A DNA stretch of 64,000 nucleotides, taken from an uncultured virus (IMG/VR IMGVR_UViG_3300038318_000272) (Duplodnaviria; Heunggongvirae; Uroviricota; Caudoviricetes). Below the pieces are notes generated by a model. It did not search any database. It had not been told where the DNA came from and saw only the letters and a list, made by a program, of their open reading frames with translations. The position numbers and the translations under genes were made by a program. The DNA is taken from IMG/VR virus record IMGVR_UViG_3300038318_000272, positions 1 to 64,000 of that record, one strand, 5' to 3'. This document shows, piece after piece, positions 1-64,000 of this stretch. Every line of letters starts with the position of its first letter. Positions within the stretch are counted from its first letter, which is position 1.

Positions 1-77
1 GGATAGAAATCAACGAGATTAAAAATGATAAGTGGTTAAGGGAGATTTCCTCATCGTCCACTGTTATCTACACTCAT

Positions 78-569
78 GTGTTTGAAGCAGATGAGGACTC
101 TGAGAAGAAGGCAGAAGAGCTGGGGATGTCACTGTATGACTATGCGGTACATTCTAAGAATGAACAGAGGGACACCCTCATGGAGAAGGCGATGGAGTAT
201 GACAGAAGTGCGCCCAATATGTGGATGGTGGTTCACTCTACCGAAGAAGGGAACAAGTTCAAGAAGTTCGAGTGTATGGAAGAAATACTCAGGGAGTTGT
301 TCTATGGTCAATGCGACATCTACATAGAATTCAAAGGGATAAACAGAATCATCAGAGATGATGGGGTTTACACCATCTATCAATTCACACCCACTGGAAG
401 GATGAGGTGGGAGGAGATGTTGGGTAAGAGGAAATATGACGATTATATGATGCAAATCACTTACATGATACATTCAATGTTCTTGTATAGGGGTATGCTT
501 CAGAGTGGCGGAAGGAAATGGTATAAAGGAGTTGGTACAGGTGGCAAAAAGAGGGTCAAAGAAGAGTAA
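78..569 (+). CDS. hypothetical protein (may start upstream)
   Basis: 163-aa ORF, first of an overlapping plus-strand run; no recognised motif. Confidence 0.5.
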   Translation: MFEADEDSEKKAEELGMSLYDYAVHSKNEQRDTLMEKAMEYDRSAPNMWMVVHSTEEGNKFKKFECMEEILRELFYGQCDIYIEFKGINRIIRDDGVYTIYQFTPTGRMRWEEMLGKRKYDDYMMQITYMIHSMFLYRGMLQSGGRKWYKGVGTGGKKRVKEE

Positions 570-849
570 GAAAGAGACGAAAGTTAAGACGAAAGAAGAG
601 ATAGCGAACGAACTACTGTTCAAGATGTTCGAATATAGCAACGGAGATGCTACGATTCTCCTGGAGTTGTGTGCAAATATCTCTGCAAAGAGTTTGATTG
701 TAATTGAGTTGGATGCGGTGTTCGAGGAGACGGGAGAGAGCCCCACTCTGGATTTCTTGATTTCCAACTTCACAGAGAATGTAGCAACATTCGCCAGAGC
801 TATGAAGGATGCCGTCAAAGCCCCAGTAGAGGTGGAAGATGTCAATTGA
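505..849 (+). CDS. hypothetical protein
   Basis: 114-aa ORF overlapping both neighbours in an operon-like arrangement. Confidence 0.5.
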   Translation: MAEGNGIKELVQVAKRGSKKSKKETKVKTKEEIANELLFKMFEYSNGDATILLELCANISAKSLIVIELDAVFEETGESPTLDFLISNFTENVATFARAMKDAVKAPVEVEDVN

Positions 850-1120
850 GGAGAATGTGAGGGAAGTCACGATGTCCTTGCATGACACCCTCTCCACCCT
901 GTCGAACATACAGGGGTTGACGTGGGGAGAGTTGTTCGAGGGATATGCATTCCATCTCTGCACTCTCGCAGAGTATCTTGCATCATGGGGAGGGGAAGAA
1001 GAGGACACATCGGATGCCAAATACATCCTGCAAGCTCTTCTTAAAACATCAACTTCAATCTTCAAGAAGTACGAAGCTGACAAAGTAGAGGAGTTTAAGA
1101 ATGAACCCAAGCTCAAGTGA
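839..1120 (+). CDS. hypothetical protein
   Basis: GAGGTG RBS upstream; overlaps next gene. Confidence 0.55.
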   Translation: MSIEENVREVTMSLHDTLSTLSNIQGLTWGELFEGYAFHLCTLAEYLASWGGEEEDTSDAKYILQALLKTSTSIFKKYEADKVEEFKNEPKLK

Positions 1121-1547
1121 AGCCATCTGTTTCACTGTGGATGGGAAACCCGTCCCCCAGGGTTCCATGAGTGCATTCCCTTACATGAGAGACAACGGAA
1201 AGATGGGGGTGCGTATGACACATAAGAAAGCTTCTGCCCTGGACAAATGGCGAGAGGAAATACGCAATAAGTTCATAGCTCAGAATGTGGACGGATTCTA
1301 TGCACCCAAGGGAGAGGGAGTAGTACTCACACTCGTATTCGCTCTTCAGCGTTCTAAGAGCAATAAGGATAAGAACCCTGTGAAGAAGATAGGAGACCTT
1401 GACAAATTCGTTAGGGCTGTTAACGATGCACTCACGGGGGTTGCCTACGAGGATGATTGTCAGGTGCTGGAGATAAACGCCACAAAGTTGTTCACGACCC
1501 ATGATACGGGACCATACACAACCATAATGATAAATAAGGTTTTATAG
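1101..1547 (+). CDS. rusA: RusA-family Holliday junction resolvase
   Basis: Motifs GKPVPQGS, GDLDKFVRAVNDALTGVAYEDDCQV typical of RusA. Confidence 0.9.
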   Translation: MNPSSSEAICFTVDGKPVPQGSMSAFPYMRDNGKMGVRMTHKKASALDKWREEIRNKFIAQNVDGFYAPKGEGVVLTLVFALQRSKSNKDKNPVKKIGDLDKFVRAVNDALTGVAYEDDCQVLEINATKLFTTHDTGPYTTIMINKVL

Positions 1548-1569
1548 GGGTGTTACTATATCCTCATCT

Positions 1570-1965
1570 ATGATAGACTTACCTGAGCTTCGTGGCAGTA
1601 CGAAGGACATAATCCTGGCAGAGAAGTTGCGTATGAAGGCTATAGAAGATTTTGATAGTCCGAAGGGGGTAGAATACATACAGGGCATAGATAACGCCAC
1701 GCACTGGATAAGGATGTATGCCATGGGTACCCCGTCCTTCAGCCAGTTGAAAAGGGCGTATGAGTTCGCAGTCAAGGACAGAGAAGATTGGGTTGTGGTC
1801 GAGGTAGAGAGAGCGAAGGTCTATCAGTATCTCGGAGACAAAGATACGTACCGTGTGGGGTCTTCTTCTTTATACAGCAACGACCCTTTGGTGAAAGTCT
1901 TGGTGAGGAAGAAGAATCTGCATAAGGTAGACCAGACTCTGACCAAGATTGCGAATTATTTCTAA
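1570..1965 (+). CDS. hypothetical protein
   Basis: 131-aa ORF continuing the plus-strand unit. Confidence 0.55.
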   Translation: MIDLPELRGSTKDIILAEKLRMKAIEDFDSPKGVEYIQGIDNATHWIRMYAMGTPSFSQLKRAYEFAVKDREDWVVVEVERAKVYQYLGDKDTYRVGSSSLYSNDPLVKVLVRKKNLHKVDQTLTKIANYF

Positions 1966-1989
1966 ACTTATTTCTAAACTTATTTCTAT

Positions 1990-2061
1990 AGTCCCCTGGT
2001 CCATCGGTAAAGATTCCTCACTTTGGATGAGGAGAGGTAGGTTCGATTCCTACGGGGACTA
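1990..2061 (+). tRNA. tRNA-Gln(UUG), CCA not encoded
   Basis: Acceptor AGTCCCC/GGGGACT, anticodon arm CCTCA-CTTTGGA-TGAGG, T arm GTAGG-TTCGATT-CCTAC; A1-U72 pair. Confidence 0.9.
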
Positions 2062-2376
2062 CTTTTTATCCATCTTGAGGCTCTCTTCTAACCCCTCTTT
2101 CAACGTCTCTTTGATTGAAGATGCATAATCTAGATTGATTCTGGTGTACTCTCTGAGGGTGTGAATGATAGTAGTGGAGAGCAACACGAACCCTGCACCT
2201 ATGGCTGAAGTGACGAAGTTATAGAACCAGATATCGTCTATTGCATCCAGGGATATCACCCCATACTCATTCAGGATGGCTTCTACTGCGAACATTAAGA
2301 TAAGATTAATGGTCAAGGAAGTGATTAGTAGAATGGAGTTCCAAAGCACATCTCCTAAACGTAAGCTCTGCAGCAT
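2059..2376 (-). CDS. small membrane protein (2 predicted TM helices)
   Basis: Two hydrophobic stretches and a charged C-terminus. Confidence 0.55.
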   Translation of the reverse strand: MLQSLRLGDVLWNSILLITSLTINLILMFAVEAILNEYGVISLDAIDDIWFYNFVTSAIGAGFVLLSTTIIHTLREYTRINLDYASSIKETLKEGLEESLKMDKK

Positions 2377-2450
2377 GACCCCCTATATTTTGTGAGATAT
2401 AATAATAAATGGATACAGACCATTATATACAACTAAGCTCATGACGTACT

Positions 2451-2876
2451 ATGGTAAAAATATATACGGCCATGAAGAACATAGCAGAATCATATGCGAA
2501 GATGGATTTGAAAGGGTGGAGACCTCAGAAGGTAGCCAACCTTGATGAGCCCGAATACTGGGCCAACGTGTGCGGAGCAGGAAGAGCAATCATCTTCAAA
2601 GTGAGGAAGGGTAGGAAAGAAGCCGAGGTAATAATTTTTTCGGACACTCCGAAGGGGGAGGTGCGGAATACTCTGACGGTAGACGGGGTTCATGTCCTCA
2701 CGCAGAAAGATGGAGACGGGTGCGCAGTCAAGCTCATCAACACCAAGAAGAAACAGAGTGAGATTGTCCTTATCTATGATAAGAAGTTCGCAGATGAGGA
2801 TGGGAATTTCGACTACGAGAAGGGTATGAAGTCCACCATGAAGAAGATTGAATCCGCCATGAAAGATATGAAATAA
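2451..2876 (+). CDS. hypothetical protein
   Basis: 141-aa ORF with TTATATAC box about 20 nt upstream (leaderless-type). Confidence 0.6.
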   Translation: MVKIYTAMKNIAESYAKMDLKGWRPQKVANLDEPEYWANVCGAGRAIIFKVRKGRKEAEVIIFSDTPKGEVRNTLTVDGVHVLTQKDGDGCAVKLINTKKKQSEIVLIYDKKFADEDGNFDYEKGMKSTMKKIESAMKDMK

Positions 2877-2899
2877 AATTAAAAGGTTTAAGGGTGGGG

Positions 2900-5515
2900 T
2901 TATGCCACTACATGCCTAACCCTGTCCTTCAACTCAGCAATCTTTCCCTTATTCCATTGCTTTATCTTGGACATATATCCCGTTACCCTTGTTATTCCCT
3001 CTACGTGCTCCGACCCACAATGAGGGCACTTCTTGACCAATCCCCTTGTAGTTCTATCACAATCCAGGCAGGTTGTGAACTCAGGCGTTATGTCGAATTG
3101 AGAACAGGTTGTGTGCTCATACACTTTCTTTACCAGAGCCTTGATTCCTTCGGGAGAAGGCTTGTTCTCTCCAACCCAGATATGAGTTATCGAACCAGCA
3201 GTAATGAGGGGGTGAGTCTTGCCCTCGAGTTTAATCCTCTCTATGGGGCTTATGTCGCTATCTACGGGCACATAGGAAGAGTTTGTATAGTAGACTCCGC
3301 CCGATTCGTGGTCTCCCTTGAACAGGCATTCGTATTGTGGGTACTTCGCCCTGTCCATCTTTGCGAACCTGTATGCTGTGGTCTCGGCAGGTGTCTGCTC
3401 AAGGATGGTGTGTATCCCGAATTCCTTTGAATACTCCTTGCACTTCTGATTCATATAGGACAGAATCTTAAGCCCGTACTTTGCCGATGCGGGGGTATCT
3501 CCGAACTCTTCGCCTGTGAGTACCCTTATGGTCTCTGAGAGCCCTACAACGCCAAGCAAAGCCTTGCCACGGTCAAGTCTGAAGTACGGCTCACCGTCAT
3601 GATTCATTGTAAGCACCGCAAGGGGTCCGTCCTCACCCATATCGAGCAGGGCTCGGAGATACTTCTTCTTGGTCACATGGGCTTTCATAGCGAGCCTCAT
3701 GCTCTTATCTAAGTTCGCACAGAACTTATCATAATCCCCCTCTGCTTCTATAGCACAACGAGGCATATTGATGGTAACATTCTGTATCGCTGAGTGCCTT
3801 ACTCTCCAAGGCTCCTTCGCTTCCTCGAGGTCGTCATTAGATAAGTCAAATGTCAAGCGACAGTTGTGTGTAATGATGCCGTTGGGTAAGGTGAAGTAGT
3901 GGTCGGGGAAATCTTCCTTGAATCTGGGGGGTCGGGCATCATTTAACACCTCTAAACAATACACCATTTCCTCGTTATAATCCTTTATTTCTCTGACTGA
4001 TTCTATAGGGACGAACTGCAAATCTTTATTCCCCCCATCTATAGTTATTCGCACAAACTCGTATTTGTACAACATATCTCCCTTCTGTAGATACTGCGCT
4101 TCTTTCTCCCCCACCGATGTGGGGAATATATGGTCCTCAGTTACAATCATTGGGCCTTCTCCCTCCAGTATCACCTCAAACATCCTCCTCCCATTTCTGG
4201 GAGTCTCCACCTTTCTACACTTCAATCCAAACCCCATGTGGAATACATTCAGATTATCTCCTTCAACGTCCTTCAGCCGAACTATGCGCCCCTTCCAACC
4301 CAAATAATCAGATACGATATCCATCAAAATAACCTCTTGATTTCCATCAAAGCAACATTGGCTTATGCGAGCAGTCTTTCCTCTGTCGATGATGAAGTAG
4401 GTGTTGCCCTTCTCCGATGCGACCGAGCATATCTTATCAAGGAATTCCTCATGGCCTTCTGTCTCGAACATCTTCGCAGTTATGTGTACGTTCGCCTTGG
4501 GGAAGAAGAAGGGTCTGCCCTTAGAATCTCCTTCATAGTAGACATCGAACAACGCCATTACGAACGCTTGAGACTCTTTGAGATAGTCCTTGTAGGGTTT
4601 GCCTGTACCCTTTCCGCCAGGACCTATCGCTTCTACATCTGCATAGTGGTCGGGAATCTCCCAGTATAAGTTCAAATCACTGAATACGGCTTGGCCTCCT
4701 CTGCTTATTGCTTGTTGTGCGAACTCAAATACGAGTATCTGAGCGAGTTGTTTTATCTCCGCATAGCTCTTTCCTACAATATAGGGAGCTATCGCCATGT
4801 TGACTGCATCCCATCCCACTGCACCTGCGAAGCACCCCTGCAAGGATGCAGAGAACTTCACAACCTGCTCTAATAGTACCTCTGCGTTCTTGGCTGGTTT
4901 AGCCGATGAGATAGAGGTTGGTAGGTCCAATCCATACTTCCCGACATACTGTATCGGATTGCCACCACAATAATTCCTGTCAGGCATACCCAAATCGTGT
5001 ATGTGTATGTCTCCCCTCATATGTGCTTCAGCCACATCCTTATCCAGGACGCTGTTGAGATAATATCTCTTCTTTACGGCTTCCGCTATGACGAGATTGG
5101 TGGCTTCGGGCCCCCTCGGGACGTTGGAATTCTCGTTGTTCTTTTGCGTTATAATGTTCCCCACCTCTGTCGGGGAGAATCCTATCAGCTGATGCTTCAA
5201 CACCTCACTCTCAAATCCTCTCTCAATCAGCTTAGCATCGACAATCTCCCTGACGAGGGATGATGTGACCGTAGTGAGTCCTGATGCCTTGATGATAGAG
5301 GAAACCTCATCAGCAATCTCCTTTGCAACCTTCTCTCCTACGTTCGTTTCGGTTGTCAGAACCTCTGCTATCCGAGTGCTGTCCCAATCGACTAACACGT
5401 TCATATCATTCTGTACGAACAGTGAAGAGTCGGTAACGTCTGCTTTACGTCTGCTCATATAATCACGTAAGACCGCCATAGTCCTATCAAATATATAACG
5501 GCTCGCTTCGGTCAA
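2900..5515 (-). CDS. nrdD: anaerobic (class III) ribonucleoside-triphosphate reductase with ATP cone and intein
   Basis: N-terminal ATP cone, GDIHIHDL, EQTPAE, C-terminal CxxC..CxxC Zn site and glycyl-radical motif ITRVTGY; SQC|CRL finger loop interrupted by intein. Confidence 0.95.
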   Translation of the reverse strand: MTEASRYIFDRTMAVLRDYMSRRKADVTDSSLFVQNDMNVLVDWDSTRIAEVLTTETNVGEKVAKEIADEVSSIIKASGLTTVTSSLVREIVDAKLIERGFESEVLKHQLIGFSPTEVGNIITQKNNENSNVPRGPEATNLVIAEAVKKRYYLNSVLDKDVAEAHMRGDIHIHDLGMPDRNYCGGNPIQYVGKYGLDLPTSISSAKPAKNAEVLLEQVVKFSASLQGCFAGAVGWDAVNMAIAPYIVGKSYAEIKQLAQILVFEFAQQAISRGGQAVFSDLNLYWEIPDHYADVEAIGPGGKGTGKPYKDYLKESQAFVMALFDVYYEGDSKGRPFFFPKANVHITAKMFETEGHEEFLDKICSVASEKGNTYFIIDRGKTARISQCCFDGNQEVILMDIVSDYLGWKGRIVRLKDVEGDNLNVFHMGFGLKCRKVETPRNGRRMFEVILEGEGPMIVTEDHIFPTSVGEKEAQYLQKGDMLYKYEFVRITIDGGNKDLQFVPIESVREIKDYNEEMVYCLEVLNDARPPRFKEDFPDHYFTLPNGIITHNCRLTFDLSNDDLEEAKEPWRVRHSAIQNVTINMPRCAIEAEGDYDKFCANLDKSMRLAMKAHVTKKKYLRALLDMGEDGPLAVLTMNHDGEPYFRLDRGKALLGVVGLSETIRVLTGEEFGDTPASAKYGLKILSYMNQKCKEYSKEFGIHTILEQTPAETTAYRFAKMDRAKYPQYECLFKGDHESGGVYYTNSSYVPVDSDISPIERIKLEGKTHPLITAGSITHIWVGENKPSPEGIKALVKKVYEHTTCSQFDITPEFTTCLDCDRTTRGLVKKCPHCGSEHVEGITRVTGYMSKIKQWNKGKIAELKDRVRHVVA
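3863..4354 (-). mobile_element. mini-intein (164 aa, no endonuclease) in NrdD
   Basis: Starts CFDGNQEV, block B VTEDHIF, ends GIITHN followed by extein Cys. Confidence 0.9.
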
Positions 5516-5775
5516 TCTCGGGTGCGTTTTGTATAGAGTTCCTTACGACCGTCGTAGTAATAATACTTGATGGATTCCCCAGTACGTTTCTCGTATGGGA
5601 GGTTCAGAGCAGGTATCATCTTGCTCATCTCACGAGGGGTGGGGCAGTTGCTCCACCTCTTCATCCAGAATCTAAGTATATCGTTACTGGTGAAATAAGT
5701 CTCGGGTGGGACGTTATCTATTATGAGTTGAGCTATCTTCATCCTCCTGCTCTCTCGAATTGAGAACGAACTCAT
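5512..5775 (-). CDS. small putative winged-helix DNA-binding protein
   Basis: FTSNDIL...PTPREMSKMI pattern; loosely similar to 6891-7205. Confidence 0.45.
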   Translation of the reverse strand: MSSFSIRESRRMKIAQLIIDNVPPETYFTSNDILRFWMKRWSNCPTPREMSKMIPALNLPYEKRTGESIKYYYYDGRKELYTKRTRD

Positions 5776-6629
5776 TTACCCACATTCCCATCTTGCCTCC
5801 CAGCATTTCTGATTACAAACCCTTCCACAATTATATTTCCAGCCTCAGTGTCTATATCCACAACCTTCATGTTACCAGCTCCGATTGCCTCCTCAATTAT
5901 CGACATCTTCACATGCCGAACCGTATATCCTAAATGCTCTGCTCTGTGACACATCACGCAGACCTCCATGATATTGTCCGCACTGGTGTTGTTAGGGTTC
6001 CTGTCGAGATGGTGTAAGTGGGTGTTGCCTACTTTCTTGCACTTAGAACATACCCCTGTTTTCTTGTGTATGGCATGGGTTCTCTCATAACCTCCTTTCC
6101 TCTCGGTGTTCTCGCCTAAATACCTCGGGTTCTCGACCCCATATAACGCTCCAGAATCTCCCCTCCCCAACTCGAACTTGGCTACCCATGCTCTGATTGT
6201 CCGAGGGGCACAACCGCACATCTTAGCGATTTCCTTTTGAGATTTGCCCTCCTTGACATACCACCTCTCCAGCGTATCCTTATCTTGATACCTCAAATCG
6301 GGACCGTCTCCGTTGGTGTAAATCTCATCCCCTACTTTCAAATCCTTGGCTTTAATCCAATCAGCAGGGGTGTAGAATTCACAATCTTCAGTAACCTCTA
6401 TCTGATATCCATCATCCGTATAGAATCTGATAACGGGTGCGGAATACGGCGGAGACTTCTTGCTTAATCTTTCATGCTTAATCTCCAAGGTCTCCTCATC
6501 TATGCACCTTAATTTCTTTCCTTCGATGGAAATGGATGAGAAACGTACAACATCTCTTGCCAAGACCTTCTTGACATTCCTTTGTTTGCCCTGCTCATAT
6601 AGGCAAACCCCCTCAATGTTAACACCCAT
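5772..6629 (-). CDS. free-standing intein-like (Hint) protein with HTH and HNH endonuclease
   Basis: Hint blocks (IEVTEDCEFYT, WIKAKDLKVGDEI, VVDIDT..NIIVEGFVIRN) enclosing HTH (KSQKEIAKMCGCAPRTIRAW) and HNH (CSKC..HHLDRNPNN..CVMCHRAEH). Confidence 0.8.
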   Translation of the reverse strand: MGVNIEGVCLYEQGKQRNVKKVLARDVVRFSSISIEGKKLRCIDEETLEIKHERLSKKSPPYSAPVIRFYTDDGYQIEVTEDCEFYTPADWIKAKDLKVGDEIYTNGDGPDLRYQDKDTLERWYVKEGKSQKEIAKMCGCAPRTIRAWVAKFELGRGDSGALYGVENPRYLGENTERKGGYERTHAIHKKTGVCSKCKKVGNTHLHHLDRNPNNTSADNIMEVCVMCHRAEHLGYTVRHVKMSIIEEAIGAGNMKVVDIDTEAGNIIVEGFVIRNAGRQDGNVGK

Positions 6630-6706
6630 TATAATGAGATATAAGAAGTTATATAAATAGTTTGCGTCTGTTTTATATATTAGTAATAACTTTGGTGGTT
6701 AATTAT

Positions 6707-6961
6707 TCATTTATTCATTTCATAGAGGGGAGAATATCCTTTCTCCACTGCCTCTAAGAATCCGATATACACCTTCGCCTTCTCCAAATCTTCTACCCCG
6801 TTCTTCTCTTTATATCTCATAATATACTTAATGACATTCCCGATAACATATCCTCTGAACTCATCGGGGGTCATGCCCTCATACATGAGTTCAATTGGTT
6901 GCTTCTTTCGCCCGCTCTGCCTGTAGTGTTGTGGGTTCGTTCTTTCTTCTGACAATCTCAT
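6707..6961 (-). CDS. DUF3310 / T7 gp1.7-like (SaV-like) protein
   Basis: NPQHY...GNVIKYIMRYKEKNGVEDLEKAKVY signature. Confidence 0.85.
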   Translation of the reverse strand: MRLSEERTNPQHYRQSGRKKQPIELMYEGMTPDEFRGYVIGNVIKYIMRYKEKNGVEDLEKAKVYIGFLEAVEKGYSPLYEMNK

Positions 6962-7205
6962 CTTCCCCCTTTAAAATATAAACTCTTACTTTGTTCTCTT
7001 TCCAATCCCCTCGCTTCAACATGGGGTGCCCCCTCATATATGCGACCAGATATTTCACATCAATGGTTCTGCTGTATGACGGACGGATTTCCGCAATCTT
7101 GTTGAGCATAGAGTATGAGGTGAATGTGTCTCCCTCTTCGGAGTTCCTAAGAATCTCATCCACCAACTCCTTCACCCTCGCCTTACGTGGAATGATAGGT
7201 TTCAT
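6891..7205 (-). CDS. putative winged-helix protein
   Basis: Basic 104-aa ORF with FTSYSML pattern. Confidence 0.45.
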   Translation of the reverse strand: MKPIIPRKARVKELVDEILRNSEEGDTFTSYSMLNKIAEIRPSYSRTIDVKYLVAYMRGHPMLKRGDWKENKVRVYILKGEDEIVRRKNEPTTLQAERAKEATN

Positions 7206-7577
7206 AAGAAGGAGATGTAATAATCATATATAAATTGTTCTCTGCATATCTTTATAAAACAAGTATTGTATGTCTTATAGGTGAGAGCATGAATCCCGAT
7301 GGACAGTGTATAGAGGGGCGTCCGTCTGCAAACCGCTGTGTGGAAACGGATGGACAGTGCAACAAATATATTCGTGTAAGTATCGCTCTTCTTTTCATAG
7401 CAATCCTTTCTTTCATTACCTCTTATATCATAACCTCAATATCCAATCTTATTCTGTCGGAAGGGTTGGATGATGGTGCAGTCACAATACTCTCAACTAT
7501 TGTCTCTTTGGTTTATTTCCTTCATATTTCTGATTAACAACCCAATAGTATATATAGGAAAGAACATATTTATAAAC

Positions 7578-8345
7578 ATGAAACAAGAGTCGGAATGGCT
7601 GGATAAGAACAGCCGTATTGTTTTAGTAGGAGATTTGCACATAGGTACGAAAGGATTCCGAGAAGACATATTCAACGACATTCTGGAGGACATCTCGAAA
7701 CCGAATACTCTTTGGGTAGGACTTGGAGATTATGTAGAAGGGAGAGAACCGTCTCATAAGTTCTATGATTTTGAAGAGTCTACCTTGGCGGTCGGAGAGC
7801 AGTATGATTACTTCTTCAAGAAAATAGAGCCTTATGTAGACAGGTGTCTGGGGATGGTTCACGGGAACCACGAAGTAAGTTTGATTAACAAGACTACTCT
7901 CAATCCTTTACAGAACTTCTGCTTCGGAGCCAATGTGAATTACTTCGGAGATACGGGGTATCTGACATTGATGTGTTCTGATGAGAGTTATGTAGACACC
8001 AAGATGAGAATGGTCATAACACACGGAGCTGGTGGTGGTGCTACAGTCGGTGCATCACTCAATAAAATAAACAACTTCGCCAAGAACTTCATCGGAGATG
8101 TTGTTTGTGTAGGGCACTATCATAAGTTGTGTTCCAACATCGAGGTTCAACCCAAGGTTATCAATGGAGTACATACGTGGAAGCCTAAGCTGATAGTCAT
8201 GAACGGCTCGTGTCTGGAGGGCTATAGGGAGGACGGACTGGGGTCTTACGTCGAGAAAAAGATGTTACCGCCTCAAGCATTGGGATACGCAGTTATTGAG
8301 TTTGACAATATGTTCAAACCATCTGCAAAATTGATACCCTATTAA
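7578..8345 (+). CDS. calcineurin-like metallophosphoesterase
   Basis: GDLHIG, LGDYVE, GNHE, THG, GHYH motifs; start moved to ATG 7578. Confidence 0.9.
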   Translation: MKQESEWLDKNSRIVLVGDLHIGTKGFREDIFNDILEDISKPNTLWVGLGDYVEGREPSHKFYDFEESTLAVGEQYDYFFKKIEPYVDRCLGMVHGNHEVSLINKTTLNPLQNFCFGANVNYFGDTGYLTLMCSDESYVDTKMRMVITHGAGGGATVGASLNKINNFAKNFIGDVVCVGHYHKLCSNIEVQPKVINGVHTWKPKLIVMNGSCLEGYREDGLGSYVEKKMLPPQALGYAVIEFDNMFKPSAKLIPY

Positions 8346-8392
8346 ACTTATTATTTAAAAATAAAAATTAAATTGTTTATTTTCAATTTAGT

Positions 8393-8581
8393 TCAGATAG
8401 TCATCTGCTCTATGTAGTCTTTTTGCATATCATCCAACCAATCGAAGACCTCCATCTTCAGAGCTTCAATCTCTCTCAGCTCTATGATGATGTCGGAGAA
8501 CTCATTGTGTTCCCTAACGCCTGCATCTCCGTTCTTTACCTTAGTCAGAATGTTGTTCAAACGAACTGCCATCTCATTCAT
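8393..8581 (-). CDS. hypothetical protein
   Basis: 62-aa ORF with TATA box just upstream. Confidence 0.5.
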   Translation of the reverse strand: MNEMAVRLNNILTKVKNGDAGVREHNEFSDIIIELREIEALKMEVFDWLDDMQKDYIEQMTI

Positions 8582-8671
8582 GATATGTAATCCCCTTCAT
8601 TGTTTATATATCTTTGCACGACTAATCGTACCCTGGGTAGTAAGGAGTACTCAGAACGATTCCCAGATTCT

Positions 8672-8962
8672 CTATAGATGTTTGAGTTTTCTGTACTCTT
8701 TAAGGCGCAACAGAATCTCAATGCGGTACATCCCTGTTGCTTTGCTTATGGCCGTCAGGTAGTCAATCACGGGGACATATTTTCTTCCAAAAAACTTTTG
8801 GTGGAAAACTTCGTCACCATCCTTCCGAATTGTAAGCTCATGTGCGCACCGCTCTGCGTGGAAGCCCCGCTCTCTTGCGAACCTAACCATCTCGTCGATG
8901 GTTATACTCTCCAATTCCCCCACGGGAACCATGTCTGTTATCATTATTCCTTCGGGGAACAC
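8672..8962 (-). CDS. hypothetical protein
   Basis: In tightly packed minus-strand run. Confidence 0.5.
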   Translation of the reverse strand: MFPEGIMITDMVPVGELESITIDEMVRFARERGFHAERCAHELTIRKDGDEVFHQKFFGRKYVPVIDYLTAISKATGMYRIEILLRLKEYRKLKHL

Positions 8963-8965
8963 AGG

Positions 8966-9307
8966 TTATTTCCCCTCGTAGTTACACCAATCCTCAGACA
9001 GCAAATCAGATTGAGATGCCAACCAAGGAACCAAATCGTCCTGCGCAGTCTTCATGTAGATATAGGGCAAGGTCATTTTGCTATTTTCATCGGGAACCTG
9101 CATCTCTATATACATCCCCTTCCCGTTCCAGCCCTTGCGCTGTTGTCTCTTCCCTGTTTTCAGCCTATTCAGTGCGACCTCGAAAGAATAAGTAACGGGT
9201 CTGAGCAACGCCTCCTGACCTTCAGTGTAGATGCTCTTCGAGGGTTGGAGGGAAGAGTCGGATTTGGGAGCAGTGCGCACTCCCGTAGAGTAATCGGGCT
9301 TCATCAA
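8966..9307 (-). CDS. DUF2829 / Thoeris anti-defence Tad2-family protein
   Basis: FEVAL..LKTGKR..RKGWNGKGMYI...PWLASQSDLLSEDW matches the DUF2829 consensus. Confidence 0.85.
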   Translation of the reverse strand: MMKPDYSTGVRTAPKSDSSLQPSKSIYTEGQEALLRPVTYSFEVALNRLKTGKRQQRKGWNGKGMYIEMQVPDENSKMTLPYIYMKTAQDDLVPWLASQSDLLSEDWCNYEGK

Positions 9308-9633
9308 ACCGACTGCCTAGTTAGTCTGAATGTGTGTACATACACGGGTCCGCTGTATCCTATTTCCTTCAGATATTTCTCCATGTCTTCAGACGAGTAG
9401 AACCCCTCTGCCTTATACATAACACAGCACATCGCACCAGAGAGATAACTGTATTCCGTAACGCCTGTTATCTCGAACTCCATCTTCACGCTCTTTTCAG
9501 GATATTCCACGAGGAACGTGTCCCCTATCGCACCCTTTACTCCTCTGCGCATGGTCTGAGTTTTCTCCCCAGACCATAGTGCTTCTAAGAACTTCTCATC
9601 AAATTTCAAATCTATTCTTGCCATGTTTCTCAC
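9304..9633 (-). CDS. ASCH-domain protein
   Basis: LKFDEKF..L.SGEKTQTMRR, AEGF, VYVHTF. Confidence 0.8.
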   Translation of the reverse strand: MRNMARIDLKFDEKFLEALWSGEKTQTMRRGVKGAIGDTFLVEYPEKSVKMEFEITGVTEYSYLSGAMCCVMYKAEGFYSSEDMEKYLKEIGYSGPVYVHTFRLTRQSV

Positions 9634-9899
9634 TCCTTGAATTGTAATATAACTCCGCCAATCTCTATGACACTGCTCTCTTTGGACAGTATCTCATCCA
9701 CTATTCCATTCCTGTATGCGAAAATCGCACACTCCCTGTCATATCCTTCTGATTCCATTATCATCTTTATCATCTCTTCTTTCCACCCCTCATCAACTAA
9801 ATCAAGGATGTCGTCCATGATATGCTCCTCATAATCATAGAGTTTGAATTCACTACCGTTTATGCTGACCAGATTTCTTGCCATGTTCTTATCCCTCAA
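9630..9899 (-). CDS. small acidic hypothetical protein
   Basis: ATGA-overlap coupling with neighbours. Confidence 0.55.
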   Translation of the reverse strand: MRDKNMARNLVSINGSEFKLYDYEEHIMDDILDLVDEGWKEEMIKMIMESEGYDRECAIFAYRNGIVDEILSKESSVIEIGGVILQFKE

Positions 9900-10276
9900 T
9901 ACCCATAATCAGCCTTCACATAATCTGATATGTCCAGCTCCTTCACTGTGTTCTCATCTTTCACATGATGCAAGAACAAATCTGAACTGTAATATCCGTT
10001 CTGCTCATCGTAACAGCTAACCATCAGACATATACCCTGCTTAGTTACAATGTAGAACCCCAAATCGGGTATCGGAACTATTGAGCTCAATATATCCTCA
10101 AAGAAATCCAAGTCTTCCAGATTCAGGTAGTTGTACTCAGTGCAACCCAGAGGGTATGCCTTCATACCATCCCAGTCTGCATAGACGTTCTCACAGCAAT
10201 CTTGCTGATGATAATCCGTCAGCTTGCTCCCGTCGTCAAAGGTCATTCCATCGCTGGTCATAGATGTTATTTTCAT
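9896..10276 (-). CDS. conserved phage protein (YHxQDCCExV / NGYYS family)
   Basis: YHQQDCCENVY and NGYYS motifs; AAGGAG RBS. Confidence 0.65.
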   Translation of the reverse strand: MKITSMTSDGMTFDDGSKLTDYHQQDCCENVYADWDGMKAYPLGCTEYNYLNLEDLDFFEDILSSIVPIPDLGFYIVTKQGICLMVSCYDEQNGYYSSDLFLHHVKDENTVKELDISDYVKADYGY

Positions 10277-10325
10277 AATCTCGTTCTCCTTAATCCTATA
10301 TGTGCGTGGGCGTATATAACACCTT

Positions 10326-10502
10326 TCATTCGGAGAGCAGGTTGTAAACTTCTTCGCTTATCTCGTCATAGCCATCCAACACCCATTCCACCTCGGTATC
10401 GAGCCATGCTTTTTCTTCAGCCAACTGTATCGCTTCTTCCTCAGATTCTGCTTCGACCAACACGTTATATGTTGCCGTGAATGACATCTCATAATACTTC
10501 AT
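10326..10502 (-). CDS. small acidic protein (58 aa; below ORF-track cutoff)
   Basis: Manual translation MKYYEMSFTATYNVLVEAESEEEAIQLA...; GAGGTG RBS. Confidence 0.55.
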   Translation of the reverse strand: MKYYEMSFTATYNVLVEAESEEEAIQLAEEKAWLDTEVEWVLDGYDEISEEVYNLLSE

Positions 10503-10927
10503 ATGGACTTCACCTCGAAATATGTTACGAAACTGCGTATGAGAAAAACGTCCTTTATGCTTTGATAGAGTTTATCTAGATAATCTGGAACATCCTTCTC
10601 TCTAACCAGCTCCAGTTTACACAGGTTCTCAATCTCCTTCTCAGTCGATTCAACAGACTCACTGCTACACCTTAGCCCATACTCGCCTCCCTTTATAAAA
10701 TAGTACTCTACATAAGATGAGCTTGCGAACAGAATACATAATATTCTCTGATTCTCTTCATCATAAAGAAAGGTTCCGACTTCCAACTTCGGACTCATCC
10801 GCATTGTCTCCAGAATCTGTGCGCATTCTCTCTCACAATCTCTAGCTAGTTCTTCTCCCCTGCTCCCACGATATGTCGCGTTACAGTGCGGACATACGTA
10901 TGTAAACTCTGTTCTTTTCTCAACCAT
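10499..10927 (-). CDS. hypothetical protein with N-terminal CPHC motif
   Basis: YVCPHCNATY...CERECA. Confidence 0.55.
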   Translation of the reverse strand: MVEKRTEFTYVCPHCNATYRGSRGEELARDCERECAQILETMRMSPKLEVGTFLYDEENQRILCILFASSSYVEYYFIKGGEYGLRCSSESVESTEKEIENLCKLELVREKDVPDYLDKLYQSIKDVFLIRSFVTYFEVKSI

Positions 10928-10928
10928 C

Positions 10929-11093
10929 TCAATCTCCCCTCAACTCCAAATACTTCTCAAGCACTGCGTCTAATGCATCTGCTCTTCCCTCGTAGTAGTG
11001 ATACGCTCCACCTTCATCGTAAGAACTGTATTCACTCATTAAGTCCTCGTACTTCTTTATTTCCTCTCTCAGATACTCTTCAAATTCCTTCAT
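10929..11093 (-). CDS. small acidic protein (54 aa)
   Basis: Manual translation MKEFEEYLREEIKKYEDL...; TTATATAG box upstream. Confidence 0.5.
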   Translation of the reverse strand: MKEFEEYLREEIKKYEDLMSEYSSYDEGGAYHYYEGRADALDAVLEKYLELRGD

Positions 11094-11220
11094 ACACTCT
11101 TATCCTTCTACACCTATATAACGTCTTCTTCCTTACAGTATCCTTTGTACTTACAAATTCCTAGTGACCTGTTCTCAAGTAGCACAGTAAAGTATATATA
11201 TGCACACAGCGAACTCATGA

Positions 11221-11354
11221 GCAGACACAACGAATACACTGCGAACATATGACGTACTGTGTATGCGTCTGAGAAAGGTCAGTTAACACAAAATCCTTTA
11301 GACGGATATTTTTTTCAAAGATTAACGGGGGAGTATATATTAATAGACTGACGG
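11221..11354. other. intergenic module copy 1 (CAGAC/GTCTG hairpin, T-run, GGGG-TATA-CTGACGG box)
   Basis: Same order of parts as copies at 15575, 18107, 19279, 20529, 21911, 22631, 23444. Confidence 0.65.
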
Positions 11355-11372
11355 CGAGAGCCCGAAGGACTC

Positions 11373-11750
11373 TCACCTCAGCTCACGGAAGGTCTCGAAG
11401 GCTGTGCTCACACGCCTCTTCTTTGACTCGACCAAGGCACCGAGAGTATCCTTCCTCTCCCCGACCCAACCCCATGCACAGTTCACGTGTATGTGATTGC
11501 CCTCCTCTCCTTTCTTCACATCTAACACATCCTCATGCACACAACCCGTAGCGTACAGGTATCTGGCAAGGATACACTCTCGTGTGTCAGGATTGCAGGG
11601 AGAAGGCCCTTTGCGGGCCTCCTGTATCCACTGCCACAACACATCCCCGTTCCACTCATACTCCAGCCCCGAAGAGATAGAACCCTCATCATGAGAGAAG
11701 GTGTTATGTCTCATGTCTCCTTCTTTGTACGTAGTCAGTTTCACTCTCAT
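11373..11750 (-). CDS. hypothetical protein
   Basis: Followed by GC hairpin 11356-11374. Confidence 0.55.
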   Translation of the reverse strand: MRVKLTTYKEGDMRHNTFSHDEGSISSGLEYEWNGDVLWQWIQEARKGPSPCNPDTRECILARYLYATGCVHEDVLDVKKGEEGNHIHVNCAWGWVGERKDTLGALVESKKRRVSTAFETFRELR

Positions 11751-11751
11751 C

Positions 11752-12165
11752 TCAGACCCTCATCGGCTTGTACGTCTTGTCACGCATCTTCTCGCATTCC
11801 TTCTTGACATATGCAATCATCTGCTGACCCGTACCGCCGTGCCAAAGAGACTTAGCAACCTTCCGAGTAAGGTCTCCGTAGACCTCATCGACATTCAAGT
11901 ACATCGGCACATCGGCAAAGGTCTCGACGAACTCACGCACATCGACCATCTCCGAGCACAGCTCTTCCTCTATGTAGTCTACGAAGCCGTCCGCCGACCC
12001 GTACTCTATGATATGCTTACCGAGAATCCTGTAAGCGATATCTGCATCGCTTCCCATCTCGCTCCACCCCATCCACCGTCCGAGTCTCTTGAACATCACA
12101 TCAGGGTTGTTGTTCCTTATCGCATTCACTGTCTCTACTGCTTTTATGAAATTCGTATCATTCAT
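11752..12165 (-). CDS. hypothetical acidic protein
   Basis: AAGGA RBS; 137 aa. Confidence 0.6.
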   Translation of the reverse strand: MNDTNFIKAVETVNAIRNNNPDVMFKRLGRWMGWSEMGSDADIAYRILGKHIIEYGSADGFVDYIEEELCSEMVDVREFVETFADVPMYLNVDEVYGDLTRKVAKSLWHGGTGQQMIAYVKKECEKMRDKTYKPMRV

Positions 12166-12522
12166 TGTTTCACGTTCCTTTTTAAATTGTTTAGATTAAG
12201 ATGTTTTTGTCGAACAGCCCGTAGGCTATCACATTCATTCTCTTGTCCGAGTGATAAGGGCAATGCTTCATCGAATGATTCTCGTTCCCGACCATCATCA
12301 AATGACAGGCATCATCGCAATCCTCGCCTTTGCACACGGTTATCTCCAATGTATCACGGCATCCTCCACCGCTGACACCTCTTATATACTCTGTCGGAGA
12401 GAACCATTTACCTTTAAGGTTCCCTTCAAAGATACCGTCCCAGTCCTCTGGGTAAGGTATCACAGCCTCTCTCAGCCCGTCCTCCTCCGCCTGCAACTCT
12501 TCTAGCGTGTATCTTCTCTCGC

Positions 12523-13182
12523 TCACTGTACCACCCCGAATATCTCCTGCTTCTCGAAGAGGTAAGGCTCTCCCTCCTGCACTACTGCACAGGCTATCGC
12601 CTTGCGTACTTTGCACGCTATCTCCTTTATCGAATAGTTGTTGGAGATGATTTCATCCTTCAGTGCGAAATTCATCAACTCTCCCTTTAAATCCTCGTAT
12701 GTGTAAAGTAGGGGGTGACTTATGCCCTCATCCACGTACAGTCTTCCGTTCTTGATTCTCCCCTCAGCCAGACGAATCAGAGTCTTCATGTCGGGGAACT
12801 CTGTGCTGACCATGACATCACGGTAGAACCTTCTCATACCCCTCACGCTCATCTCCTCTCCAGCGAATATCGGATGGATGGTTATGTTGAACCCCAGTCC
12901 CTCGGACTTTCCGTCCACGGCAAGGTCGTCCACGATGCCCGACACCGCCCCACGAACCCACATCTCGAAATGTGAATCGTAGACACCATCCTCCTTTCTG
13001 AGTTTCACGAACAACGCTGACTGAGCATCCTCGAATGCCTTGATTGTTATTGCTCTCAGAGAGTCGTTGCCGAGTATACTCTCCGTCATGTCTCTCGGAA
13101 GGGCCTTAAGGTCATTGCTCATGAGTCTCCAACTTATAGGGATGCCACAGACCTCCCTGTTGAGATACACCACGTTCGTCAT
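12523..13182 (-). CDS. hypothetical protein
   Basis: 219-aa ORF, GGAGG RBS. Confidence 0.65.
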   Translation of the reverse strand: MTNVVYLNREVCGIPISWRLMSNDLKALPRDMTESILGNDSLRAITIKAFEDAQSALFVKLRKEDGVYDSHFEMWVRGAVSGIVDDLAVDGKSEGLGFNITIHPIFAGEEMSVRGMRRFYRDVMVSTEFPDMKTLIRLAEGRIKNGRLYVDEGISHPLLYTYEDLKGELMNFALKDEIISNNYSIKEIACKVRKAIACAVVQEGEPYLFEKQEIFGVVQ

Positions 13183-13183
13183 T

Positions 13184-13522
13184 TCAGTCCTCCTTCACGA
13201 AATCGACCTCGAAGTCCCCGTCATCGAACTCGCACTCATCCACGATGTAATCATAGATGTCCTCGGCAAGGCTCTCCAGGAAGTACTCGAACTCCTCTCT
13301 GTACCTTACAGGGTCTACTGCTTCCAGCGTCTCGCTGACCTCATAGAATCCCCCGAAGACATCCACCGTCTTGCCCGTGTTCAGATAGTCATCGAACGCC
13401 TCGCACACGTCCGAAAGGAACACGCCGTTGAACAGTTCCCTTAAGTCGTTCGCATGGTTGACATCCATCACATGAGACACGTTGCCCGTGCCCCTCATCT
13501 TGCTTGTTATTCTTACTTTCAT
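13184..13522 (-). CDS. acidic paralogue family member 1
   Basis: AFDDYLN..VDVFGGFYEVSETLEAVDPVRYREEF shared with 13584, 17569, 19508, 20709. Confidence 0.75.
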   Translation of the reverse strand: MKVRITSKMRGTGNVSHVMDVNHANDLRELFNGVFLSDVCEAFDDYLNTGKTVDVFGGFYEVSETLEAVDPVRYREEFEYFLESLAEDIYDYIVDECEFDDGDFEVDFVKED

Positions 13523-13537
13523 TTTATTTTCCTCCTT

Positions 13538-13582
13538 GGGTTTTTCTCCCTATGACCATATAGGTCATAAGAATATTTAACC
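13538..13582 (-). promoter_or_regulatory. representative TATA promoter with 5'-terminal GGGAGAAAAACCC hairpin; GGAGG RBS immediately downstream
   Basis: TTAAATA about 23 nt before hairpin; same design at 14407, 15040, 15427, 16759, 17519, 17921, 19132, 19859, 20358, 21755. Confidence 0.75.
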
Positions 13583-13583
13583 T

Positions 13584-13919
13584 TTACTCATCCTCCCTCT
13601 CAAGGCGCAGTCCTGCTATCTTCTTCCAGGAATACTCCTGTAAGGAATCCCACGCCTTCTTCAGCTTCTCGTTCATGAACTCCTCGAACATCCAATCATA
13701 CCGTTCCTTATCGTACATGAACAGTACATCCGCTGAAGGATGCTCTTCATCAAGAACGACAGACCTGTACTCTTTATTGAGATGTGCGTCAAACGCATCG
13801 CCCATATCAACTGTGTAGTCATGCTTCATCAGAAACAGGAATTCATCCAGATTCTTCACTTGATAGGTCTGCTTCCCTTCATACCTCGATTCCACGCTGA
13901 ATCTTATCTTCTTTTTCAT
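13584..13919 (-). CDS. acidic paralogue family member 2
   Basis: Start MKKKIRF (ATGA overlap with upstream stop); AFDAHLN..SADVLFMYDKERYDWMF. Confidence 0.7.
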   Translation of the reverse strand: MKKKIRFSVESRYEGKQTYQVKNLDEFLFLMKHDYTVDMGDAFDAHLNKEYRSVVLDEEHPSADVLFMYDKERYDWMFEEFMNEKLKKAWDSLQEYSWKKIAGLRLEREDE

Positions 13920-14386
13920 GTCTCTTCCTCCGTCTCTTCCTCCGCCTCTCTTATGTCGAATCCGTCTATCGCATCCGACCAGCCCTTCTCTTCCAGGTCG
14001 ACCCAGATTATATCTTCGATATCCCGCCTCCAATCTTTGTAGAGTTCGTAGATGCTATCCATCATCTCTGTCATGAACACATTCCAGATATCGTCGTTGA
14101 AGTCCGAATCCTCTATAATATCCTCTACGGAGTTCAGTCCTGTTCCCAGATGGAATATCTTTTCGGTCTCGTCATTCTCGTTCGACACCTTCACGACATA
14201 GCGTGTGTCTATCACAGTGACGTCCAAGATTCTCTCAATCTCTTGAAAGAAGGATGTTCCGTTGGCACCATCATAGGCCTCAATCAGATTCCATACATCA
14301 TCCCCAGTCCTGTCCCAGATGTCGAGAGCATAGATTTCTCCCGTCTCAACCTCTTCGTATCTTATGTGTAGCAGTTGTTCTTTCAT
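13916..14386 (-). CDS. highly acidic hypothetical protein
   Basis: Very D/E-rich; own promoter and RBS. Confidence 0.7.
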   Translation of the reverse strand: MKEQLLHIRYEEVETGEIYALDIWDRTGDDVWNLIEAYDGANGTSFFQEIERILDVTVIDTRYVVKVSNENDETEKIFHLGTGLNSVEDIIEDSDFNDDIWNVFMTEMMDSIYELYKDWRRDIEDIIWVDLEEKGWSDAIDGFDIREAEEETEEET

Positions 14387-14457
14387 TTTTTATGTTCCTC
14401 CTGTTCGGGTTTTTCTCCCTATACTTACATAGGTTAGGGAGTATATATACCCTTCGT

Positions 14458-14769
14458 TCAGTCCTTCACCAGGCATATCCACAACTCTCCCATGTTGTGA
14501 AAGCCCGTCCCCTCCAGGTCATCGTAGACCTCTGTCATCTTCTTCTCCAGCCAGTTAGAGTATGCCTCTCCCGTTGTGTATTCTTCAGGGTCTTCCGTGA
14601 AATTCCCGTTGAACAAATCCTTTGCGAATTCCCAGATGAGTATCGCATCGTACTCTTTCCCCAGCCAATACCTGAACTCATCATAGTCCATTGTCAGTAT
14701 GTATGCGTGTTTGAATTCCGAGTTCATACTGACCACTATCTTCATCCTCTCCTTCTTGTTTATGTTCAT
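14458..14769 (-). CDS. acidic hypothetical protein (possible distant paralogue)
   Basis: Start MNINKK after AGGAG; C-terminus resembles the family. Confidence 0.6.
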   Translation of the reverse strand: MNINKKERMKIVVSMNSEFKHAYILTMDYDEFRYWLGKEYDAILIWEFAKDLFNGNFTEDPEEYTTGEAYSNWLEKKMTEVYDDLEGTGFHNMGELWICLVKD

Positions 14770-15023
14770 CTCCTTCCCTCCCACTGCTTCTTCCATTCCT
14801 CTCCAAAGTTCACATAGATTGCATCTCCGTACATACCCTTTGCGTCATACAGCCATGCAACCCTGTCAACATCGGGGTCATCATCGTGAACATATCCCCT
14901 ATACATCCCGTCGGCTATGACCAACGCCTCTTCCATATCATCAGCCATGATGATGTCCTTCGTTCTGTCATCATCTCCGTTCTCGACGTTGAAATCCGCC
15001 GTTATCATTACTATGTGTGCCAT
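14766..15023 (-). CDS. small acidic protein
   Basis: Own promoter, hairpin and RBS. Confidence 0.65.
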   Translation of the reverse strand: MAHIVMITADFNVENGDDDRTKDIIMADDMEEALVIADGMYRGYVHDDDPDVDRVAWLYDAKGMYGDAIYVNFGEEWKKQWEGRR

Positions 15024-15078
15024 TTTGTTTTTCCTCCTTGCGATTTTCCTCGCTACAACTACATAGACGTAGTAGTAT

Positions 15079-15414
15079 TTAACCCTTTATCTCCGAGCCT
15101 ATCACGTAGTTCAGATATCCAATGCATACTATACCGCCCAGCAATACATCTATCGGTCTGTCGTCATCGTCTATATTGAAGGTAGCTCTCAGCCCTCCAA
15201 AGTTAACAGACATGAAGAAAGCATCATCAGCCCATCCGCACATCAAAAGGAGACCCCCGTCTCCCTTCTGAATGTGCATACGCCTCTCTTCCTTCTTGTA
15301 ATCCCCGTGCAACCATGCCTCTATCTCCAGCCATTCGTCTTGAGATATGTCAGCGATGCTGTTGACATTAACAGTCATTAATCCGTTCTCTGTATTCAGT
15401 TCTATTTTTTTCAT
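15079..15414 (-). CDS. hypothetical protein
   Basis: Own promoter, hairpin and GAGGAGG RBS. Confidence 0.65.
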   Translation of the reverse strand: MKKIELNTENGLMTVNVNSIADISQDEWLEIEAWLHGDYKKEERRMHIQKGDGGLLLMCGWADDAFFMSVNFGGLRATFNIDDDDRPIDVLLGGIVCIGYLNYVIGSEIKG

Positions 15415-15478
15415 TGTGTTCCTCCTCGGCTTTTCTCGCCGAATCTACATAGGCGTAGGTCTATTTAATACCTTCGTC

Positions 15479-15565
15479 TACTCAATACCGAGTAAGTAGT
15501 CTACCGAGATAGTAGTAACAATAATAGTAGTAACTAAGAATTGAGTACCTACCTAATAGATAGTA
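15479..15565. promoter_or_regulatory. array of five WACY-N8-RGTW operator-like sites
   Basis: TACTcaataccgAGTA, TACCgagatagtAGTA, AACAataatagtAGTA (one mismatch), AACTaagaattgAGTA, TACCtaatagatAGTA. Confidence 0.7.
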
Positions 15566-15574
15566 GAGTAGGCA

Positions 15575-15701
15575 TACCAGACGAGTGATGGTTATCACTC
15601 GGCTGTTTGGGGTGTAGGGGACTGTGGGTTGGCTTGATATTCAGTTTATCACGGATTTTTTTGCTGTTCAACCAGGGGGATATATTCAGATGCTCTGACG
15701 G
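15575..15701. repeat. intergenic module copy 2 (family A)
   Basis: CCAGAC-hairpin-CTGTTTGGGGTGTAGGGGACTGTGGG (15603-15628), T-run, CTGACGG. Confidence 0.85.
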
Positions 15702-15933
15702 TGAAGGGGTTTGGGGTGGTTGGTATCATACCCACACCACCACCCTATCGAACCCTGCCTCGAAGTCGTCGTATCACTCATCGTCTTTTTCAAAACATGG
15801 ACAATATGTATCTTCGTACATATCGAAAGGCATGTTAGGGTCATCATCCTTTTGACAACAGAACATATCTCCATCGTCGTAAGCCACACTGTCCGCATAC
15901 TTGCATGTGTTGCATTGTTCTTCAGTCATTGCT

Positions 15934-16233
15934 TCACCTCTCCTCAATTATTAAATCGTCCATCATATCGTCGGTTAGCAGACGCGCGTGAAAGTCCTCA
16001 TCGTCAGTAAGGTAGGTTATGATGTAGTCGCCAACCATCCAATAGGTGCACGGCTTGTTATATTCACCATGCACACCATTATAGTATCGCCAAGCATCCT
16101 CAGCGTTAATCATTACATACCTAAGGTAGTGTTTTGATTCGTCAAGGGTGTAGTAGGGTTGTACATCCCACGCTAGGTGACCGTCCGTCGGTATACTGTC
16201 AATCACGTTGCTCATTTCCTTGAGTGTCGCCAT
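15934..16233 (-). CDS. hypothetical protein, paralogue of 27169-27465 and 26607-26918
   Basis: MATLKEM...CTYWMVGDYIITYLTDD...MMDDLIIE shared. Confidence 0.75.
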   Translation of the reverse strand: MATLKEMSNVIDSIPTDGHLAWDVQPYYTLDESKHYLRYVMINAEDAWRYYNGVHGEYNKPCTYWMVGDYIITYLTDDEDFHARLLTDDMMDDLIIEER

Positions 16234-16236
16234 TTT

Positions 16237-16482
16237 TCACTCCCCTATAAGAGATATAGACCCGACCATAACCCCGTCTCTCCTAATCTGTGCGAAACAC
16301 CCCAAAAAATCTATATCATCCGCATACATAATAAGTCTCCCTATATGAATGCTGTATTTCCAATATCTGCGGTGAACCCTGATTATGACAACGTCTCCAA
16401 TGGCTACGCTCTCTCCGTCCCCATCTATGAAGGCTTGAATCTTTTTGGTGTTGTTTGCTATTATTTCCTCGGTTGTTGCCAT
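16237..16482 (-). CDS. hypothetical protein, paralogue of 26922-27167
   Basis: MATTEEIIANN vs METTKAIIAKN; YADDI/YVDEI. Confidence 0.7.
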   Translation of the reverse strand: MATTEEIIANNTKKIQAFIDGDGESVAIGDVVIIRVHRRYWKYSIHIGRLIMYADDIDFLGCFAQIRRDGVMVGSISLIGE

Positions 16483-16511
16483 TTTCTTTATCTCCTATAT
16501 TTTTAAGATGT

Positions 16512-16742
16512 TTAGATGCGTGCAAGCCCCTCAGATGTGTATTCGAACTTGTACGTCCTTCCGCCTACAAACGCCTTCACATAAGCGTTTCTGGCGATTC
16601 CATCTGTAGCCGCAAGTCTTTCTATCTCGGATACGATGGCGTTCTTAGCGTCCTTGGTCAGCTTGCGGTCATCAGTGGTAACCCCAGACACACCCGCTAC
16701 ATCCTCTCCCCATCTTCCCCAAAACTCGATTGTTGCTATCAT
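16512..16742 (-). CDS. hypothetical protein
   Basis: Start MIATIEF after GGAGG RBS and promoter. Confidence 0.6.
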   Translation of the reverse strand: MIATIEFWGRWGEDVAGVSGVTTDDRKLTKDAKNAIVSEIERLAATDGIARNAYVKAFVGGRTYKFEYTSEGLARI

Positions 16743-16809
16743 TTTGTTTTCCTCCTTTGGGTTTTTCTCCCCTAGCACTACATAGCACTAGGGGTTTTTA
16801 ACCCTTTGC

Positions 16810-17496
16810 CTAAGCGTAGCCCAGCCTCATCCTCCAGGCCTCTGCCTCTTCTCTCTTCGGGTACGCCTTACCAATCCCAGAGTAGTCCGCACTGGCTTCA
16901 TGCCCGAAATACTCCCTTGCCAGCATCAGCCTCTGAATCTCACTGAACACGATATAGTCCAGTACGAATTCGGGTATCCCCTCATTATCCAGCACCGTGT
17001 TGATGGCTATGACCTTCATCATCATTGACATGGTGGACATATGGTTGGGCTTCTTGTCCATCCAGACCAGCTTCAGCACCGAATCCTCGTTGACCAGACC
17101 CATGCCCTTCAGCCTTTCAACCGAATCGTTCAGATTGCGAACCGTTCCTATGCCGTCCTTCGCATACGTTCTATGCCTCTTTATGAAAGAAAGCTGGTTC
17201 TCCTGTGCGAATTCGTCCGATAGGATGTATTCTTTCATTTCGTCCGAGTAGCCAGCATCCTGACCACTTATCTTCTTGAACATGGTGTGAGCCAAGTCCT
17301 CCAGTACCTGCCTCGGCGCATACTTGAGATAGTCTGACACCTGGAACTCCGCCCATGAATTAGTCCTTTGCCAGCGAACCTTGAAATCGCTGAACGCCCC
17401 AAAGCTCGCCCTGACTGTGTTGTATTCGTAATCCTCGCCTACTTTGCTGAACACATCCATAACGTATTCGTCATTGTTCTTTGCCTTTCTTGCCAT
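16810..17496 (-). CDS. YgjP/DUF45 (M48/SprT-like zincin) homologue lacking HExxH
   Basis: VSDYLKYAPRQVLEDLA and IPEFVLDYIVFSEIQR where YHELxH is expected. Confidence 0.6.
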   Translation of the reverse strand: MARKAKNNDEYVMDVFSKVGEDYEYNTVRASFGAFSDFKVRWQRTNSWAEFQVSDYLKYAPRQVLEDLAHTMFKKISGQDAGYSDEMKEYILSDEFAQENQLSFIKRHRTYAKDGIGTVRNLNDSVERLKGMGLVNEDSVLKLVWMDKKPNHMSTMSMMMKVIAINTVLDNEGIPEFVLDYIVFSEIQRLMLAREYFGHEASADYSGIGKAYPKREEAEAWRMRLGYA

Positions 17497-17568
17497 GTTC
17501 TTTTTTCCTCCTTTTTGTGGGGTTTTCTCCCTGCATCTACATAGACGAGGGAGTATATAACCCTTTGC

Positions 17569-17901
17569 TTATTCGTCCTCCTCTTCGTACACCTCTATCT
17601 TGGTGATTGTCAGATTTCCCATGTAATAAGGTTCTCCTCCTTCAAGAGTTGATTCTATGTCCTGGCTAAGACTGTCCAGATTGTCCAAGAGTCCGCATCT
17701 GAACGCTGTCGGGTCTATCTCTTCAAATGCCCTACTGGATGAATATGTGTATCCGCATATCTCCACGTCGCCATAGGCATCGTCCAGCATAGCCCGATAT
17801 TCTTCCAGGGCTTCCTCTTCAAACTCTGAATCCATAGCCTCTATCAGACCATCGAAGTCTTCAAAGAGGTAGACTTTTCCACCTGTTGTTACCATTATCA
17901 T
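17569..17901 (-). CDS. acidic paralogue family member 3
   Basis: MLDDAYGDVEICGYTYSSSRAFEEIDPTAFRCG. Confidence 0.75.
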   Translation of the reverse strand: MIMVTTGGKVYLFEDFDGLIEAMDSEFEEEALEEYRAMLDDAYGDVEICGYTYSSSRAFEEIDPTAFRCGLLDNLDSLSQDIESTLEGGEPYYMGNLTITKIEVYEEEDE

Positions 17902-18106
17902 TTTTCATATCCTCCTGTTTGCGACTTTTTCGTCGCTATACCTACATGTTCGTAGGTGTATATAATACCTTTCATCCTACGCAATACCGATATTCCTAAG
18001 AGAATACCGAGTACCTACTCTATTCCGAGTACCTATTCATTCTTAAGTCGGTATCTAAAGTATATCTACTGATTTTTGAGTAACCGAGAAACCCGTTGCA
18101 AAATTG

Positions 18107-18247
18107 GACTGCTCCGAATGTGAAACCTATTGGGTTTCACATGAGGACGACTGCGCCACTCAGGCTTTGCTGGTTGGGGGGGTAAATCAGAAACGCATAC
18201 TTTTTTTCAATGAAATCACGGGGGACTATATATGAATAGCCTGACGG
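18107..18247. repeat. intergenic module copy 3 (family B)
   Basis: GCTCCGA-hairpin then 37 bp (18152-18188) identical to 19317-19353, T-run, CTGACGG. Confidence 0.85.
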
Positions 18248-18377
18248 AAAATCTACCAGAATTTGCGTAGGTACTGGTTAAGGGGTGGATGGGGTGAGTG
18301 AGGGCGGTCAGCGCAAAAGCCCACGCCTGACCTAATCGCCCATCCATGAGAAAGGATAAGGAGTTTAGGGGCGGGTT

Positions 18378-18698
18378 TCAGACGATGCCGATAAACCTCC
18401 TGTTGCCGTCCACGCCGTCTATCTCTAAGCGGAAGTCCCGTATCCTCGCACAATAGCTGTGCTCGCCTATCTCGGACAGCATCGTGTTGATAGCGTCCCT
18501 GTCGCTCGCCGAATATGCGCCCTTGCCAATGCTGAATGTCTTAGCGTCATACTTGAAAATGTCAACGCCGTAATGACTCAATTCGAACGAGCCATCCCTG
18601 TCATCATAGAATCCTAGGTATGAGCCTTTGCGAACATACGCTCTCGGTTTCTTGATTGCTTTCTTATGCAGTTCCTTTACGATTCCTATGCTTTTCAT
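18378..18698 (-). CDS. hypothetical protein
   Basis: GGAGG RBS and TTTATAC promoter. Confidence 0.65.
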   Translation of the reverse strand: MKSIGIVKELHKKAIKKPRAYVRKGSYLGFYDDRDGSFELSHYGVDIFKYDAKTFSIGKGAYSASDRDAINTMLSEIGEHSYCARIRDFRLEIDGVDGNRRFIGIV

Positions 18699-18755
18699 TT
18701 TTGTTCCTCCATACCTACATACACCGAGGTGTATAAAGGGTTTTCGGAAAGGGGT

Positions 18756-19112
18756 TTATTCGCCCTCCATTATCGCCATGGCGTAGGTTCTCATGATGGG
18801 CCTGGCCAGCCCGTCCGATGGTCTTATCTCAGCCAGTCCAGCCAGTTTGAACAATTCCCAATAGTCATATTCGTCAAATGCTCTCTCGAATGTGTCCATG
18901 GTCGGTTTCTTTCCGAACGTGTTTAGAAAGTCCCGATAGCACCACTCAACCGCTGTTGCAATGATATCGCCCGACAGTTTCAATTTCCAGCCAGCACCAT
19001 ATTTCTCATGATACTTGACGGACAGTTCGGATATCGAAGTTTCGTTAACTCTCTCTGCTATCTTCAGTACATCCTTTTTCGTTGTCTTGAACAACGCTAT
19101 ATTTTCCGACAT
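18756..19112 (-). CDS. hypothetical protein
   Basis: GGAGGT RBS, hairpin and TATA upstream. Confidence 0.65.
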   Translation of the reverse strand: MSENIALFKTTKKDVLKIAERVNETSISELSVKYHEKYGAGWKLKLSGDIIATAVEWCYRDFLNTFGKKPTMDTFERAFDEYDYWELFKLAGLAEIRPSDGLARPIMRTYAMAIMEGE

Positions 19113-19207
19113 TTTCTTTTACCTCCTTCTTTCGGGGTTTTCCCCGACATGATTAGTTAAGGCACGATAGTATATATATCTTTGCCTAAAGTCAAACGAC
19201 AATGCCC

Positions 19208-19270
19208 GACCAATTTTCGAGTAGCATCCAACCAATTTTCGAGTAGCATCCAACCAATTTTCGAGTAGCA
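19208..19270. repeat. 22-bp tandem repeat x~2.8, each unit carrying one operator-like site
   Basis: ACCAATTTTCGAGTAGCATCCA repeated. Confidence 0.9.
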
Positions 19271-19278
19271 GAATAAGT

Positions 19279-19419
19279 GGTGCTCCGAACACAAGACACA
19301 GAATGGTCTTGTGTTGTGCGCCACTCAGGCTTTGCTGGTTGGGGGGGTAAATCCAAGACTCAAACACAGGAATATTTTTTTCCTATGTTCTCAGGCCCAT
19401 ATGTTTAATAGCCTGACGG
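19279..19419. repeat. intergenic module copy 4 (family B)
   Basis: AACACAAGAC/GTCTTGTGTT stem, shared 37-mer, T-run, CTGACGG. Confidence 0.85.
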
Positions 19420-19507
19420 AAAATTGAGCCTCACTCAGCCTTATGAACGGGCCTGAGTGAGTAAAAGGTTTGGAGGTATGTTTCTTTCATCCTAAGACTG
19501 ATTCACT

Positions 19508-19837
19508 TCAGTCGTCCACATACAGAGTCATTCCGCCTATCCTGTATTCGTTGCCCCTCTCCAGCTCAGCCCGTGCATCAGCCAGCTCTGCATCCCAGTA
19601 CTCTAAGAACGCTGTCCTGTACAAGGTTTCGTCTACTGCCTTGAGTGCTTCGCTGGTTGCATAGTGGTGTCCGAAGATTACCGCATCCTCTAAGTCGTCC
19701 AGGTACTCGTCGAATACCTCCTCCAGGACATGCTCGTAATATGCGAACAGCTCATCGTCCAAGTCAGCTATCTCTTCTATTTCGATTATTCCGTTTTTGA
19801 TGTACTTGTTGTCAAATTCAGCTCTTATGTTTATCAT
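19508..19837 (-). CDS. acidic paralogue family member 4
   Basis: VFDEYLDDLEDAVIFGHHYATSEALKAVDETLYRTAF. Confidence 0.75.
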   Translation of the reverse strand: MINIRAEFDNKYIKNGIIEIEEIADLDDELFAYYEHVLEEVFDEYLDDLEDAVIFGHHYATSEALKAVDETLYRTAFLEYWDAELADARAELERGNEYRIGGMTLYVDD

Positions 19838-19933
19838 GTTCCTTTTTCCTCCTTTTGTGGGGTTTTCTCCATGTTTCCTTAAGTCGTAATTACATATAAA
19901 GGTTTGTATAAGGGGTTTGGTTAAAGAGTTTGT

Positions 19934-20350
19934 TCAGTCCCCGTTTACCCTGGACTTTATTTCAACAGTCATGGGATTTAATTTCCCAAATTCCTTTTTC
20001 CCATACTCATTTCCATGAAGGAATTCTAGGGCCTTCTTCTTACTGTCTTCTAGCTCTTTAACTTCTTCAGACGTGGCACGGTCGTTATACTCGAGATTCT
20101 CAACAAACTTAGTAGCACCTTCTATGGTCCACATTACATTATTTAAAACTGAGATTTGAACCTGGAACGTCCCGCAAGTGATATCCGTGCACATCGGCGT
20201 TTTGTTCTGGCCCGATGACATCATTTGATTTTCCCCACATTCTGGAACGTCTTTAAGACGCTCATAGGTTTCAACGCTCTTTACTTTGTCCAGTGGTCTG
20301 GTCCCCTCGAACGTATATACGTGTCTGTATGTTTTTGTCATTTTTTTCAT
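19934..20350 (-). CDS. hypothetical protein
   Basis: Start MKKMTK after promoter and hairpin. Confidence 0.6.
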   Translation of the reverse strand: MKKMTKTYRHVYTFEGTRPLDKVKSVETYERLKDVPECGENQMMSSGQNKTPMCTDITCGTFQVQISVLNNVMWTIEGATKFVENLEYNDRATSEEVKELEDSKKKALEFLHGNEYGKKEFGKLNPMTVEIKSRVNGD

Positions 20351-20413
20351 CTCCGTATCGGGTTTCTCCCCGACAATACCCCCTACGCCGTAGTAGTATT
20401 TAATACCTTCGCC

Positions 20414-20520
20414 TACTAAAGAATCCGTAGCCAACTCAATATATGGTTACTACTCAATATATGGTTACTATAAATTTGGTATACAAACCAACCAAAAATT
20501 GAGTAACCGATTTTTAAGTA
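20414..20520. promoter_or_regulatory. array of six operator-like sites including an 18-bp tandem duplication
   Basis: e.g. TACTataaatttGGTA, AACCaaaaattgAGTA, AACCgatttttaAGTA. Confidence 0.7.
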
Positions 20521-20528
20521 GCAATGCT

Positions 20529-20663
20529 TACCAGACGATTGTGAAGTATTCGCAATCGGCTGTTTGGGGTGTAGGGGACTGTGGGAGGTTATTGTTCTCT
20601 TAAGTATTCAGCCAAAATATTTTCTCTGTTTTCCCAGGGGACTTATATTCTATGCACTGACGC
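20529..20663. repeat. intergenic module copy 5 (family A)
   Basis: 26-mer at 20560-20585. Confidence 0.85.
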
Positions 20664-20708
20664 TCGGCTACAAAAAAAGAGAAGAGGAAGGGCTTTCGCC
20701 CCTCGGTT

Positions 20709-21080
20709 TCAACCCTCTATTTCCTCCCAAAGGGTTATCGGGGTGGGCTCACCGTATTCGTTGCTCCCTATCGTGTACTCGTCCCCGTTGTTCAGATTCG
20801 ATATCAGGCACTCTATCTCCGATTTACACCACGCCTCGAACTCGGAATCGTATGCCTCTCTATCCACCATATAGAGGGCATGAGCTGGATTGTATATCTT
20901 ATGTGACCCAATCTGCCCCACTGATACGAGGTTAAACCACGCCTCGAACAAGTCGTCCAGCATTCCTTTGAATTCCTCAATCAGCTTACAGTACAGTTCG
21001 TTGTAGTATTTGACCTCAACAACCCACGTGACTGACCCCGCCTCTACATCGGGTACAAATCTTGCTCTTATTGTCTTCAT
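20709..21080 (-). CDS. acidic paralogue family member 5
   Basis: IYNPAHALYMVDREAYDSEF...GDEYTIG. Confidence 0.7.
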   Translation of the reverse strand: MKTIRARFVPDVEAGSVTWVVEVKYYNELYCKLIEEFKGMLDDLFEAWFNLVSVGQIGSHKIYNPAHALYMVDREAYDSEFEAWCKSEIECLISNLNNGDEYTIGSNEYGEPTPITLWEEIEG

Positions 21081-21095
21081 TTCAATTCCTCCTTA

Positions 21096-21124
21096 GTGGG
21101 GGGATACGGCTCCCCCCGAGCCTC
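21096..21124. repeat. 29-bp intergenic GC-rich element identical to 23044-23072
   Basis: GTGGGGGGATACGGCTCCCCCCGAGCCTC in both. Confidence 0.9.
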
Positions 21125-21128
21125 ATTC

Positions 21129-21503
21129 TTAAGCCCCCCATTCCCTCCGCCCAGGGACGGTTTGCCAGGTGTCGCTCTCATCCCTGACCGCAATCACAGT
21201 CGCCGTCATGAATTTTGTTTCCACAACGTCGCCGACATCGCACAGCCAGCCCTCGAACTCATCGGCTATCTCTTCCGCCATCGCCTCTATGTGCCTGCGC
21301 AGACCCGATACGTCATGATATCCCGTATCGCTCTCGTACGGGATACGCCCGTGCACTTCCTCGTCGTACTCTACTTCCATGAACGTGTCAATCAGACGCT
21401 CGTACCACTTGTCCAGCAGGTAAGCCTTCATCTCGTCCACATTCACGCCTCTGTCAAAGACCAGCTCTTCCGAGTAGTCCTCTGCCTCTATCTTTATTTT
21501 CAT
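21129..21503 (-). CDS. acidic hypothetical protein
   Basis: GGAGG RBS; D/E-rich. Confidence 0.65.
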   Translation of the reverse strand: MKIKIEAEDYSEELVFDRGVNVDEMKAYLLDKWYERLIDTFMEVEYDEEVHGRIPYESDTGYHDVSGLRRHIEAMAEEIADEFEGWLCDVGDVVETKFMTATVIAVRDESDTWQTVPGRREWGA

Positions 21504-21536
21504 TTCTTTTCCTCCTTGATTGGGGGGAATCCCCCC

Positions 21537-21740
21537 TTAGGGTGTGTCCTCATATATGTCCCTCTCGACATACACCTGAGTCATTAAGTCCTGATTGTCC
21601 ATCACAATGCACCTGAATCCTCCATCAGCCATGTTGCAAGCACATTCCCCAGCTTCCTCTCCAGTCTTGAACCACTGGGTGATTATGTTGTTCACGTTGC
21701 GTGGGCTTATAGCCACAACCGAATATCTCATGTTGCTCAT
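21537..21740 (-). CDS. small hypothetical protein
   Basis: GGAGGT RBS, promoter and hairpin upstream. Confidence 0.55.
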   Translation of the reverse strand: MSNMRYSVVAISPRNVNNIITQWFKTGEEAGECACNMADGGFRCIVMDNQDLMTQVYVERDIYEDTP

Positions 21741-21910
21741 ATCCAATACCTCCGTCGGGATTTACCCGATGTAACCCCATCGGCACGGTAGTATATATAT
21801 CTATGCACAAAATTGAACCTCAATTCAACCAAAGAATAAGTAGGTTTTCAGACCTACCAAAGAATAGGTAGCATAGACCTACTCATTTCTTGGTAGCACA
21901 ATCTCTCTTC

Positions 21911-22044
21911 TTACCAGACGGCTGAGATTACATCTCAGCCTTCTGTTTGGGGTGTAGGGGACTGTGGGAGGTTAGTGGTTCATTACATCTGACGAAAATA
22001 TTTTTCATGTTCTTGCGGGGGATATATGTTCTATATGCTGACGG
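21911..22044. repeat. intergenic module copy 6 (family A)
   Basis: 26-mer at 21943-21968; three operator-like sites at 21827-21895. Confidence 0.85.
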
Positions 22045-22121
22045 TCGGCCTAAGCCGACCATCTTGGCCTTTGACCCGACTAGTGGGGTGAGGGGGTATA
22101 GCCCCCCTCTTGCTCTCACTC

Positions 22122-22469
22122 CTAGGCCTTGTATGGGATTCTCAGAGACCCAATCTCCACACGGTCATCAATCCTGATGCTGTCTGCCTTGCCATGGACG
22201 GCTATCCCTCCCATTTCGAAGGTCAACAGGCAGTACCTGAACCTACCGCCCCCCTCTGTTCTTAAGGACAGGGGGTAGCCGTGGATGTGGACATCCCCCG
22301 TCTTGACCAGTTCGCTGATTGTGAGCCAGTCGTTGCGAGACAGGTTAGAGATGTCATAGTCCACAGGGGTTATCACGGTCTCGAACATGGGTGTGTGGTC
22401 GCTTAGAACATTGAGATTCAGAGCGACACGCTGTACGCCTTCCGACATATTGTGTGTGTTCATTTTCAC
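22122..22469 (-). CDS. hypothetical protein
   Basis: Own promoter; loosely similar to 15079-15414 and 23648-24016 (IS..xWL.I.E pattern). Confidence 0.55.
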   Translation of the reverse strand: MKMNTHNMSEGVQRVALNLNVLSDHTPMFETVITPVDYDISNLSRNDWLTISELVKTGDVHIHGYPLSLRTEGGGRFRYCLLTFEMGGIAVHGKADSIRIDDRVEIGSLRIPYKA

Positions 22470-22630
22470 AACTCCTGCCGATTTGGTTGGTTTGATTCCC
22501 TTCCGATTCGGCTAAGACCCCCTACGAGGTGGTAGTATATATATCTACGCTCAAAATCGACACACAATCTAACCAGAATTTAAGTAGGTAAACAGACCTA
22601 CCAGAATTTGAGTAGGTGAATTCCTACGTC

Positions 22631-22767
22631 TTACCAGACGGTTAGGGATTATCCTCAACCGTCTGTTTGGGGTGTAGGGGACTGTGGGAGGTTATTGTTC
22701 CTGGATTAGACTCCGCCAAAATGTTTTTTCTGCTTTGACACGGGACTATATTCTGATGTGCGGACGG
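22631..22767. repeat. intergenic module copy 7 (family A)
   Basis: 26-mer at 22663-22688; operator-like sites at 22571-22614. Confidence 0.85.
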
Positions 22768-22792
22768 TCGAGGGGCCGAAGCCCCTCTGAGT

Positions 22793-23026
22793 TTAGTCTA
22801 TGCGCCTCCATCCACTGGGGCACTCGCCCGCACTGTGTCCGCAACACGGGTAATCCTCACACCCGCTTGACCAGACATATCCGTCCGTGCTCTCGAACTT
22901 ATCACAGACTCTGCGCCCCTGAATGACCTCATCCATGAACCCGCTGTTCTTCCTCTTCAGGCATCCGAGTGACCTCGGCCTCTCCTCTGCGTGGATGCAT
23001 CCCAGGCAGTTGTTCCATTTTCCCAT
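22793..23026 (-). CDS. small Cys-rich protein
   Basis: CLGCIH..C..C..GCEDYPCCGH; GGAGGT RBS. Confidence 0.6.
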   Translation of the reverse strand: MGKWNNCLGCIHAEERPRSLGCLKRKNSGFMDEVIQGRRVCDKFESTDGYVWSSGCEDYPCCGHSAGECPSGWRRID

Positions 23027-23074
23027 ATCTTACACCTCCGTGTGTGGGGGGATACGGCTCCCCCCGAGCCTCGT

Positions 23075-23311
23075 TCACAGCACCATCTGACAGAACGCTC
23101 CATGGTTACCCTTAGAGCCCATGTCTGTCTTTGCCCACATCTCTTCGGTGTATGCTATACAGAAACGACCGAACCCGTCCCTTGCCAGCCCGAATATGCG
23201 AGCGTGGACATCGCAAGCGTCTTCATAGGAATCAGCACTTATCTGAGTCCACCCTCCGCTGAAGGGGTGGCTCTTGCTGGTTCCGTATGTAAAGAAGAAC
23301 ACCTGTTTCAT
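23075..23311 (-). CDS. small hypothetical protein
   Basis: FFFTYG..HPF.GGW pattern; GGAGGTGA RBS. Confidence 0.6.
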   Translation of the reverse strand: MKQVFFFTYGTSKSHPFSGGWTQISADSYEDACDVHARIFGLARDGFGRFCIAYTEEMWAKTDMGSKGNHGAFCQMVL

Positions 23312-23443
23312 TTTTCATTTCACCTCCTGCCTCATGGCAATACCCAAGAAATCGTGTGAGTATATATATCTGTCGTCAAAATCGACACCAATCGCTACCA
23401 CATTCATGGTAGGACACGACTGCTACCAACAAACAGGTAGGTT

Positions 23444-23600
23444 GGACTGCTCCACGAAAGAACTCAACACATCGTGTTGGGTTCCAGTTGGAGCTACCTG
23501 CGACGCTATGGCATTGATGGCTGAGCGGGCTTTACAGAACTCAAACCGCACTGTTTTTTTTCCTAATTCCTTACGGGGTTGTATATCTATATGCTGACGG
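23444..23600. other. intergenic module copy 8 (family B-like)
   Basis: GCTCCA/TGGAGC and GAACTCAACAC/GTGTTGGGTTC stems, T-run, CTGACGG; operator-like sites at 23396-23439. Confidence 0.7.
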
Positions 23601-23647
23601 TCGGCTTTCGCCGACCTGGGTTTAAGGGGGGCTTTCGCCCCTCTCGT

Positions 23648-24016
23648 TTAGGCCCCCCCGATATCCAGTTGGCCGATAAAGTGCCTTCCGATACCAACCA
23701 GCACGATTCTGTCATTGTGAATGCCCAGCGGAGAACCCTTGTCAGCATCCCAGACAGACGAGTTGTAAACGCCCCCCCTCTGACTGAATGATGCAACGAG
23801 GTATCTCTTCCCGTACTTATCACGGTTCACGCTGAAACTCACGGTTGATGCGTCCCCCGCCTTTATGGTTGCGTTTGTTCTGTTCCAACCGCTGGCATCT
23901 GAAAGGCGTTTTTCTAAATCTTTCCACTGGGAAAGCGTTACGTCCTCGAATCTCTCGCACTGGATAAACAGCCAGCATCCTGCTTCGGATATCTCTATCC
24001 CGTTTTGTATTTCCAT
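23648..24016 (-). CDS. hypothetical protein
   Basis: GGAGG RBS. Confidence 0.6.
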   Translation of the reverse strand: MEIQNGIEISEAGCWLFIQCERFEDVTLSQWKDLEKRLSDASGWNRTNATIKAGDASTVSFSVNRDKYGKRYLVASFSQRGGVYNSSVWDADKGSPLGIHNDRIVLVGIGRHFIGQLDIGGA

Positions 24017-24064
24017 GTCTTTTTCCTCCTTTGCGTGTAAGAAGAAGGGCCGAAGCCCTTCGGT

Positions 24065-24424
24065 TTAGGCGTGCCCCCCCAGCACGTAAATCGTTGCAAT
24101 GCCCTTAAGGCACGGCAGGCGACATTCGTCAAAGTAACTGTCGCCTATCTCCAGAGGGTTAGTTGACCACTGGTCGGTGTAGCGGTCGATGGCCTTAGCC
24201 ATCCATATGTCCAAGGGCTCACGTGCCTGGGCCTTCTTCGTCGTGTGTGTGGCCAGGTACTCAGCGGTCATGGGCCTCCAAAGCTCACGAGAGGCGAGGA
24301 TGCCCTTCAGGAGCATGTCCTCATCCTCAAAGTATAGTGCCTTATATCCGAGGCATTCGTTCATGGGCTGGCTGGTAAACCCGTATCGGGTGTACTTTTG
24401 CATATTCTGCATTGCTGTGTTCAT
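24065..24424 (-). CDS. hypothetical protein
   Basis: TTATATAC promoter, hairpin, GGAG RBS. Confidence 0.6.
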   Translation of the reverse strand: MNTAMQNMQKYTRYGFTSQPMNECLGYKALYFEDEDMLLKGILASRELWRPMTAEYLATHTTKKAQAREPLDIWMAKAIDRYTDQWSTNPLEIGDSYFDECRLPCLKGIATIYVLGGHA

Positions 24425-25098
24425 TTTCTTTCTCTCCTACCAGTCCCTTTCGACTGGGATGAATATGAGATTCGTTGGGGAGTATATAACGCTTTGCCGA
24501 AAATCGAGGCTGTTATCTACTAATTATTGGGTTGGATGAATGAAAAACCAAGAAACTGTTAGGTATAGGGTTGAGTTTGGGGCCCCCCTCATCGCACACA
24601 TTTTTTTCAACAAACAAAGGGGACTATATAGCGTTATTATCTCAGTTGATGAATTGACATAGTACAACGTACTACACCCTCCCTTAGAAGGAAACAGATA
24701 TACTATACAAGGTCAAATAGAAGGTCAATAAGAAGACGATAAAGGCAATAAGGAAAGTAGTAACTAAATGTGTATAATAGTAGCAACTAATCACTAGATT
24801 TCTACACGAACCCCCCGACATAGAGAGCAATCACGAGAATGACATTATTCGAAGTATGATTTGACACGGAAATGACGGTAGTAGAGGTGAAAGAGTGAGA
24901 GAAGGATGCGGATGCCGTGGCGCACACCTTTCTCACCCTTTGAGGGGGAGTGCATAGCGTCACGGGAGAGGCACAGTCCTACTCCTCTCAATTACCTATA
25001 GGCTTTGAGAGTATATATGCCTATCGAACTTACTCTAGATGTAGTAGATACTTATTGTATAGTAGATGTATTTGATTGTAAGATGAGGTGGGGGTTGT

Positions 25099-25813
25099 TT
25101 ACTCCCGCTCTATCCTTCTCTGTGCTAGGTTGTAGTAGTTCTCATCTAACTCTATACCTATGAAGTTCCTGTTCTCTCTCTTGCATACTACGCCTGTTGA
25201 CTCCGAGCCCATGAACGGGTCTAATACAGTATCTCCTTCATTAGATAAGAGAGTTATGAGTTGAGTGAGAAGATTCTCAGGTTTCTGTGTCGGGTGTGTT
25301 CCTTGTGCTCTTTCTCTCTTAGAAGCTACGGCGCAGTCTATATGGTCATGAATCGCCTTTCCGTTGTTGTTGAACGTTCCTGTTCTTTTGTCGTTCACAA
25401 AGTAAAGCCAAGGCTCTATAGATGATACGAAATGATATTTCATATTCCTCGGCATAGGATTCGTCTTATGCCAAATACCTGTCGTTTTGTAATAGAGAGA
25501 AGTGTTCTTAGCTAACGTTATGAGGTCGTTGATTCTAAATACGGATGTGAATACTATCGCCCCCCCCCCCTCTGCGCAGAACCCTCTGAGCCTGAGAGAG
25601 GAAGTCCGACATCAACACATCGAAGCTTTTGTTGTCGAACTCGTCCCATGAAGACTGAGCGAAGTGATTCGGACGCATTGTGTGAATGTTTGATTGTCTG
25701 TCTTTGCAGAAGTTCGCAATGTTGTAAGGAGGGTCTGTAAGGATTAAGTCTATCGAGTTGTCGGGGATTTGCATTAGAGCTTCTATACAATCTGCATTGA
25801 TTAAGTTAATCAT
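25099..25813 (-). pseudogene. beta-class N4-C/N6-A DNA methyltransferase frameshifted in a G11 tract (possibly phase-variable)
   Basis: DPPY in 5' half; HPTQKP and DPFMGSEST in 3' half; halves join in frame if the G run (C 25560-25570) is G10. Confidence 0.85.
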
Positions 25814-25904
25814 ACGAGAGAGATAGAATGAAAGTATATATGTGTATCTAAGATACTAAGGAAGGAATATCTGCCTAAGAGAGAGTATCTTGTATAGTAG
25901 ATTG

Positions 25905-26400
25905 TTTTGTTGAGGAGGGGGGGGTTGTTGTGTGTTGTTGAGGAGGAGAGATGAGAAGGTGAGAGGGAGATGAGAAGGTGAGAGGAAGGTCTAGCTCAAT
26001 CCTCTCAGTTACCTATAGGCTTTGAGAGTATATATATCTTACTATATCGCCAGAGAACAAGTAACTACTGATTGTGTAGTAGATATTATTTTGTAAGGAA
26101 GGGTATGGGGGACTGTTGTGTTGTGTGAGTTGAAGGAGATTTGTTGTGTGAGTTGAAGGTGTGTGAGGGAGTATGTTGGTTGAGAGAGAATAAGGTTGTG
26201 TAGGTGATGTAGAAAGGAACCTACTAAGGAACGAGTATCTATTTAAGAAGATTATTCATGAAGATAGAGGGGAGTTGTTGAAGGGGGAGAAGGGAAGGGG
26301 TTGTATTGGGGTTATGGTGTGTTGTGTGTGAGGGTGAGAGAGAGAGAGAGAGAGAGAGAAGAGAGAAGGTGAGAGAGTAATGACTTTCAGCCGTGCAAAC
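25905..26400. repeat. low-complexity G/A- and G/T-rich tract with (GA)12 microsatellite
   Basis: (GA)n 26336-26359; tandem GAGATGAGAAGGTGAGAGG; almost no C on plus strand. Confidence 0.85.
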
Positions 26401-26606
26401 TGTATTCTCTCAGTTGGGTATGTAAGAAAGAGTATATGTGGGGTTGTGAGAGGGAAAGTTCAGAGGTATAGCTGTCGACTGAGGGAGCTGTGAAACAATT
26501 CCCCAACTATACCTCCAAGGGGACTTACCCCTAATTATATGTATGTATTGTTTGTATATAAAGGTTTGCATAAAAGGTTAATGATAAAATGGCCCCGTGG
26601 GCCGTT

Positions 26607-26918
26607 TTAATACTCCTCGATTATCAAATCATTCATCATCTCTTCAGTCAGCATATCGGTGTTAAAGTCAGGGTCATCGGTAAGATAGGTTACGGTGTAG
26701 TTCCCCACCAGCCAGTATGTACATAGTTCATCCTTCACATACACACCGTTGTAGCCATTGTAGTACAGTCCACTGTCCTCCGCGTCGCGCATGGCATACC
26801 ACAGGATGTTCTTCACAATGTTTGAGTACATGCGGGGGGTATCCCTCAGGATTTTAAACACAGTCCTGTTATCATAAACACCGTCAATCACCGCTATCAT
26901 TTCGTTTTCCGTAGCCAT
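26607..26918 (-). CDS. paralogue of 15934-16233
   Basis: CTYWLVGNYTVTYLTDD...MMNDLIIE. Confidence 0.75.
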   Translation of the reverse strand: MATENEMIAVIDGVYDNRTVFKILRDTPRMYSNIVKNILWYAMRDAEDSGLYYNGYNGVYVKDELCTYWLVGNYTVTYLTDDPDFNTDMLTEEMMNDLIIEEY

Positions 26919-26921
26919 TTT

Positions 26922-27167
26922 TCATTCCTTCTTAAGGGACAGAAACCCGATTGTAGTCCTGTTGCATATAAGACGCACGGTATCGGGCAAAACCTCTATT
27001 TCATCCACGTACACGTCGAATCCTCCAACCCTAAAGTGGTACACGTATCTCGTAATGTCGATGTTGGATATGGTGACACCCCCAACGGTTGCGCTCTCTA
27101 CATGTCCGTTTATTACCGCCACAAGGTTTTTTACGTTCTTAGCTATTATTGCCTTGGTTGTTTCCAT
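26922..27167 (-). CDS. paralogue of 16237-16482
   Basis: Same length (81 aa) and motifs. Confidence 0.7.
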   Translation of the reverse strand: METTKAIIAKNVKNLVAVINGHVESATVGGVTISNIDITRYVYHFRVGGFDVYVDEIEVLPDTVRLICNRTTIGFLSLKKE

Positions 27168-27168
27168 T

Positions 27169-27465
27169 TCACGCCCTCTCTATTATCAAATCGTCCATCA
27201 TGTCCTCAGTCAGCATACCCGCATGGAAACCCAAATCATCAGTAAGGTACATTATGACGTAGTCGCCAACCTTCCAATAGGTGCACGGCTCGTTATATTC
27301 AGCGTATACACCGTTGAAGTACCTTCCCTTATCTTCAGCGTCAATCATCACACACTTAAGGTAGTGTTTTAACTCATTAAGGGGGAAGGGCCAAACCCCA
27401 TATGTTAATGGGTTGTCTATTGATATACTATCAACCACGTCACACATTTCCTTTAGTGTTGCCAT
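27169..27465 (-). CDS. paralogue of 15934-16233
   Basis: MATLKEM...KHYLK.VMI.AED; DNA-level similarity visible. Confidence 0.75.
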   Translation of the reverse strand: MATLKEMCDVVDSISIDNPLTYGVWPFPLNELKHYLKCVMIDAEDKGRYFNGVYAEYNEPCTYWKVGDYVIMYLTDDLGFHAGMLTEDMMDDLIIERA

Positions 27466-27599
27466 TCTCCTTATCTCCTAAAGGGTTCAGGGGCACCGCC
27501 CTCTCTCCCTCTCTAAGTATGTATATACACTATGAGTATATAAATGGTATGATTGAATAAACTTAAAAAATGGTTGGGAAGGGGGTTTGTTACTACATA

Positions 27600-27750
27600 C
27601 GTGAAAACTCTGAAAACCTCTGCGATGTTAAAGAGGAGAGTTGGGGGGTGCGGTTCGCCCCATAAGAACCGTGGCTCCTCAACTATTAGTATAACGTAGG
27701 GACTGCAACCTTGCACCAAGTGTGAGAGAGCACGGTCTCCTACGTTCCTA
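27600..27750 (+). ncRNA. candidate structured ncRNA
   Basis: Three stems with several plus-strand G-U pairs in an otherwise non-coding gap. Confidence 0.45.
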
Positions 27751-27765
27751 GATTTAAAAAAAGGT

Positions 27766-28323
27766 TTAAATTCTCAGGTGTGAGAAGTAAGCAGGTTCTA
27801 CAGAAGCACCCACCGACCCACACGGCAGATTCCTCTCCTTCAGGAACTCTTTCAGTGCAGACTTCATGTGGTTGCACAAGTCTGCCTCATGTTCTGAGAA
27901 GTTGGGGGTTGTAGCAAAGGCCATAGAGAATATCCTATCGCTTATGATTGTGTTGGATTGTCCCGTGATGTATAGTTTAGACATATGCGCTTCCTCAGAG
28001 TGATATGATGTAATCCTGCGCTGTTCTCCTTTGTCTTCCTTTTCACAACCATCGAACACCGCATTCAGTATCTTCTTTATCTCCTTCATGACTGTGTTAG
28101 CGTCGGGGCACTTCACAAATTCTAAAGCTTTGAACTTCTTCTTATAAGAAAGATGTACGTCTGATACATTATTCGGGATGATGAACATCAAATCATCTGC
28201 ACGAACATCCTTATTCAGATAAAATGTCTTGATTTGCTCTATACCTGCGATAGTCTTTATGAAAAATTCTACTTTAATCAGGTCGGGGTCATTGCATGAT
28301 TTAATCATACAACCATAATGCAA
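27766..28323 (-). CDS. hypothetical protein
   Basis: 185-aa ORF; TATA upstream. Confidence 0.55.
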   Translation of the reverse strand: MHYGCMIKSCNDPDLIKVEFFIKTIAGIEQIKTFYLNKDVRADDLMFIIPNNVSDVHLSYKKKFKALEFVKCPDANTVMKEIKKILNAVFDGCEKEDKGEQRRITSYHSEEAHMSKLYITGQSNTIISDRIFSMAFATTPNFSEHEADLCNHMKSALKEFLKERNLPCGSVGASVEPAYFSHLRI

Positions 28324-28369
28324 TGTATGTATATAAATGTATTGTAAAGAGTTTTTGTTGTGTTACAAC

Positions 28370-28552
28370 TTAGAACGGTAACACAACAAGACCGCCTACA
28401 GCACCGACGACCATAAGGCACATTCCGAGGAATTTAATCTTAGAATAAAGGTCAAACTCCTCGAAGTTCATATAGTCGCCTATAATATCAAAGAGCGCAT
28501 AGCCGATGATACCTATAAGCAGTATAGCGTAGAATATTACATCCAATGCCAT
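28370..28552 (-). CDS. small 2-TM membrane protein
   Basis: Two hydrophobic helices. Confidence 0.55.
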   Translation of the reverse strand: MALDVIFYAILLIGIIGYALFDIIGDYMNFEEFDLYSKIKFLGMCLMVVGAVGGLVVLPF

Positions 28553-28590
28553 ATCCCTAGCTATACAGTTCTCCTATTTAAAGATATTCC

Positions 28591-28959
28591 TCACAACCCA
28601 CAAATCACAATACCGCCCACATTCGGGTCCTCTACCACGTTGAGGCCTGATGCTTGGGGTTGTTTACTCGGTTGAGAAGATATTGCCAATTCCTCTACAG
28701 CCATGGCTTCAGGATACGGAAGCCTGGAAGATTTGGATACGCCGTATTCTGCATCAAATACACGAATAGAGGACACATCTCTGAGATAAATCCCTTCTAC
28801 GGAATTATCTATGTATCTTACAAAGAATATCTTGTTTGTTGCAATGGATTGGAAGAAGTCAGCTACATCATCATATGAATTCATTTCGGTGTAAAAAGAA
28901 CGCTTGGTTCCATTAGACATTGTTAACAATATCTTCTTTCCGTTGGGTACTCCGTTCAT
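28591..28959 (-). CDS. hypothetical protein
   Basis: 122-aa ORF with TATA upstream. Confidence 0.55.
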   Translation of the reverse strand: MNGVPNGKKILLTMSNGTKRSFYTEMNSYDDVADFFQSIATNKIFFVRYIDNSVEGIYLRDVSSIRVFDAEYGVSKSSRLPYPEAMAVEELAISSQPSKQPQASGLNVVEDPNVGGIVICGL

Positions 28960-28997
28960 TGCAATCTATTGGTAATTAGTAAGAACATATAAAAAGA

Positions 28998-31040
28998 TTA
29001 CCATGAGAACCTATCTATATCATCTCCCTCGGTTTCATCGCCATTGATTAGGTTAAGCCTCTTCCCGAAATCAGATAAGTCCAATTGAGCATACTGAACC
29101 TCTCCGCCGTACATATGGTGTGTATAGGTTGCATATCTAACGCAGTCGGGAGTCTCATCCTTCAGCTCCAGCGGTTTATCGAAGAACTCTCCAGGATTGT
29201 CGGGGTCGGGTTCCCAGCAATACTCTATAAGTTCGTCTGCCGACCTCGCACCCAGCTTCCCAGAGTTGTCATATGTTATCTTCAGGCTTCTGACATGCGC
29301 TATTCCAGCCAACACGTTCTTCTTTGCCTTGAACACACTATACCCTGCACGACCCAATTCTGCAATTCTATCCCTTTCTGCGCTATCACAATAATAGTGT
29401 GCGGATTTGGGGAGCTTGTGCTCATTCATGAATCTAATCAAATCCGAGGTGGTTTTCTCCCTCTCATGGAACAGGGTTCGACCATAGGTCTTATCTTTGT
29501 AATCTCTAAGCTCGACTAAGCACATAGGGTGGTTGAATCCCCAATCTATCCCGTAGTATGGTTTTGTATTCCATACTTCTTTCGGCCACATCTTGGATGG
29601 GGAGAAGGATATGTTGGGGTAAATCTGTCCTTGGGGTACGCTGGGGATTCCGAGGATGTATGTCCTATACCAGTTCTCATCTCTCTTTGCGTTCAGGAAC
29701 CACGTCAGAACATCACTGAGAGACACGTAGTGATTGTCAATGAAAGTGGAGAAATGAACGTTAGAATACTTCTTAATCTCAGAATCGCCAGATGCAGAGA
29801 ATGTTTGAACCGCCCAGTTGCTGTGAGAGACGGGGTTATAAGATAAGAACATCTGATTTATCCTGTGTGGTTGAGGTCTCCTCAACCTTGCGTTCAACTG
29901 CATCCAAATATTTGCATTGATTTCTGTCGCTTCCTCCACCCATATATAGTTGTAGTTGTCCGATTTGACCTTCTCTGGGTCGTCCAGCCCGATGAACTGT
30001 ATAGTGCTTCCGTTGTGAGGATTCGTTAACTTGAAATCTGTAGAGTTGAGCCAGTCATATGCTGGGGCTCCGAACTCCATCAGTGTTTTCATAATGGAGG
30101 GGTTTCCTTTGTAAACAGACCTCTTCAACGCAGGCATGGTCCTTCTAACTACTGCTATTGAAATATCTTCTTGAGTTAGGAACAAATATGAGATTCTTTG
30201 ACAAATTGCGTGCGAGTTGTGAGTTACAACAAAATCATCAATCATATACAGGCTCTCATCATCGTCCACTGCGATACATTGAGCATCCCCTTTCCCGATG
30301 TACTCTATATTGGTTATCTTCAAGGAGGGTGGTTTGCCAATCGAAATGATATATCCGCCACAATCCGAAACCGAGGCGGTTCCGCCCAAAGAACGAACCA
30401 ACCACTGCAAATCTTCCACAAACTCCCGTTGGGACGAAATCAATATAGTGTCTCCGTCCTTCTTTGAAACTCCTCCAGAATTCAGAATCCCCAATAATAG
30501 TCGACTTCTTTTTTTTGCAGTGGTGAATTTGAATTCCTGGGGGATAGAGGGCGGGTGGTCTGTTCCGAAATCTTCCCCGATAGAATATAAATCAGGTTCG
30601 TTGGGACAACTATCCTCAAAAACGGCTGGTTCTGGGAGAGGTATGGATAGGATGGTTCCAGCATCAAATTTATCTTTTAACTGTAAAGTGGTGTTGATAG
30701 AAGATTTGTTTTCAGAATCAATCTTCCAGAGGTGGTCTTTGCAGGCTGTAACTTCCCTTCCGTCTGCAAATGTGAGTTTGTATAAATCTACGTGTTGAAC
30801 GTCTGATTTCCAGATTACCTTCTCTAAACTACCCTTTGTAGAGCATATCGTCTGTCCGACCTTTATATCCTCCATTCTAACGTAGCCTTTAGGAGTTATC
30901 ACTTTGGTATCTAATGGAACCGCTTTGCCCGAACCAGCCCCTCCGACAAGTACTAAAAACCTGTGCTCGTCGTCTAACCAGAGAACATGCTCGAAGTGGT
31001 CTAAAACATGAATACTCTTATCAGAATGGTTCAGAATCAC
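28998..31040 (-). CDS. terL: terminase large subunit (PBSX-like) with intein
   Basis: Walker A GGAGSGK|S, GLDDPEKVKS, Walker B WVEEATE, YNP, nuclease GIDWGFNHP, DSA, DCVRYA. Confidence 0.92.
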   Translation of the reverse strand: MILNHSDKSIHVLDHFEHVLWLDDEHRFLVLVGGAGSGKAVPLDTKVITPKGYVRMEDIKVGQTICSTKGSLEKVIWKSDVQHVDLYKLTFADGREVTACKDHLWKIDSENKSSINTTLQLKDKFDAGTILSIPLPEPAVFEDSCPNEPDLYSIGEDFGTDHPPSIPQEFKFTTAKKRSRLLLGILNSGGVSKKDGDTILISSQREFVEDLQWLVRSLGGTASVSDCGGYIISIGKPPSLKITNIEYIGKGDAQCIAVDDDESLYMIDDFVVTHNSHAICQRISYLFLTQEDISIAVVRRTMPALKRSVYKGNPSIMKTLMEFGAPAYDWLNSTDFKLTNPHNGSTIQFIGLDDPEKVKSDNYNYIWVEEATEINANIWMQLNARLRRPQPHRINQMFLSYNPVSHSNWAVQTFSASGDSEIKKYSNVHFSTFIDNHYVSLSDVLTWFLNAKRDENWYRTYILGIPSVPQGQIYPNISFSPSKMWPKEVWNTKPYYGIDWGFNHPMCLVELRDYKDKTYGRTLFHEREKTTSDLIRFMNEHKLPKSAHYYCDSAERDRIAELGRAGYSVFKAKKNVLAGIAHVRSLKITYDNSGKLGARSADELIEYCWEPDPDNPGEFFDKPLELKDETPDCVRYATYTHHMYGGEVQYAQLDLSDFGKRLNLINGDETEGDDIDRFSW
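30216..30923 (-). mobile_element. Ala-initiated class 3 intein (236 aa) with degenerate LAGLIDADG remnant
   Basis: Starts AVPLDT, block B DHLW, block F AQCIAVD, ends VVTHN|S; LLLGILNSGG remnant. Confidence 0.85.
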
Positions 31041-31762
31041 TCTTCCTCGCCCTCATCGTCTTGGTTCATGAACTCAATCTTTTTTATCATATCTTCCGAG
31101 ATTTCCTTCACCTTAACCTCTTCTCCGTCACCCCAAAGCTCTTTGAGTTCCTGAAGGTTGTTCTCGATGATTGCTAAATCTTCAGGGCTACGTTGAGTTT
31201 TCCCGTTCACGAACGTGAAGGTGATGTTAGTCTTATCTCCCTCCTCGGCCTTGGTGTCATTCTCGACCTTGCGCTTAAGGTTGTAGGTGTCGGGGTCTGC
31301 TCTCTCTAAGAGATACATTGCGACGAACTCCTTACCTGCCTCGAAGGCACGCTCGTAGAGGGAAGTGTGAATGAGAACGATTCCCGTCGCTTTGGCTTGG
31401 TTCAATGCCAAGAAGAATCTACCTTTATCAGAGAGTAAATCTGCAATATTCGTTTCGGCGGTTATCTGCTCTTCTGTAATGGCCTCCAATTCCAATTTCC
31501 CAGCCCTTAACCATTTATACGTAGTGGCAGGCGCAACACCAGCGAAAAGGCTCGCAGTGGAGATGGCAATGCCCTTTGCGACACAATCCATGATAACTGA
31601 CTGCACCTCTTCGGTGAAGCAGTGAGTGTTCTCCAAAGTTGCATCCTTGATGTCGGCGAGATTCAACTCATCCACGTTGATTGTGCGTTGGATGTCGGTT
31701 TTTTCTCTTTTACGTTCCAACTCATCTTTTTCCAAGGGGAAGGGGAGCATTTCTCCAGCCAT
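31037..31762 (-). CDS. putative terminase small subunit
   Basis: HTH (ASLFAGVAPATTYKWL), YLLER motif, directly upstream of terL. Confidence 0.65.
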   Translation of the reverse strand: MAGEMLPFPLEKDELERKREKTDIQRTINVDELNLADIKDATLENTHCFTEEVQSVIMDCVAKGIAISTASLFAGVAPATTYKWLRAGKLELEAITEEQITAETNIADLLSDKGRFFLALNQAKATGIVLIHTSLYERAFEAGKEFVAMYLLERADPDTYNLKRKVENDTKAEEGDKTNITFTFVNGKTQRSPEDLAIIENNLQELKELWGDGEEVKVKEISEDMIKKIEFMNQDDEGEEE

Positions 31763-31817
31763 GCCCCTGAAGTGAATTTTGAGAAATATAAACTGTTTGC
31801 GTTTTTAGATGTGTTGG

Positions 31818-32063
31818 TTATCTTCTGTGTCTTATTTTGTCATGTTCTGTGCTGTATTTTCCAACGACTAAGAACACCGATAGAGCCACTACGCAGATGA
31901 TGACGAACACAGACCATATGATGCTGTATTGCACCTCTGCTCCGCTTAGATATTGCCAAATCATAGCCACCATGACTAGAATGGTTGCCATAACAATCGC
32001 AATCAGCCCCGTCTCCATTCGTGTCAGAATAACCTGACCATGTTTATTGAGTATTCCGTTCAT
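31818..32063 (-). CDS. 2-TM membrane protein
   Basis: Two hydrophobic helices, basic C-terminus. Confidence 0.55.
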   Translation of the reverse strand: MNGILNKHGQVILTRMETGLIAIVMATILVMVAMIWQYLSGAEVQYSIIWSVFVIICVVALSVFLVVGKYSTEHDKIRHRR

Positions 32064-32165
32064 TTGTTTACCATATAGACATAGTATGAGAAGTATTTAA
32101 AAGTTGTGGACGGGAACGGAGGCTTTCCCGACCACAACTGCAGATTATAGAATAGATATATAAAT

Positions 32166-32564
32166 CTATCTATACATTTCGGTCGTTTTCTCTATCATAG
32201 CACCCAATTGGATGGATTCCATGATGAGGGCGACTGCGTACCGCTTCATTCTCATGAGATTGTGTTGTGAGATTTCTCTCTGTTGAGGAGAATCATCCGC
32301 AGATTTCGTCCTTTTCCAAAGAATGTCGAGTTCAGCGGTTACACTCTCAACCTCTTCCATCATCTCTTCATACTCTTCTAGGACGACAGCATATGCCTCA
32401 TGCAGAGAGTTGAATCCCCCAAAGCGTTCGTTTGCGAATTCGAGTTCCTTATCTATCAAGTCGTAGATGATGTTCGATTGTGCCACTCTGAACTTGAGTT
32501 TCGATTTCTCCTCATCGGAGAGTGTGTAAGCATCTTCATTATTTGCCATGAGCATAAAACTCAT
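32166..32564 (-). CDS. MazG-like all-alpha NTP pyrophosphohydrolase-fold protein
   Basis: FNSLHEAYAVVLEEYEE and ESIQLGAM. Confidence 0.55.
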   Translation of the reverse strand: MSFMLMANNEDAYTLSDEEKSKLKFRVAQSNIIYDLIDKELEFANERFGGFNSLHEAYAVVLEEYEEMMEEVESVTAELDILWKRTKSADDSPQQREISQHNLMRMKRYAVALIMESIQLGAMIEKTTEMYR

Positions 32565-32667
32565 CTTTCGTATTTAACATTATCGTTATCTCTAAAGAAT
32601 TTACTATATAGCGCAATGCTTTGGCCGAAACACGGAACGGAAGGGTTATATACTGTTATGATGATGT

Positions 32668-32970
32668 ATGCTTACAGATATGACTGAGAAAAATATATTC
32701 GGAGATGCGTTGAACGTAGCAGTAGGGTTGGCGATAGCCTATACCTTCAGACATTTGATAATTGCAGGATTCCTATTCGCACCTTTACTGTTGTTGATGT
32801 TCAGTTCACCTGCATTGGCAATTGTGTCCCTATTGACTATAATCCTGCCTATCTTGGACAGCATCCAGAATAATGATGGTGTAGAGGGGGCTGGGAGCAT
32901 AATTACGGGTGGTGTGTTCATTGCATTCGTCTGGTTCGGATACTTAATGCTCGCAATAATGTTTATTTGA
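32668..32970 (+). CDS. membrane protein
   Basis: Highly hydrophobic; TTATATAC promoter. Confidence 0.55.
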   Translation: MLTDMTEKNIFGDALNVAVGLAIAYTFRHLIIAGFLFAPLLLLMFSSPALAIVSLLTIILPILDSIQNNDGVEGAGSIITGGVFIAFVWFGYLMLAIMFI

Positions 32971-33057
32971 ATGTCGGGGCCCATACAAAACGTAGATTTC
33001 TACTCGCTCTCGTGAGAGGGTATGGGCTTGCCAACACTATGGTGAGAGATTCTCGAT

Positions 33058-34146
33058 TTAAATATTATCGCTAAATGCGACATCGTAATCCATTTCTATG
33101 GTGTCTTCTTTTGTGAAGATGTTCTTATCCTTTAGTGCAAGGTCACTGGTCCCCTTTGCGAGAATGAAATATATCTTCGCTTCCTTGCCTTCTAAGGGAC
33201 GAATGATTCTCGCAAGGGTCTGAGTAGCCGTAAGAGGAGATGTAGCCGTACTGACGATTATACCCACGTTAGCAGGGGGATAATTGAACCCCTGAGAAAG
33301 CTTCTTGCAAGAGATGAGGATGTTTGTCTTTCCTTCTATGAAATCGTCCATCTCCTCCTTTCCCGTAACGTGTATGCGATGGTCAATTCCCTCTTTCTCC
33401 AACAGAGCCGACATCTGCTTGGCCTGCTCTATCATCATACAGAACACCATTATCTTCTCTGTCTTGTTGGCTTTGACCAGTTCCAATGCGATAGGAAGAC
33501 GGGACTCGAACATATGTGTCTCTCTCCTCCTCTTATTGATTAGGAAAGCGTAATTCGAGTCTGTGTAATATGATGCTCTGGGGTGTTTTGTCCTGTATTT
33601 CGTGATGCTCTCAGACATCTTCGCATATCTCTTCTGCTCCGTGTCGGAAGGTGTATATGTCCCCAAGAACACCTTTGATGGAGCTATGTTCGCTTCATCC
33701 CATGAGACCTTCTGGAATATCGGACCAATCTTCTTCTCGGACCCGTTGGGTGTCCCAGAGAGCCCCAGGATGTGCTTCACGCCGAAATCCAGCACCTTGC
33801 CCCAAGTAGGAGCCATTACTGAATGACATTCATCTAATACGAGTAGGTCAGGATTCAGAATGTCTTTCTTCTCTCTCCAGTGCTTGGAGAATTTGGTGGT
33901 TGCAGAGGAATAGGTCAGATACTCTATGTCGCAATCCGCATACACCTCTTTCTCCCACTGTGAAAGAATGACTTTGGATGGAGCTATCACCCAAACTCTG
34001 GCTAATGGGTTCATCTTCACGTATTTGGCTATGCAAATGGCTCCAGCACGGGTTTTACCACATGACGGAACTCCCCAAAGCACCCCCCTGAAATCGACCC
34101 CAGACCATAGCCTGAAAGTCTCTTTCTGATAGTCGTATTTGCTCAT
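33058..34146 (-). CDS. superfamily 2 helicase (XPB/Rad25-like)
   Basis: SCGKT, DECH, LGLSGT, QGFNYP, QTLARIIR. Confidence 0.88.
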   Translation of the reverse strand: MSKYDYQKETFRLWSGVDFRGVLWGVPSCGKTRAGAICIAKYVKMNPLARVWVIAPSKVILSQWEKEVYADCDIEYLTYSSATTKFSKHWREKKDILNPDLLVLDECHSVMAPTWGKVLDFGVKHILGLSGTPNGSEKKIGPIFQKVSWDEANIAPSKVFLGTYTPSDTEQKRYAKMSESITKYRTKHPRASYYTDSNYAFLINKRRRETHMFESRLPIALELVKANKTEKIMVFCMMIEQAKQMSALLEKEGIDHRIHVTGKEEMDDFIEGKTNILISCKKLSQGFNYPPANVGIIVSTATSPLTATQTLARIIRPLEGKEAKIYFILAKGTSDLALKDKNIFTKEDTIEMDYDVAFSDNI

Positions 34147-34844
34147 GAATGAGACCTCCGATATTCCTTGGTGAGTCTCCAGAGCTTGCCAGTATGGGTG
34201 TTCCCTTGAGAATCACGCCACCCAGCCATCTCCAGAACGCCTTTCCGAGTCAGTTCGCTGACTCTGGATGTGATTTGGTTCATATCTTTTCCCAGAATCA
34301 AGCTTATCTCTTTGCTGGTCATTCCTTCTGAATCTGAGAGGGTGTTTATGATGCAGGCATAACTCGGCCTATCAAGATTGAGAGTCTTCTTGGGGTACTT
34401 CTTCCGCCTGAACGATTCATCTTCATATACATCCTTTGTATAGAATGCGTTTTTCATATTCTGAGCAGGAAGGAAATCAATCAAATCGGTTGAGAATAGG
34501 TCTTTGGGGACATAAAGATATGCTCCGCAAGACATATACTTAAAAACAATCTGAATATACCCTTTGAAAATGGTGAATTGGGCCCTGTGTCCGCCACTGA
34601 ACGTTGCTTCAAAGGGGGCAGGAATATACTTTTTATCGTATATTGAAGAATGAACTATTCTCAAAAAAGAATCCAGCTCCTTTCCTTTCAGATGGAGAAT
34701 GTTGCGTCGCCTTATATTCTCGCTTCTTGATGTTCCCGATATGAAGAACTCGATGAAATCATAATCTCTTGCCTTCACTTTCCTGGTGAGGACAACTTCT
34801 CCGCCCTCGGAAACTCCTATAAAAAGTGCAAGTTCTTTATTCAT
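34143..34844 (-). CDS. protein with C-terminal winged HTH
   Basis: GMTSKEISLILGKDMNQITSRVSELTRKG. Confidence 0.65.
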   Translation of the reverse strand: MNKELALFIGVSEGGEVVLTRKVKARDYDFIEFFISGTSRSENIRRRNILHLKGKELDSFLRIVHSSIYDKKYIPAPFEATFSGGHRAQFTIFKGYIQIVFKYMSCGAYLYVPKDLFSTDLIDFLPAQNMKNAFYTKDVYEDESFRRKKYPKKTLNLDRPSYACIINTLSDSEGMTSKEISLILGKDMNQITSRVSELTRKGVLEMAGWRDSQGNTHTGKLWRLTKEYRRSHS

Positions 34845-35170
34845 TGCTTCTTCCCCGTGAAGATGTCTAAATCCTTCCTCTTGATTTCATCTAACATATA
34901 TTTCAAAGAATCTATTGCAGAATCAATCATTTCCCTTTTCTCTGAATCGGTTGCACTTATGGGAATTTGGAGTTGAATCCTACCCTTTGTCTCGGAACCG
35001 CAAGAGAAAGTGTTCGTAGGAACTCCTCTCAGAGGCTTGAGTCTGGCTTCGGAGAATATGCTTCCCTTTACCCTCGGAGAATCATCTTCCGACCAATTCC
35101 CACACTTATCGCAGAACAGACTGTCTGAGTCGTCCATGTGTATGAACGTTCCGCCACATTCACAGTTCAT
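34841..35170 (-). CDS. Zn-ribbon protein
   Basis: CECGG...FCDKCG. Confidence 0.6.
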   Translation of the reverse strand: MNCECGGTFIHMDDSDSLFCDKCGNWSEDDSPRVKGSIFSEARLKPLRGVPTNTFSCGSETKGRIQLQIPISATDSEKREMIDSAIDSLKYMLDEIKRKDLDIFTGKKQ

Positions 35171-35390
35171 TCTAACACCTCGATATCTTCTACATTGAGA
35201 GTGATTTTGAGGTCTTTATTCCACAACTTCTTTTCAACCCTCTTTGTATTGATAGCTACTTCTGCGCAATGTAGCAATTCATACTCAAACATTGATTTGG
35301 CATGGTGGAGACTGTCTGCTTCAACAACCATTCTTCCTTTGTTGTATTTCAACTCCAAGACTGCATTGGGTATTGTGTAATACTTCATTT

Positions 35391-36158
35391 TTACACCTCT
35401 ACATCTTCTATTGGGGTTCCTTCTTTCTTCTCTGCCATAGGGATTATGGTCTCAATCTGTTTGAACTCGGCATCCTTACTACAGAAATCATTATAATATT
35501 CGCAATATCTGCACAAATAATGAGGTTTCTTGGGGAAATCCCTGTTCTCAATCATGTCGATATACTTATCACACTCGTCCTCGATGAAATTCAGGGGGGT
35601 TTCCTCTATAATAATCTCTTTGTTTGTGAGCAAAGAGATGATTTTGGCGGGAAGGGCATAGTCCTTAACGAACCTGTATCCATGCATCTGCAAGATATAT
35701 TCTGGCTTGTTAATGGTCTTTCCAGTCTTATAATCCACAATGAACCCCTCGTCTTCGTCAATCAGGTCGATTCTGGCTTCAAATATGACCTTCCTGCCTT
35801 TCGGAGTGGTGAATTTCTTCTTAATTGTCTCTTCACCCTTACCCTTCTTGACTGTTCCATCCCCATTCACGAGAAAATTGAAGCCGTTCTCCATAGATTT
35901 CATCGCTCTCTCCAGCGTGTCGTCAGGGACTCTTCTCTTCGCAACATAGTCAAAAGGAGTCATTGCCTTACCCTTCAACAAGTCGTCCATGTAATCATGC
36001 ACAGCGAGCCCTGCGTTGATGTACTTGAGGTCCTTGTCTCCTGTCTTGTGACGTGCGAGATAAAGATAGAGTTTGAAGGGACACTGGTTCCCTATGTTGA
36101 GTTTGTTCGCACTTATGTGATAAGTGTCCTTCTTTAAAGGATTCATCGTATCACTCAA
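35391..36158 (-). CDS. PD-(D/E)xK Cas4/RecB-like exonuclease
   Basis: QCP, G..VH, ARIDL, IVDYKTG, QMHGY, CRYCEY..FC. Confidence 0.85.
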   Translation of the reverse strand: MSDTMNPLKKDTYHISANKLNIGNQCPFKLYLYLARHKTGDKDLKYINAGLAVHDYMDDLLKGKAMTPFDYVAKRRVPDDTLERAMKSMENGFNFLVNGDGTVKKGKGEETIKKKFTTPKGRKVIFEARIDLIDEDEGFIVDYKTGKTINKPEYILQMHGYRFVKDYALPAKIISLLTNKEIIIEETPLNFIEDECDKYIDMIENRDFPKKPHYLCRYCEYYNDFCSKDAEFKQIETIIPMAEKKEGTPIEDVEV

Positions 36159-36816
36159 GTAGTTCGCACAGAGTCTTCAAATCATCGTCAGAAAGATTCT
36201 CGAGGATTATCGCATCCCTCTTATCAAGGAACTCGTTGATAATCCCCGTTGCCCCTTTCACAGAACGAGAGTCGTTGATGTAGTTGATTACCCCCTGCCT
36301 GTCTCCTTTCGCTGGTAAGGCCCTTTCCTTTGCATCCTTGGCCATATCGGTTCCAGAGTACACTCTGATACCCTCTTCCATCGAAAGTTCCTCTAATGAC
36401 GTAAGAGGGCACCCTGTGAGGCTTCTCAGGCATCTGACAACACTGCGTGTCTCCGCCATCTCAATCTTGTACTTCAGCATATTCTCCTTAAGGTTCTCCA
36501 CCGAAGCGGAACCGTAGAACTTTGAAGGGGTCATGAGCGCAGTCATACAGGGGTTGTTCCAATCGGGATTCCCCTTGCCATCGACATAACCCTGCTGTAT
36601 CATGAAATCCTTATTCGGGATTATGAATCCCTCACATTCCATGATGCAGATGGTTGCATTGAGAACGTGTATGTTCGACCTGCTTCTGAAAGTACCTATC
36701 TGGTCTGCAAGAAACTGAAGTCCTGCGTACCTGATGAACTTTCCTTCTTTCGTGTTGACAATGTACTGCACAGGCACAGAGTCAATCTTTGTTGTAGATG
36801 TTATGTTGGTTGACAT
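36151..36816 (-). CDS. putative ssDNA-annealing recombinase (Rad52/Sak-like)
   Basis: FIRYAGL...GSAS..N...EMAETRSVVRCLR..TG; adjacent to exonuclease. Confidence 0.55.
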   Translation of the reverse strand: MSTNITSTTKIDSVPVQYIVNTKEGKFIRYAGLQFLADQIGTFRSRSNIHVLNATICIMECEGFIIPNKDFMIQQGYVDGKGNPDWNNPCMTALMTPSKFYGSASVENLKENMLKYKIEMAETRSVVRCLRSLTGCPLTSLEELSMEEGIRVYSGTDMAKDAKERALPAKGDRQGVINYINDSRSVKGATGIINEFLDKRDAIILENLSDDDLKTLCELLE

Positions 36817-37098
36817 AGAAAAGGAAAGGGTTTATTAATATTTAAGTCTGTTGTTCAGACGAATTCCAGAGAGTTCAGGATAGTATGCCACCCATCTCCA
36901 TTCTCTTGTTTGATGTCTATAGAGATTCTTACTGCAACGACCTCCATCTGATTCACAAGGTCCTTGCAATAGGCTTTATTATCTGTGAATGCTTCCGCCA
37001 TCTCCCTGAAGGCGTTGATATTTTCACCCTCTTCATAGAAGAGAATGTCGCCTCCGCCCTCGCCGTCCTTAATCTCCGTGGTTATCACTATTCTGTAT

Positions 37099-37836
37099 TT
37101 ACTCATCTAAATCATCACTTATCCTTGGTGCTATCCATATCCTCATGTTGTGAGCTCCATCCGAAGATGTAGTATGAATATGTATCGGGAAATCCTTTTG
37201 GAAATAAAAAGATGTCTTACCTTTCGGCATGTTCTTTATGATATCCAATAGGAATTCGATAGAATATGTCCCGACTTGTCCGACCACACTCTTCTCCACT
37301 TTGGTCTTAGGTATCTTCACAACCAAATCACCCTTCTTATATTCAGATACACCCTCTATGGAAACACCCTCTGTGTTTGTCGTGAAAGAGATTGCGTCAA
37401 ATTTCTTAACCAATGGAGCATATGAGGATATGTAATCTTTGAACTCTCCCTCTTCCAAGTGAACAATCACCACCTCGGAAACTGGGGGGGTTTTTGAGGA
37501 GATAGGACTTTCTCCGAGAGTGCGTATGCTTGCAGATTTGGATTCAGAGGAGAGGGAGAATATGTTCTCTTTGAATTCGACCGTAACTTCTCCTTTGAAA
37601 GATTTAAGATAACTCAAGACTTCTTCGACATTCATCACGAAGATATCGGTATCCAGAGGCTCGGGTTCAAAACGTTTCGCCTGAAGGCTAGACCACATCA
37701 TCATGGTGGTGGACAAATCCACCACCATTGTACTCAACACCCCCTCTTTAGCATGAATCGTGGCCTCCTGATTGAATGTGGATATCATGTTGAAGAAAGA
37801 AGTTAATTCGTTTGCATCATATTGATATTTGAACAT
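37099..37836 (-). CDS. pcn: DNA polymerase sliding clamp (PCNA)
   Basis: 245 aa; YSIEFLLDIIK, KDFPI, C-terminal WIAPRI. Confidence 0.85.
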   Translation of the reverse strand: MFKYQYDANELTSFFNMISTFNQEATIHAKEGVLSTMVVDLSTTMMMWSSLQAKRFEPEPLDTDIFVMNVEEVLSYLKSFKGEVTVEFKENIFSLSSESKSASIRTLGESPISSKTPPVSEVVIVHLEEGEFKDYISSYAPLVKKFDAISFTTNTEGVSIEGVSEYKKGDLVVKIPKTKVEKSVVGQVGTYSIEFLLDIIKNMPKGKTSFYFQKDFPIHIHTTSSDGAHNMRIWIAPRISDDLDE

Positions 37837-38078
37837 AAAGTATGATATGCTAAAAGACTATTTAATGTTTTGTTTTCTCAAATCTTTTCTCCAATTACAC
37901 ACCCTGCGCCTTGCAATGAAACTCCTTGGGAAGTGATATTTGAGGAGCTGTTTGAAAGTGAGGTCGTCTGGAATGTTGCCTACAAAGTCCTTGAAATATC
38001 TCTTAAGTGGAAAGATGATTAGATATGCCCCTAATGCCTTGATAAGGGTGGAGAGGACATCTTGCATCAGTTCTGTAT

Positions 38079-38357
38079 CTACTTATCGAGGATGTTCATC
38101 ACTCTGTCAACCAATATCGAGAACGATAGGATGTACTCCAATCCTTCCTTGAGAGTTATAGATTCATCAGTCAGAGCGAGTTCCATGGATTCCAACGCCT
38201 TCTGCAACTCCTCGAAAAGGTTGGGGTCAATCTTGTTAATCTCTTCCCCTCTGTCCTTTATGAGTTCCCTTGCAGTATTTATTACGACCATTGCGTAAAA
38301 GTTGAGAGTCTCGAAGCGTGTGTTTTTGAGTAAGAGAATCACACCCATGATTATCAC
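38079..38357 (-). CDS. membrane-anchored hypothetical protein
   Basis: Hydrophobic N-terminus; start uncertain. Confidence 0.45.
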   Translation of the reverse strand: MIIMGVILLLKNTRFETLNFYAMVVINTARELIKDRGEEINKIDPNLFEELQKALESMELALTDESITLKEGLEYILSFSILVDRVMNILDK

Positions 38358-38459
38358 CCCGATTATGACCCCTGCCGAAATTGCAATATCGACTATAGTA
38401 TCACCAAGAAGACGATAGATTTAAGATATATAAATACGGGGAATCTTTCGATTGTAGGC

Positions 38460-38725
38460 GAAACAATGTAACACTTGAAACCTTTCTCTATAACTATATA
38501 ATAATAGTATAATAGTATATTTACTAAAGTTTACAATGTTACAATGTTACAATGTTACAAAGCATGGTTAGTATATAAAGAGTATATATACTCGGGGTGA
38601 AAAATGCTGTAACATTTCGTGTTACACAGTTTGAAAACCTGTTACATTTCCCATGAACAACCCTGGAAATAGAGCAATCTTCATACGAATTGGTTGAAAA
38701 ATCTGAAAGGGTTTAGTTACACAAC
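38460..38725. repeat. putative replication origin: TGTTACA/TGTAACA iterons around an AT-rich core
   Basis: TTACAATG tandem at 38531-38560, further copies at 38467, 38608, 38620, 38640; directly downstream of VapE gene. Confidence 0.6.
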
Positions 38726-40243
38726 TGTCGGTGGTGTAACTCTTGTAAGGACGTTTCGGGTGGGATAAGAATCCTGTGCGAACTCATTCTTATATCTCTC
38801 CAAGTCGGGGTTGTTTTTCCAATTGCAATTGTTCTCAACCCATGAGTTCACAGCATACTTGACCTCTTTAGAAGGTTTCCTATAATCCTCTCCGAGAATG
38901 ACGGTGTATATATCCCGTTTACTTATCTTAGACCCAACCGCCACCAAGTTGTTATCTGGATTGTCGAGATATTCATCTATTGCAATCCATACATCCTCGT
39001 CATAAGTCGAGTTCTTCTGCATGATTTGAGCGAGTTCGTTGATTTCATCCTTCGGTCCGAAAATCCAAGAGTTCCCCTGGTCATACAATACCTTGGCTTC
39101 CGCCCAGACCTGCTTGGCTTCGTACCTCTCTTCCATATCATTCCAATAATTTATCGTGATTTTCTCTGGGTCACAGAACATTGGAAAGAACCGTCTATTC
39201 CCTGTCTTATCTATGAAGAGTTTAGATTCATTACTGGATGCAATCATAATCCAATGCCGTCTGAACACCTTACTCTTTCTCGCATAAGCTTCTCGGAACA
39301 TATCGGATGATTTAGAGATATACATCTTGATTGCTTCTACACTCGATGTACGCAGTTGCTTTGATTCTGCCAACTCTATAATCTTGGAGCCGAACGTCCT
39401 CTCTGCGAACTCCTTATCATCCTCGAAGTTACTCATGGTCTCTCTGTACCAATCATCTTCGTATGCGGTGTAGCGTATGAATCCCGATTTACCGATACCT
39501 TGGGCTCCTATGAGAATAGGCACAATCTCATGCTTCGTCTCTTTATAGCCCCTTGCAACGCCACCCATGAACCAAGCACGTGTAACCGTAGTCAAGTATC
39601 GGAGTTCCTTCTCTTTGTCCTTCAACGCAGGTGCAGAGGCCCCCATGCGGTCTATGAACCACCTATCAAGACGGGGAACTCCATCCCACTCCAAATCCTC
39701 CAACCATTCCAGCCACAGATTCCGCACATTATCTGTACAGACCATATTCCAAACATCCATCATGGTCAGTCTTGAGAACTTCGCTTCTATGTTGAGTTCC
39801 CTTGAACAAGACTCTATCATATATCTGAATTTGGAAATGTCGGTATCGTCTGCTCGTTTTAATTCTGGGGGAGATTCACCCCACAAGGCAGTATGCACAA
39901 TCTCCACACCACCCATATCACTATAATACATATATTCACTCAGGTCGGGTTTAAGATATTTTACAAGGGCATACAAATCTCTCAGGTTGCAATCCATATT
40001 ACTGTCAAACCCCATAACCTTATGCCTTGTTCCATCTTGCTCTACCAACAACAGCGTGTCAGATTCCTCAATATACACTGCTTCGATAACCCTATCCAAA
40101 TGACAGACTATCCCACTCAAATCTATAATATAACCATCAAATATTCTTCCGAACAGATTTTTCTTTTTTTTATCACCATGTATCGCACCGAACTCATTCA
40201 CCATAAGTGGTGCTATTCTCTCTTCAAAGCACTCCATTTCCAT
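38717..40243 (-). CDS. VapE/VirE-family replicative helicase (P-loop ATPase)
   Basis: LEWDGVPRL, GAQGIGKS, IIELAE, FREAYAR, DKTGNRRF, QVWAEA; start moved to ATG 40243. Confidence 0.88.
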   Translation of the reverse strand: MEMECFEERIAPLMVNEFGAIHGDKKKKNLFGRIFDGYIIDLSGIVCHLDRVIEAVYIEESDTLLLVEQDGTRHKVMGFDSNMDCNLRDLYALVKYLKPDLSEYMYYSDMGGVEIVHTALWGESPPELKRADDTDISKFRYMIESCSRELNIEAKFSRLTMMDVWNMVCTDNVRNLWLEWLEDLEWDGVPRLDRWFIDRMGASAPALKDKEKELRYLTTVTRAWFMGGVARGYKETKHEIVPILIGAQGIGKSGFIRYTAYEDDWYRETMSNFEDDKEFAERTFGSKIIELAESKQLRTSSVEAIKMYISKSSDMFREAYARKSKVFRRHWIMIASSNESKLFIDKTGNRRFFPMFCDPEKITINYWNDMEERYEAKQVWAEAKVLYDQGNSWIFGPKDEINELAQIMQKNSTYDEDVWIAIDEYLDNPDNNLVAVGSKISKRDIYTVILGEDYRKPSKEVKYAVNSWVENNCNWKNNPDLERYKNEFAQDSYPTRNVLTRVTPPTVV

Positions 40244-40247
40244 CCTC

Positions 40248-40516
40248 TCACCCTTTGAATGGGGGCTCGTCCCCCAACTCCACCGCCATACGCTCCAATA
40301 CATCAATTATCTCATTGATGGACGTATAGAATTCACCATCTACAACAAGCGTGGGATATAACATCACTCCGCACACGGTAGCCTTCACGAGGCCATCCAC
40401 GCTCCCCACNNNNNNNNNNCGTCATAAATTTCAAGAAAAGGTTTGACTGAAGGGGGCAATCGCTTGTAAATCTCGGTGCTTTTACCCGAATCCTTCAAGA
40501 ACAACTGAGGAGACAT
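40248..40516 (-). CDS. small thioredoxin/glutaredoxin-fold-like protein spanning the N gap
   Basis: GVMLYPTLVVDGE (cis-Pro-like loop) after the gap; MSPQLFLK before it; no CxxC seen. Confidence 0.4.
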
Positions 40517-41143
40517 TTAACTCGCATCCGTTCTGTAGAGTCTCCTGATGTTCATACAGTTCCTGCAAGCTACCGTAGGTGCCATGTCGAATTTAGAGCC
40601 TGCATCTCTCACTTCAAAACACGAGTCGTCTGTAGGAATCTCCCCCTTCGGGAGTACGAATCCGAATTTATTACAATAGTAATAGTCTTCCATGAGGACA
40701 ATGGGGGTGTTATCATCATCCATTTTATCCTTCTTTCTCCCGTCTGCGTTCCAGTCTATTTTCGACCCACCAGACCCCCCTTCGTAATCTACCTTCGGAA
40801 CATCCTTCTTCTCACCCTTAGAGGGGAGTTCGTTCCACTTGCAGTAATTGACTTTCCCACCCTCTATGTAGAGCGTGACCTTTTGAGAACAAGGCTTATC
40901 ATTCGAGTTCTTGACATCGTATTTACCGCATCCGAACTGGTACTCCCCATCTGGAAGGTCCAGCTCCACCCTGAACGGCTCGTTCGCAGGGATTCTCTTC
41001 CCGTAGTTCATGAATCTGTCCTCTGTAAGAGAACGCATCCACCAGACCGTGCTCTTCTCAAAGTCGTTATCTATCAGAACCTCTACGTCCTCATCGCTCA
41101 AACAATATTTTGTACTTAATGTGACCATCGTCATATTTATCAT
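40517..41143 (-). CDS. hypothetical protein with Cys motifs
   Basis: 208-aa ORF. Confidence 0.6.
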   Translation of the reverse strand: MINMTMVTLSTKYCLSDEDVEVLIDNDFEKSTVWWMRSLTEDRFMNYGKRIPANEPFRVELDLPDGEYQFGCGKYDVKNSNDKPCSQKVTLYIEGGKVNYCKWNELPSKGEKKDVPKVDYEGGSGGSKIDWNADGRKKDKMDDDNTPIVLMEDYYYCNKFGFVLPKGEIPTDDSCFEVRDAGSKFDMAPTVACRNCMNIRRLYRTDAS

Positions 41144-41176
41144 TCCTTCATCTCTCTATTACTATTTAATATTTAT

Positions 41177-42232
41177 TCATTCCACGGGTTTGAAATCTAT
41201 ATCACAAATTCCTGCTGAATTAATCGCACAAATCCTCTCACCATTGGGGAGTATAGGAGACTTCATCAGTTTGAATACACGCCTTCCTTTAGCTCCAACT
41301 CGGATGTAGATATGCACCTGAGCCGAGTGCCCCAGCACATATCCTCCGACAGGTCTTATCGGGTCTCCGAACATCAACCCAGGACTCTCCTGTACCTGAT
41401 TTGAAACAAGTACGACCGCCCCCCTCGCTTCCGCAAAAGATTGCAATTGAGAAAGATATGAGTTAAGCAACTGCTGTCTCTCTGCCAACGCACCCCTGCC
41501 GATATACTCTGCCCTGAAGTGAGATATGATGGAATCTACAATCAACAGTTTCACATTCTTCTCCACCCCAAGTTGCCGTATCTTATCCATCAGCACAATC
41601 TGATGTGCGCTGGTGTTCGCCCTGACTACATGGAGACGGGATGCAACCCCATCGAAATCAAAACCCCTCGCTTCCGCAATCTGCTTCACACGAGAGATTC
41701 TGAACGTACCTTCCGAATCGACATAAATCACATCTGTGTCCAACCCACCTTCTTCCTTGGGTCTGGTGGCCATTACAGATGCAGTCAGACACGCCTGCGT
41801 CTTTCCGCTTCCGTATCCGCCGTAAAGTTCAGTTATCCACCCAGTTGTATATCCGCCACCAATCAGATTGTCAATCTCTGGACTGCCTGTAGTGAGATAG
41901 GTGTATCTTCCTTCTTCGGCAACCAGCTCATTCCCGTTCTTAATCCTACCAACGTCCGACAAAGCTCTCGCTTGCTCTATGAGCTTACCAGCAGCAACCT
42001 TACCGAATCCTGTCTGCTCAACCAAATCCCCTATCGGGGCAACTGCAATATCCATGAGGCTCCTGTATCCCGCATTGAACAGAGCTTCTGCACGGGATTC
42101 TTTCACCCCCTTCAACTGCATGAATTCCTGAAGATAGACCATCCTATCCTCTTCACTCATTTTTTCGGTCGTCTTTCCTCTCGTTCCTGGGGAGTCATAC
42201 TCCTCCCCTTCTCCCTCATAACCTTCCGCCAT
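41177..42232 (-). CDS. radA: archaeal recombinase RadA
   Basis: N-terminal HhH, GGYGSGKTQ, YVDSEGTFR, LLIVDS, FRAEYIGRGALAERQQ, GGYVLGH. Confidence 0.95.
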   Translation of the reverse strand: MAEGYEGEGEEYDSPGTRGKTTEKMSEEDRMVYLQEFMQLKGVKESRAEALFNAGYRSLMDIAVAPIGDLVEQTGFGKVAAGKLIEQARALSDVGRIKNGNELVAEEGRYTYLTTGSPEIDNLIGGGYTTGWITELYGGYGSGKTQACLTASVMATRPKEEGGLDTDVIYVDSEGTFRISRVKQIAEARGFDFDGVASRLHVVRANTSAHQIVLMDKIRQLGVEKNVKLLIVDSIISHFRAEYIGRGALAERQQLLNSYLSQLQSFAEARGAVVLVSNQVQESPGLMFGDPIRPVGGYVLGHSAQVHIYIRVGAKGRRVFKLMKSPILPNGERICAINSAGICDIDFKPVE

Positions 42233-42721
42233 TTTACATCACCCGTCTTGTCCCTTCTGCTCCTATACGTTATATAAGATAAGAAGGGTCTTATTATATA
42301 AGGATTCAAAGCACACTGTATGCTCTTATGCCCATAACGATGTCCGTATATATGGGTTTTCGCATCACATAACCTTATAGTGAACAGAGACAGCGTATTG
42401 TTACCAGCAGGAACTCCTATATCCAGATTGCACCGTACCAGACTATTGGCGAGAGAGATGAACAATCTATGCCCTATCGGTTCCGAATACAATCTCTTAT
42501 TAATTACATCGTTCCTACATTCTTCAATTGTACGTCCAGTTCCATAAACTATCATTCTGCCGTCTCCTTCTAACACCAAGGCATAATATACCCTGTCGAA
42601 AGAGATTTGCTCTAATTGAGGCAGACTGATTAAGTACCTTTTCATCACACCCGATTCTGTTTGTAAGGTATTTAATGCTTTCGATACCTTTATTTATATA
42701 TCTCACTTCTAATCATGATGC

Positions 42722-42979
42722 ATGGAAGTCAGGCAACAGACTTATGGTATGGATGCTACAGTGGTTTGTCGGCACTGCTCCAAAGTATTCTCAAGAATGT
42801 ATATCTTGGACAGCAAATGCCCGTCTTGCGGTCAGTTCTTCGGTGTGAGGGATATGATTAAGCTCCAGAACCAGGTGGATGAGTATGAGGTTGCAAAGAG
42901 AGCGTCCGAGAGATATACTAAGAAACGTGAGTTAACAAAGAGAATGAAAGAGTTTGGCGGAGGAGAAGATGATGATTAA
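42722..42979 (+). CDS. Zn-finger protein
   Basis: CRHC...CPSC. Confidence 0.6.
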   Translation: MEVRQQTYGMDATVVCRHCSKVFSRMYILDSKCPSCGQFFGVRDMIKLQNQVDEYEVAKRASERYTKKRELTKRMKEFGGGEDDD

Positions 42980-43334
42980 TCAAAGAATCAGACCAAGACA
43001 CGTAGATATGGATGTCGTTAGGAAATCAGTTGTGAGAACATTCAAATCAGAGAAGAACAGACGCAAGAGAACGGTAGATGATGAGTTCAGAGAGACCATC
43101 GGAAGACCCAGAAAACCCGACGAGTTCTCCCTTTCTAATATCTCTATGCACGATGTCTGGCAAGAGATGTACTACGACAAGTTTGGCGGTAAAATCGTAC
43201 CTTTGGAAGGTGAGCAGAGATGTAGTTATTGCGGAACCAGATTCCTCATGGCATACACCCCAGAATACTGTCCGAATTGTAAGAGAATCCTGCCCCTCGG
43301 AGAACTCATCAAAGGCAGGCATTTCAACAAATAA
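42969..43334 (+). CDS. Zn-finger protein
   Basis: CSYC...CPNC; start near GGAGG RBS. Confidence 0.6.
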   Translation: MMINQRIRPRHVDMDVVRKSVVRTFKSEKNRRKRTVDDEFRETIGRPRKPDEFSLSNISMHDVWQEMYYDKFGGKIVPLEGEQRCSYCGTRFLMAYTPEYCPNCKRILPLGELIKGRHFNK

Positions 43335-43364
43335 GATTAAATAGGAGAAAGGAGTTGTCGAAAC

Positions 43365-43754
43365 ATGTATAAGAGAAAGGGTACTATCGGAATCCTTGTT
43401 GCTGGGAAAGATACAGGTATGGGCGGAACGAACGACATCATGCGGAACAGTTCTGCTGAGTTCGCTCTCAGAGTGATATGCAAGATGCATGGATACAAAT
43501 TACATTCGGGGCGTAAGACATGGGCTTGTAAGATTCCTGATTATATAGGGGATGTGGATATGGTCAGGAAGTTCTATCAACACTTCGACACATATATTCA
43601 GTCCCCCAACCAGATTCCGAATGAGGATGATGCTATTCGGTATTGGACTGAGAAGATAGGCGGAACCACAACCGACATGGGATACGGGCTGATTACGCAC
43701 ATGTTGGATGCTCATAACATTCAGTACGACATAATTCACAAGCCATATTTGTGA
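43365..43754 (+). CDS. hypothetical protein
   Basis: AAGGAG RBS. Confidence 0.6.
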   Translation: MYKRKGTIGILVAGKDTGMGGTNDIMRNSSAEFALRVICKMHGYKLHSGRKTWACKIPDYIGDVDMVRKFYQHFDTYIQSPNQIPNEDDAIRYWTEKIGGTTTDMGYGLITHMLDAHNIQYDIIHKPYL

Positions 43755-43796
43755 ATCCCCTCTCACCCTTTATATTTCTAAATCATATTCGACACA

Positions 43797-45491
43797 TTGA
43801 TGTCGAATTTGAAATGGTTATCTGATAGTGCAGACCGTATAAAGGGCACCAACACACCAACTCCTTCCTTTTACGATATTCCAATCATCAATTCTCCCCT
43901 TAACTCCATTGCACTCCCCACGATTTCCCAATCTCCATTCTCCCGAGACATCATCAACACACAATCCCCCAAGAACATCGAGTTCAGGAACAGGTATTCT
44001 AACATATTCGTAGACCAATACACCCGTGCAGGATATTACTTCTACAACTGCTCGATTCTGTCTACAGTCATTCTCAGAATCATATCTGAGATTCTTAGGG
44101 ATGGAATAGAGTGGGTTCCTAAGTTCCTTTCTAAATGTCCCGTTTGTGCTGAAGAGTATCACAAAACCGCAAAACGCTGTACGATGTGTGGTTTCGAGGG
44201 AGAGATGCTTCGTCCCGACCCCTCTCAAAAGAAACTCTTAATTAATTGGCAGGGGGTGAGCCTATTTGACGAATGTAACGCTCAAGGGTGGGATTTGTAC
44301 AAACTCACAAACGCCTTCCTTTTGATGTCTCTCGTTTACAACCAACCACTTATTCTCTGCAAGTCCCGTTATATCGTAGATGAGAACGATGTCGCAATAG
44401 ATGAGATTCCCCAAGAATTCGTTACCCTTGCACCAACCAAGGTCAAGCGCATCTTTGACGACCGTGGGCAACCTGGGAATGACACGGGGTTCATGCTCAG
44501 GTACAGGTCCCAAACCTTCCCCCTCGACGACAGAGAGGTTCTCGAAACGGGCTTCAAGTTCGGGAAGAAGCTCTATCCCGTCTACTGGGGTGTTTCGGAA
44601 GTTATGACATCCACCGAATCCAATTCAGAGTATTTCGCAAAACAGGAAATTTACAACTCTCACTTCGTCATGCCTTCCGCTACTTACGGTGTCCCGATAC
44701 CCCTTCTCATTGAGACCGACATCAAAGCGCATATCGCATTGGAATTGCGTATCGAGAAGTTCTATTCTACGGGACACCCCCCAGGTGTATTCGTTATTCA
44801 CAATGCAACGAGAGACAGCATTGCGGACGTTTCACAATCCATCAAACTGCAAATGCAGAACGACCCCTTCACTTTACCCATCATCGGAATACCGTCTTCC
44901 AGCGACAAAACCGCATCCACCAAATGGATACCGTTCGCTGATAACCCGACCGTTCAGATGATAGAGGTCAAGAAGGAGCTTCAAGAGAGAATAGCGTCCC
45001 CCTACGGTGTAACTGGTATGTTCATAGGAGATTCCGACTCTATCAGAGGTCAGAGCAATGAGCAACACCAGTTGGCGGTCATGGACAGGAACTTGTCCAA
45101 TATAAGGCACCACACCAACTCCTTCCTGAATTGGATTGTCAGGAAATACAGATACATCACCGACTGGACGATACGAGTCGTAGAACCGCCTGACGACCAG
45201 AGCAAGAAGGAAGCGGAGACCTTCGAGATAGAGCTGAGGAACGCAGTGGTTCTGAAGGAACTCGGCTTTGAGGTCATATCTCAAGAGGACGGGAAGATTG
45301 AGATGTCTTCCACCCCCAAGAAGTTCGACCCACTCAAAGCACTGATTGAGAACTCGAACCAAGAGGCTGGAGCAACCACTCCTGCTGGAGATAACCCCAA
45401 CCCCTTTGCCAAGGAACAACAGGGTGACCTATCCAAAAACACATCTTCTCAAAATAACAACCTGTCCGATTTCGCAGGAGGAGGTGTCTAA
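43797..45491 (+). CDS. portal protein with Zn-ribbon insertion
   Basis: YGVPIP, FYSTGHPPGV, ERIASPYGV motifs; first gene of head module; CPVC..CTMC insert. Confidence 0.8.
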   Translation: MMSNLKWLSDSADRIKGTNTPTPSFYDIPIINSPLNSIALPTISQSPFSRDIINTQSPKNIEFRNRYSNIFVDQYTRAGYYFYNCSILSTVILRIISEILRDGIEWVPKFLSKCPVCAEEYHKTAKRCTMCGFEGEMLRPDPSQKKLLINWQGVSLFDECNAQGWDLYKLTNAFLLMSLVYNQPLILCKSRYIVDENDVAIDEIPQEFVTLAPTKVKRIFDDRGQPGNDTGFMLRYRSQTFPLDDREVLETGFKFGKKLYPVYWGVSEVMTSTESNSEYFAKQEIYNSHFVMPSATYGVPIPLLIETDIKAHIALELRIEKFYSTGHPPGVFVIHNATRDSIADVSQSIKLQMQNDPFTLPIIGIPSSSDKTASTKWIPFADNPTVQMIEVKKELQERIASPYGVTGMFIGDSDSIRGQSNEQHQLAVMDRNLSNIRHHTNSFLNWIVRKYRYITDWTIRVVEPPDDQSKKEAETFEIELRNAVVLKELGFEVISQEDGKIEMSSTPKKFDPLKALIENSNQEAGATTPAGDNPNPFAKEQQGDLSKNTSSQNNNLSDFAGGGV

Positions 45492-48061
45492 TGGGTTACA
45501 CGTCCATTCATGAGCTTCCCGAATCAGTTCGGAAATCCCTGAGCAAAGAGGACTGTCAGATTTGGATGGATTCCTACAACACCATCTCCACATCCCCAGA
45601 TGTTGAGATTCCTGCCTTCTGGGAAGGATATGAGGCTTGTTATTTCCGCAAGATGGCGTGGGAATGTTGCACAAGGCTCCCCTCTTCCAGATATGTGAAG
45701 GCGAGAGCAACATCCGACACCATAGATAATGATAGAGAGGTCATGGATATCCATGCCCATATGGAAGAGGGTAAATACCTCATCTGGGAAGGCGGAACGG
45801 TCATAGACGGGCACACCAACAAGGTATCGGGAACCGTCTGGAATATATACATTGAATTCGACCCCAAGACGGGAGAGGAATCAATCGTTGCAGAAATCAA
45901 CATATTCCGTGGGAAGGATAATTACAACAAACTATGGAACGCCATTAGGCGTGGCAATCTGCAATGGTCTATGGGGGTCAGAGTAGATAAAGCCAGGAAA
46001 GAGTGCGATAAGAGAGGGTGCTATTTAAGAGTGTTCCCAGAGCATTGGTACGAGTTATCTGTTGTGTACAGGGGTGTGAACCCACACACGGAAACCATAT
46101 GTGTTTTAGATGGTGGTGCGAGCTTAGACGGCGGACTAGGCAAACCCGATGTGTTGAAGGGAGATATGGGTGCGTTGATAGATTTCAACGTAAATGAGGA
46201 TTCTCCCTGTCCCATGAAGCAGAGATATTTCGATTTCAAGGATGATATGCAGGAACAATTCCCAGAACTCACAGTTCACGGTATGGAAGGTGGGGCAATA
46301 TTAATATATGGGAACATCTCGGACGAAGCTCGTATTTATATTTCACGGGAATATAATGATTTTTCAATGAATGAGTGTAACGGGGTTAATGACGGTGAAT
46401 CCGCCATAATCATTACAAAACCACAAGAAATCGGAAACCCAGATGAAATCTTGGATAAAATAATGTTCCTCTTGAAGGACGAACAAGAAGCAATCGCAGG
46501 ATATAACGCTGTCATGAACTTCCTGATACAGGAAGGAAATCTCGATGAGGAGCAAAGAGTAGCCCTCGAAGCAATGTTCGGAGAGGTGATTCATGACGAA
46601 GAGAATCACATCGGTGTGGTTCTGGAGGCGGTGAAGTCGATTCTTCCCGATTTATACTCTGCCATACAAGAGGGTGTACAAGAAGCGAAAGATGTAACGA
46701 AAGGATGTCCTAACGGCCAGCATGACCATGACGGAGTATCGGGATGCCATGATGTGTTCCGTAAGCACGGCATGGACAAACGCATAATGCCCGAAGGCAA
46801 AATGGACCTTACTGATGAGCAGATTGATACGAATGCCATATTCAATATGTCTACCGAGAATCTTAAGGCTCTGATTTTGAAAGTGACAAACATAATCTCC
46901 AAACTCAGCGAGAGTGATAGGAATGAATTTTTCGCATCATCCTCGGGGAAGGAGTTCGTTATGTTATTCTTAGAATATAAGAGACGCAAGTCGGCAGACA
47001 AGGAGAAAGGAGTGGAAATGAACGCAGTAGAGAATATCGTCTCTCCCGAGACATCCGAGGATGTTTTGAAGGGGGAGGGTGTAGATATTCTCGGCTCTCT
47101 CGCAAGTATCGTTTCCGTTGTGAGTGTACTGAAGGCGCAGATTGATGCTATAGGTTTAGACCTCAAAAGTGTCAAAGCATCGCTCTCCAGTCTCTCTGGC
47201 GGTAAAGCCGATATAACCGATGCTATTCTCTCAGAAATGGGAAGTGGCGCAGGAGGTACAGAGGGAATCGAGGAAATCATACCCTCTGTAGAACCTGGTG
47301 TCGTTCCCGAGACCGCCGTTGAGGAAGTTCCTCCCCAACTGGCCGAGGGAAAAGCAGAAGAGGGCCCCCCTGAGACCAAATCCGAGGAGAAGGAGAAAGA
47401 GGAAGTAGCCGAAGAGAAGCCTGCCGAAGGCGACTCCGAGTCTGAACCTCCGAATACCGAATCAGAGGAGAGCAAGGAAGAGGATAAGCCTGAAGAGAAG
47501 CCCAAGGATGATGAGAAAACCGAGGATGCCTCTGAGAAGAAAGAGGAATCCAAAGAGACCGAATCCAAAGAAGCAGAGTCTGATGAGGACCCCGACAAGA
47601 AGAAAGGGTCCGAAGGCGAAGTGACTGATGTGGGCGCATCTAACGGTGAGTCCTTGCAAGAGCCTGATGCCAAAGCCGATGGAATGGGTGTTTCCCAATC
47701 TGTCTCCGAGAACCCAGCATCCGCTGGGGTCGGGGACAGCATTGCAACAGCCGATTCAAAGGTGGACAGTGTTCAAGGAAATCTTTCCAACGGCGGAAAG
47801 ATGGACACTTGGCAGACACGTGTTGACGACCTTAAGGCGAAGGGAGTCGAACTTCCCACCAGCGAGAGTGGCGGAGTATCTATTACCGACCAGCAAACCG
47901 TTCAGGTTACTGGAAAGTATGACTCCATCCCTCCCAGCAGAACCGTGCCTGGTGATGTTTTTGATGCCAACCCTGGCAAGAGGGCAAGCGTCAGAGACCA
48001 ACTGGGCAGGATTCCGTCCAGAGAGTTTGTCAACCGCTATTTGGAGGAATTAAGGAACTGA
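45491..48061 (+). CDS. prohead protease/scaffold polyprotein (ChaB-like + HK97-type protease + ferritin-like + acidic scaffold)
   Basis: YTSIHELPESVR (ChaB-like); DNDRE, DGH, WSMG, YELSVV..GVNP (protease); EQEAIAGY..DEENH; E/K/S-rich tail. Confidence 0.75.
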   Translation: MGYTSIHELPESVRKSLSKEDCQIWMDSYNTISTSPDVEIPAFWEGYEACYFRKMAWECCTRLPSSRYVKARATSDTIDNDREVMDIHAHMEEGKYLIWEGGTVIDGHTNKVSGTVWNIYIEFDPKTGEESIVAEINIFRGKDNYNKLWNAIRRGNLQWSMGVRVDKARKECDKRGCYLRVFPEHWYELSVVYRGVNPHTETICVLDGGASLDGGLGKPDVLKGDMGALIDFNVNEDSPCPMKQRYFDFKDDMQEQFPELTVHGMEGGAILIYGNISDEARIYISREYNDFSMNECNGVNDGESAIIITKPQEIGNPDEILDKIMFLLKDEQEAIAGYNAVMNFLIQEGNLDEEQRVALEAMFGEVIHDEENHIGVVLEAVKSILPDLYSAIQEGVQEAKDVTKGCPNGQHDHDGVSGCHDVFRKHGMDKRIMPEGKMDLTDEQIDTNAIFNMSTENLKALILKVTNIISKLSESDRNEFFASSSGKEFVMLFLEYKRRKSADKEKGVEMNAVENIVSPETSEDVLKGEGVDILGSLASIVSVVSVLKAQIDAIGLDLKSVKASLSSLSGGKADITDAILSEMGSGAGGTEGIEEIIPSVEPGVVPETAVEEVPPQLAEGKAEEGPPETKSEEKEKEEVAEEKPAEGDSESEPPNTESEESKEEDKPEEKPKDDEKTEDASEKKEESKETESKEAESDEDPDKKKGSEGEVTDVGASNGESLQEPDAKADGMGVSQSVSENPASAGVGDSIATADSKVDSVQGNLSNGGKMDTWQTRVDDLKAKGVELPTSESGGVSITDQQTVQVTGKYDSIPPSRTVPGDVFDANPGKRASVRDQLGRIPSREFVNRYLEELRN

Positions 48062-48071
48062 GGTAACATAT

Positions 48072-49379
48072 ATGTTTGGAAATGTAATAGGACAGACAGC
48101 AGACGGATTTCCTCTTTTCAACTCCATGGAGGATGTGCAGACATACTCCTGGGGGGACAAAGAGGAGTTCGCACAGAGAACCAAGGGTTACAACACCATA
48201 GGTATCACGACCCCTGGAGCAATGAACGCCATTTATGGCCCTGGAATAATGAACTTGGCTTACAACCTTGCCAACACTCTTGCAGTGATAGGCAGGAAGC
48301 CGTACAAGACCGCACGCAGGGTGCAGGAGAACTTGTCTAAGAGGCCCTACCAGACCTCTGGTATCGTAAGGGGCGGACACGCAAGGACTCCCGTCATGCC
48401 GAACCTCGACATGATAGAACAGCCCTACAAGCTTGTCACGCACAGGTTCAACATGACCCTCGGCGCAATAGAGATTGGCAACAAGAATATAGACGACATC
48501 GCAACGTGGAACGACCTCTTCTTACTCGAGGGACAGACCTTCATGTTCTCCCAGAACGGCGACCTTTTGAGGAGAATTGAGGACCCCCAGGAAGTCGGTC
48601 TCGGTTCCGCCGTGAACGATGGTGTTGACCCCAACTCCAACGAGTTCGTTGGTTTCGAGTCTCTTGACAGAATCATCTCTAATGCGAAAGAGGGTGATTA
48701 CCTCCCCGAGGGCTACAACGTTCCGTGGAGAATGAACCCCCAGATGCCTTCGACCGACTCTGGTGCACCGATGGCGAAGTACAGGAATTCCCAGGCCGTG
48801 AATTTCAAGGGCTACGACAACAACGCACAGTCCTATGTGGATGCCAACTACGATGAGAACACCACAACTGGTGAGGCGGAATTGAGAGTTCTCGACCTCG
48901 GTATGATAGATGCCATGTTCGCAAACTGCATCTACTACTGGCAGATGGCCGAAAACTCCAGAAAGGTCTTGACGACTGGTACCGACACCCTTCAGAAGAT
49001 GCAGACTATACTCCAGCCTCAACAGAGGTACCTTGGGTATGTCGGCTCTGAGGTTGATGTCAACGGTATCAAGACTCTGCCTGGTAGGGACACTGGATTG
49101 ATGGTCTCCACGTATCAGGGTGTACCCATGATATTCGATATGTACCAGCCCAAGGGTTACGGTGCTACCGAGGACGGCCACACAATGGATGGTGTTTCGT
49201 CTATCTATCTTATGGATACGGACAACATCTTCTTTGGAGCTCTCCGTGAGATTCAGGTCGATGCAACTGACAGCCCCCTGATAACCAACAGGTATGTCCG
49301 CCTTGCTGACATGAACTTGATGGGAGAGGTGCAGGCTACCAGCTTCCGTGGTTCTGGTAAGATAAAGCACATAAAGTAG
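48072..49379 (+). CDS. major capsid protein (HK97 fold, inferred)
   Basis: 435 aa after protease; strong C-ending codon bias; ESLDRI and YQGVP motifs; T-rich terminator follows. Confidence 0.8.
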   Translation: MFGNVIGQTADGFPLFNSMEDVQTYSWGDKEEFAQRTKGYNTIGITTPGAMNAIYGPGIMNLAYNLANTLAVIGRKPYKTARRVQENLSKRPYQTSGIVRGGHARTPVMPNLDMIEQPYKLVTHRFNMTLGAIEIGNKNIDDIATWNDLFLLEGQTFMFSQNGDLLRRIEDPQEVGLGSAVNDGVDPNSNEFVGFESLDRIISNAKEGDYLPEGYNVPWRMNPQMPSTDSGAPMAKYRNSQAVNFKGYDNNAQSYVDANYDENTTTGEAELRVLDLGMIDAMFANCIYYWQMAENSRKVLTTGTDTLQKMQTILQPQQRYLGYVGSEVDVNGIKTLPGRDTGLMVSTYQGVPMIFDMYQPKGYGATEDGHTMDGVSSIYLMDTDNIFFGALREIQVDATDSPLITNRYVRLADMNLMGEVQATSFRGSGKIKHIK

Positions 49380-49434
49380 GCGCACAACACGCCAACTAAA
49401 CCCTTTACTTATTTTTACATTTTAAAGTTTAATT

Positions 49435-49519
49435 TGGAGTGGGGGATGGGAATCGAACCCACGAACCTCTACGGAAAAGGTCTTAAGCCTTTTGCATTTG
49501 GCCACTCTGCAACCCCCAC
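49435..49519 (-). tRNA. tRNA-Leu(UAA), CCA encoded, U73
   Basis: GTGGGGG/CCCCCAC acceptor, AAAGG-CTTAAGA-CCTTT, variable arm, GGTTCGATTCC. Confidence 0.9.
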
Positions 49520-49520
49520 A

Positions 49521-49605
49521 TGGAGCGAGGGAAGGGATTTGAACCCATGAACCTCTACAGATGGAGTCTTGAGCCCCACGCCTTTGGCCACTCAGCAACC
49601 CTCGC
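49521..49605 (-). tRNA. tRNA-Leu(CAA), CCA encoded, U73
   Basis: GCGAGGG/CCCTCGC acceptor, TGGGG-CTCAAGA-CTCCA, variable arm, GGTTCAAATCC. Confidence 0.9.
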
Positions 49606-49716
49606 TTGTAATTCTTACACACTCTGTACCTATTTAAACATTTTCATTTCCCAAACTGTTTTTATATCCTAATATATATGGCCGTGTATGAGTGAGCAAT
49701 CACTTAGGAGATTACC

Positions 49717-50661
49717 ATGGTAACAATAACCGCAAGCGCAGGAACTGGAGGGACTATAGACCCTACTGGAGAAGTTACGGTTGAAGCGGGTGGAAACCAA
49801 GTCTTTACTTTCACCCCCTCAACTGGATATGAGGTTGATACTGTTCTCGTCGGGGGTGTAGCCGTCACAGTTACAGGCAACACCTACGAGATTGAGAACG
49901 TGACCGCAGATACAACTATCGCTGTATCTTTCAAAGAGACCATAGTCTCTTACACCATCACCGCAACTGCTGGAACAGGCGGGACTATAGACCCGACTGG
50001 AGAAGTCACTGTCGTATCGGGTGAGGACCAGACCTTTACCTTCACGGCAGGGGCTGGATATGAGATAGATAAGGTACTTGTCGATGGGGTGGAAGTCACC
50101 ATTTCTGGTAACACCTATACTATGACGAATGTGACGGAAGACGGAACGATTGCTGTTTCCTTCAAAGAGACCATAGTCCCTTACACCATCACCGCAACTG
50201 CTGGGAATGGCGGAACTATTGCACCGTCTGGTGCGGTGGAAGTGGAAGCTGGAGCAGACCAGATTTTCACAATAACGGCTGGAACTGGCTTTGAGATAGA
50301 TGATGTTCTTGTAGGCGGTGTTTCAGTTGGAAAGGTAGGAACCTACACGTTCGAGGATGTGTCGGCTGATTCCACCATTGCTGTGTCTTTCAAGGCGGTT
50401 GAGCCCGAGCCCGTTGTCGTAGGCCCTCGGGCCAAAGTGATACATGACGTGTTTGGAGCTACCCGTGTAGATGTCATACACCTTAGAGGCAGGTATGCTG
50501 TCGGCGGAGTCAAGATTGGCCTCAAACAGGGCATCGTCTTACTCGATGGTGGATTCATAGGCAGTATAGTCGGTGGTGCCTTGGTCGTGTCTAACGGCAG
50601 TGGAGAGCTCTCTGCTGGGACTGTTGTAGACGGCATATCTGGGATTGTTTTCTATAAGTAA
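49717..50661 (+). CDS. virion decoration/adhesin-like protein with three ~77-aa InlB-B/Flg_new-like repeats
   Basis: YTITATAGTGGTI.P.G...F.....GYE.D.VLV.G repeated; 231-bp DNA period. Confidence 0.75.
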   Translation: MVTITASAGTGGTIDPTGEVTVEAGGNQVFTFTPSTGYEVDTVLVGGVAVTVTGNTYEIENVTADTTIAVSFKETIVSYTITATAGTGGTIDPTGEVTVVSGEDQTFTFTAGAGYEIDKVLVDGVEVTISGNTYTMTNVTEDGTIAVSFKETIVPYTITATAGNGGTIAPSGAVEVEAGADQIFTITAGTGFEIDDVLVGGVSVGKVGTYTFEDVSADSTIAVSFKAVEPEPVVVGPRAKVIHDVFGATRVDVIHLRGRYAVGGVKIGLKQGIVLLDGGFIGSIVGGALVVSNGSGELSAGTVVDGISGIVFYK

Positions 50662-50741
50662 ACACCCACCCCCCAAACCCTTTTCTTCTTTTTACATTTG
50701 GGCTTTTACTGTTTATATATCTCAAAAAGTATCCTGCCTTC

Positions 50742-51932
50742 ATGTCTTTAATCGTCTACCCGAGTGAATCTTGGGAGTTTTCATATAAGGGGTATGAGGG
50801 GATGGGACCCTATGTCGAGAATGGAGTAGAGGTTGCATCTCTCGAAGAGGATGAGAGCAACAGACAACTCAGAATGAACATCAAAGAGTTACCTAAAAAC
50901 TTCAAACTTAAGGTGTATTTCAAAGACCCACTCGGCGCATCTATAGCCATTGAGAACAAATTGATGGTTTCTTTCAAGGCAACGTCTACCCCTTCCGATT
51001 TCAATAAATTCGAGTTGTTCTTAGAGGATTTCAACGGCAAGATTGCAACATACTCTTTCAACAACGAGGACTTAGGAAAAGAGACCAGAATCAACACCAA
51101 GGCACTGGTCAAGGAAACAGGATTCAACGATTCATACGTAGTCAAGATAGGATTCAACATAGATACGTGCAAAGTTGAGAGGAACGGGTTTATGTTCGTA
51201 CTCGGCGGATTGGAGTTCTCTTCCGCACAGAACCCTTCTTACTGCGACCCCCAAGAGGTCATAGAGTTCTTAGGCATGGTCGATAACAGAGGTCAACCCT
51301 TTAAGCTCACGGAAAGCTCAACCCCAACATATTCTGCGATAGCAAAGCGTATTGTAGAAGCCGAGGCATACGTTGAAGCTCAATGCAGACGGGCGTGGAT
51401 AGAGAGAAGAGTGGTCGGAGAGATAAGAAATGCGTCTTATTTCGGAATCACTGCAACTCGGTATGCGAGGTTGGCGATGGATACTCATTCCGAATCTGGA
51501 TTGAATATGCTGTTCAGAGGTATCCCCGTGAAACTCACGAACAACTACATTCTCCCGATAGACAACTCTAAAGGAGATAAGGTTGAAGTGAGGAGATATG
51601 GAGCGCATTGGGTGGATGTGTCAGACCAAGCAGTATGGGAAGACCCGTTGAAGGGGATAATATTCATTCAACAGTTCTTCGTTCAGGATGATACGTCCGT
51701 TCGTGTAACGTACAGACACGGCCACGGCCCCGTGCCCGATGATATCAAGCGTGCTGTATTGCTCAAATGCGCCATGCAAATCATTCAGACGGATTGGTTC
51801 AGACAACACTTTCCACAAGCGTGGGAAGAGGGTTTCGCCCCTAACAAAGGAGATGTTTATCGTGCATGGACATGGGAGCTCAAGAACATACTCTCCGCCT
51901 ATTCGTCTCACTTTGCGATAGGGGGAATGTGA
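50742..51932 (+). CDS. head-tail adaptor with extra N-terminal domain
   Basis: YCDPQEV, EAEAYVE..CRRAW, VRVTYRHG..PVPDDIKRA. Confidence 0.65.
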   Translation: MSLIVYPSESWEFSYKGYEGMGPYVENGVEVASLEEDESNRQLRMNIKELPKNFKLKVYFKDPLGASIAIENKLMVSFKATSTPSDFNKFELFLEDFNGKIATYSFNNEDLGKETRINTKALVKETGFNDSYVVKIGFNIDTCKVERNGFMFVLGGLEFSSAQNPSYCDPQEVIEFLGMVDNRGQPFKLTESSTPTYSAIAKRIVEAEAYVEAQCRRAWIERRVVGEIRNASYFGITATRYARLAMDTHSESGLNMLFRGIPVKLTNNYILPIDNSKGDKVEVRRYGAHWVDVSDQAVWEDPLKGIIFIQQFFVQDDTSVRVTYRHGHGPVPDDIKRAVLLKCAMQIIQTDWFRQHFPQAWEEGFAPNKGDVYRAWTWELKNILSAYSSHFAIGGM

Positions 51933-52439
51933 GTGGCATCCAAGTACCCTAACGATTTCGTTGAGAGCGGGTATGTATATGATGATGTTCAGCTCCTATT
52001 CAAGATTCTTTCCACAAATTGGAGGAGAGAAGCTTTCAAAGACGACGTTGTGATATTCTGGGACGAGGATAACGACATATCAACATTCAACTTCGGTACA
52101 GGAGAGATTGCAGTCAAGATACTCGATGAGGAGATGATTGTCGAGAAGAAAGGAATGGCAAGAGACTCGGAGCAGATTGACAGATTCATAAGTATTGATG
52201 TCAGAGCACTGGACAGGGAGAAGTTCTTATCTGTGATGGGGGAAGTCAGACGTATATTGAATCTTTATCGGTTGAGACCTGGGAACGAGTATGACGTTCT
52301 GGACTTTCAATCATACTATCCTAAGAGACCGAGCTACAAGTTCTATCACGGACAGATAAAGGTTGTTTTCAAAGCCTTCTACAAGATATTGCCCGTTGCG
52401 AATTGGTTAGGGTGTTCCGAAAGGCCGAGAAGCGGATAG
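51933..52439 (+). CDS. putative tail terminator/neck protein
   Basis: Size and position between adaptor and tail tube. Confidence 0.5.
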   Translation: MASKYPNDFVESGYVYDDVQLLFKILSTNWRREAFKDDVVIFWDEDNDISTFNFGTGEIAVKILDEEMIVEKKGMARDSEQIDRFISIDVRALDREKFLSVMGEVRRILNLYRLRPGNEYDVLDFQSYYPKRPSYKFYHGQIKVVFKAFYKILPVANWLGCSERPRSG

Positions 52440-52510
52440 GGCCCCAACGACTAGTTTATATTTCTCACACTATATGCAGTCATTGTACTCAAAAGTACAG
52501 GATGATTGTC

Positions 52511-53842
52511 ATGAGTGGATACAGATTTGCAGTTGGTTGGGGAGAACTCGATAGAACGAAAGCTACTGCTGGAGCCTATACGGGACCCACGGTAAAGGTT
52601 AACGGGGTAGAGCATACCCCCTTCAACAGGCTCCCCTTCTCTGGGAATGTCATGAAGACCCCCTCTCAGATTTTTGCAGAGAGGGAAACCACAGTTGAGG
52701 GTGAAAAACCCCTAATCAAAGACCTTTATGGAAGGTTCGGTGCTGGTGTCTCTGTATCTATCACTCGTAACCGCAATCTCAATCCTGTCTATGACCACGG
52801 CATAAGGCATTTCACTGCCGTATCGTCTGGGATGTATGATGTGGGTTTTGAGATAAATGGAAAATTCTCCCCTGAATTCTCTCAGTGGCTCGCATACATC
52901 TATGGCACGAATGAAGTAGAGATAAAAAGCGATACAACCTTTGCAAATATAAATTCTGTGATACCTGAGAAGATATTTAACTATCTTAAATCTGCTGAGA
53001 CTGGCGTGACGAAGACCGTGTACGCTTTCAAGAATTGGGCAGTTCCTAGGATGTTCGACTTAGCGTATGTGCAAGTTAACTCTGTTACACCCGCTGGCGG
53101 TAAGAACATACTCGGTATTCTGGTCGGATGTGCCATTGACAGCGTAACCCTTACTTATGAGTCTGGAAATGATGCTACTGCTACTTTCAAGATAAGCGGT
53201 GTTGCACTCAACGATTTCGTACAGATGGCGGATGTCCCCTTCGACCTGAATTGCTACATAGCAGACATACCTCTCAACGTGCTGGTTGCGGGGTGCCTGA
53301 GCAAGGGTCAGGAAGACGGGACCGAGATGAAATACACCCCCATAGCGCAGACTGAGCGTGCAGAGATTACCATCTCGAATAACCTCTATAAATTACCTCA
53401 GTGCCTGGATAACGTCTATTCGGGATACGCTTATGGGAATCTGGATTTCGGGATATCCACCAAAACTTACTCCAATGACCCCGATAAGTACCTGAAGCAC
53501 CTGTACGGTGTTGACACTATTACGGCAAATCAGTTGTTCGTTACAAAGAAGATACCGAAGCCGATACCCCACCTCCTGATTCGCTCCGATAACTCCTCGA
53601 TAACAGAATCAGCTACTCATGCGCTGGAGATATTCCTTGAGGGCACCTATGTAGGGCAGTTGGATGTGGCTCCGTCCGAGGGTAACCCTATCATGGATGA
53701 GCCTGAGCTATCTCCCAGAAAGCTATATATAGCTGTAACTACAACTGCTGGTCAGAACGAAGAGGAATACGTTCCCGATGCTGGCGACCCTACTAACGAT
53801 GTTGCGCTGGATGCGGACTATTTCTATGGTTCTTTAGATTGA
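52511..53842 (+). CDS. putative major tail tube protein
   Basis: Beta-rich; LVGCAIDSVTL; precedes chaperone and tape measure. Confidence 0.6.
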   Translation: MSGYRFAVGWGELDRTKATAGAYTGPTVKVNGVEHTPFNRLPFSGNVMKTPSQIFAERETTVEGEKPLIKDLYGRFGAGVSVSITRNRNLNPVYDHGIRHFTAVSSGMYDVGFEINGKFSPEFSQWLAYIYGTNEVEIKSDTTFANINSVIPEKIFNYLKSAETGVTKTVYAFKNWAVPRMFDLAYVQVNSVTPAGGKNILGILVGCAIDSVTLTYESGNDATATFKISGVALNDFVQMADVPFDLNCYIADIPLNVLVAGCLSKGQEDGTEMKYTPIAQTERAEITISNNLYKLPQCLDNVYSGYAYGNLDFGISTKTYSNDPDKYLKHLYGVDTITANQLFVTKKIPKPIPHLLIRSDNSSITESATHALEIFLEGTYVGQLDVAPSEGNPIMDEPELSPRKLYIAVTTTAGQNEEEYVPDAGDPTNDVALDADYFYGSLD

Positions 53843-53856
53843 ATAGGTGAATAATA

Positions 53857-54270
53857 ATGAGTGGACAACTACCCAAACTACGCACAAAGGTGTTCTCTCT
53901 TGAGCCTTACGGAGGCGAGGGGGAATTCACTCTCAGAGAACTCTCTGGGATGACCAAGCAGGCTATAACCATGAACGTGCTCAGGAAAGCATCAATCGAC
54001 CTGGGCAGAACGGACTTCCTTCCTAACAACACTTCTAAGAAGAAGGTGGAGGGTGGCGACCTATCCATTGAAGCTGTGCTGATGATATATAGTTTCGAGA
54101 TTTACAAGGCACAGATTCTGGCAAGCGTTATAGATGGACCTGGGGTGGAGAACGGAAGATTGAGCGTAGAAGCAGTCAATTCCTTCAGGGAGGATTTGAT
54201 AGAGGGGCTTATGGAGGCGATACTCGACTTCGATAAGTTCCCTTTAGTGCAGACAGGTGGGACGGAGTAG
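53857..54270 (+). CDS. tail assembly chaperone (gpG-like)
   Basis: FTLRELSG; slippery C CCT TTA near end. Confidence 0.7.
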   Translation: MSGQLPKLRTKVFSLEPYGGEGEFTLRELSGMTKQAITMNVLRKASIDLGRTDFLPNNTSKKKVEGGDLSIEAVLMIYSFEIYKAQILASVIDGPGVENGRLSVEAVNSFREDLIEGLMEAILDFDKFPLVQTGGTE

Positions 54271-54509
54271 AAGAAAGAGCGATAGACGCATACGTGAGAG
54301 GTGTAGAGTTCGGCTCAGACAACCTCGAAATAAACTCTTTGATAGTGATGGCAGACTGGATGGCTAACACAGGTAAGGGGTCTGCGGACTGGATGGATTT
54401 ATCCGATTCAGACCGCAAACTCCTTATCGTAAACTATTTCGCAAGGGAGAGGAGAAATAAGAGCATGATGAAGTTGGCGATTCAGGAGGCTTTTAGTAAA
54501 AATGGGTAG
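54240..54509 (+). CDS. -1 frameshift extension of tail assembly chaperone (gpGT-like)
   Basis: -1 frame from CCCTTTA is open to 54509 (FSADRWDGVEERAIDAYVRGVEFG...). Confidence 0.7.
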   Translation, partial: PFSADRWDGVEERAIDAYVRGVEFGSDNLEINSLIVMADWMANTGKGSADWMDLSDSDRKLLIVNYFARERRNKSMMKLAIQEAFSKNG

Positions 54510-57339
54510 AGGTCGTGCTGTTGATGAGGGGGCTAGTTATGTTGCCCGCTCTATTGAATCCGAAGAGGATTTAAGGAATGTCGTATCCTCACTCAGGGCG
54601 ATGGAGGGAACCCTTTACAAATTATCCGACAATCTCAAAATAGCTGGAGAAGAAAAACGCCAAGATTCCCTGGAAAAGAACATCAAAACCCTTAACGATG
54701 GTATAAAGGATTTAACTAACATTGCCAGAACCAGAAAGGGGGAGAGAATAGACGAAAAGGAAATTCAGAGGTTATTCGGCAAAGCCGTAAGCGGTATGCT
54801 GAAAGACCTCCAATCCTCCAGCCCCATAATAGATAAGAAACACATTTCTCATGGGTTGGACATCTCCCCTCAAGACATGGATGTTCTGAGAAAGAAATTC
54901 CTGAATTTCATCTCGACCACATTCACTTATCTTCCTCACTATAAATCATCCAAACCATCTGCTGGATTTGGAGCAGATAATGAGTTGGCTGATGATTATA
55001 ACAAATTGATGGATGAACTCATCAGTATAAAAGAGAGAGAGGTAAAACAAGCTGATAAGGCAAAGGCCCTCGAGAAGATTGAATTAGATAAGACTAAAAG
55101 GCTTATTAAGGCGAAAACCGAACAGACTGAAGCAATCGAAGAAGAAACCAAAGAGATAAAGAAAGTCAAAGGGAGACGCAGGAAGCTGGGCAGTGAGCCC
55201 CTGACTCCAGAACAGCAATCTGCTAATGAAAGACGGGCAAAAAATCACGAGGTGGCGGTAGAGAAAGAAAAAGCAAACCAGAGAAGCACATCTATCCAGA
55301 ATGCCGTAGTGCGTCTGAATATGAATAATATCAAGCGTGCTGAAGAAGGAGCAGAAGAGATTCTGAGCAACATGAGTCAGAATAAAAAACCCCTCAACAG
55401 TTTTATTCATGGGATGCAGAGGGCAATGCTACGGCATGCCAATGATGAGGATAAAGAGGAACTGCAAGCTCAATCCCCATATGGTCAGACTATGTTAAAA
55501 AGACTAATCCCTGGGATTGTGAAGCTTTCTGGGGCAGGACCGACAGACGAAGATTTAGCCAGCCCATATTTGTATAAGAACAGCAAGACTGGAGCTGAAG
55601 TCAAACTACCATATTCTTTACAAACAGCAATAGATGTAATCAATGGCAAAATCCAAGAGGTGGTCTCTTCAGTAGAGGATGTCGTTGAGAAACAAGAAGA
55701 TGTTGTAAAAGCCGTTCAAGAAAGCACGACCGTGATGGAGAGGGTGGTAAGTAAAGATGGTAAATTCGAGAAAGTAGATGGTAATTGGAGAAGGATTCAG
55801 AGAGAGGATGGTAAACAACCCCCGACTCTAGCTGAAGCCCAAGGTGCGATGATGCAAGCCATAGGTGCGATGCTTCAAGCCCCTACTACAAAGGGAGTAG
55901 TAGATACTTCTTCTCAATCAATTAACTCGGTTGTTAATTCTCCTATAACTAAATCTTGGACGACGGGTGGTTTCGTCCGAACCCCTATTACAGACAGAGA
56001 TAAAGCTCGACCACCTCGGGCCTTCACTACTTCTAACCCCCACACCAAAACTCACGGGGGTGGAAGTACCCAAACAACTCCGACCCAAAATCCAATCCCC
56101 ACATTTCCAAGGGGATACCCATCTCTTTTACCCCCATTTCCAGCAGGACCTACTCCACCCTCGCCCCCACCCCCTCCATTATGGGATAGATTTAAAACGG
56201 GAGTTAAGGACCAATATGGAGCTGTTAAAAAAGGGATGGCTGATGCTAAACGAGATAGGTATATCAGGTGGGCATCATCTCAATTTAGTAAGGGTAAATC
56301 CATCTCTGGTGGTCCTTCTGCTTTGGCCAGATTCGGTATGTGGTCGGGAGACCAATTAAACACGGGCGTGAATATAGGCAAGAGTGCAGTCCAGACAGCT
56401 ACCAACATAGGAGATAAAGCAAAAAGTGGTTCTGTATCTCAATCTATTGCTAAGTCATCCAAAATATCCAGTGCGCTATGGAATCTGGGTGGCGGAGATG
56501 AATCAGAGGAGAAGGGTGAGGAGAAATCGGGCATGGCTAAAATGGCCGTGGGGTTAGGTATAGTCATTGCTATTCTAAAGAAACTCACCGAATCCTCCCC
56601 CATCCTCAAAGCAGTATTAGAATTGTTCAACCTAGGTATGACCCTATTCTTCATGCCGTTCGGTAATATGCTGGGAGAGGTCCTACTCCCCTTCATGATG
56701 CAGTTCATAGACCTCATGGTGAAGTGGAACATCTTCATGTCAGACCTTCCTGCTAAATTGGGAGAGTGGTTTGCACAAATACCTGAACGGATAAAGAATT
56801 GGTGGGATGGGGTCAAGGCTTGGTTCGTTGGGCTAAGGTCTATGTTCATAGATTGGATTGTGGGCGGTCTATTATGGTTATGGGATAAACTTAATTTTGC
56901 ATTAAGTGTCTATAAGAAAATCTTTCTTGACTTGCCAGTTGCGATTGCACTCAAAATATGGGATTATATGAAACAGATTCCCACGATGATAGCAAATGTA
57001 ATCAAAGGCGCACTTGGCATGGGTGAGGGAGGGGTAATTGATACTGTAACTGGTACGGTAGGGAACGCCGTATCATCTGTTAAAGGTCTCCTTGGGTTCG
57101 CAGAAGGTGGATATGTTCCTGCCAAACCTGGTGGAACACCCATTATAGTGGGAGAGGGTGGTAAAGGTGAGTTCATAGTACCCGAAGGCTCCGCAATCAA
57201 ATCTATAAGTGGAAACACGGGTTCCAGCGGTAGTGTGGTCAACATCTCTATCTCAGGGAACGTGTACGGTGTCAATGACTTGGAAAGAGTAATCAAGAAC
57301 GCCGTAGATGATTCAATGAACAAGGCGAGGTATAGATAA
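54502..57339 (+). CDS. tape measure protein
   Basis: 945 aa, coiled-coil and W-periodic amphipathic region, C-terminal FAEGGYV..VGEGG.GEFIVP. Confidence 0.8.
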   Translation: MGRGRAVDEGASYVARSIESEEDLRNVVSSLRAMEGTLYKLSDNLKIAGEEKRQDSLEKNIKTLNDGIKDLTNIARTRKGERIDEKEIQRLFGKAVSGMLKDLQSSSPIIDKKHISHGLDISPQDMDVLRKKFLNFISTTFTYLPHYKSSKPSAGFGADNELADDYNKLMDELISIKEREVKQADKAKALEKIELDKTKRLIKAKTEQTEAIEEETKEIKKVKGRRRKLGSEPLTPEQQSANERRAKNHEVAVEKEKANQRSTSIQNAVVRLNMNNIKRAEEGAEEILSNMSQNKKPLNSFIHGMQRAMLRHANDEDKEELQAQSPYGQTMLKRLIPGIVKLSGAGPTDEDLASPYLYKNSKTGAEVKLPYSLQTAIDVINGKIQEVVSSVEDVVEKQEDVVKAVQESTTVMERVVSKDGKFEKVDGNWRRIQREDGKQPPTLAEAQGAMMQAIGAMLQAPTTKGVVDTSSQSINSVVNSPITKSWTTGGFVRTPITDRDKARPPRAFTTSNPHTKTHGGGSTQTTPTQNPIPTFPRGYPSLLPPFPAGPTPPSPPPPPLWDRFKTGVKDQYGAVKKGMADAKRDRYIRWASSQFSKGKSISGGPSALARFGMWSGDQLNTGVNIGKSAVQTATNIGDKAKSGSVSQSIAKSSKISSALWNLGGGDESEEKGEEKSGMAKMAVGLGIVIAILKKLTESSPILKAVLELFNLGMTLFFMPFGNMLGEVLLPFMMQFIDLMVKWNIFMSDLPAKLGEWFAQIPERIKNWWDGVKAWFVGLRSMFIDWIVGGLLWLWDKLNFALSVYKKIFLDLPVAIALKIWDYMKQIPTMIANVIKGALGMGEGGVIDTVTGTVGNAVSSVKGLLGFAEGGYVPAKPGGTPIIVGEGGKGEFIVPEGSAIKSISGNTGSSGSVVNISISGNVYGVNDLERVIKNAVDDSMNKARYR

Positions 57340-57896
57340 TGACTGTAACATCACTTAAACACGCAGATAAATATTCTATATGGATTTCTACGGGTCCTGC
57401 ATCCTCTTCTAATTCATTCGTCTATGTAGGCAGTGAGGCTTCAATCTCCTATGGTGTGAACTACGGGGGGACTGTAATGGGCATACTCGGAAAGAGGCCG
57501 AGTGGCGCAATCTACATGGACGGAACAGGCGGTGCAGTAGGTAACATCAAGATAAGTGGAGCAAAAAGGGCGAACCCCAAGACCACATCAACATTAGATG
57601 ATGGAGAAACCGTCGCTCAATCAGACTTAATCGGAAAGGGTGTTGTTTCCAATAAGAAATTCATAGAGACAATGGAGGATTTGATATCGGCAACACAGAT
57701 GTTTCAAAACGCATACATCATCAGGTTATACGGCCTTTCCAAAACAGAGGAGAGGACAGACAAAAAGGGCTATAGGGAATTGTATTTCTTCATAACATCA
57801 TGTAATACCTCTATAGATTTTTCAAGACCCAATGAGCTAAGCGTAGACTTATCAGGATACATCAGGAACAAAGAGCCTAAATTCGGAGGGAGATAA
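57339..57896 (+). CDS. putative distal tail protein
   Basis: Position after TMP; beta-rich. Confidence 0.45.
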   Translation: MTVTSLKHADKYSIWISTGPASSSNSFVYVGSEASISYGVNYGGTVMGILGKRPSGAIYMDGTGGAVGNIKISGAKRANPKTTSTLDDGETVAQSDLIGKGVVSNKKFIETMEDLISATQMFQNAYIIRLYGLSKTEERTDKKGYRELYFFITSCNTSIDFSRPNELSVDLSGYIRNKEPKFGGR

Positions 57897-58432
57897 TGGG
57901 GAGATACGATTTCTATCTGGGTCCGTCCGACCGCACATATTCTCTTTGGAAACTGAATAACATCCTGTCTATAGATATGGAGTTCTCCAAGAAGAGCACA
58001 CCGTTCGGAGTGCCTACATATCCCGCAAGGTCTGCAATGATGTTCGATATGGAAGGTCCTGTGAGGAAAATCTCTATCAAAGGAATCAGGAACGAGCAGA
58101 CGGAAGCCGTATCGAATTGGGATTTCATATTCACCAAGAACAATCTCATCCCAGGGGATTTCTCTCTCATGGGAAGGCCAAAAAAGAACCCGATATACAT
58201 GGGATTGGAATGGGCAACATCTGTTATGCAGATAACATATCCTTTCACATTAATCATAGATTACGTTCCCGATACATCAGTATCCGACCCAGACGTTAAT
58301 CTGGATGATAATGCTTATATACAAGGAGAATATTGTGTATCTGTGTCAAATCTTTCTTTCAAATTCGACCCGAAGGACATAGGTTTACTTTCCTATCAGA
58401 TTGATTTAATTGAGAGGAGGCCGTGGAAATGA
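57896..58432 (+). CDS. putative distal tail/tube-initiator protein
   Basis: Position; DMEGPVRKISIKG. Confidence 0.45.
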   Translation: MGRYDFYLGPSDRTYSLWKLNNILSIDMEFSKKSTPFGVPTYPARSAMMFDMEGPVRKISIKGIRNEQTEAVSNWDFIFTKNNLIPGDFSLMGRPKKNPIYMGLEWATSVMQITYPFTLIIDYVPDTSVSDPDVNLDDNAYIQGEYCVSVSNLSFKFDPKDIGLLSYQIDLIERRPWK

Positions 58433-61400
58433 GTCTGATTAAAATCACATATTACAAATTCAGAAAGGATGTTATGGCGGGGGTGGAATCCCATGAGGAT
58501 TTCTACGATTCAGAGGAATTATATTTGATTCCGCCTGCGATATTCGATACGGAAGCCTATGAGGTGGATTACTATTATACGTGGGTGAATGGGGCGATAG
58601 GAGAGATATTCTATCCAGGCACTCTGATTCAACCACCCGAATCCCCAAACCCCCCGATATTTAATGCAGACACGGAACTCTATACAGCATGGAAGGACGG
58701 AACGAGGGGGAATCTGGTTCTGGTCTACGATGATATTTCAATAGACATCTCTGATTTGTTATTGGGTGCAGGCGTGGCATACGGAAAGAATCAACCGTTC
58801 CCTTATGGAGAGGTATCCATTTCTAAACAGATGTTCAATTCAGATGATTATTGGGCATCGAGGGCGGAGATGAGTGCTTATCAAGGAGAATCCCCTCCGA
58901 TAACGAACAAGCCAATCCTCATCCAAGGCTCTACCAGAATAAAGATAGGGGTGTACGGAATAGAGGGGGAATGGGAATTCCAGAAGACCAAGGATGACGG
59001 GCAGAAATACTCTCTCGTATGCGTACATCCTGCTCACAGGCTTAAGGATTTGAAATTAGATACGTTATTCGAGGTAAAGGACTATAACGAGGGTGGGCCG
59101 TCTGTCAAGTTCCCTAATATATTCGGAGATGCCCCATTCGCTCTGAATCCAAATTCATCTATTACGGGCCCACCCAAAATATGGGAGATTACTAATTTCA
59201 TGGGGTCGAATGTAACTGTGTATGTAGAGGTCGGTGTACCCACATCCCCCACCGTAAGCAGGATAGAGGGTACTCACGCCAACATATTCAAACTATTGGT
59301 TCATTTAGGATTAGGAATAGATTACAGCGATATGATGGTGGATGCAGGCACCACATACATCTCTCAAGGATACACATTCAATACCACATACACCTCAACA
59401 GAGATGGACGCTTTAAAAGCAAACAAATCACCTGTGAGTTCTAACTCTCAATTAGCGACCACGTCCCTGCGTGCTCAAGGCAATGCATGGGAAGCATTAC
59501 TCTCTCTGGGTTATATGGTCAATGCCGATATATTCTTCTACGACAAAGCGTATTTCGTAGATTATCAATCCCCCGACACAGTAGTAGATAAACTGCATCT
59601 GAATTACGGGAATGAAGCGGTAGACGGATGGGTTACGGAAGAGGTAATCAATATCGTTAAGAATAAGGACCAAGGCTCTCAGGCGATTCAGACCGCTCAA
59701 ACCGTGCATTCTGAGAACTATTCAACCTCTATTTCCGTGAGCGGGGGTGCGAATACTATCATAGAAGGAGCGGATGTGAAGTGCCTCATACCTGACTACA
59801 TCCCAACCTTTGACGTACCCTCATCTAAGGACAATAAGATTTATCAGGTAAAGACTATCGCTCTTAATCTATTATTGAAGAACTATCTGCCTGGAGATGT
59901 TATCTCCTACAGCACATCAGAGATAAGACGTGCTGATGTTCAATACCCTGAAGATTTTAATATTCAATCAGTTACTGATAAAGCAGTAGGTACGATTGCA
60001 CAGGTCGGTACGGGATATTTCTCAGATTACTACATCTATGTTCAGAATCCCGATGAGAGCAAGGTATGGATAGAGTATAAGTTCAACGTAACTCCTCAGA
60101 GAAAAGAGAAATATTCGATTTATTCCTTTGCGAATGAGATACACGATGCACAGAACAACCTGGATTTAGTTGACACAAAATTAGCGTTGACGCACATCTC
60201 TTATCCTTCGTGCATCACTACTTACGTCTGGGGTAATCCTGAGTTCCTAGATGCGGAACAGGCAATGACTGATGTGGAGATGGGGGTGGCGGATGCTACT
60301 ATATCGGGAACGGATGATACGCAGATATCAGATAAATACTCTGCGATGATGGTGTACGGAAATCTGGGCGTGAGTGAATTACCTGAAGACAGGGACGGAT
60401 TCACTGGGATGATATTGGAGAAGAATTGGGATAAGGAATTGTATCGGTTTGTCGGATATGAAGATGGTAAAGAGCAGGCAATGTTCGATACAGATGGAAG
60501 GATAACGGCTGGTGGCGGAGATGTTACTCTCGATGAAGATGGGCTGACAATCCATTACGATTCCACGTCTGAAGAATTCACATCAAAAAACGCTTTAAAA
60601 TTCAAAAGGACAACGGATGGAATAGACACCTTCAGGTTGTTTGTAACTCGGTTTTATGACAACATTGCAGGGTTGGGGTTAGCTGGTAATATAACATGCC
60701 CCCCAGTGGGTGATGCGTATTCTGAAATTAGACTTTTTAACAGAAAATATATATTGGAAGGTCTTGGAGGGTATAAATTCCTTGAAAAGGCTCTTGTTTC
60801 CACAAACTCACTCCCTGGTACAAAGGGTGCAGTATGTGTCGTTTATGATGAAAATGGAGCATTTCAAAGTACCCATTCTTTTAATGGTGACACTGCCTTT
60901 TCTGGGATGTACTCTTCTGAGGGACAACTCTTTTCCCCCCACGATACTATCGGAGGAAGCCATTGGGCCATATATACCTTTGGATTAACTAGCTCAGCCG
61001 TTGCCCCTCTGGGGGGCGAAAGGCCGTGGTTAATTGAATTTGATATCCGAAATAATGGGTCCGTCGGATTAGAGGTGTTTATAAGTTATTTTCCATATGC
61101 AGTGGGTGGTGCAGATTCAGAAGAATACACAACCCCTTCTCAATTCGTTTCTTCTGGGGAAAGAAAAACAATGACATTTGAATTGGATAGGATGCCCCAC
61201 GATGGTCTCACCGAATTATCAATCTGTGTGAAAGGCTATAACACATATGGAGGCACCAGATATATGCCGTCGATTTACATATATAACTTGAAAAGAAGAA
61301 CTTACGACTCTCTTAATCTCCCCTCTACTGCAGGAGGGGCAGATTTAAGAGTATCTGAAGGGAAGATTACGATTAATGGATATTTAGATGGGGCGTTTCG

Positions 61401-61725
61401 TTTAGGTGGGGGTGCGGTTTCTTCTTTTAAAGATTATTTCAAAACAATAAATCTTTACAACAAATCCTCAGCAACATATTCAGCAAACACCTGGTATAAG
61501 AACGACGCAATTCACCCCCTCTTTATTATGAGAAGTAGGGCAAGTCAATGGGGAAGCGTATATATTGCAAGACTTCCTGGCGTAGATGCAGAACTAATAT
61601 CTGGCCATAGTGATATATACAATGGAGATGGTCGACACTCAATTTCGATAATCGTTCCGCCCCAGTGGTATTTTAGATTCACAGAGAATTATTCATCTGG
61701 TATGAAATTTCATTTGGGGTTGTGA
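58423..61725 (+). CDS. large tail tip/baseplate hub protein
   Basis: 1100 aa in tail module; ITAGGGDVTLDEDGLTI beta-repeat. Confidence 0.6.
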   Translation: MEMSLIKITYYKFRKDVMAGVESHEDFYDSEELYLIPPAIFDTEAYEVDYYYTWVNGAIGEIFYPGTLIQPPESPNPPIFNADTELYTAWKDGTRGNLVLVYDDISIDISDLLLGAGVAYGKNQPFPYGEVSISKQMFNSDDYWASRAEMSAYQGESPPITNKPILIQGSTRIKIGVYGIEGEWEFQKTKDDGQKYSLVCVHPAHRLKDLKLDTLFEVKDYNEGGPSVKFPNIFGDAPFALNPNSSITGPPKIWEITNFMGSNVTVYVEVGVPTSPTVSRIEGTHANIFKLLVHLGLGIDYSDMMVDAGTTYISQGYTFNTTYTSTEMDALKANKSPVSSNSQLATTSLRAQGNAWEALLSLGYMVNADIFFYDKAYFVDYQSPDTVVDKLHLNYGNEAVDGWVTEEVINIVKNKDQGSQAIQTAQTVHSENYSTSISVSGGANTIIEGADVKCLIPDYIPTFDVPSSKDNKIYQVKTIALNLLLKNYLPGDVISYSTSEIRRADVQYPEDFNIQSVTDKAVGTIAQVGTGYFSDYYIYVQNPDESKVWIEYKFNVTPQRKEKYSIYSFANEIHDAQNNLDLVDTKLALTHISYPSCITTYVWGNPEFLDAEQAMTDVEMGVADATISGTDDTQISDKYSAMMVYGNLGVSELPEDRDGFTGMILEKNWDKELYRFVGYEDGKEQAMFDTDGRITAGGGDVTLDEDGLTIHYDSTSEEFTSKNALKFKRTTDGIDTFRLFVTRFYDNIAGLGLAGNITCPPVGDAYSEIRLFNRKYILEGLGGYKFLEKALVSTNSLPGTKGAVCVVYDENGAFQSTHSFNGDTAFSGMYSSEGQLFSPHDTIGGSHWAIYTFGLTSSAVAPLGGERPWLIEFDIRNNGSVGLEVFISYFPYAVGGADSEEYTTPSQFVSSGERKTMTFELDRMPHDGLTELSICVKGYNTYGGTRYMPSIYIYNLKRRTYDSLNLPSTAGGADLRVSEGKITINGYLDGAFRLGGGAVSSFKDYFKTINLYNKSSATYSANTWYKNDAIHPLFIMRSRASQWGSVYIARLPGVDAELISGHSDIYNGDGRHSISIIVPPQWYFRFTENYSSGMKFHLGL

Positions 61726-61729
61726 TAAT

Positions 61730-62119
61730 ATGATTTATTTCGACATAAACAAGACAGCATACGGGTTTGAAATACCAGACCCATTAGCAACGATAGATGA
61801 AGAGACTTGGAGAACCTATAGCGATTCATTGTTGGGCACAGATTATGATATACTTGATGGAGTTTTCACAACATTTACTTCAAAGGAAGATTTGGAAAAA
61901 AGGAGTTTAGATTCAGTACGAGAGTCTGAACGTAAGGCTAGATACGTAGAAGCAGAAAACCACATTGCAAAACATGATGATTTTATTTTCTTGGGAGTGG
62001 ATATGGGTTCACACACTCAACAAAAAACAATGTGGATGCAATACAAGATGGCAGTAAGAGAAACGGTCAACCAACCCAACTATCCCTATGAAGTAGAATA
62101 TCCTGAGCAACCACATTGA
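61730..62119 (+). CDS. tail fibre assembly chaperone-like protein
   Basis: C-terminal WMQYKMAVRE..NQPNYPYEVEYPEQP resembles Tfa/XkdW-type tails. Confidence 0.6.
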   Translation: MIYFDINKTAYGFEIPDPLATIDEETWRTYSDSLLGTDYDILDGVFTTFTSKEDLEKRSLDSVRESERKARYVEAENHIAKHDDFIFLGVDMGSHTQQKTMWMQYKMAVRETVNQPNYPYEVEYPEQPH

Positions 62120-62168
62120 CCTTTGAGATTTATTATATATCACGCAATACATCCCAACCTGAGTAATC

Positions 62169-64000
62169 ATGCACATCAGAAAGACTTATATAGGTAGCGA
62201 TACACGCAGACTTCTCCCTGAAAAAGTAGAGTTCGCAGGAGTGTCAGGAGACAACGAGACTGCTACGCTCATATTCGAGTTCCCTGAGACCTATGCAGAT
62301 TATGATAAGTATATAGAGTGGAACATTGAGATTCCTTTCCCTGATTCTAAAAAGACCTTTAAACCCCTCTATCCCCTCACAGATGATTCGTTCGTAATCC
62401 CTCGCAGACTGACCAAGGTCTGCAACGGATTGGATGTTGATTTCAATCTGGTATTCGTCAAGGATAACACACTCATTGAAAAATCACTGCAATCTACAGT
62501 GCATTTTGCAACTTCGGCGAACGGAGATGCGATAGATGATGAAACAGATGAGACATCGCCTCTCTATATGTTAATCGCTAATGCACACATAAAGGCAGAA
62601 TATTCAGAGAATGACGTATCGTACAGACCTCAAATCACATTCACAGCCCTAGACGGCTCAACACAGACCTTAACTCTTAACATGCCTTATCTGAACGATG
62701 CAGGCAAGATTCCCGACTATTTCCTAGACAAGGTATTCGTAGTAGAGATATTCTCTATTGCCTCAGTCAATGACCTAATATCCCTCACGGAGGCACGTAA
62801 GTCGGATTGGGCAATCACGCCCGAACAAGACCTATATCTGCTCACGGGCGAGGACTACAGCATCAGTTCCAATTGGCTGAAAGTCTATTCTCACGACCCG
62901 ACCTACAACTCAATCACCATAAGCAACAAATCTACTACGGGCTCTTTAGAAGTATTAGGCAATACTAGATTAATCGGGGATTTAGACGTAGATAGTAACT
63001 TAAACGTATCCCAAGATGTCTCAGTAACAGGAAGTGTCACCACGGGCACGCTAGAGGCCCTACAGGACGTTCTGATAGGAGGCAATGCGGAAGTAGGCGG
63101 AGACCTCTTAGTGAACGGGAGCATCAACACAGTTATAGATGTTCACGCAAGCAATGATTTATCTTCTGCAAGAGATACGACCGTCGGAAGGGATTTGAGA
63201 GTGGATGGGAACGCCTCGGTTGGCGGAGATTTGTTGGTGGAAGGTAGCATTAACACTGTTATCAACGTCAACGCACAGAATGATTTGACCTCGGTGAGAG
63301 ACATCAAATCTGGCAGGAATCTCGAAGTAGAGGGCACAACCCTGCTCAAAGGAGATGTAACGGCATTATCGAGAGTAAATATTACAGGAGATGTGCTGAT
63401 TGGCGGTAACACCGAGATAAAAGGAGATTTAGACGTAGACGGTAGCATAGATACAGTTATTAACGTCAATGCGCAGACAGACCTTACAGCAGGACAAGAC
63501 CTCAAAGCAACAAGGAATCTGGAGATAGGCGGAACGTCTACCTTGAAAGGAGATGTGCTTGTCGAGGCTGATTTACAGGCAGGTGGAGGTATAAATACTT
63601 CCCTCAGTGGGAATTCTCCCGTTGTTACTGATGCAAATGGGAAATTGACTGTTGCAAATATCTCAGTATCGGACTTAGAGAATTTAACGGGGATTGAGGG
63701 GAACGTTCAACTACAGATTGATACGAAAGAAGATAAAATCAACAAAGTTAATAGTTGGGCTGGAACCCCAAGTGATGTTTCTTATCCCTCTGAGAAATTA
63801 GTTAAGTCCTCTCTGGATACAAAGGTTGATAAGAACACAGCAATAACCTCCGATACCAAATGTAAAGTAACCTATGATGCAAAAGGATTGGTTACAGGTG
63901 GTGCGGATTTAGCAGACACGGATGTTCCACCTCTCTCCACATCCAAGATTGTCGGACTTGATACAACTCTGTCGGGGATTAATACCACATTGGGGACAAA
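62169..64000 (+). CDS. tail fibre/baseplate protein (BppU-like N-terminus, beta-repeats), truncated by window end
   Basis: Absent from ORF track because no stop occurs in the window; MHIRKTY..GVSGDNETATLIFEFP; GDLxVxG repeats about 62950-63590. Confidence 0.7.
   Translation, partial: MHIRKTYIGSDTRRLLPEKVEFAGVSGDNETATLIFEFPETYADYDKYIEWNIEIPFPDSKKTFKPLYPLTDDSFVIPRRLTKVCNGLDVDFNLVFVKDNTLIEKSLQSTVHFATSANGDAIDDETDETSPLYMLIANAHIKAEYSENDVSYRPQITFTALDGSTQTLTLNMPYLNDAGKIPDYFLDKVFVVEIFSIASVNDLISLTEARKSDWAITPEQDLYLLTGEDYSISSNWLKVYSHDPTYNSITISNKSTTGSLEVLGNTRLIGDLDVDSNLNVSQDVSVTGSVTTGTLEALQDVLIGGNAEVGGDLLVNGSINTVIDVHASNDLSSARDTTVGRDLRVDGNASVGGDLLVEGSINTVINVNAQNDLTSVRDIKSGRNLEVEGTTLLKGDVTALSRVNITGDVLIGGNTEIKGDLDVDGSIDTVINVNAQTDLTAGQDLKATRNLEIGGTSTLKGDVLVEADLQAGGGINTSLSGNSPVVTDANGKLTVANISVSDLENLTGIEGNVQLQIDTKEDKINKVNSWAGTPSDVSYPSEKLVKSSLDTKVDKNTAITSDTKCKVTYDAKGLVTGGADLADTDVPPLSTSKIVGLDTTLSGINTTLGT

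Follow-up and report, generated by a model that had tools for sequence, protein, structure and literature searches.

Repeated composite intergenic modules in the small-gene array of a probable methanogen virus: candidate promoter cassettes and points of gene exchange

The window analysed here is a stretch of 64,000 nucleotides, positions 1 to 64,000 of IMG/VR record IMGVR_UViG_3300038318_000272, which is rated as a complete viral genome of 68,842 bases. It probably belongs to a tailed archaeal virus with a host among the Methanomassiliicoccales. An array of small leftward genes on the minus strand (11373–24424), with no confident named family, is interrupted by eight composite modules and a decayed ninth, all located where a sequence-only reading of this DNA had placed them. 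Within the 68.8-kb genome the modules are confined to this array, where they separate blocks of one to nine genes. Each module spans 250–300 bp and combines operator-like palindromes, a free-sequence hairpin, a tract rich in G, a variable stretch, and a box of 46 bp whose spacing is rigid. When the genome was searched with a profile made from 21 module segments, nothing outside the modules matched. A distant virus contig, L036, which shares two array proteins with the window virus (31% and 45% identical), has the same layout seven times, and this bears out the earlier view of a dedicated system rather than generic intergenic DNA.

Operator-like palindromes lie at 15479–15565 in copy 2 (four sites), 18016–18082 in copy 3 (with one more right of the box, at 18254–18269), 19208–19267 in copy 4 (three, with a 22-bp period), 20414–20520 in copy 5 (up to six), 21827–21895 in copy 6 (three), 22571–22614 in copy 7 (two) and 23396–23439 in copy 8 (two). 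Nineteen of the 32 genome-wide matches fall within 15400–24700, against a shuffled mean of 0.76. The order described before, a TATA box and then palindromes, does not apply to copy 1, where a single palindrome (11166–11181, a relaxed match) stands left of the TATA box (11193–11200), which has a purine-rich flank on its left.

Hairpin, tract and variable stretch together occupy 11221–11308 in copy 1, 15575–15655 in copy 2, 18107–18200 in copy 3, 19275–19374 in copy 4, 20529–20617 in copy 5, 21912–21998 in copy 6, 22632–22721 in copy 7 and 23445–23553 in copy 8. For segments picked by eye, seven of the eight copies fold better than shuffled sequence (z −3.1 to −5.0) and copy 1 does not (z −1.5). 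The decayed copy 9 (24518–24645, profile match E 8.6e-5) lacks the hairpin and CTGACG, and keeps T-run and G-run. A consistent gene-strand U-run after the module hairpin was not found, which counts against the cassette explanation given below. The supposedly conserved G-rich tract is indeed a part of the module, but has four sequence classes instead of one sequence. Class A is an identical 25-mer in copies 2 (15604–15628), 5 (20561–20585), 6 (21944–21968) and 7 (22664–22688), with diverged flanks. Class B is another 29-mer, common to copies 3 (18154–18182) and 4 (19319–19347), and the tracts of copies 1 and 8 are singletons, that of copy 1 without a G-run. The distance from G-tract to T-run varies among copies. 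For all eight copies, matches of the variable stretch within the viral genome do not exceed those of shuffles, and BLAST against 261 host-order genomes, a set that may not contain the true host, gave no spacer-like match, the three short matches being coding. In three orthologues the variable stretch itself forms a hairpin, which argues against a guide role; no RNA-guided effector family was found among the scanned array and viral proteins.

The boxes of copies 1 to 8 lie on the minus strand at 11309–11354 (on the gene strand a motif, 16 nt, a C-run and an A-run), 15656–15701, 18201–18247, 19375–19419, 20618–20663, 21999–22044, 22722–22767 and 23554–23600. The T-run and the box with G-run and CTGACG, listed before as separate parts, form one rigid unit, from which copy 4 deviates by lacking the G/C-run and copy 7 by reading CGGACG. 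In all 17 boxes of the two viruses, the motif is 15–17 nt from the C-run and 31–35 nt from the first AA. A matrix made from seven L036 boxes has seven of the eight window boxes among its top 10 genome matches, and the reverse matrix has six of the seven L036 boxes among its top seven. In 2.0 Mb of fetched loci, box-matrix scores above 15 occur only at modules or at stand-alone boxes of the same kind. Two boxes in L036 stand alone, without hairpin or tract, which shows the box to be an independent unit.

Several features of the box suggest a promoter. Its length matches an archaeal core promoter, as gauged from host TATA boxes ending about 22 nt before the SRP RNA (30 loci). At the end of the core, window copies 1, 3 and 9 have a TATA and then a C-run, like the gene promoters, one TATA promoter of L036 carries the same upstream motif, and one of four inspected host 16S promoters has a similar pattern of motif, 15 nt and C-run. 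Compared with the BRE/TATA/initiator arrangement of HF2 type, the geometry fits and the core sequence is mostly non-canonical. Against a promoter count the lack of a host-type TATA in most boxes and the occurrence of the box pattern in only 3 of 121 host-order genomes.

The modules always lie between a terminator and a promoter. Terminator-like hairpins on the gene strand, often with a U-run, directly precede the box, which favours a composite cassette; an example are the GC hairpins closing a gene block at 22044–22112 (minus strand). A canonical promoter lies 200–300 bp beyond these hairpins. The promoters of the array are of archaeal type, and sigma-70-like sites are not enriched (18 found, 20.1 in shuffles). 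A second, simpler repeat of TATA, 5' hairpin and ribosome site stands ahead of many genes without a module. One example, with BRE, lies at 14384–14456 (minus strand); this repeat is found ahead of array genes whether or not they have a module, and forms a second class of swap breakpoints.

One tract class is identical between the window virus and L036, which is partly an ascertainment effect, as distant contigs were found with that 20-mer. The second L036 module has a diverged tract, and three of 12 metagenome loci (L034, L037 and L041) were dropped, having the 20-mer without the layout. None of the 46 loci retrieved by means of the L036 AAA protein has the module. In IMG/VR, as a set from which records very near the window may be missing, the class A 23-mer has no match, two array-protein alignments found no locus, and gapped patterns gave 31 and 5 matches, all chance or coding by inspection. 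A 1,021-base query (copies 6 and 7) had no match at E 0.01 in 50,697 phage records, a search that gave no sign of sequence homology to HF2 repeats, and GenBank plasmids had no match to the modules. Within the host order, the tract is found in none of 261 genomes at three mismatches and the module model in none of 151, while an array-gene homologue occurs in two of 261, both without modules. An Rfam search, suggested by the sequence-only reading, gave eight matches (E up to 5), none of which reached the gathering score. This, and the lack of CUGA conservation across the L036 boxes, led us to reject a C/D box sRNA. The RNA-library contigs X15 and X20 were rejected as evidence of transcription: they reach 19 and 8 of the 30 bins, contain promoter DNA and give no strand.

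Related contigs differ in gene content, with breakpoints at boxes. Six close-relative contigs show four gene replacements and one deletion. In breakpoint classes defined after the data had been seen, and from events that are not independent, 39 merged breakpoints include six at boxes (3% of the array), ten at promoter cassettes (11.6%) and 21 elsewhere. Several independent records break at the last base of CTGACG, namely at 15700 (L030, L031, runs X2 and X7), 22043 (L035, X2 and X7), 22765 (a joint in X2) and 23599 (a loose end in X15). The cassette swaps with breakpoints in modules that the sequence-only reading proposed to look for are found at box edges, and also at plain promoter and ribosome-site repeats. 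The two cassette ends differ, with the box on one side and a start codon or ribosome site on the other. No integrase, tyrosine integrase included, was found among 69 Pfam-scanned and 60 PHROG-scanned viral proteins (overlapping sets from a subset of ORFs), and the virus encodes RadA, RusA and a PD-(D/E)XK nuclease. Together with the swaps at plain repeats, this makes homologous recombination of the PeSL type a better fit than the integron-like shuffling first proposed.

Our leading, still tentative explanation is that each module, read along the minus strand like the genes, is a composite terminator-promoter-operator cassette controlling early genes. The gene block upstream would terminate in the GC hairpins, often with a U-run. 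The box would then act as a second, non-canonical promoter, with the motif at the BRE position, an AT-rich core, a C-run and a start in the A-run, and would probably require a virus-specific factor. Its product, whether a free RNA or a long leader, may be structured and about 100 nt long, with a variable 5' part, unpaired C-rich tracts and a 3' hairpin. Next would come the palindrome cluster, bound by a dimeric viral regulator, and then the canonical TATA promoter of the following block. The repeats may double as homologous-recombination points, as do T4 PeSLs: because they flank genes, cassettes from start codon to terminator could be exchanged between a fixed promoter or ribosome site and a fixed box, by homologous or microhomology recombination with the encoded RadA, RusA and nuclease. 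The 21 breakpoints elsewhere count against this cassette, as does the fact that no viral TFB/TBP or regulator was identified among the scanned viral proteins. A bolder and rather doubtful proposal is that the virus makes, from these modules, a new family of structured RNAs of about 100 nt, with at least four sequence classes, seven to eight per genome and one class exact between distant methanogen viruses. Such RNAs would have a dedicated class of non-canonical promoter and be co-regulated with early anti-host genes; their SD-like or anti-SD-like tracts might target host translation or titrate an RNA-binding factor of the host, and cassettes and protein genes would reshuffle together.

The modules might instead produce antisense (plus-strand) small RNAs, with a 5' hairpin, a G-rich SD-like tract, a variable part and an end at the T-run, while the box, bound by protein, would serve as a roadblock or insulator at a set distance past the U-tract, for which Reb1/TTF-I terminators are an analogue. 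Such RNAs could serve as decoys for ribosomes or for an RNA-binding protein. We consider this unlikely. Non-Watson-Crick stem positions in 21 hairpins are biased to the plus strand (14 G-T, 3 A-C), and the closing helix of class A requires a conserved G-U there, both of which count against the gene strand; however, the strand test is poorly calibrated because control hairpins lean the same way (8:5). The T-run is present in nine of nine window copies. The TATA box of copy 1, with the correct flank and 22–24 nt ahead of the hairpin, could drive rightward transcription from about 11223, judging by host promoter geometry, whereas copies 2–8 lack a plus-strand TATA ahead of the hairpin. GGAGG or GGAGGA occurs in seven of seven L036 modules and three of eight in the window, yet pairing to the 16S tail is, beyond SD level, no better than in shuffles for 14 of 15 segments (p<0.05). 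A mini-ORF after GGAGG was rejected, its start codon following at 1–3 nt, too short compared with 4–11 nt in viral genes.

It is improbable that the modules act mainly as DNA, with single-strand hairpins bearing purine-rich triloops, a G-rich strand and an AT-rich box forming R-loop or priming sites (multiple recombination-dependent replication origins), or a site for a DNA-binding machine at genome entry. T4 origins, ColE1 RNA II and mitochondrial CSB II are analogues for R-loops or priming. Three-base loops, present in 13 of 21 module hairpins and 3 of 33 control hairpins, are odd for RNA and count against the cassette with its RNA; in 8 of the 33 controls, the gene strand shows UUCG, GAAA or UUAG loops. 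RadA, RusA and a VapE-like helicase are encoded, and six of eight window and seven of seven L036 modules reach a G4Hunter score of at least 1.4. We rejected G-quadruplex specificity, as the same threshold is reached by 53 plus-strand windows across the genome. Moreover, the modules lie only between array genes, always from terminator to promoter, and are absent from five MCP-related virus records (three of them fragments) and one MAG contig. By eye, no ORB match to the host consensus (PMC4153887) was seen.

That the modules are a family of mostly neutral intergenic repeats, multiplied through duplication and gene conversion and functional only in operators and TATA boxes, is also quite improbable. 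Copies 1, 4 and 9 are partly decayed, one relative has a chimeric-looking module (front of copy 5, box like copy 7), and the covariation expected by the sequence-only reading is not significant in three orthologues (two double changes, 54 of 500 shuffles). However, hairpin arms are only 49–61% identical between copies and still complementary, the class A 25-mer is identical in four paralogues despite diverged flanks, and the box spacing is rigid in two distant viruses. A site-specific, integron-like system with the box or hairpin as recombination site is highly improbable despite the breaks at the last CTGACG base, given the lack of an integrase among the scanned proteins, the unlike cassette ends, modules flanking blocks rather than each gene, and hairpins away from breakpoints, where homology simply ends with the conserved box.

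In integron attC cassettes, viral mini-CRISPR arrays and TnpB/Cas12f guide RNAs, too, non-coding units with a constant and a variable part are repeated. The modules differ from these, as we found no integrase and no effector nuclease of the array among the scanned proteins, no repeat-spacer periodicity, and no target for the variable part in the genomes searched. To our knowledge, gene control in methanogen viruses is almost undescribed. The composite cassette that we favour is of a kind already known from PeSLs and HF2 intergenic repeats, larger and more structured, and possibly hides a new viral RNA family. The earlier statement that no described element has this layout holds for the full layout in the literature searched, but not for composite repeats in orphan-gene regions (PeSL, HF2, HGTV-1). 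In the portions of the accounts used here, PeSLs of T4-type phages are composite repeats of terminator, promoter and ribosome site between orphan genes of a hyperplastic region (PMC2839356, PMC4122927). The modules likewise lie among orphan genes, gene swaps break there and recombination genes are present. A PeSL, as described in those portions, combines a single stem-loop with a bacterial promoter of the sigma-70 or Mot type, whereas the modules do not match the sigma-70 consensus, belong to an archaeal virus and, over 250–300 bp, have clustered operators, a hairpin of free sequence, a G/C tract and a rigid second box. Excised mini-circles also characterise PeSL-type cassettes; the data used here are assembled contigs. 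Halovirus HF2, also an archaeal tailed virus, has class I intergenic repeats, single promoters of 56–58 bp with proven activity, which lie among early/middle genes of unknown function, have conserved blocks around an AT core and are kept in relatives; the part of that paper considered here describes neither an operator cluster nor a segment of hairpin and tract, nor a second promoter in tandem (PMC8707807). The TATA and inverted-repeat motif ahead of HGTV-1 orphan genes, likened to PeSLs in the section consulted, corresponds to the simpler repeat rather than to the full module (PMC3950731).

Anti-defence genes of archaeal viruses are small single genes with a strong shared promoter and inverted repeats as likely repressor sites, and, in the part of the source drawn on, without a structured non-coding segment or second box; from this likeness, the array is predicted to hold early anti-defence genes (PMC11065993), which the cassettes would mark. 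No known Acr/Aca homologue was found here. Through the cassettes, a candidate second class of promoter, operator sites and perhaps a family of viral small RNAs can be placed at exact coordinates, and PeSL-type gene shuffling is extended to an archaeal virus, with base-level breakpoints. If the RNAs exist, they would form a multi-copy viral non-coding RNA system without a described counterpart in the literature searched. Our search for an operator-binding protein covered the two array genes common to the window virus and L036. One of the two proteins is similar to Kyano_Gp96 (Atlas lead, feature score 0.89, TM 0.74–0.79) and the other has 10 unnamed relatives, and neither has the look of a known regulator.

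The repeat that punctuates the array of small leftward genes (11373-24424) is real, is conserved in two distant viruses and is tied to gene exchange. Eight modules, with starts near 11221, 15575, 18107, 19279, 20529, 21911, 22631 and 23444, and a decayed ninth at about 24560-24635 were confirmed where the sequence-only reading had placed them, and modules were found nowhere else in the 68,842-base genome. Operator-like 16-bp palindromes number 19 in 15400-24700, against a shuffled mean of 0.76, and the hairpins are better than their shuffles in seven of the eight copies. Copy 1 departs from the proposed order in having its palindrome to the left of the TATA. What had been described as one conserved G-rich tract turned out to be four classes, carried by copies 2/5/6/7 (class A), copies 3/4, copy 8, and copy 1, the last without a G-run. 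In class A copies the 25-mer tract is identical throughout, against 45-61% identity in the hairpin arms and the variable parts. Together the T-run, G-run and CTGACG make up a single rigid unit, the box. On the gene (minus) strand it consists of SYGWCAS, 15-17 nt, a C-run, and then an A-run beginning 31-35 nt past the motif, a spacing kept in all 17 copies examined. A second, simpler repeat (BRE, TATA, 5' hairpin and ribosome site) stands before many genes, whether a module is present or not. Furthermore, a TATA cassette of 85 bp with operator-like palindromes is duplicated at 24983-25067 and 26000-26084.

An exact 20-mer tract scan of JGI metagenomes retrieved 12 loci, of which six belong to close relatives, three (the contigs L033, L036 and L039) to a distant virus group, and three lack the layout. 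The GC-rich elements at L037 6952-6971 and L041 789-808, exact 20-mer tracts without the rest of the layout, were treated as chance. L036 (13.3 kb) is itself a small-gene array, sharing two proteins with the window (31% and 45% identity). It carries seven modules, ordered and oriented to the genes as in the window, and, at 12201 and 12534, two boxes that stand alone. Identity of the tract between viruses is biased, as the distant contigs were found through the tract 20-mer. The box matrices predict each other, with seven of the eight window boxes in the top 10 matches and six of the seven L036 boxes in the top 7, and a joint matrix scored above 15 only at known boxes in the 2.0 Mb searched. 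The palindromes differ between the viruses: three L036 modules bear another inverted repeat, and a single window-type site lies near L036 12310. Five virus records related through their capsid (43-51% capsid identity, two of them rated complete) have neither array nor module, so not every member of the wider group carries the element.

The six close contigs contain four gene replacements plus a single deletion. Each replaced stretch spans the start codon to the terminator hairpins, inclusive; homology breaks off at the final CTGACG base at one end, and at either the ribosome site or the promoter at the opposite end. Cassette swaps with breakpoints in the modules, which the sequence-only reading would count as support for recombination, are seen at the box edge in close relatives, at 15700 (a junction common to contigs L030 and L031 and sequencing runs X2 and X7), 22043, 22765 and 23599. 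Breakpoints inside the array were pooled from 9 BLAST ends, 27 joint ends (11 of the 15 joints listed in one table and three from another) and 13 loose ends; the joints excluded were three in which one side fell short of 30 and one that was a same-length divergence. The run breakpoints came from four aligned runs and were drawn from the rows listed, which covered 15 of 40 joints and 23 of 114 loose ends. Among the ends listed, 39 breakpoints remained after merging. Boxes, which make up 3% of the array, account for 6 of them (nominal p 0.001), and promoter cassettes, at 11.6% of the array, for 10 (p 0.012); another 2 lie at other starts and the remaining 21 elsewhere. The p-values are only indicative, as the classes were defined once the data had been inspected and mapping can be misled by repeats.

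Our preferred reading, held tentatively, is a composite terminator-promoter-operator cassette with a structured transcribed segment of about 100 nt, whose transcription is predicted. The fixed spacing over 46 bp implies protein contacts on DNA. On the gene strand the box directly follows terminator-like hairpins, and its overall length is that of a host-type promoter; among control hairpins on this strand, 8 of 33 have UUCG, GAAA or UUAG loops. As a promoter the box would start an RNA in the A-run, with predicted minus-strand 5' ends at about 11312, 15659, 18204, 19378, 20620, 22003, 22726 and 23557. Host genes for SRP and for RNase P (30 loci apiece) have a canonical TATA that ends some 22-26 nt ahead of the RNA, and show neither a GTCAG nor a C-run consensus; the viral gene promoters are of this host type. 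Because the box core is TATA-like in only some copies, a box promoter would require a special factor, and none was identified in a search that included the two array proteins shared with L036; the wHTH protein encoded at 34143-34844 is one viral candidate for an interaction with the box or operators. Box rigidity also fits, by analogy with known roadblock terminators, such a terminator for a plus-strand RNA that would end in the T-run. The corresponding overall reading, an antisense small RNA with a roadblock site, is rather unlikely.

That the arms stay complementary while their sequence is free shows the hairpin to form in a single strand. Strand-blind stem tracing of 21 module hairpins gave 14 G-T against 3 A-C positions, which leans to the plus strand only weakly because the 33 control hairpins of gene-strand RNA are also skewed (8 against 5). 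Three orthologues contained two double-sided changes, which is not significant (54/500 shuffles). Contigs from RNA libraries include promoter DNA and carry no strand. Three-base loops, more typical of DNA hairpins, occur in 13 of 21 module hairpins versus 3 of 33 controls. A DNA-level priming or loading signal seems improbable. A mostly neutral repeat is quite improbable as well.

The boldest reading, a candidate new multi-copy viral small-RNA family with its own promoter class, we consider doubtful. The variable stretch does not look guide-like: it has no viral-genome match above shuffles in any of the eight copies, is near-constant in some relatives and altered in others, and forms a hairpin in each of L033, L036 and L039. 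Allowing up to 3 mismatches, none of 261 host-order genomes matched the class A tract, and its pairing with 16S rRNA is no better than that of an ordinary ribosome site. GGAGG-like ends occur in seven of seven L036 modules and three of eight window modules. In L036 12201-12620, the gene-strand tract after the second stand-alone box is the reverse of the tract of module copy c, so the two RNAs could perhaps pair. The first stand-alone box has a canonical opposite-strand TATA aimed into it. At L036 3545-3624, one gene has three leftward-type TATA promoters in tandem ahead of it, and the upstream motif of the box precedes one of these.

The integron-like shuffling suggested earlier is very unlikely despite the swaps, given that no integrase was found among the virus proteins scanned, the sequences at the two ends of a cassette differ and the virus has genes for general recombination; integrons behave otherwise than these cassettes. 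The PeSLs, promoter-terminator repeats of T4-type phages, show similar breakpoint behavior in the portions of the reports consulted (PMC2839356, PMC4122927). They are among the closest known elements, with the class I repeats of halovirus HF2, which were shown to be promoters (PMC8707807, consulted in part), a motif of the archaeal virus HGTV-1, and the early-promoter motifs shared by archaeal anti-defence genes (PMC11065993, likewise). According to these partial accounts, our element resembles them in placement and shuffling; no sequence membership in them was found, and the combination of operator cluster, hairpin-tract segment and second rigid box does not appear in the descriptions compared. 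The literature searched does not describe this element, a point to which supplementary data on methanogen viruses may have something to add.

Among the 27-30 array proteins scanned, none belongs to a confident family in Pfam, NCBIfam or PADLOC, and PHROGs matches are to unknown-function families only. A host-like 228-aa gene (16810-17496), with DNA matches in many Methanomassiliicoccales genomes, presumably carries, judged by eye, a metallopeptidase-like motif without the HEXXH histidines. A Kyano_Gp96-like protein (18378-18698) is common to L036 and to gene clusters of two host-order genomes, whose cluster proteins bear long basic tails. Tad2-like (Thoeris anti-defence) and ASCH-domain genes lie directly left of the array (8966-9633). 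A GA-rich low-complexity tract occupies 25900-26400; similar GA/CT tracts close this record and the related records G004 and G005, and one lies at the end of the L036 array.

The virus record is rated complete, and the window covers its first 64 kb. Its promoters are of archaeal type. The host is probably a member of the Methanomassiliicoccales, because a capsid relative (43%) was found in a Methanomethylophilaceae genome bin and array DNA matched 29 of 261 genomes of the order, chiefly via one host-like gene near 17270-17450. Near-identical virus DNA is present in digester, landfill and wastewater runs, and runs such as X2 and X7 show that the virus is common. The window encodes a terminase with intein, portal, tail proteins, RadA, NrdD, a VapE-like helicase, a PD-(D/E)XK nuclease, RusA and three tRNAs. 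An ORF of 2,198 aa (62169-68765, extending beyond the window) is probably a tail fibre or adhesin. The large terminase (28998-31040) carries a Hint-domain insertion near its N-terminus, absent from the terminases of capsid-related viruses within the aligned part. At 2900-6629, a separate ORF (5772-6629) that contains HTH/HNH and has intein-like ends lies upstream of NrdD; this ribonucleotide reductase region may be split or interrupted by an intein. An N6/N4 DNA methylase (25099-25813) is split in two ORFs, apparently by a frameshift at a long C-run near 25560.

Follow-up and report, generated by a model that had tools for sequence, protein, structure and literature searches.

The Qrr small RNAs of Vibrio come in several copies per genome that are identical over a single segment of some 30 nt, whereas the stem-loops on either side of it vary. 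In the IS10 RNA-OUT/RNA-IN and P22 sar systems, a short structured RNA is transcribed against the 5' leader of a neighboring transcript, the promoters being convergent. Among viral intergenic repeats, those of class I in HF2, an archaeal tailed virus, are 56-58 bp promoters located between early/middle genes, each with a TATA box set between conserved upstream and start-site motifs; their position and orientation are kept in related viruses, some of them are bidirectional, and virus-encoded factors are thought to read them (Russ, Pfeiffer and Dyall-Smith 2021, PMC8707807). T4-type phages carry PeSLs (promoter-early stem-loops), cassettes of promoter and stem-loop around orphan genes in plastic regions; these cassettes mark the limits of the insertions, deletions and replacements by which close relatives differ (PMC2839356; PMC4122927).

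The locus described here lies in a 64-kb window (the whole stretch of 64,000 nucleotides analyzed) that is part of the 68.8-kb record (68,842 nt) of an uncultured tailed virus, IMGVR_UViG_3300038318_000272. Four copies of an intergenic cassette of about 190 nt are found in it, each combining a promoter-like module, an invariant tract and covarying hairpins. As in the published description of HF2, a TATA-like box is accompanied by conserved flanking motifs at fixed spacing, and position is kept in related viruses: the 9 related contigs from metagenomes, which hold 11 copies, all show the same order and the same orientation to the genes. Unlike the HF2 repeats, as far as that account goes, the cassette has a covarying hairpin and an invariant G/C tract, and the promoter-like module, here called module P, is only one part of it. 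With PeSLs, as characterized in the reports cited, it shares a stable stem-loop joined to a promoter-like module, orphan-gene flanks and indel or replacement joints. However, PeSLs have bacterial sigma-70 consensus promoters, which are absent from the four cassettes (7 sites versus 11.4 expected across 15300-23700, none of them inside a cassette), and in those same accounts they have neither an invariant 26-30-nt tract nor a second hairpin copying the first. Qrr RNAs likewise keep an identical single-stranded stretch among paralogues with variable flanking hairpins, but they are bacterial, Hfq-dependent and chromosomal, with known targets. As in IS10 and P22 sar, the proposed RNA unit would face the promoter of the neighboring leader; unlike the copies described here, systems of that type need no tract common to all copies.

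The virus and its probable host

Indirect evidence makes the host of this virus probably archaeal: the virus carries a RadA recombinase and a tRNA-Gln with an A1-U72 pair. The main evidence is the RadA-type recombinase gene, located outside the element (41177..42232, minus strand), whose product scores 338 bits against the NCBIfam archaeal RadA equivalog NF003301 (cutoff 259) and contains the Pfam domains Rad51 (9e-64) and HHH_5; its homologues bearing an organism name are archaeal in 12 of 12 cases. Domain matches to RusA and a Tad2-like domain, also encoded by the viral genome, count against an archaeal host, both being known to us mainly from bacterial phages. Close relatives of the region are contained in sequencing runs from digesters, landfills, biogas and wastewater.

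Anatomy of the family A units

Each cassette encloses one unit of what is here called family A. The original prediction had placed an identical G-rich 26-mer at four plus-strand sites, and this held exactly: CTGTTTGGGGTGTAGGGGACTGTGGG occurs at 15603, 20560, 21943 and 22663, all on the plus strand and with 0 mismatches. Allowing up to 3 mismatches still yields only these 4 matches, 0 of 100 shuffles match (0 expected) and the entire 68,842-nt record contains no fifth copy. Every 26-mer is preceded by TACCAGAC (15575, 20529, 21912 and 22632), a word with 7 matches across the window versus 1.85 expected, and by a variable hairpin, H1.

Unit 1 (15575..15662, 88 nt) consists of TACCAGAC, H1 (15578-15605), the 26-mer (15603-15628), a degenerate second hairpin region and a T7 run (15656-15662). 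In unit 2 (20529..20633), H1 (20532-20562) and the 26-mer (20560-20585) are followed by the apex repeat AAGTATTC and by T4-CTCTG-T4, the first T4 lying at 20620-20623. Unit 3 (21912..22005, 94 nt) has H1 at 21915-21945, the 26-mer at 21943-21968, the apex repeat ATTACATCT and a T5 run at 22001-22005, and unit 4 (22632..22729, 98 nt) has H1 at 22635-22665, the 26-mer at 22663-22688, the apex repeat GGATTA and a T6 run at 22724-22729. The T-runs said to follow the tract are thus real in all four copies, starting 27-35 nt past it (T5-T7 in three copies, T4+T4 in one), and the proposed plus-strand unit of about 90 nt agrees with the anatomy, which gives 88-98 nt from TACCAGAC through the end of the T-run. 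The G-rich strand is also antisense to the flanking genes as predicted, since these neighbors, which have AGGAGG-type ribosome sites, are on the minus strand; the intergenic gaps between the minus-strand orphan genes that hold the four copies measure 320-370 nt each.

The original prediction covered only part of the element. In gene-sense order, the cassette comprises a gene-end hairpin, module P (CGTCAG-N15-TCCCC) in gene direction, an A-run and the degenerate second hairpin, after which come the tract, H1 and finally the promoter of the gene itself. In copy 1, module P (15663..15700, minus strand) shows CGTCAG-N15-TCCCC, the TATA-like ATATA and then the A-run; the promoter-like modules of copies 2, 3 and 4 are located on the same strand at 20634..20662, 22006..22043 and 22730..22766, the last with the variant CGTCCG. 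The gene-end hairpins, upstream in gene sense and likewise on the minus strand, are found at 15712..15745 (copy 1), 20686..20705 (copy 2, GAAA loop and T7 run), 22042..22061 (copy 3, abutting its CGTCAG) and 22769..22788 (copy 4, UUCG loop).

Sister units with a similar layout are present on the plus strand. One of another family (11193..11353) has a perfect TATATATA (11193-11200) 21 nt ahead of a CAGAC-closed hairpin starting at 11222, a T7 run 94 nt on (11309-11315) and a module P extending to 11353. Two family B units are located at 18104..18246 (TTGGACTGCTCC, hairpin, G-rich block, T7 at 18201-18207, then module P) and 23441..23599 (TTGGACTGCTCC, hairpin with plus-strand G·T, T8 at 23554-23561, then module P).

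Hairpin covariation and conservation in distant viruses

The four variable stems had been quoted correctly. In their full extent, H1 stems have 12-14 pairs, with CAG/CTG as the closing pairs, and the stem at 22640 contains a single A·C and a single G·T. In a set of 5 distinct copies, the window's 4 plus one taken from a relative, pairing holds in 91% of 67 H1 cells, versus 31-47% when the partner is slid; double-sided changes are seen in 6 of 14 pairs, and the covariation score was reached by 0 of 500 shuffles. Pairing, compensatory changes and the shuffle test in these 5 copies, together with the alignment of relatives, establish the selection on structure that had been claimed from the four stems. 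The variable 3' segment of the architecture that had been likened to guide or decoy RNAs is no free guide but a second hairpin with the same apex as H1; this hairpin is strong in distant relatives, whereas the window copies have it in decayed form. The apex word shared within a copy is 5-9 nt long (mean 6.9, n=10) versus 3-6 nt between copies (mean 4.4, n=80). As for the invariant tract, every fold of the C strand leaves it unpaired, and folds of the G strand give it no conserved partner.

In distant metagenomic viruses, 30 nt of the tract are unchanged without detectable shared genes nearby, and three hairpins with compensatory changes are also retained. The diverged contigs L011, L014 and L017, which have only a 30-nt identity in common with the window, carry a hairpin of -13 to -15 kcal/mol and TTTTGTTTT immediately past the tract when the G strand is read; their other strand has nothing comparable. 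RNAalifold gave 48 pairs with 12 compensatory changes at -34.9 kcal/mol for the G strand, versus 39 pairs with 10 at -29.8 kcal/mol for the C strand.

Strand bias and transcription signals

G·U pairs in 14 element hairpins favor the G-rich strand over the other by 13 to 2, whereas those in 8 gene-end hairpins are split 2 versus 5 and thus favor the gene strand (Fisher p 0.014 for the two splits; 0.022 without one related hairpin). The plus-strand G·T wobbles noted in the original prediction are therefore upheld statistically, though modestly, and this preference argues for a plus-strand reading of the units. In the H1 region the G strand is at least as stable as the other in 8 of 8 distinct hairpins, 4 of them lying within 0.2 kcal/mol and 4 differing by more than 2 kcal/mol. 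Folding z-scores of the whole element do not separate the strands.

Between 9 and 28 kb, the plus strand has 12 runs of at least six T: 7 of them mark the end of such a unit, and 4 of the other 5 result from ATG-AAAAAA gene starts on the opposite strand. On the gene-sense strand there are only 4 runs of this length. The T-runs could serve as terminators of the units only if the host is archaeal: archaeal RNA polymerase is reported to stop at five to six T in a row (PMC2253867), and termination at U-tracts has also been described (PMC8716108). The family A copies of the window appear to lack a hairpin-type terminator, and the T-run is missing from the variant copy of L014. A check for bacterial intrinsic terminators flagged H1 + CTGTTT in 1 of the 4 copies and, in distant relatives, a good terminator past the tract on the G strand. 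No consistent plus-strand promoter was found upstream of the four copies, the center of an AT-rich box drifting from about -24 to -34 before TACCAGAC.

Proposed plus-strand RNAs and alternative readings

The reading that we favor, and hold tentatively, is that the four copies may be members of one family of genes for small non-coding RNAs, read on the plus strand of an archaeal tailed virus. Such an RNA would start around TACCAGAC, some 20-30 nt past the AT-rich box. Its 5' end would form the variable hairpin closed by CAGAC/GTCTG, and the invariant G-rich tract would be exposed as a single strand. The RNA would continue into the second hairpin with the same apex and terminate at the T5-T8 run, a terminator of archaeal type. 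The unit would face module P, whose predicted start shares the same A/T run; with the two face to face over this common run, any leader that P drives for the downstream gene cassette would have its first ~90 nt exactly complementary to the RNA. We hypothesize that the tract is the shared contact for one common partner, be it a protein or an RNA, of the host or of the virus, with the hairpins serving only to protect it and to give each copy its identity. RNA production from the units is what we infer from these sequence features; contigs from the only RNA-library run cover copy 4 fully and copy 1 partly, these contigs being strandless and possibly the result of DNA carry-over.

The presence of module P in the cassette raises a serious rival to the plus-strand RNA reading, one that we consider possible, if unlikely. 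P would be an archaeal promoter in gene direction with its start in the A-run, giving rise to a sense leader or a C-rich small RNA; in a leader, the unpaired C-rich tract between two hairpins could be a nut/boxA- or ops-like cis signal for an elongation, termination or processing factor. The spacing of P is indeed rigid (21 nt from CGTCAG to TCCCC in 10 of 11 copies, N15, and 20 nt in one, N14), and its TATA-plus-TCCC core with an upstream ..AGA is common to P and the modules fronting genes on both genome strands. Since the predicted start, ~24 nt past the TATA-like box, falls within the conserved A-run, the T-run may be the initiator region of P and not a terminator. The constant orientation relative to genes across three unrelated gene contexts and the lack of pairing of the tract in C-strand folds also fit a sense leader, as does the sense strand of intergenic DNA in this genome being C-rich in general. 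In the HF2 report, conserved intergenic repeats are presented as proven promoters with conserved flanking motifs (PMC8707807). However, the wobble pairs oppose this strand (2 versus 13), a T-run or other terminator past the hairpin is absent from it, and the TATA-like box of distant relatives is enclosed in a 13-bp hairpin that shows 3 compensatory changes, a feature uncommon among plain promoters. We also know of no precedent for an A7-8 run at a start site.

Another reading, which seems to us unlikely, dispenses with a dedicated RNA altogether and takes the cassette as a joint at the DNA level, comparable to PeSLs and HF2 repeats: a promoter- and regulator-binding repeat doubling as a homology linker for the exchange of orphan-gene cassettes, with the tract as protein-binding site and the hairpins as inverted repeats in DNA. 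In its favor are the promoter-like spacing of P, the orphan character of the genes (a scan of 24 small genes in the 15-27.5 kb interval gave no Pfam family except for the two halves of a methylase) and the mosaicism of relatives. Homology breaks at cassette borders, namely at 15700 (L008, L009), 22043 (L013 and run contigs), 20711|21132 (L010) and 19868|20351 (L016, L018), contigs are joined at 15715>17503, 22043>23638 and 22765>20690, and in L010/L013 the block of hairpin, tract and second hairpin was swapped whole in a background otherwise 84-88% identical. A site in duplex DNA, however, should be indifferent to which strand bears G·T, and the breakpoints sit at CGTCAG and gene starts, not at the invariant tract. 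From the tract it is 65-88 nt to where the CGTCAG box starts and ~55-125 nt to the gene's own promoter, variable distances that make a poor geometry for an activator site. Perfect identity over 30 nt without shared neighbor genes is also more than linkers require.

Returning to plus-strand RNAs, a broader version, which we regard as quite improbable, would make the units a modular non-coding device heading orphan-gene cassettes in tailed viruses of anaerobic archaea, with a constant effector face and a copy-specific address. An RNA of ~90 nt would be transcribed against the genes, its 30-nt G-rich strand engaging one host component, hence the identity across viruses without shared neighbor genes, for example through GGGAGGU mimicking a ribosome-binding site or through binding of the tract to a C-rich host RNA or protein, while the two matched hairpins would provide each copy with a private identity towards the convergent leader that it overlaps. 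If true, this would represent a viral RNA family with a constant effector fused to a copy-specific address, without CRISPR.

Extremely improbable are a miniature mobile element, which would explain multiple intergenic copies common to otherwise unrelated viruses and the word GAC(G/A) at both ends, but lacks terminal inverted repeats (TACCAGAC and CTGACG are not inverted copies, as expected of a MITE) and empty sites (relatives vary in genes, not in the presence of the element) and always has the same orientation, and a solitary CRISPR-repeat mimic acting as an RNA anti-CRISPR, which would explain the invariance if the tract must match a host CRISPR repeat, but whose 20-mer core is in no CRISPR array among 241 million metagenome records and 185,579 species genomes. 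Those scans returned only single or paired viral copies of the core and two unrelated single sites.

Target, family and quadruplex searches

Elsewhere in the virus, no site complementary to the variable segment or the tract was found beyond shuffled queries or chance k-mers. Rfam covariance models (E<=10, 9000-28000) gave no match overlapping the four units of 26-mer and hairpin. A sub-threshold microRNA match lies beside copy 2 (20433-20520; 22 bits versus a gathering threshold of 97, E 1.5). The suggestion that the G-runs could form a quadruplex is permitted by the sequence, but the tract is nothing special in this respect: its runs are G4, G4, G3 and G2, short of four runs of at least three, and its G4Hunter score is 1.84, yet 65 genome regions have |G4Hunter| of at least 1.4. 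The genome's only motif of four such G3+ runs is located at 26283.

A constant tract joined to a covarying hairpin

The 26-mer CTGTTTGGGGTGTAGGGGACTGTGGG is found on the plus strand at 15603, 20560, 21943 and 22663 with 0 mismatches, and permitting up to 3 mismatches still returns just these four sites, while shuffled sequences give no match. The virus record is rated complete, the window being its first 64 kb, and a fifth copy is absent from the whole 68,842 nt. The four units, referred to as family A copies 1-4, share a common layout in which TACCAGAC stands 5' of every 26-mer and is separated from it by a hairpin (H1) of 12-14 pairs whose base, CAG...CTG, is fixed and whose upper part is unique to each copy, with a T-run starting 27-35 nt 3' of the tract. 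In an alignment of the four window copies and one variant from a relative, 91% of 67 cells are paired, compared with 31-47% when partners are slid, both sides change at 6 of 14 pairs, and the covariation score is matched by 0 of 500 shuffles. The exact copies and these pairing and covariation statistics confirm what had originally been noted from the sequence, namely an identical tract in four copies, stems that differ yet always pair, and T-runs that follow. A covariance model of hairpin and tract identifies no extra copy in the window; nor is there one in the only terminase relative, an 83-kb record that lacks the element.

Several established identities were considered and rejected. An Rfam scan of 9000-28000 at E-values up to 10 gives chance-level microRNA and snoRNA matches, none of them on the 26-mer or the hairpin. 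Plus-strand ORFs beginning in the tract are shadows: hairpin length differences are not multiples of three, and in the nearest relative one frame that starts with ATG is no longer open. ARAGORN detects no tRNA within the elements, and box C of a C/D-box RNA is absent by eye. The proposed quadruplex survives as a permitted two-tier structure at most (G-runs of 4, 4, 3 and 2) and is not special, with 65 genome regions scoring at least 1.4 on G4Hunter. The sole motif of the genome with four runs of three or more Gs is located at 26283 (+).

Organization of the intergenic cassettes

Each copy sits in a 320-370-nt gap separating small minus-strand genes. Read in the gene direction, the stop codon of the upstream gene is followed by a GC hairpin, whose loop is of the UUCG or GAAA type, and then by a promoter-like module (module P) made up of CGTCAG, 15 nt ending in an ATATA box, and TCCCC, which leads into an A-run. 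Next come roughly 30 nt of variable sequence, the tract as its C-rich complement, the variable hairpin and TCTGGTAAG, and finally repeats both direct and inverted, another TATA module, of the type preceding genes, and a ribosome site. Five further gaps, at about 11350, 18250, 19420, 23600 and 24640, are likewise headed by module P, which there precedes other families that combine a hairpin with a conserved box. The CGTCAG-to-TCCCC spacing measures 21 nt for 10 of 11 module P copies and 20 nt for the remaining one.

Other repeats are found in the same region. The 26-mer AGGCTTTGCTGGTTGGGGGGGTAAAT is unchanged at two plus-strand sites (18162-18187 and 19327-19352), each standing 13-22 nt 5' of a T7 run and module P, so that a weak GTG-started ORF at 19119-19367 may be a non-coding unit instead. 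A 48-nt repeat family with nine copies lies upstream of gene starts at 13538-21804 (e.g. 14407-14454 and 17519-17566), consisting of (A)AAGG and a TATA-like box, a variable-stem palindrome around a near-constant CTATGTAG, and a ribosome site; the design of constant centre and variable stem recurs in a second class of element. An 85-nt TATA-bearing repeat has two copies (24983-25067 and 26000-26084), and a gene-free stretch of 600 nt at 25830-26420 (-), which also holds the four-G-run motif at 26283, is rich in CT/CA low-complexity sequence (CTCTCTC..., CACACAAC).

Relatives and the second hairpin

Pattern scans of IMG/VR returned no relatives or chance matches only, and cultured phages contain no similar DNA. 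Scanning JGI metagenomes with a 20-nt core of the tract gave 13 matches on 12 contigs. Six of the contigs are mosaic and closely related to the window copies, and one of the six carries the copy-3 cassette with an entirely different hairpin. Three contigs (L011, L014 and L017) are distant: their blastn identity is confined to 30 nt, TGTTTGGGGTGTAGGGGACTGTGGGAGGTT, and none of nine L014 frames, two of them mis-framed, has a tblastn match in the virus. These contigs nevertheless keep the order CGTCAG, ATAT-TCCCC, AAAAT/ATTTT, tract, hairpin, GTCTGGTA and TATA module, again antisense to genes. The P box lies inside a 13-bp hairpin, and the stretch preceding the tract forms a strong hairpin; the compensatory pairs reported by RNAalifold number 12 for the G-rich strand and 10 for the C-rich strand. 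It should be noted that all distant copies except one were found by the exact 20-mer core, and their identity within it is therefore not independent evidence, while that of the ten flanking bases is. The exception, a second L014 copy (1032-1161), retains only GGGGACTGTGGGAGG and the G-run pattern, so the tract is not absolutely invariant, though its 3' half and G-run rhythm are.

The other three contigs come down to two sites: L012, and L015/L019, which matches a Gammaproteobacteria MAG (L020). They have only the 20-mer in common and are probably chance matches. The L015/L019/L020 locus is intergenic in a bacterial MAG of 60% GC; 3' of the core there are GAAACCTGGTC, a GC hairpin and four copies of AGTACCC, and the CTGGT past the core is reminiscent of the viral TCTGGTA.

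The sequence 3' of the tract had been proposed as the variable segment of a guide- or decoy-like RNA. This proposal is not borne out, as the segment repeats the apex of H1 (AAGTATTC, ATTACATCT, GAGTGAATC, TTATCAC, GGATTA, TGAAGTA, GATTTGG). The longest apex word common to both parts of a copy measures 5-9 nt (mean 6.9, n=10, leaving out L016, which equals copy 2), against 3-6 nt between unrelated copies (mean 4.4, n=80), where 0 of 80 comparisons reach 7. In distant relatives the two hairpins have outer stem and loop in common. Because of this and the apex repeat, we conclude that the variable segment is a second hairpin that matches H1 and has decayed in this virus. Hairpins and spacers show no 9-12-nt matches above chance in the virus that would suggest guides and targets, and genome duplex energies of either tract strand fall inside the range of shuffled queries.

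Cassettes bound exchangeable gene modules

Homology between the window and its close relatives breaks at 15700 (L008, L009), 22043 (L013), 20711|21132 (L010) and 19868|20351 (L016, L018), that is, at CGTCAG and gene starts and not inside the tract. The joints listed for contigs of three DNA runs and one RNA-library run include 15715>17503, 22043>23638, 22765>20690 and 20711>21132, and some contig pieces in those runs begin or end at the tract. From the breaks and joints it follows that the cassettes bound exchangeable gene modules. They have also been duplicated, since paralogous sets of three small genes at 15933-16265 and 26616-27497, 11 kb apart, have diverged to 70-78% DNA identity. Pieces nearly identical to parts of the region are present in digester, biogas, landfill, bioreactor and wastewater runs of at least nine studies.

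Most similar among known systems are the promoter-bearing repeats between genes of halovirus HF2, compared here by description (PMC8707807), and the PeSLs of T4-type phages, which likewise bound exchangeable gene modules (PMC2839356). Neither system is known to have a covarying hairpin joined to a tract identical across viruses lacking common neighbour genes, or a second hairpin that matches the first one.

A probable archaeal host

The minus strand carries the genes at 2.9-42 kb, which have strong ribosome sites of AGGAGG sequence, and structural genes follow on the plus strand. The virus encodes terminase (matches below 32% identity), portal, capsid, NrdD and helicases. The 24 small genes scanned at 15-27.5 kb have no Pfam family save two methylase halves. 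RusA resolvase (1101-1547, +) and a Tad2-like (Thoeris anti-defence) domain protein (8966-9208, -) are present, both being commoner in bacterial phages. The recombinase (41177-42232, -), with Pfam Rad51 and HhH domains, passes the NCBIfam archaeal RadA equivalog NF003301 at 338 bits (cutoff 259), and 12 of 12 RadA homologues with an organism name are archaeal. The tRNA-Gln (1990-2062, +) begins with an A1-U72 pair. According to PMC2811023, this is the pair of Methanothermobacter tRNA-Gln; bacterial GatCAB reads U1-A72. By the indirect evidence of RadA and tRNA-Gln, the virus is probably an archaeal tailed virus. Given RadA, tRNA-Gln and the metagenome habitats, its signals were read by archaeal rules, i.e. 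TATA/BRE promoters and oligo-T terminators, the latter as described for archaeal RNA polymerase in PMC2253867 and PMC8716108.

Bacterial sigma-70 promoters and hairpin terminators are under or close to shuffle expectation. No RNA polymerase was found: large ORFs are silent in Pfam and PHROGs, PDB sequence searches are empty, and the motifs DxDGD, DxDxD and T7 motif C are in no credible frame. A promoter for a phage RNA polymerase was rejected accordingly.

Strand and possible function of the units

We tentatively read the units as a family of ~90-nt plus-strand RNAs, which would face module P across the same A/T-run. Wobble pairs are the sole strand-specific signal. Across 14 element hairpins, minimum-energy folding gives 13 G·U pairs for the G-rich strand and 2 for its complement, compared with 2 and 5 in 8 gene-end hairpins (Fisher p 0.014, or 0.022 after removal of the L017 hairpin, which nearly duplicates that of L011), which modestly supports the claim that the wobbles work on the plus strand. 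On the G-rich strand the H1 region is at least as stable in 8 of 8 distinct hairpins, the difference being at most 0.2 kcal/mol in four and more than 2 kcal/mol in the other four. Unit length is 88-98 nt, and among plus-strand runs of six or more Ts at 9-28 kb, 7 of 12 stand at the end of such units and 4 of the remaining 5 are the complement of ATG-AAAAAA gene starts; the gene strand has just four such runs. In a sister unit at 11222, a perfect TATATATA stands 21 nt upstream of a CAGAC-closed hairpin, with a T7 run 94 nt further on, and the 3 canonical distant copies carry a hairpin of -13 to -15 kcal/mol and TTTTGTTTT directly 3' of the tract on the G-rich strand. A long-range helix between tract and CTGACG on this strand (RNAalifold) lies past the T-run without covariation and was given no weight.

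Other observations weigh against plus-strand transcription. The upstream AT-rich box of family A is loosely placed, and folding z-scores of whole elements do not separate the strands. Contigs of the one RNA-library run carry no strand: one covers copy 4 and its neighbours, another covers copy 1 from the tract on, its initial 259 nt having no match here, and depth is too low for the lack of coverage of copies 2 and 3 to carry meaning. Further, module P, read in the gene direction, resembles the promoters of genes, and the start predicted for it lies within the same A-run that is read as the opposite-strand terminator. The same resemblance favors a sense leader or sense RNA initiated from module P, a possible but doubtful alternative against which the plus-strand wobbles stand. 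That the cassettes function at the DNA level only, as promoter, regulator or recombination joint, is unlikely; the homology breaks at the cassette borders agree with a joint, the strand-biased wobbles less so. We leave a small chance for some other explanation altogether. A mobile element or CRISPR mimic is highly improbable, given no inverted termini, no empty sites and no 20-mer in any CRISPR array in metagenome and species-genome scans.

To our knowledge, almost no regulatory signals have been described for archaeal viruses beyond haloviruses, and we know viruses of digester and landfill archaea from metagenomes only. If the plus-strand RNA family is real, few if any small RNAs would have been proposed for such viruses before it, and its 30-nt constant tract would offer a probe or bait for host and partner molecule. 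Even as mere promoter joints, the cassettes mark swap points of orphan genes between related viruses, and their map aids the reading of mosaic viral metagenome assemblies, whose breaks fall exactly at these repeats.

Additional genome features

Upstream of tRNA-Gln are 2.5 copies of TTATTTCTAAAC (1960-2002, +). The first bases of this tRNA and its 5' flank (TATAGTCCCCTGG) give a 13-nt match to the TATA-TCCCC core of module P, and GGGGACT of the tract also occurs in its 3' acceptor strand; both are provisionally taken as chance. An N6/N4 DNA methylase (25099-25813, -) is encoded in two frames (25535-25813 and 25099-25443) split at a run of eleven Gs (eleven Cs on the plus strand), a split that may reflect a frameshift, phase variation of the run or an assembly error. 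An HNH/HTH protein (5772-6629, -) has a weak intein-splicing match. A tandem tRNA-Leu pair (49435-49605, -) is oriented against the structural genes and adjoins a 231-nt tandem duplication (49723-50184, +) within ORF 49717-50661, which has an InlB B-repeat-like domain. Past the window end, a 2,198-aa ORF at 62169-68765 (+) of the full record is the last of the genome and shows tail-fibre-like matches within residues 1-610.
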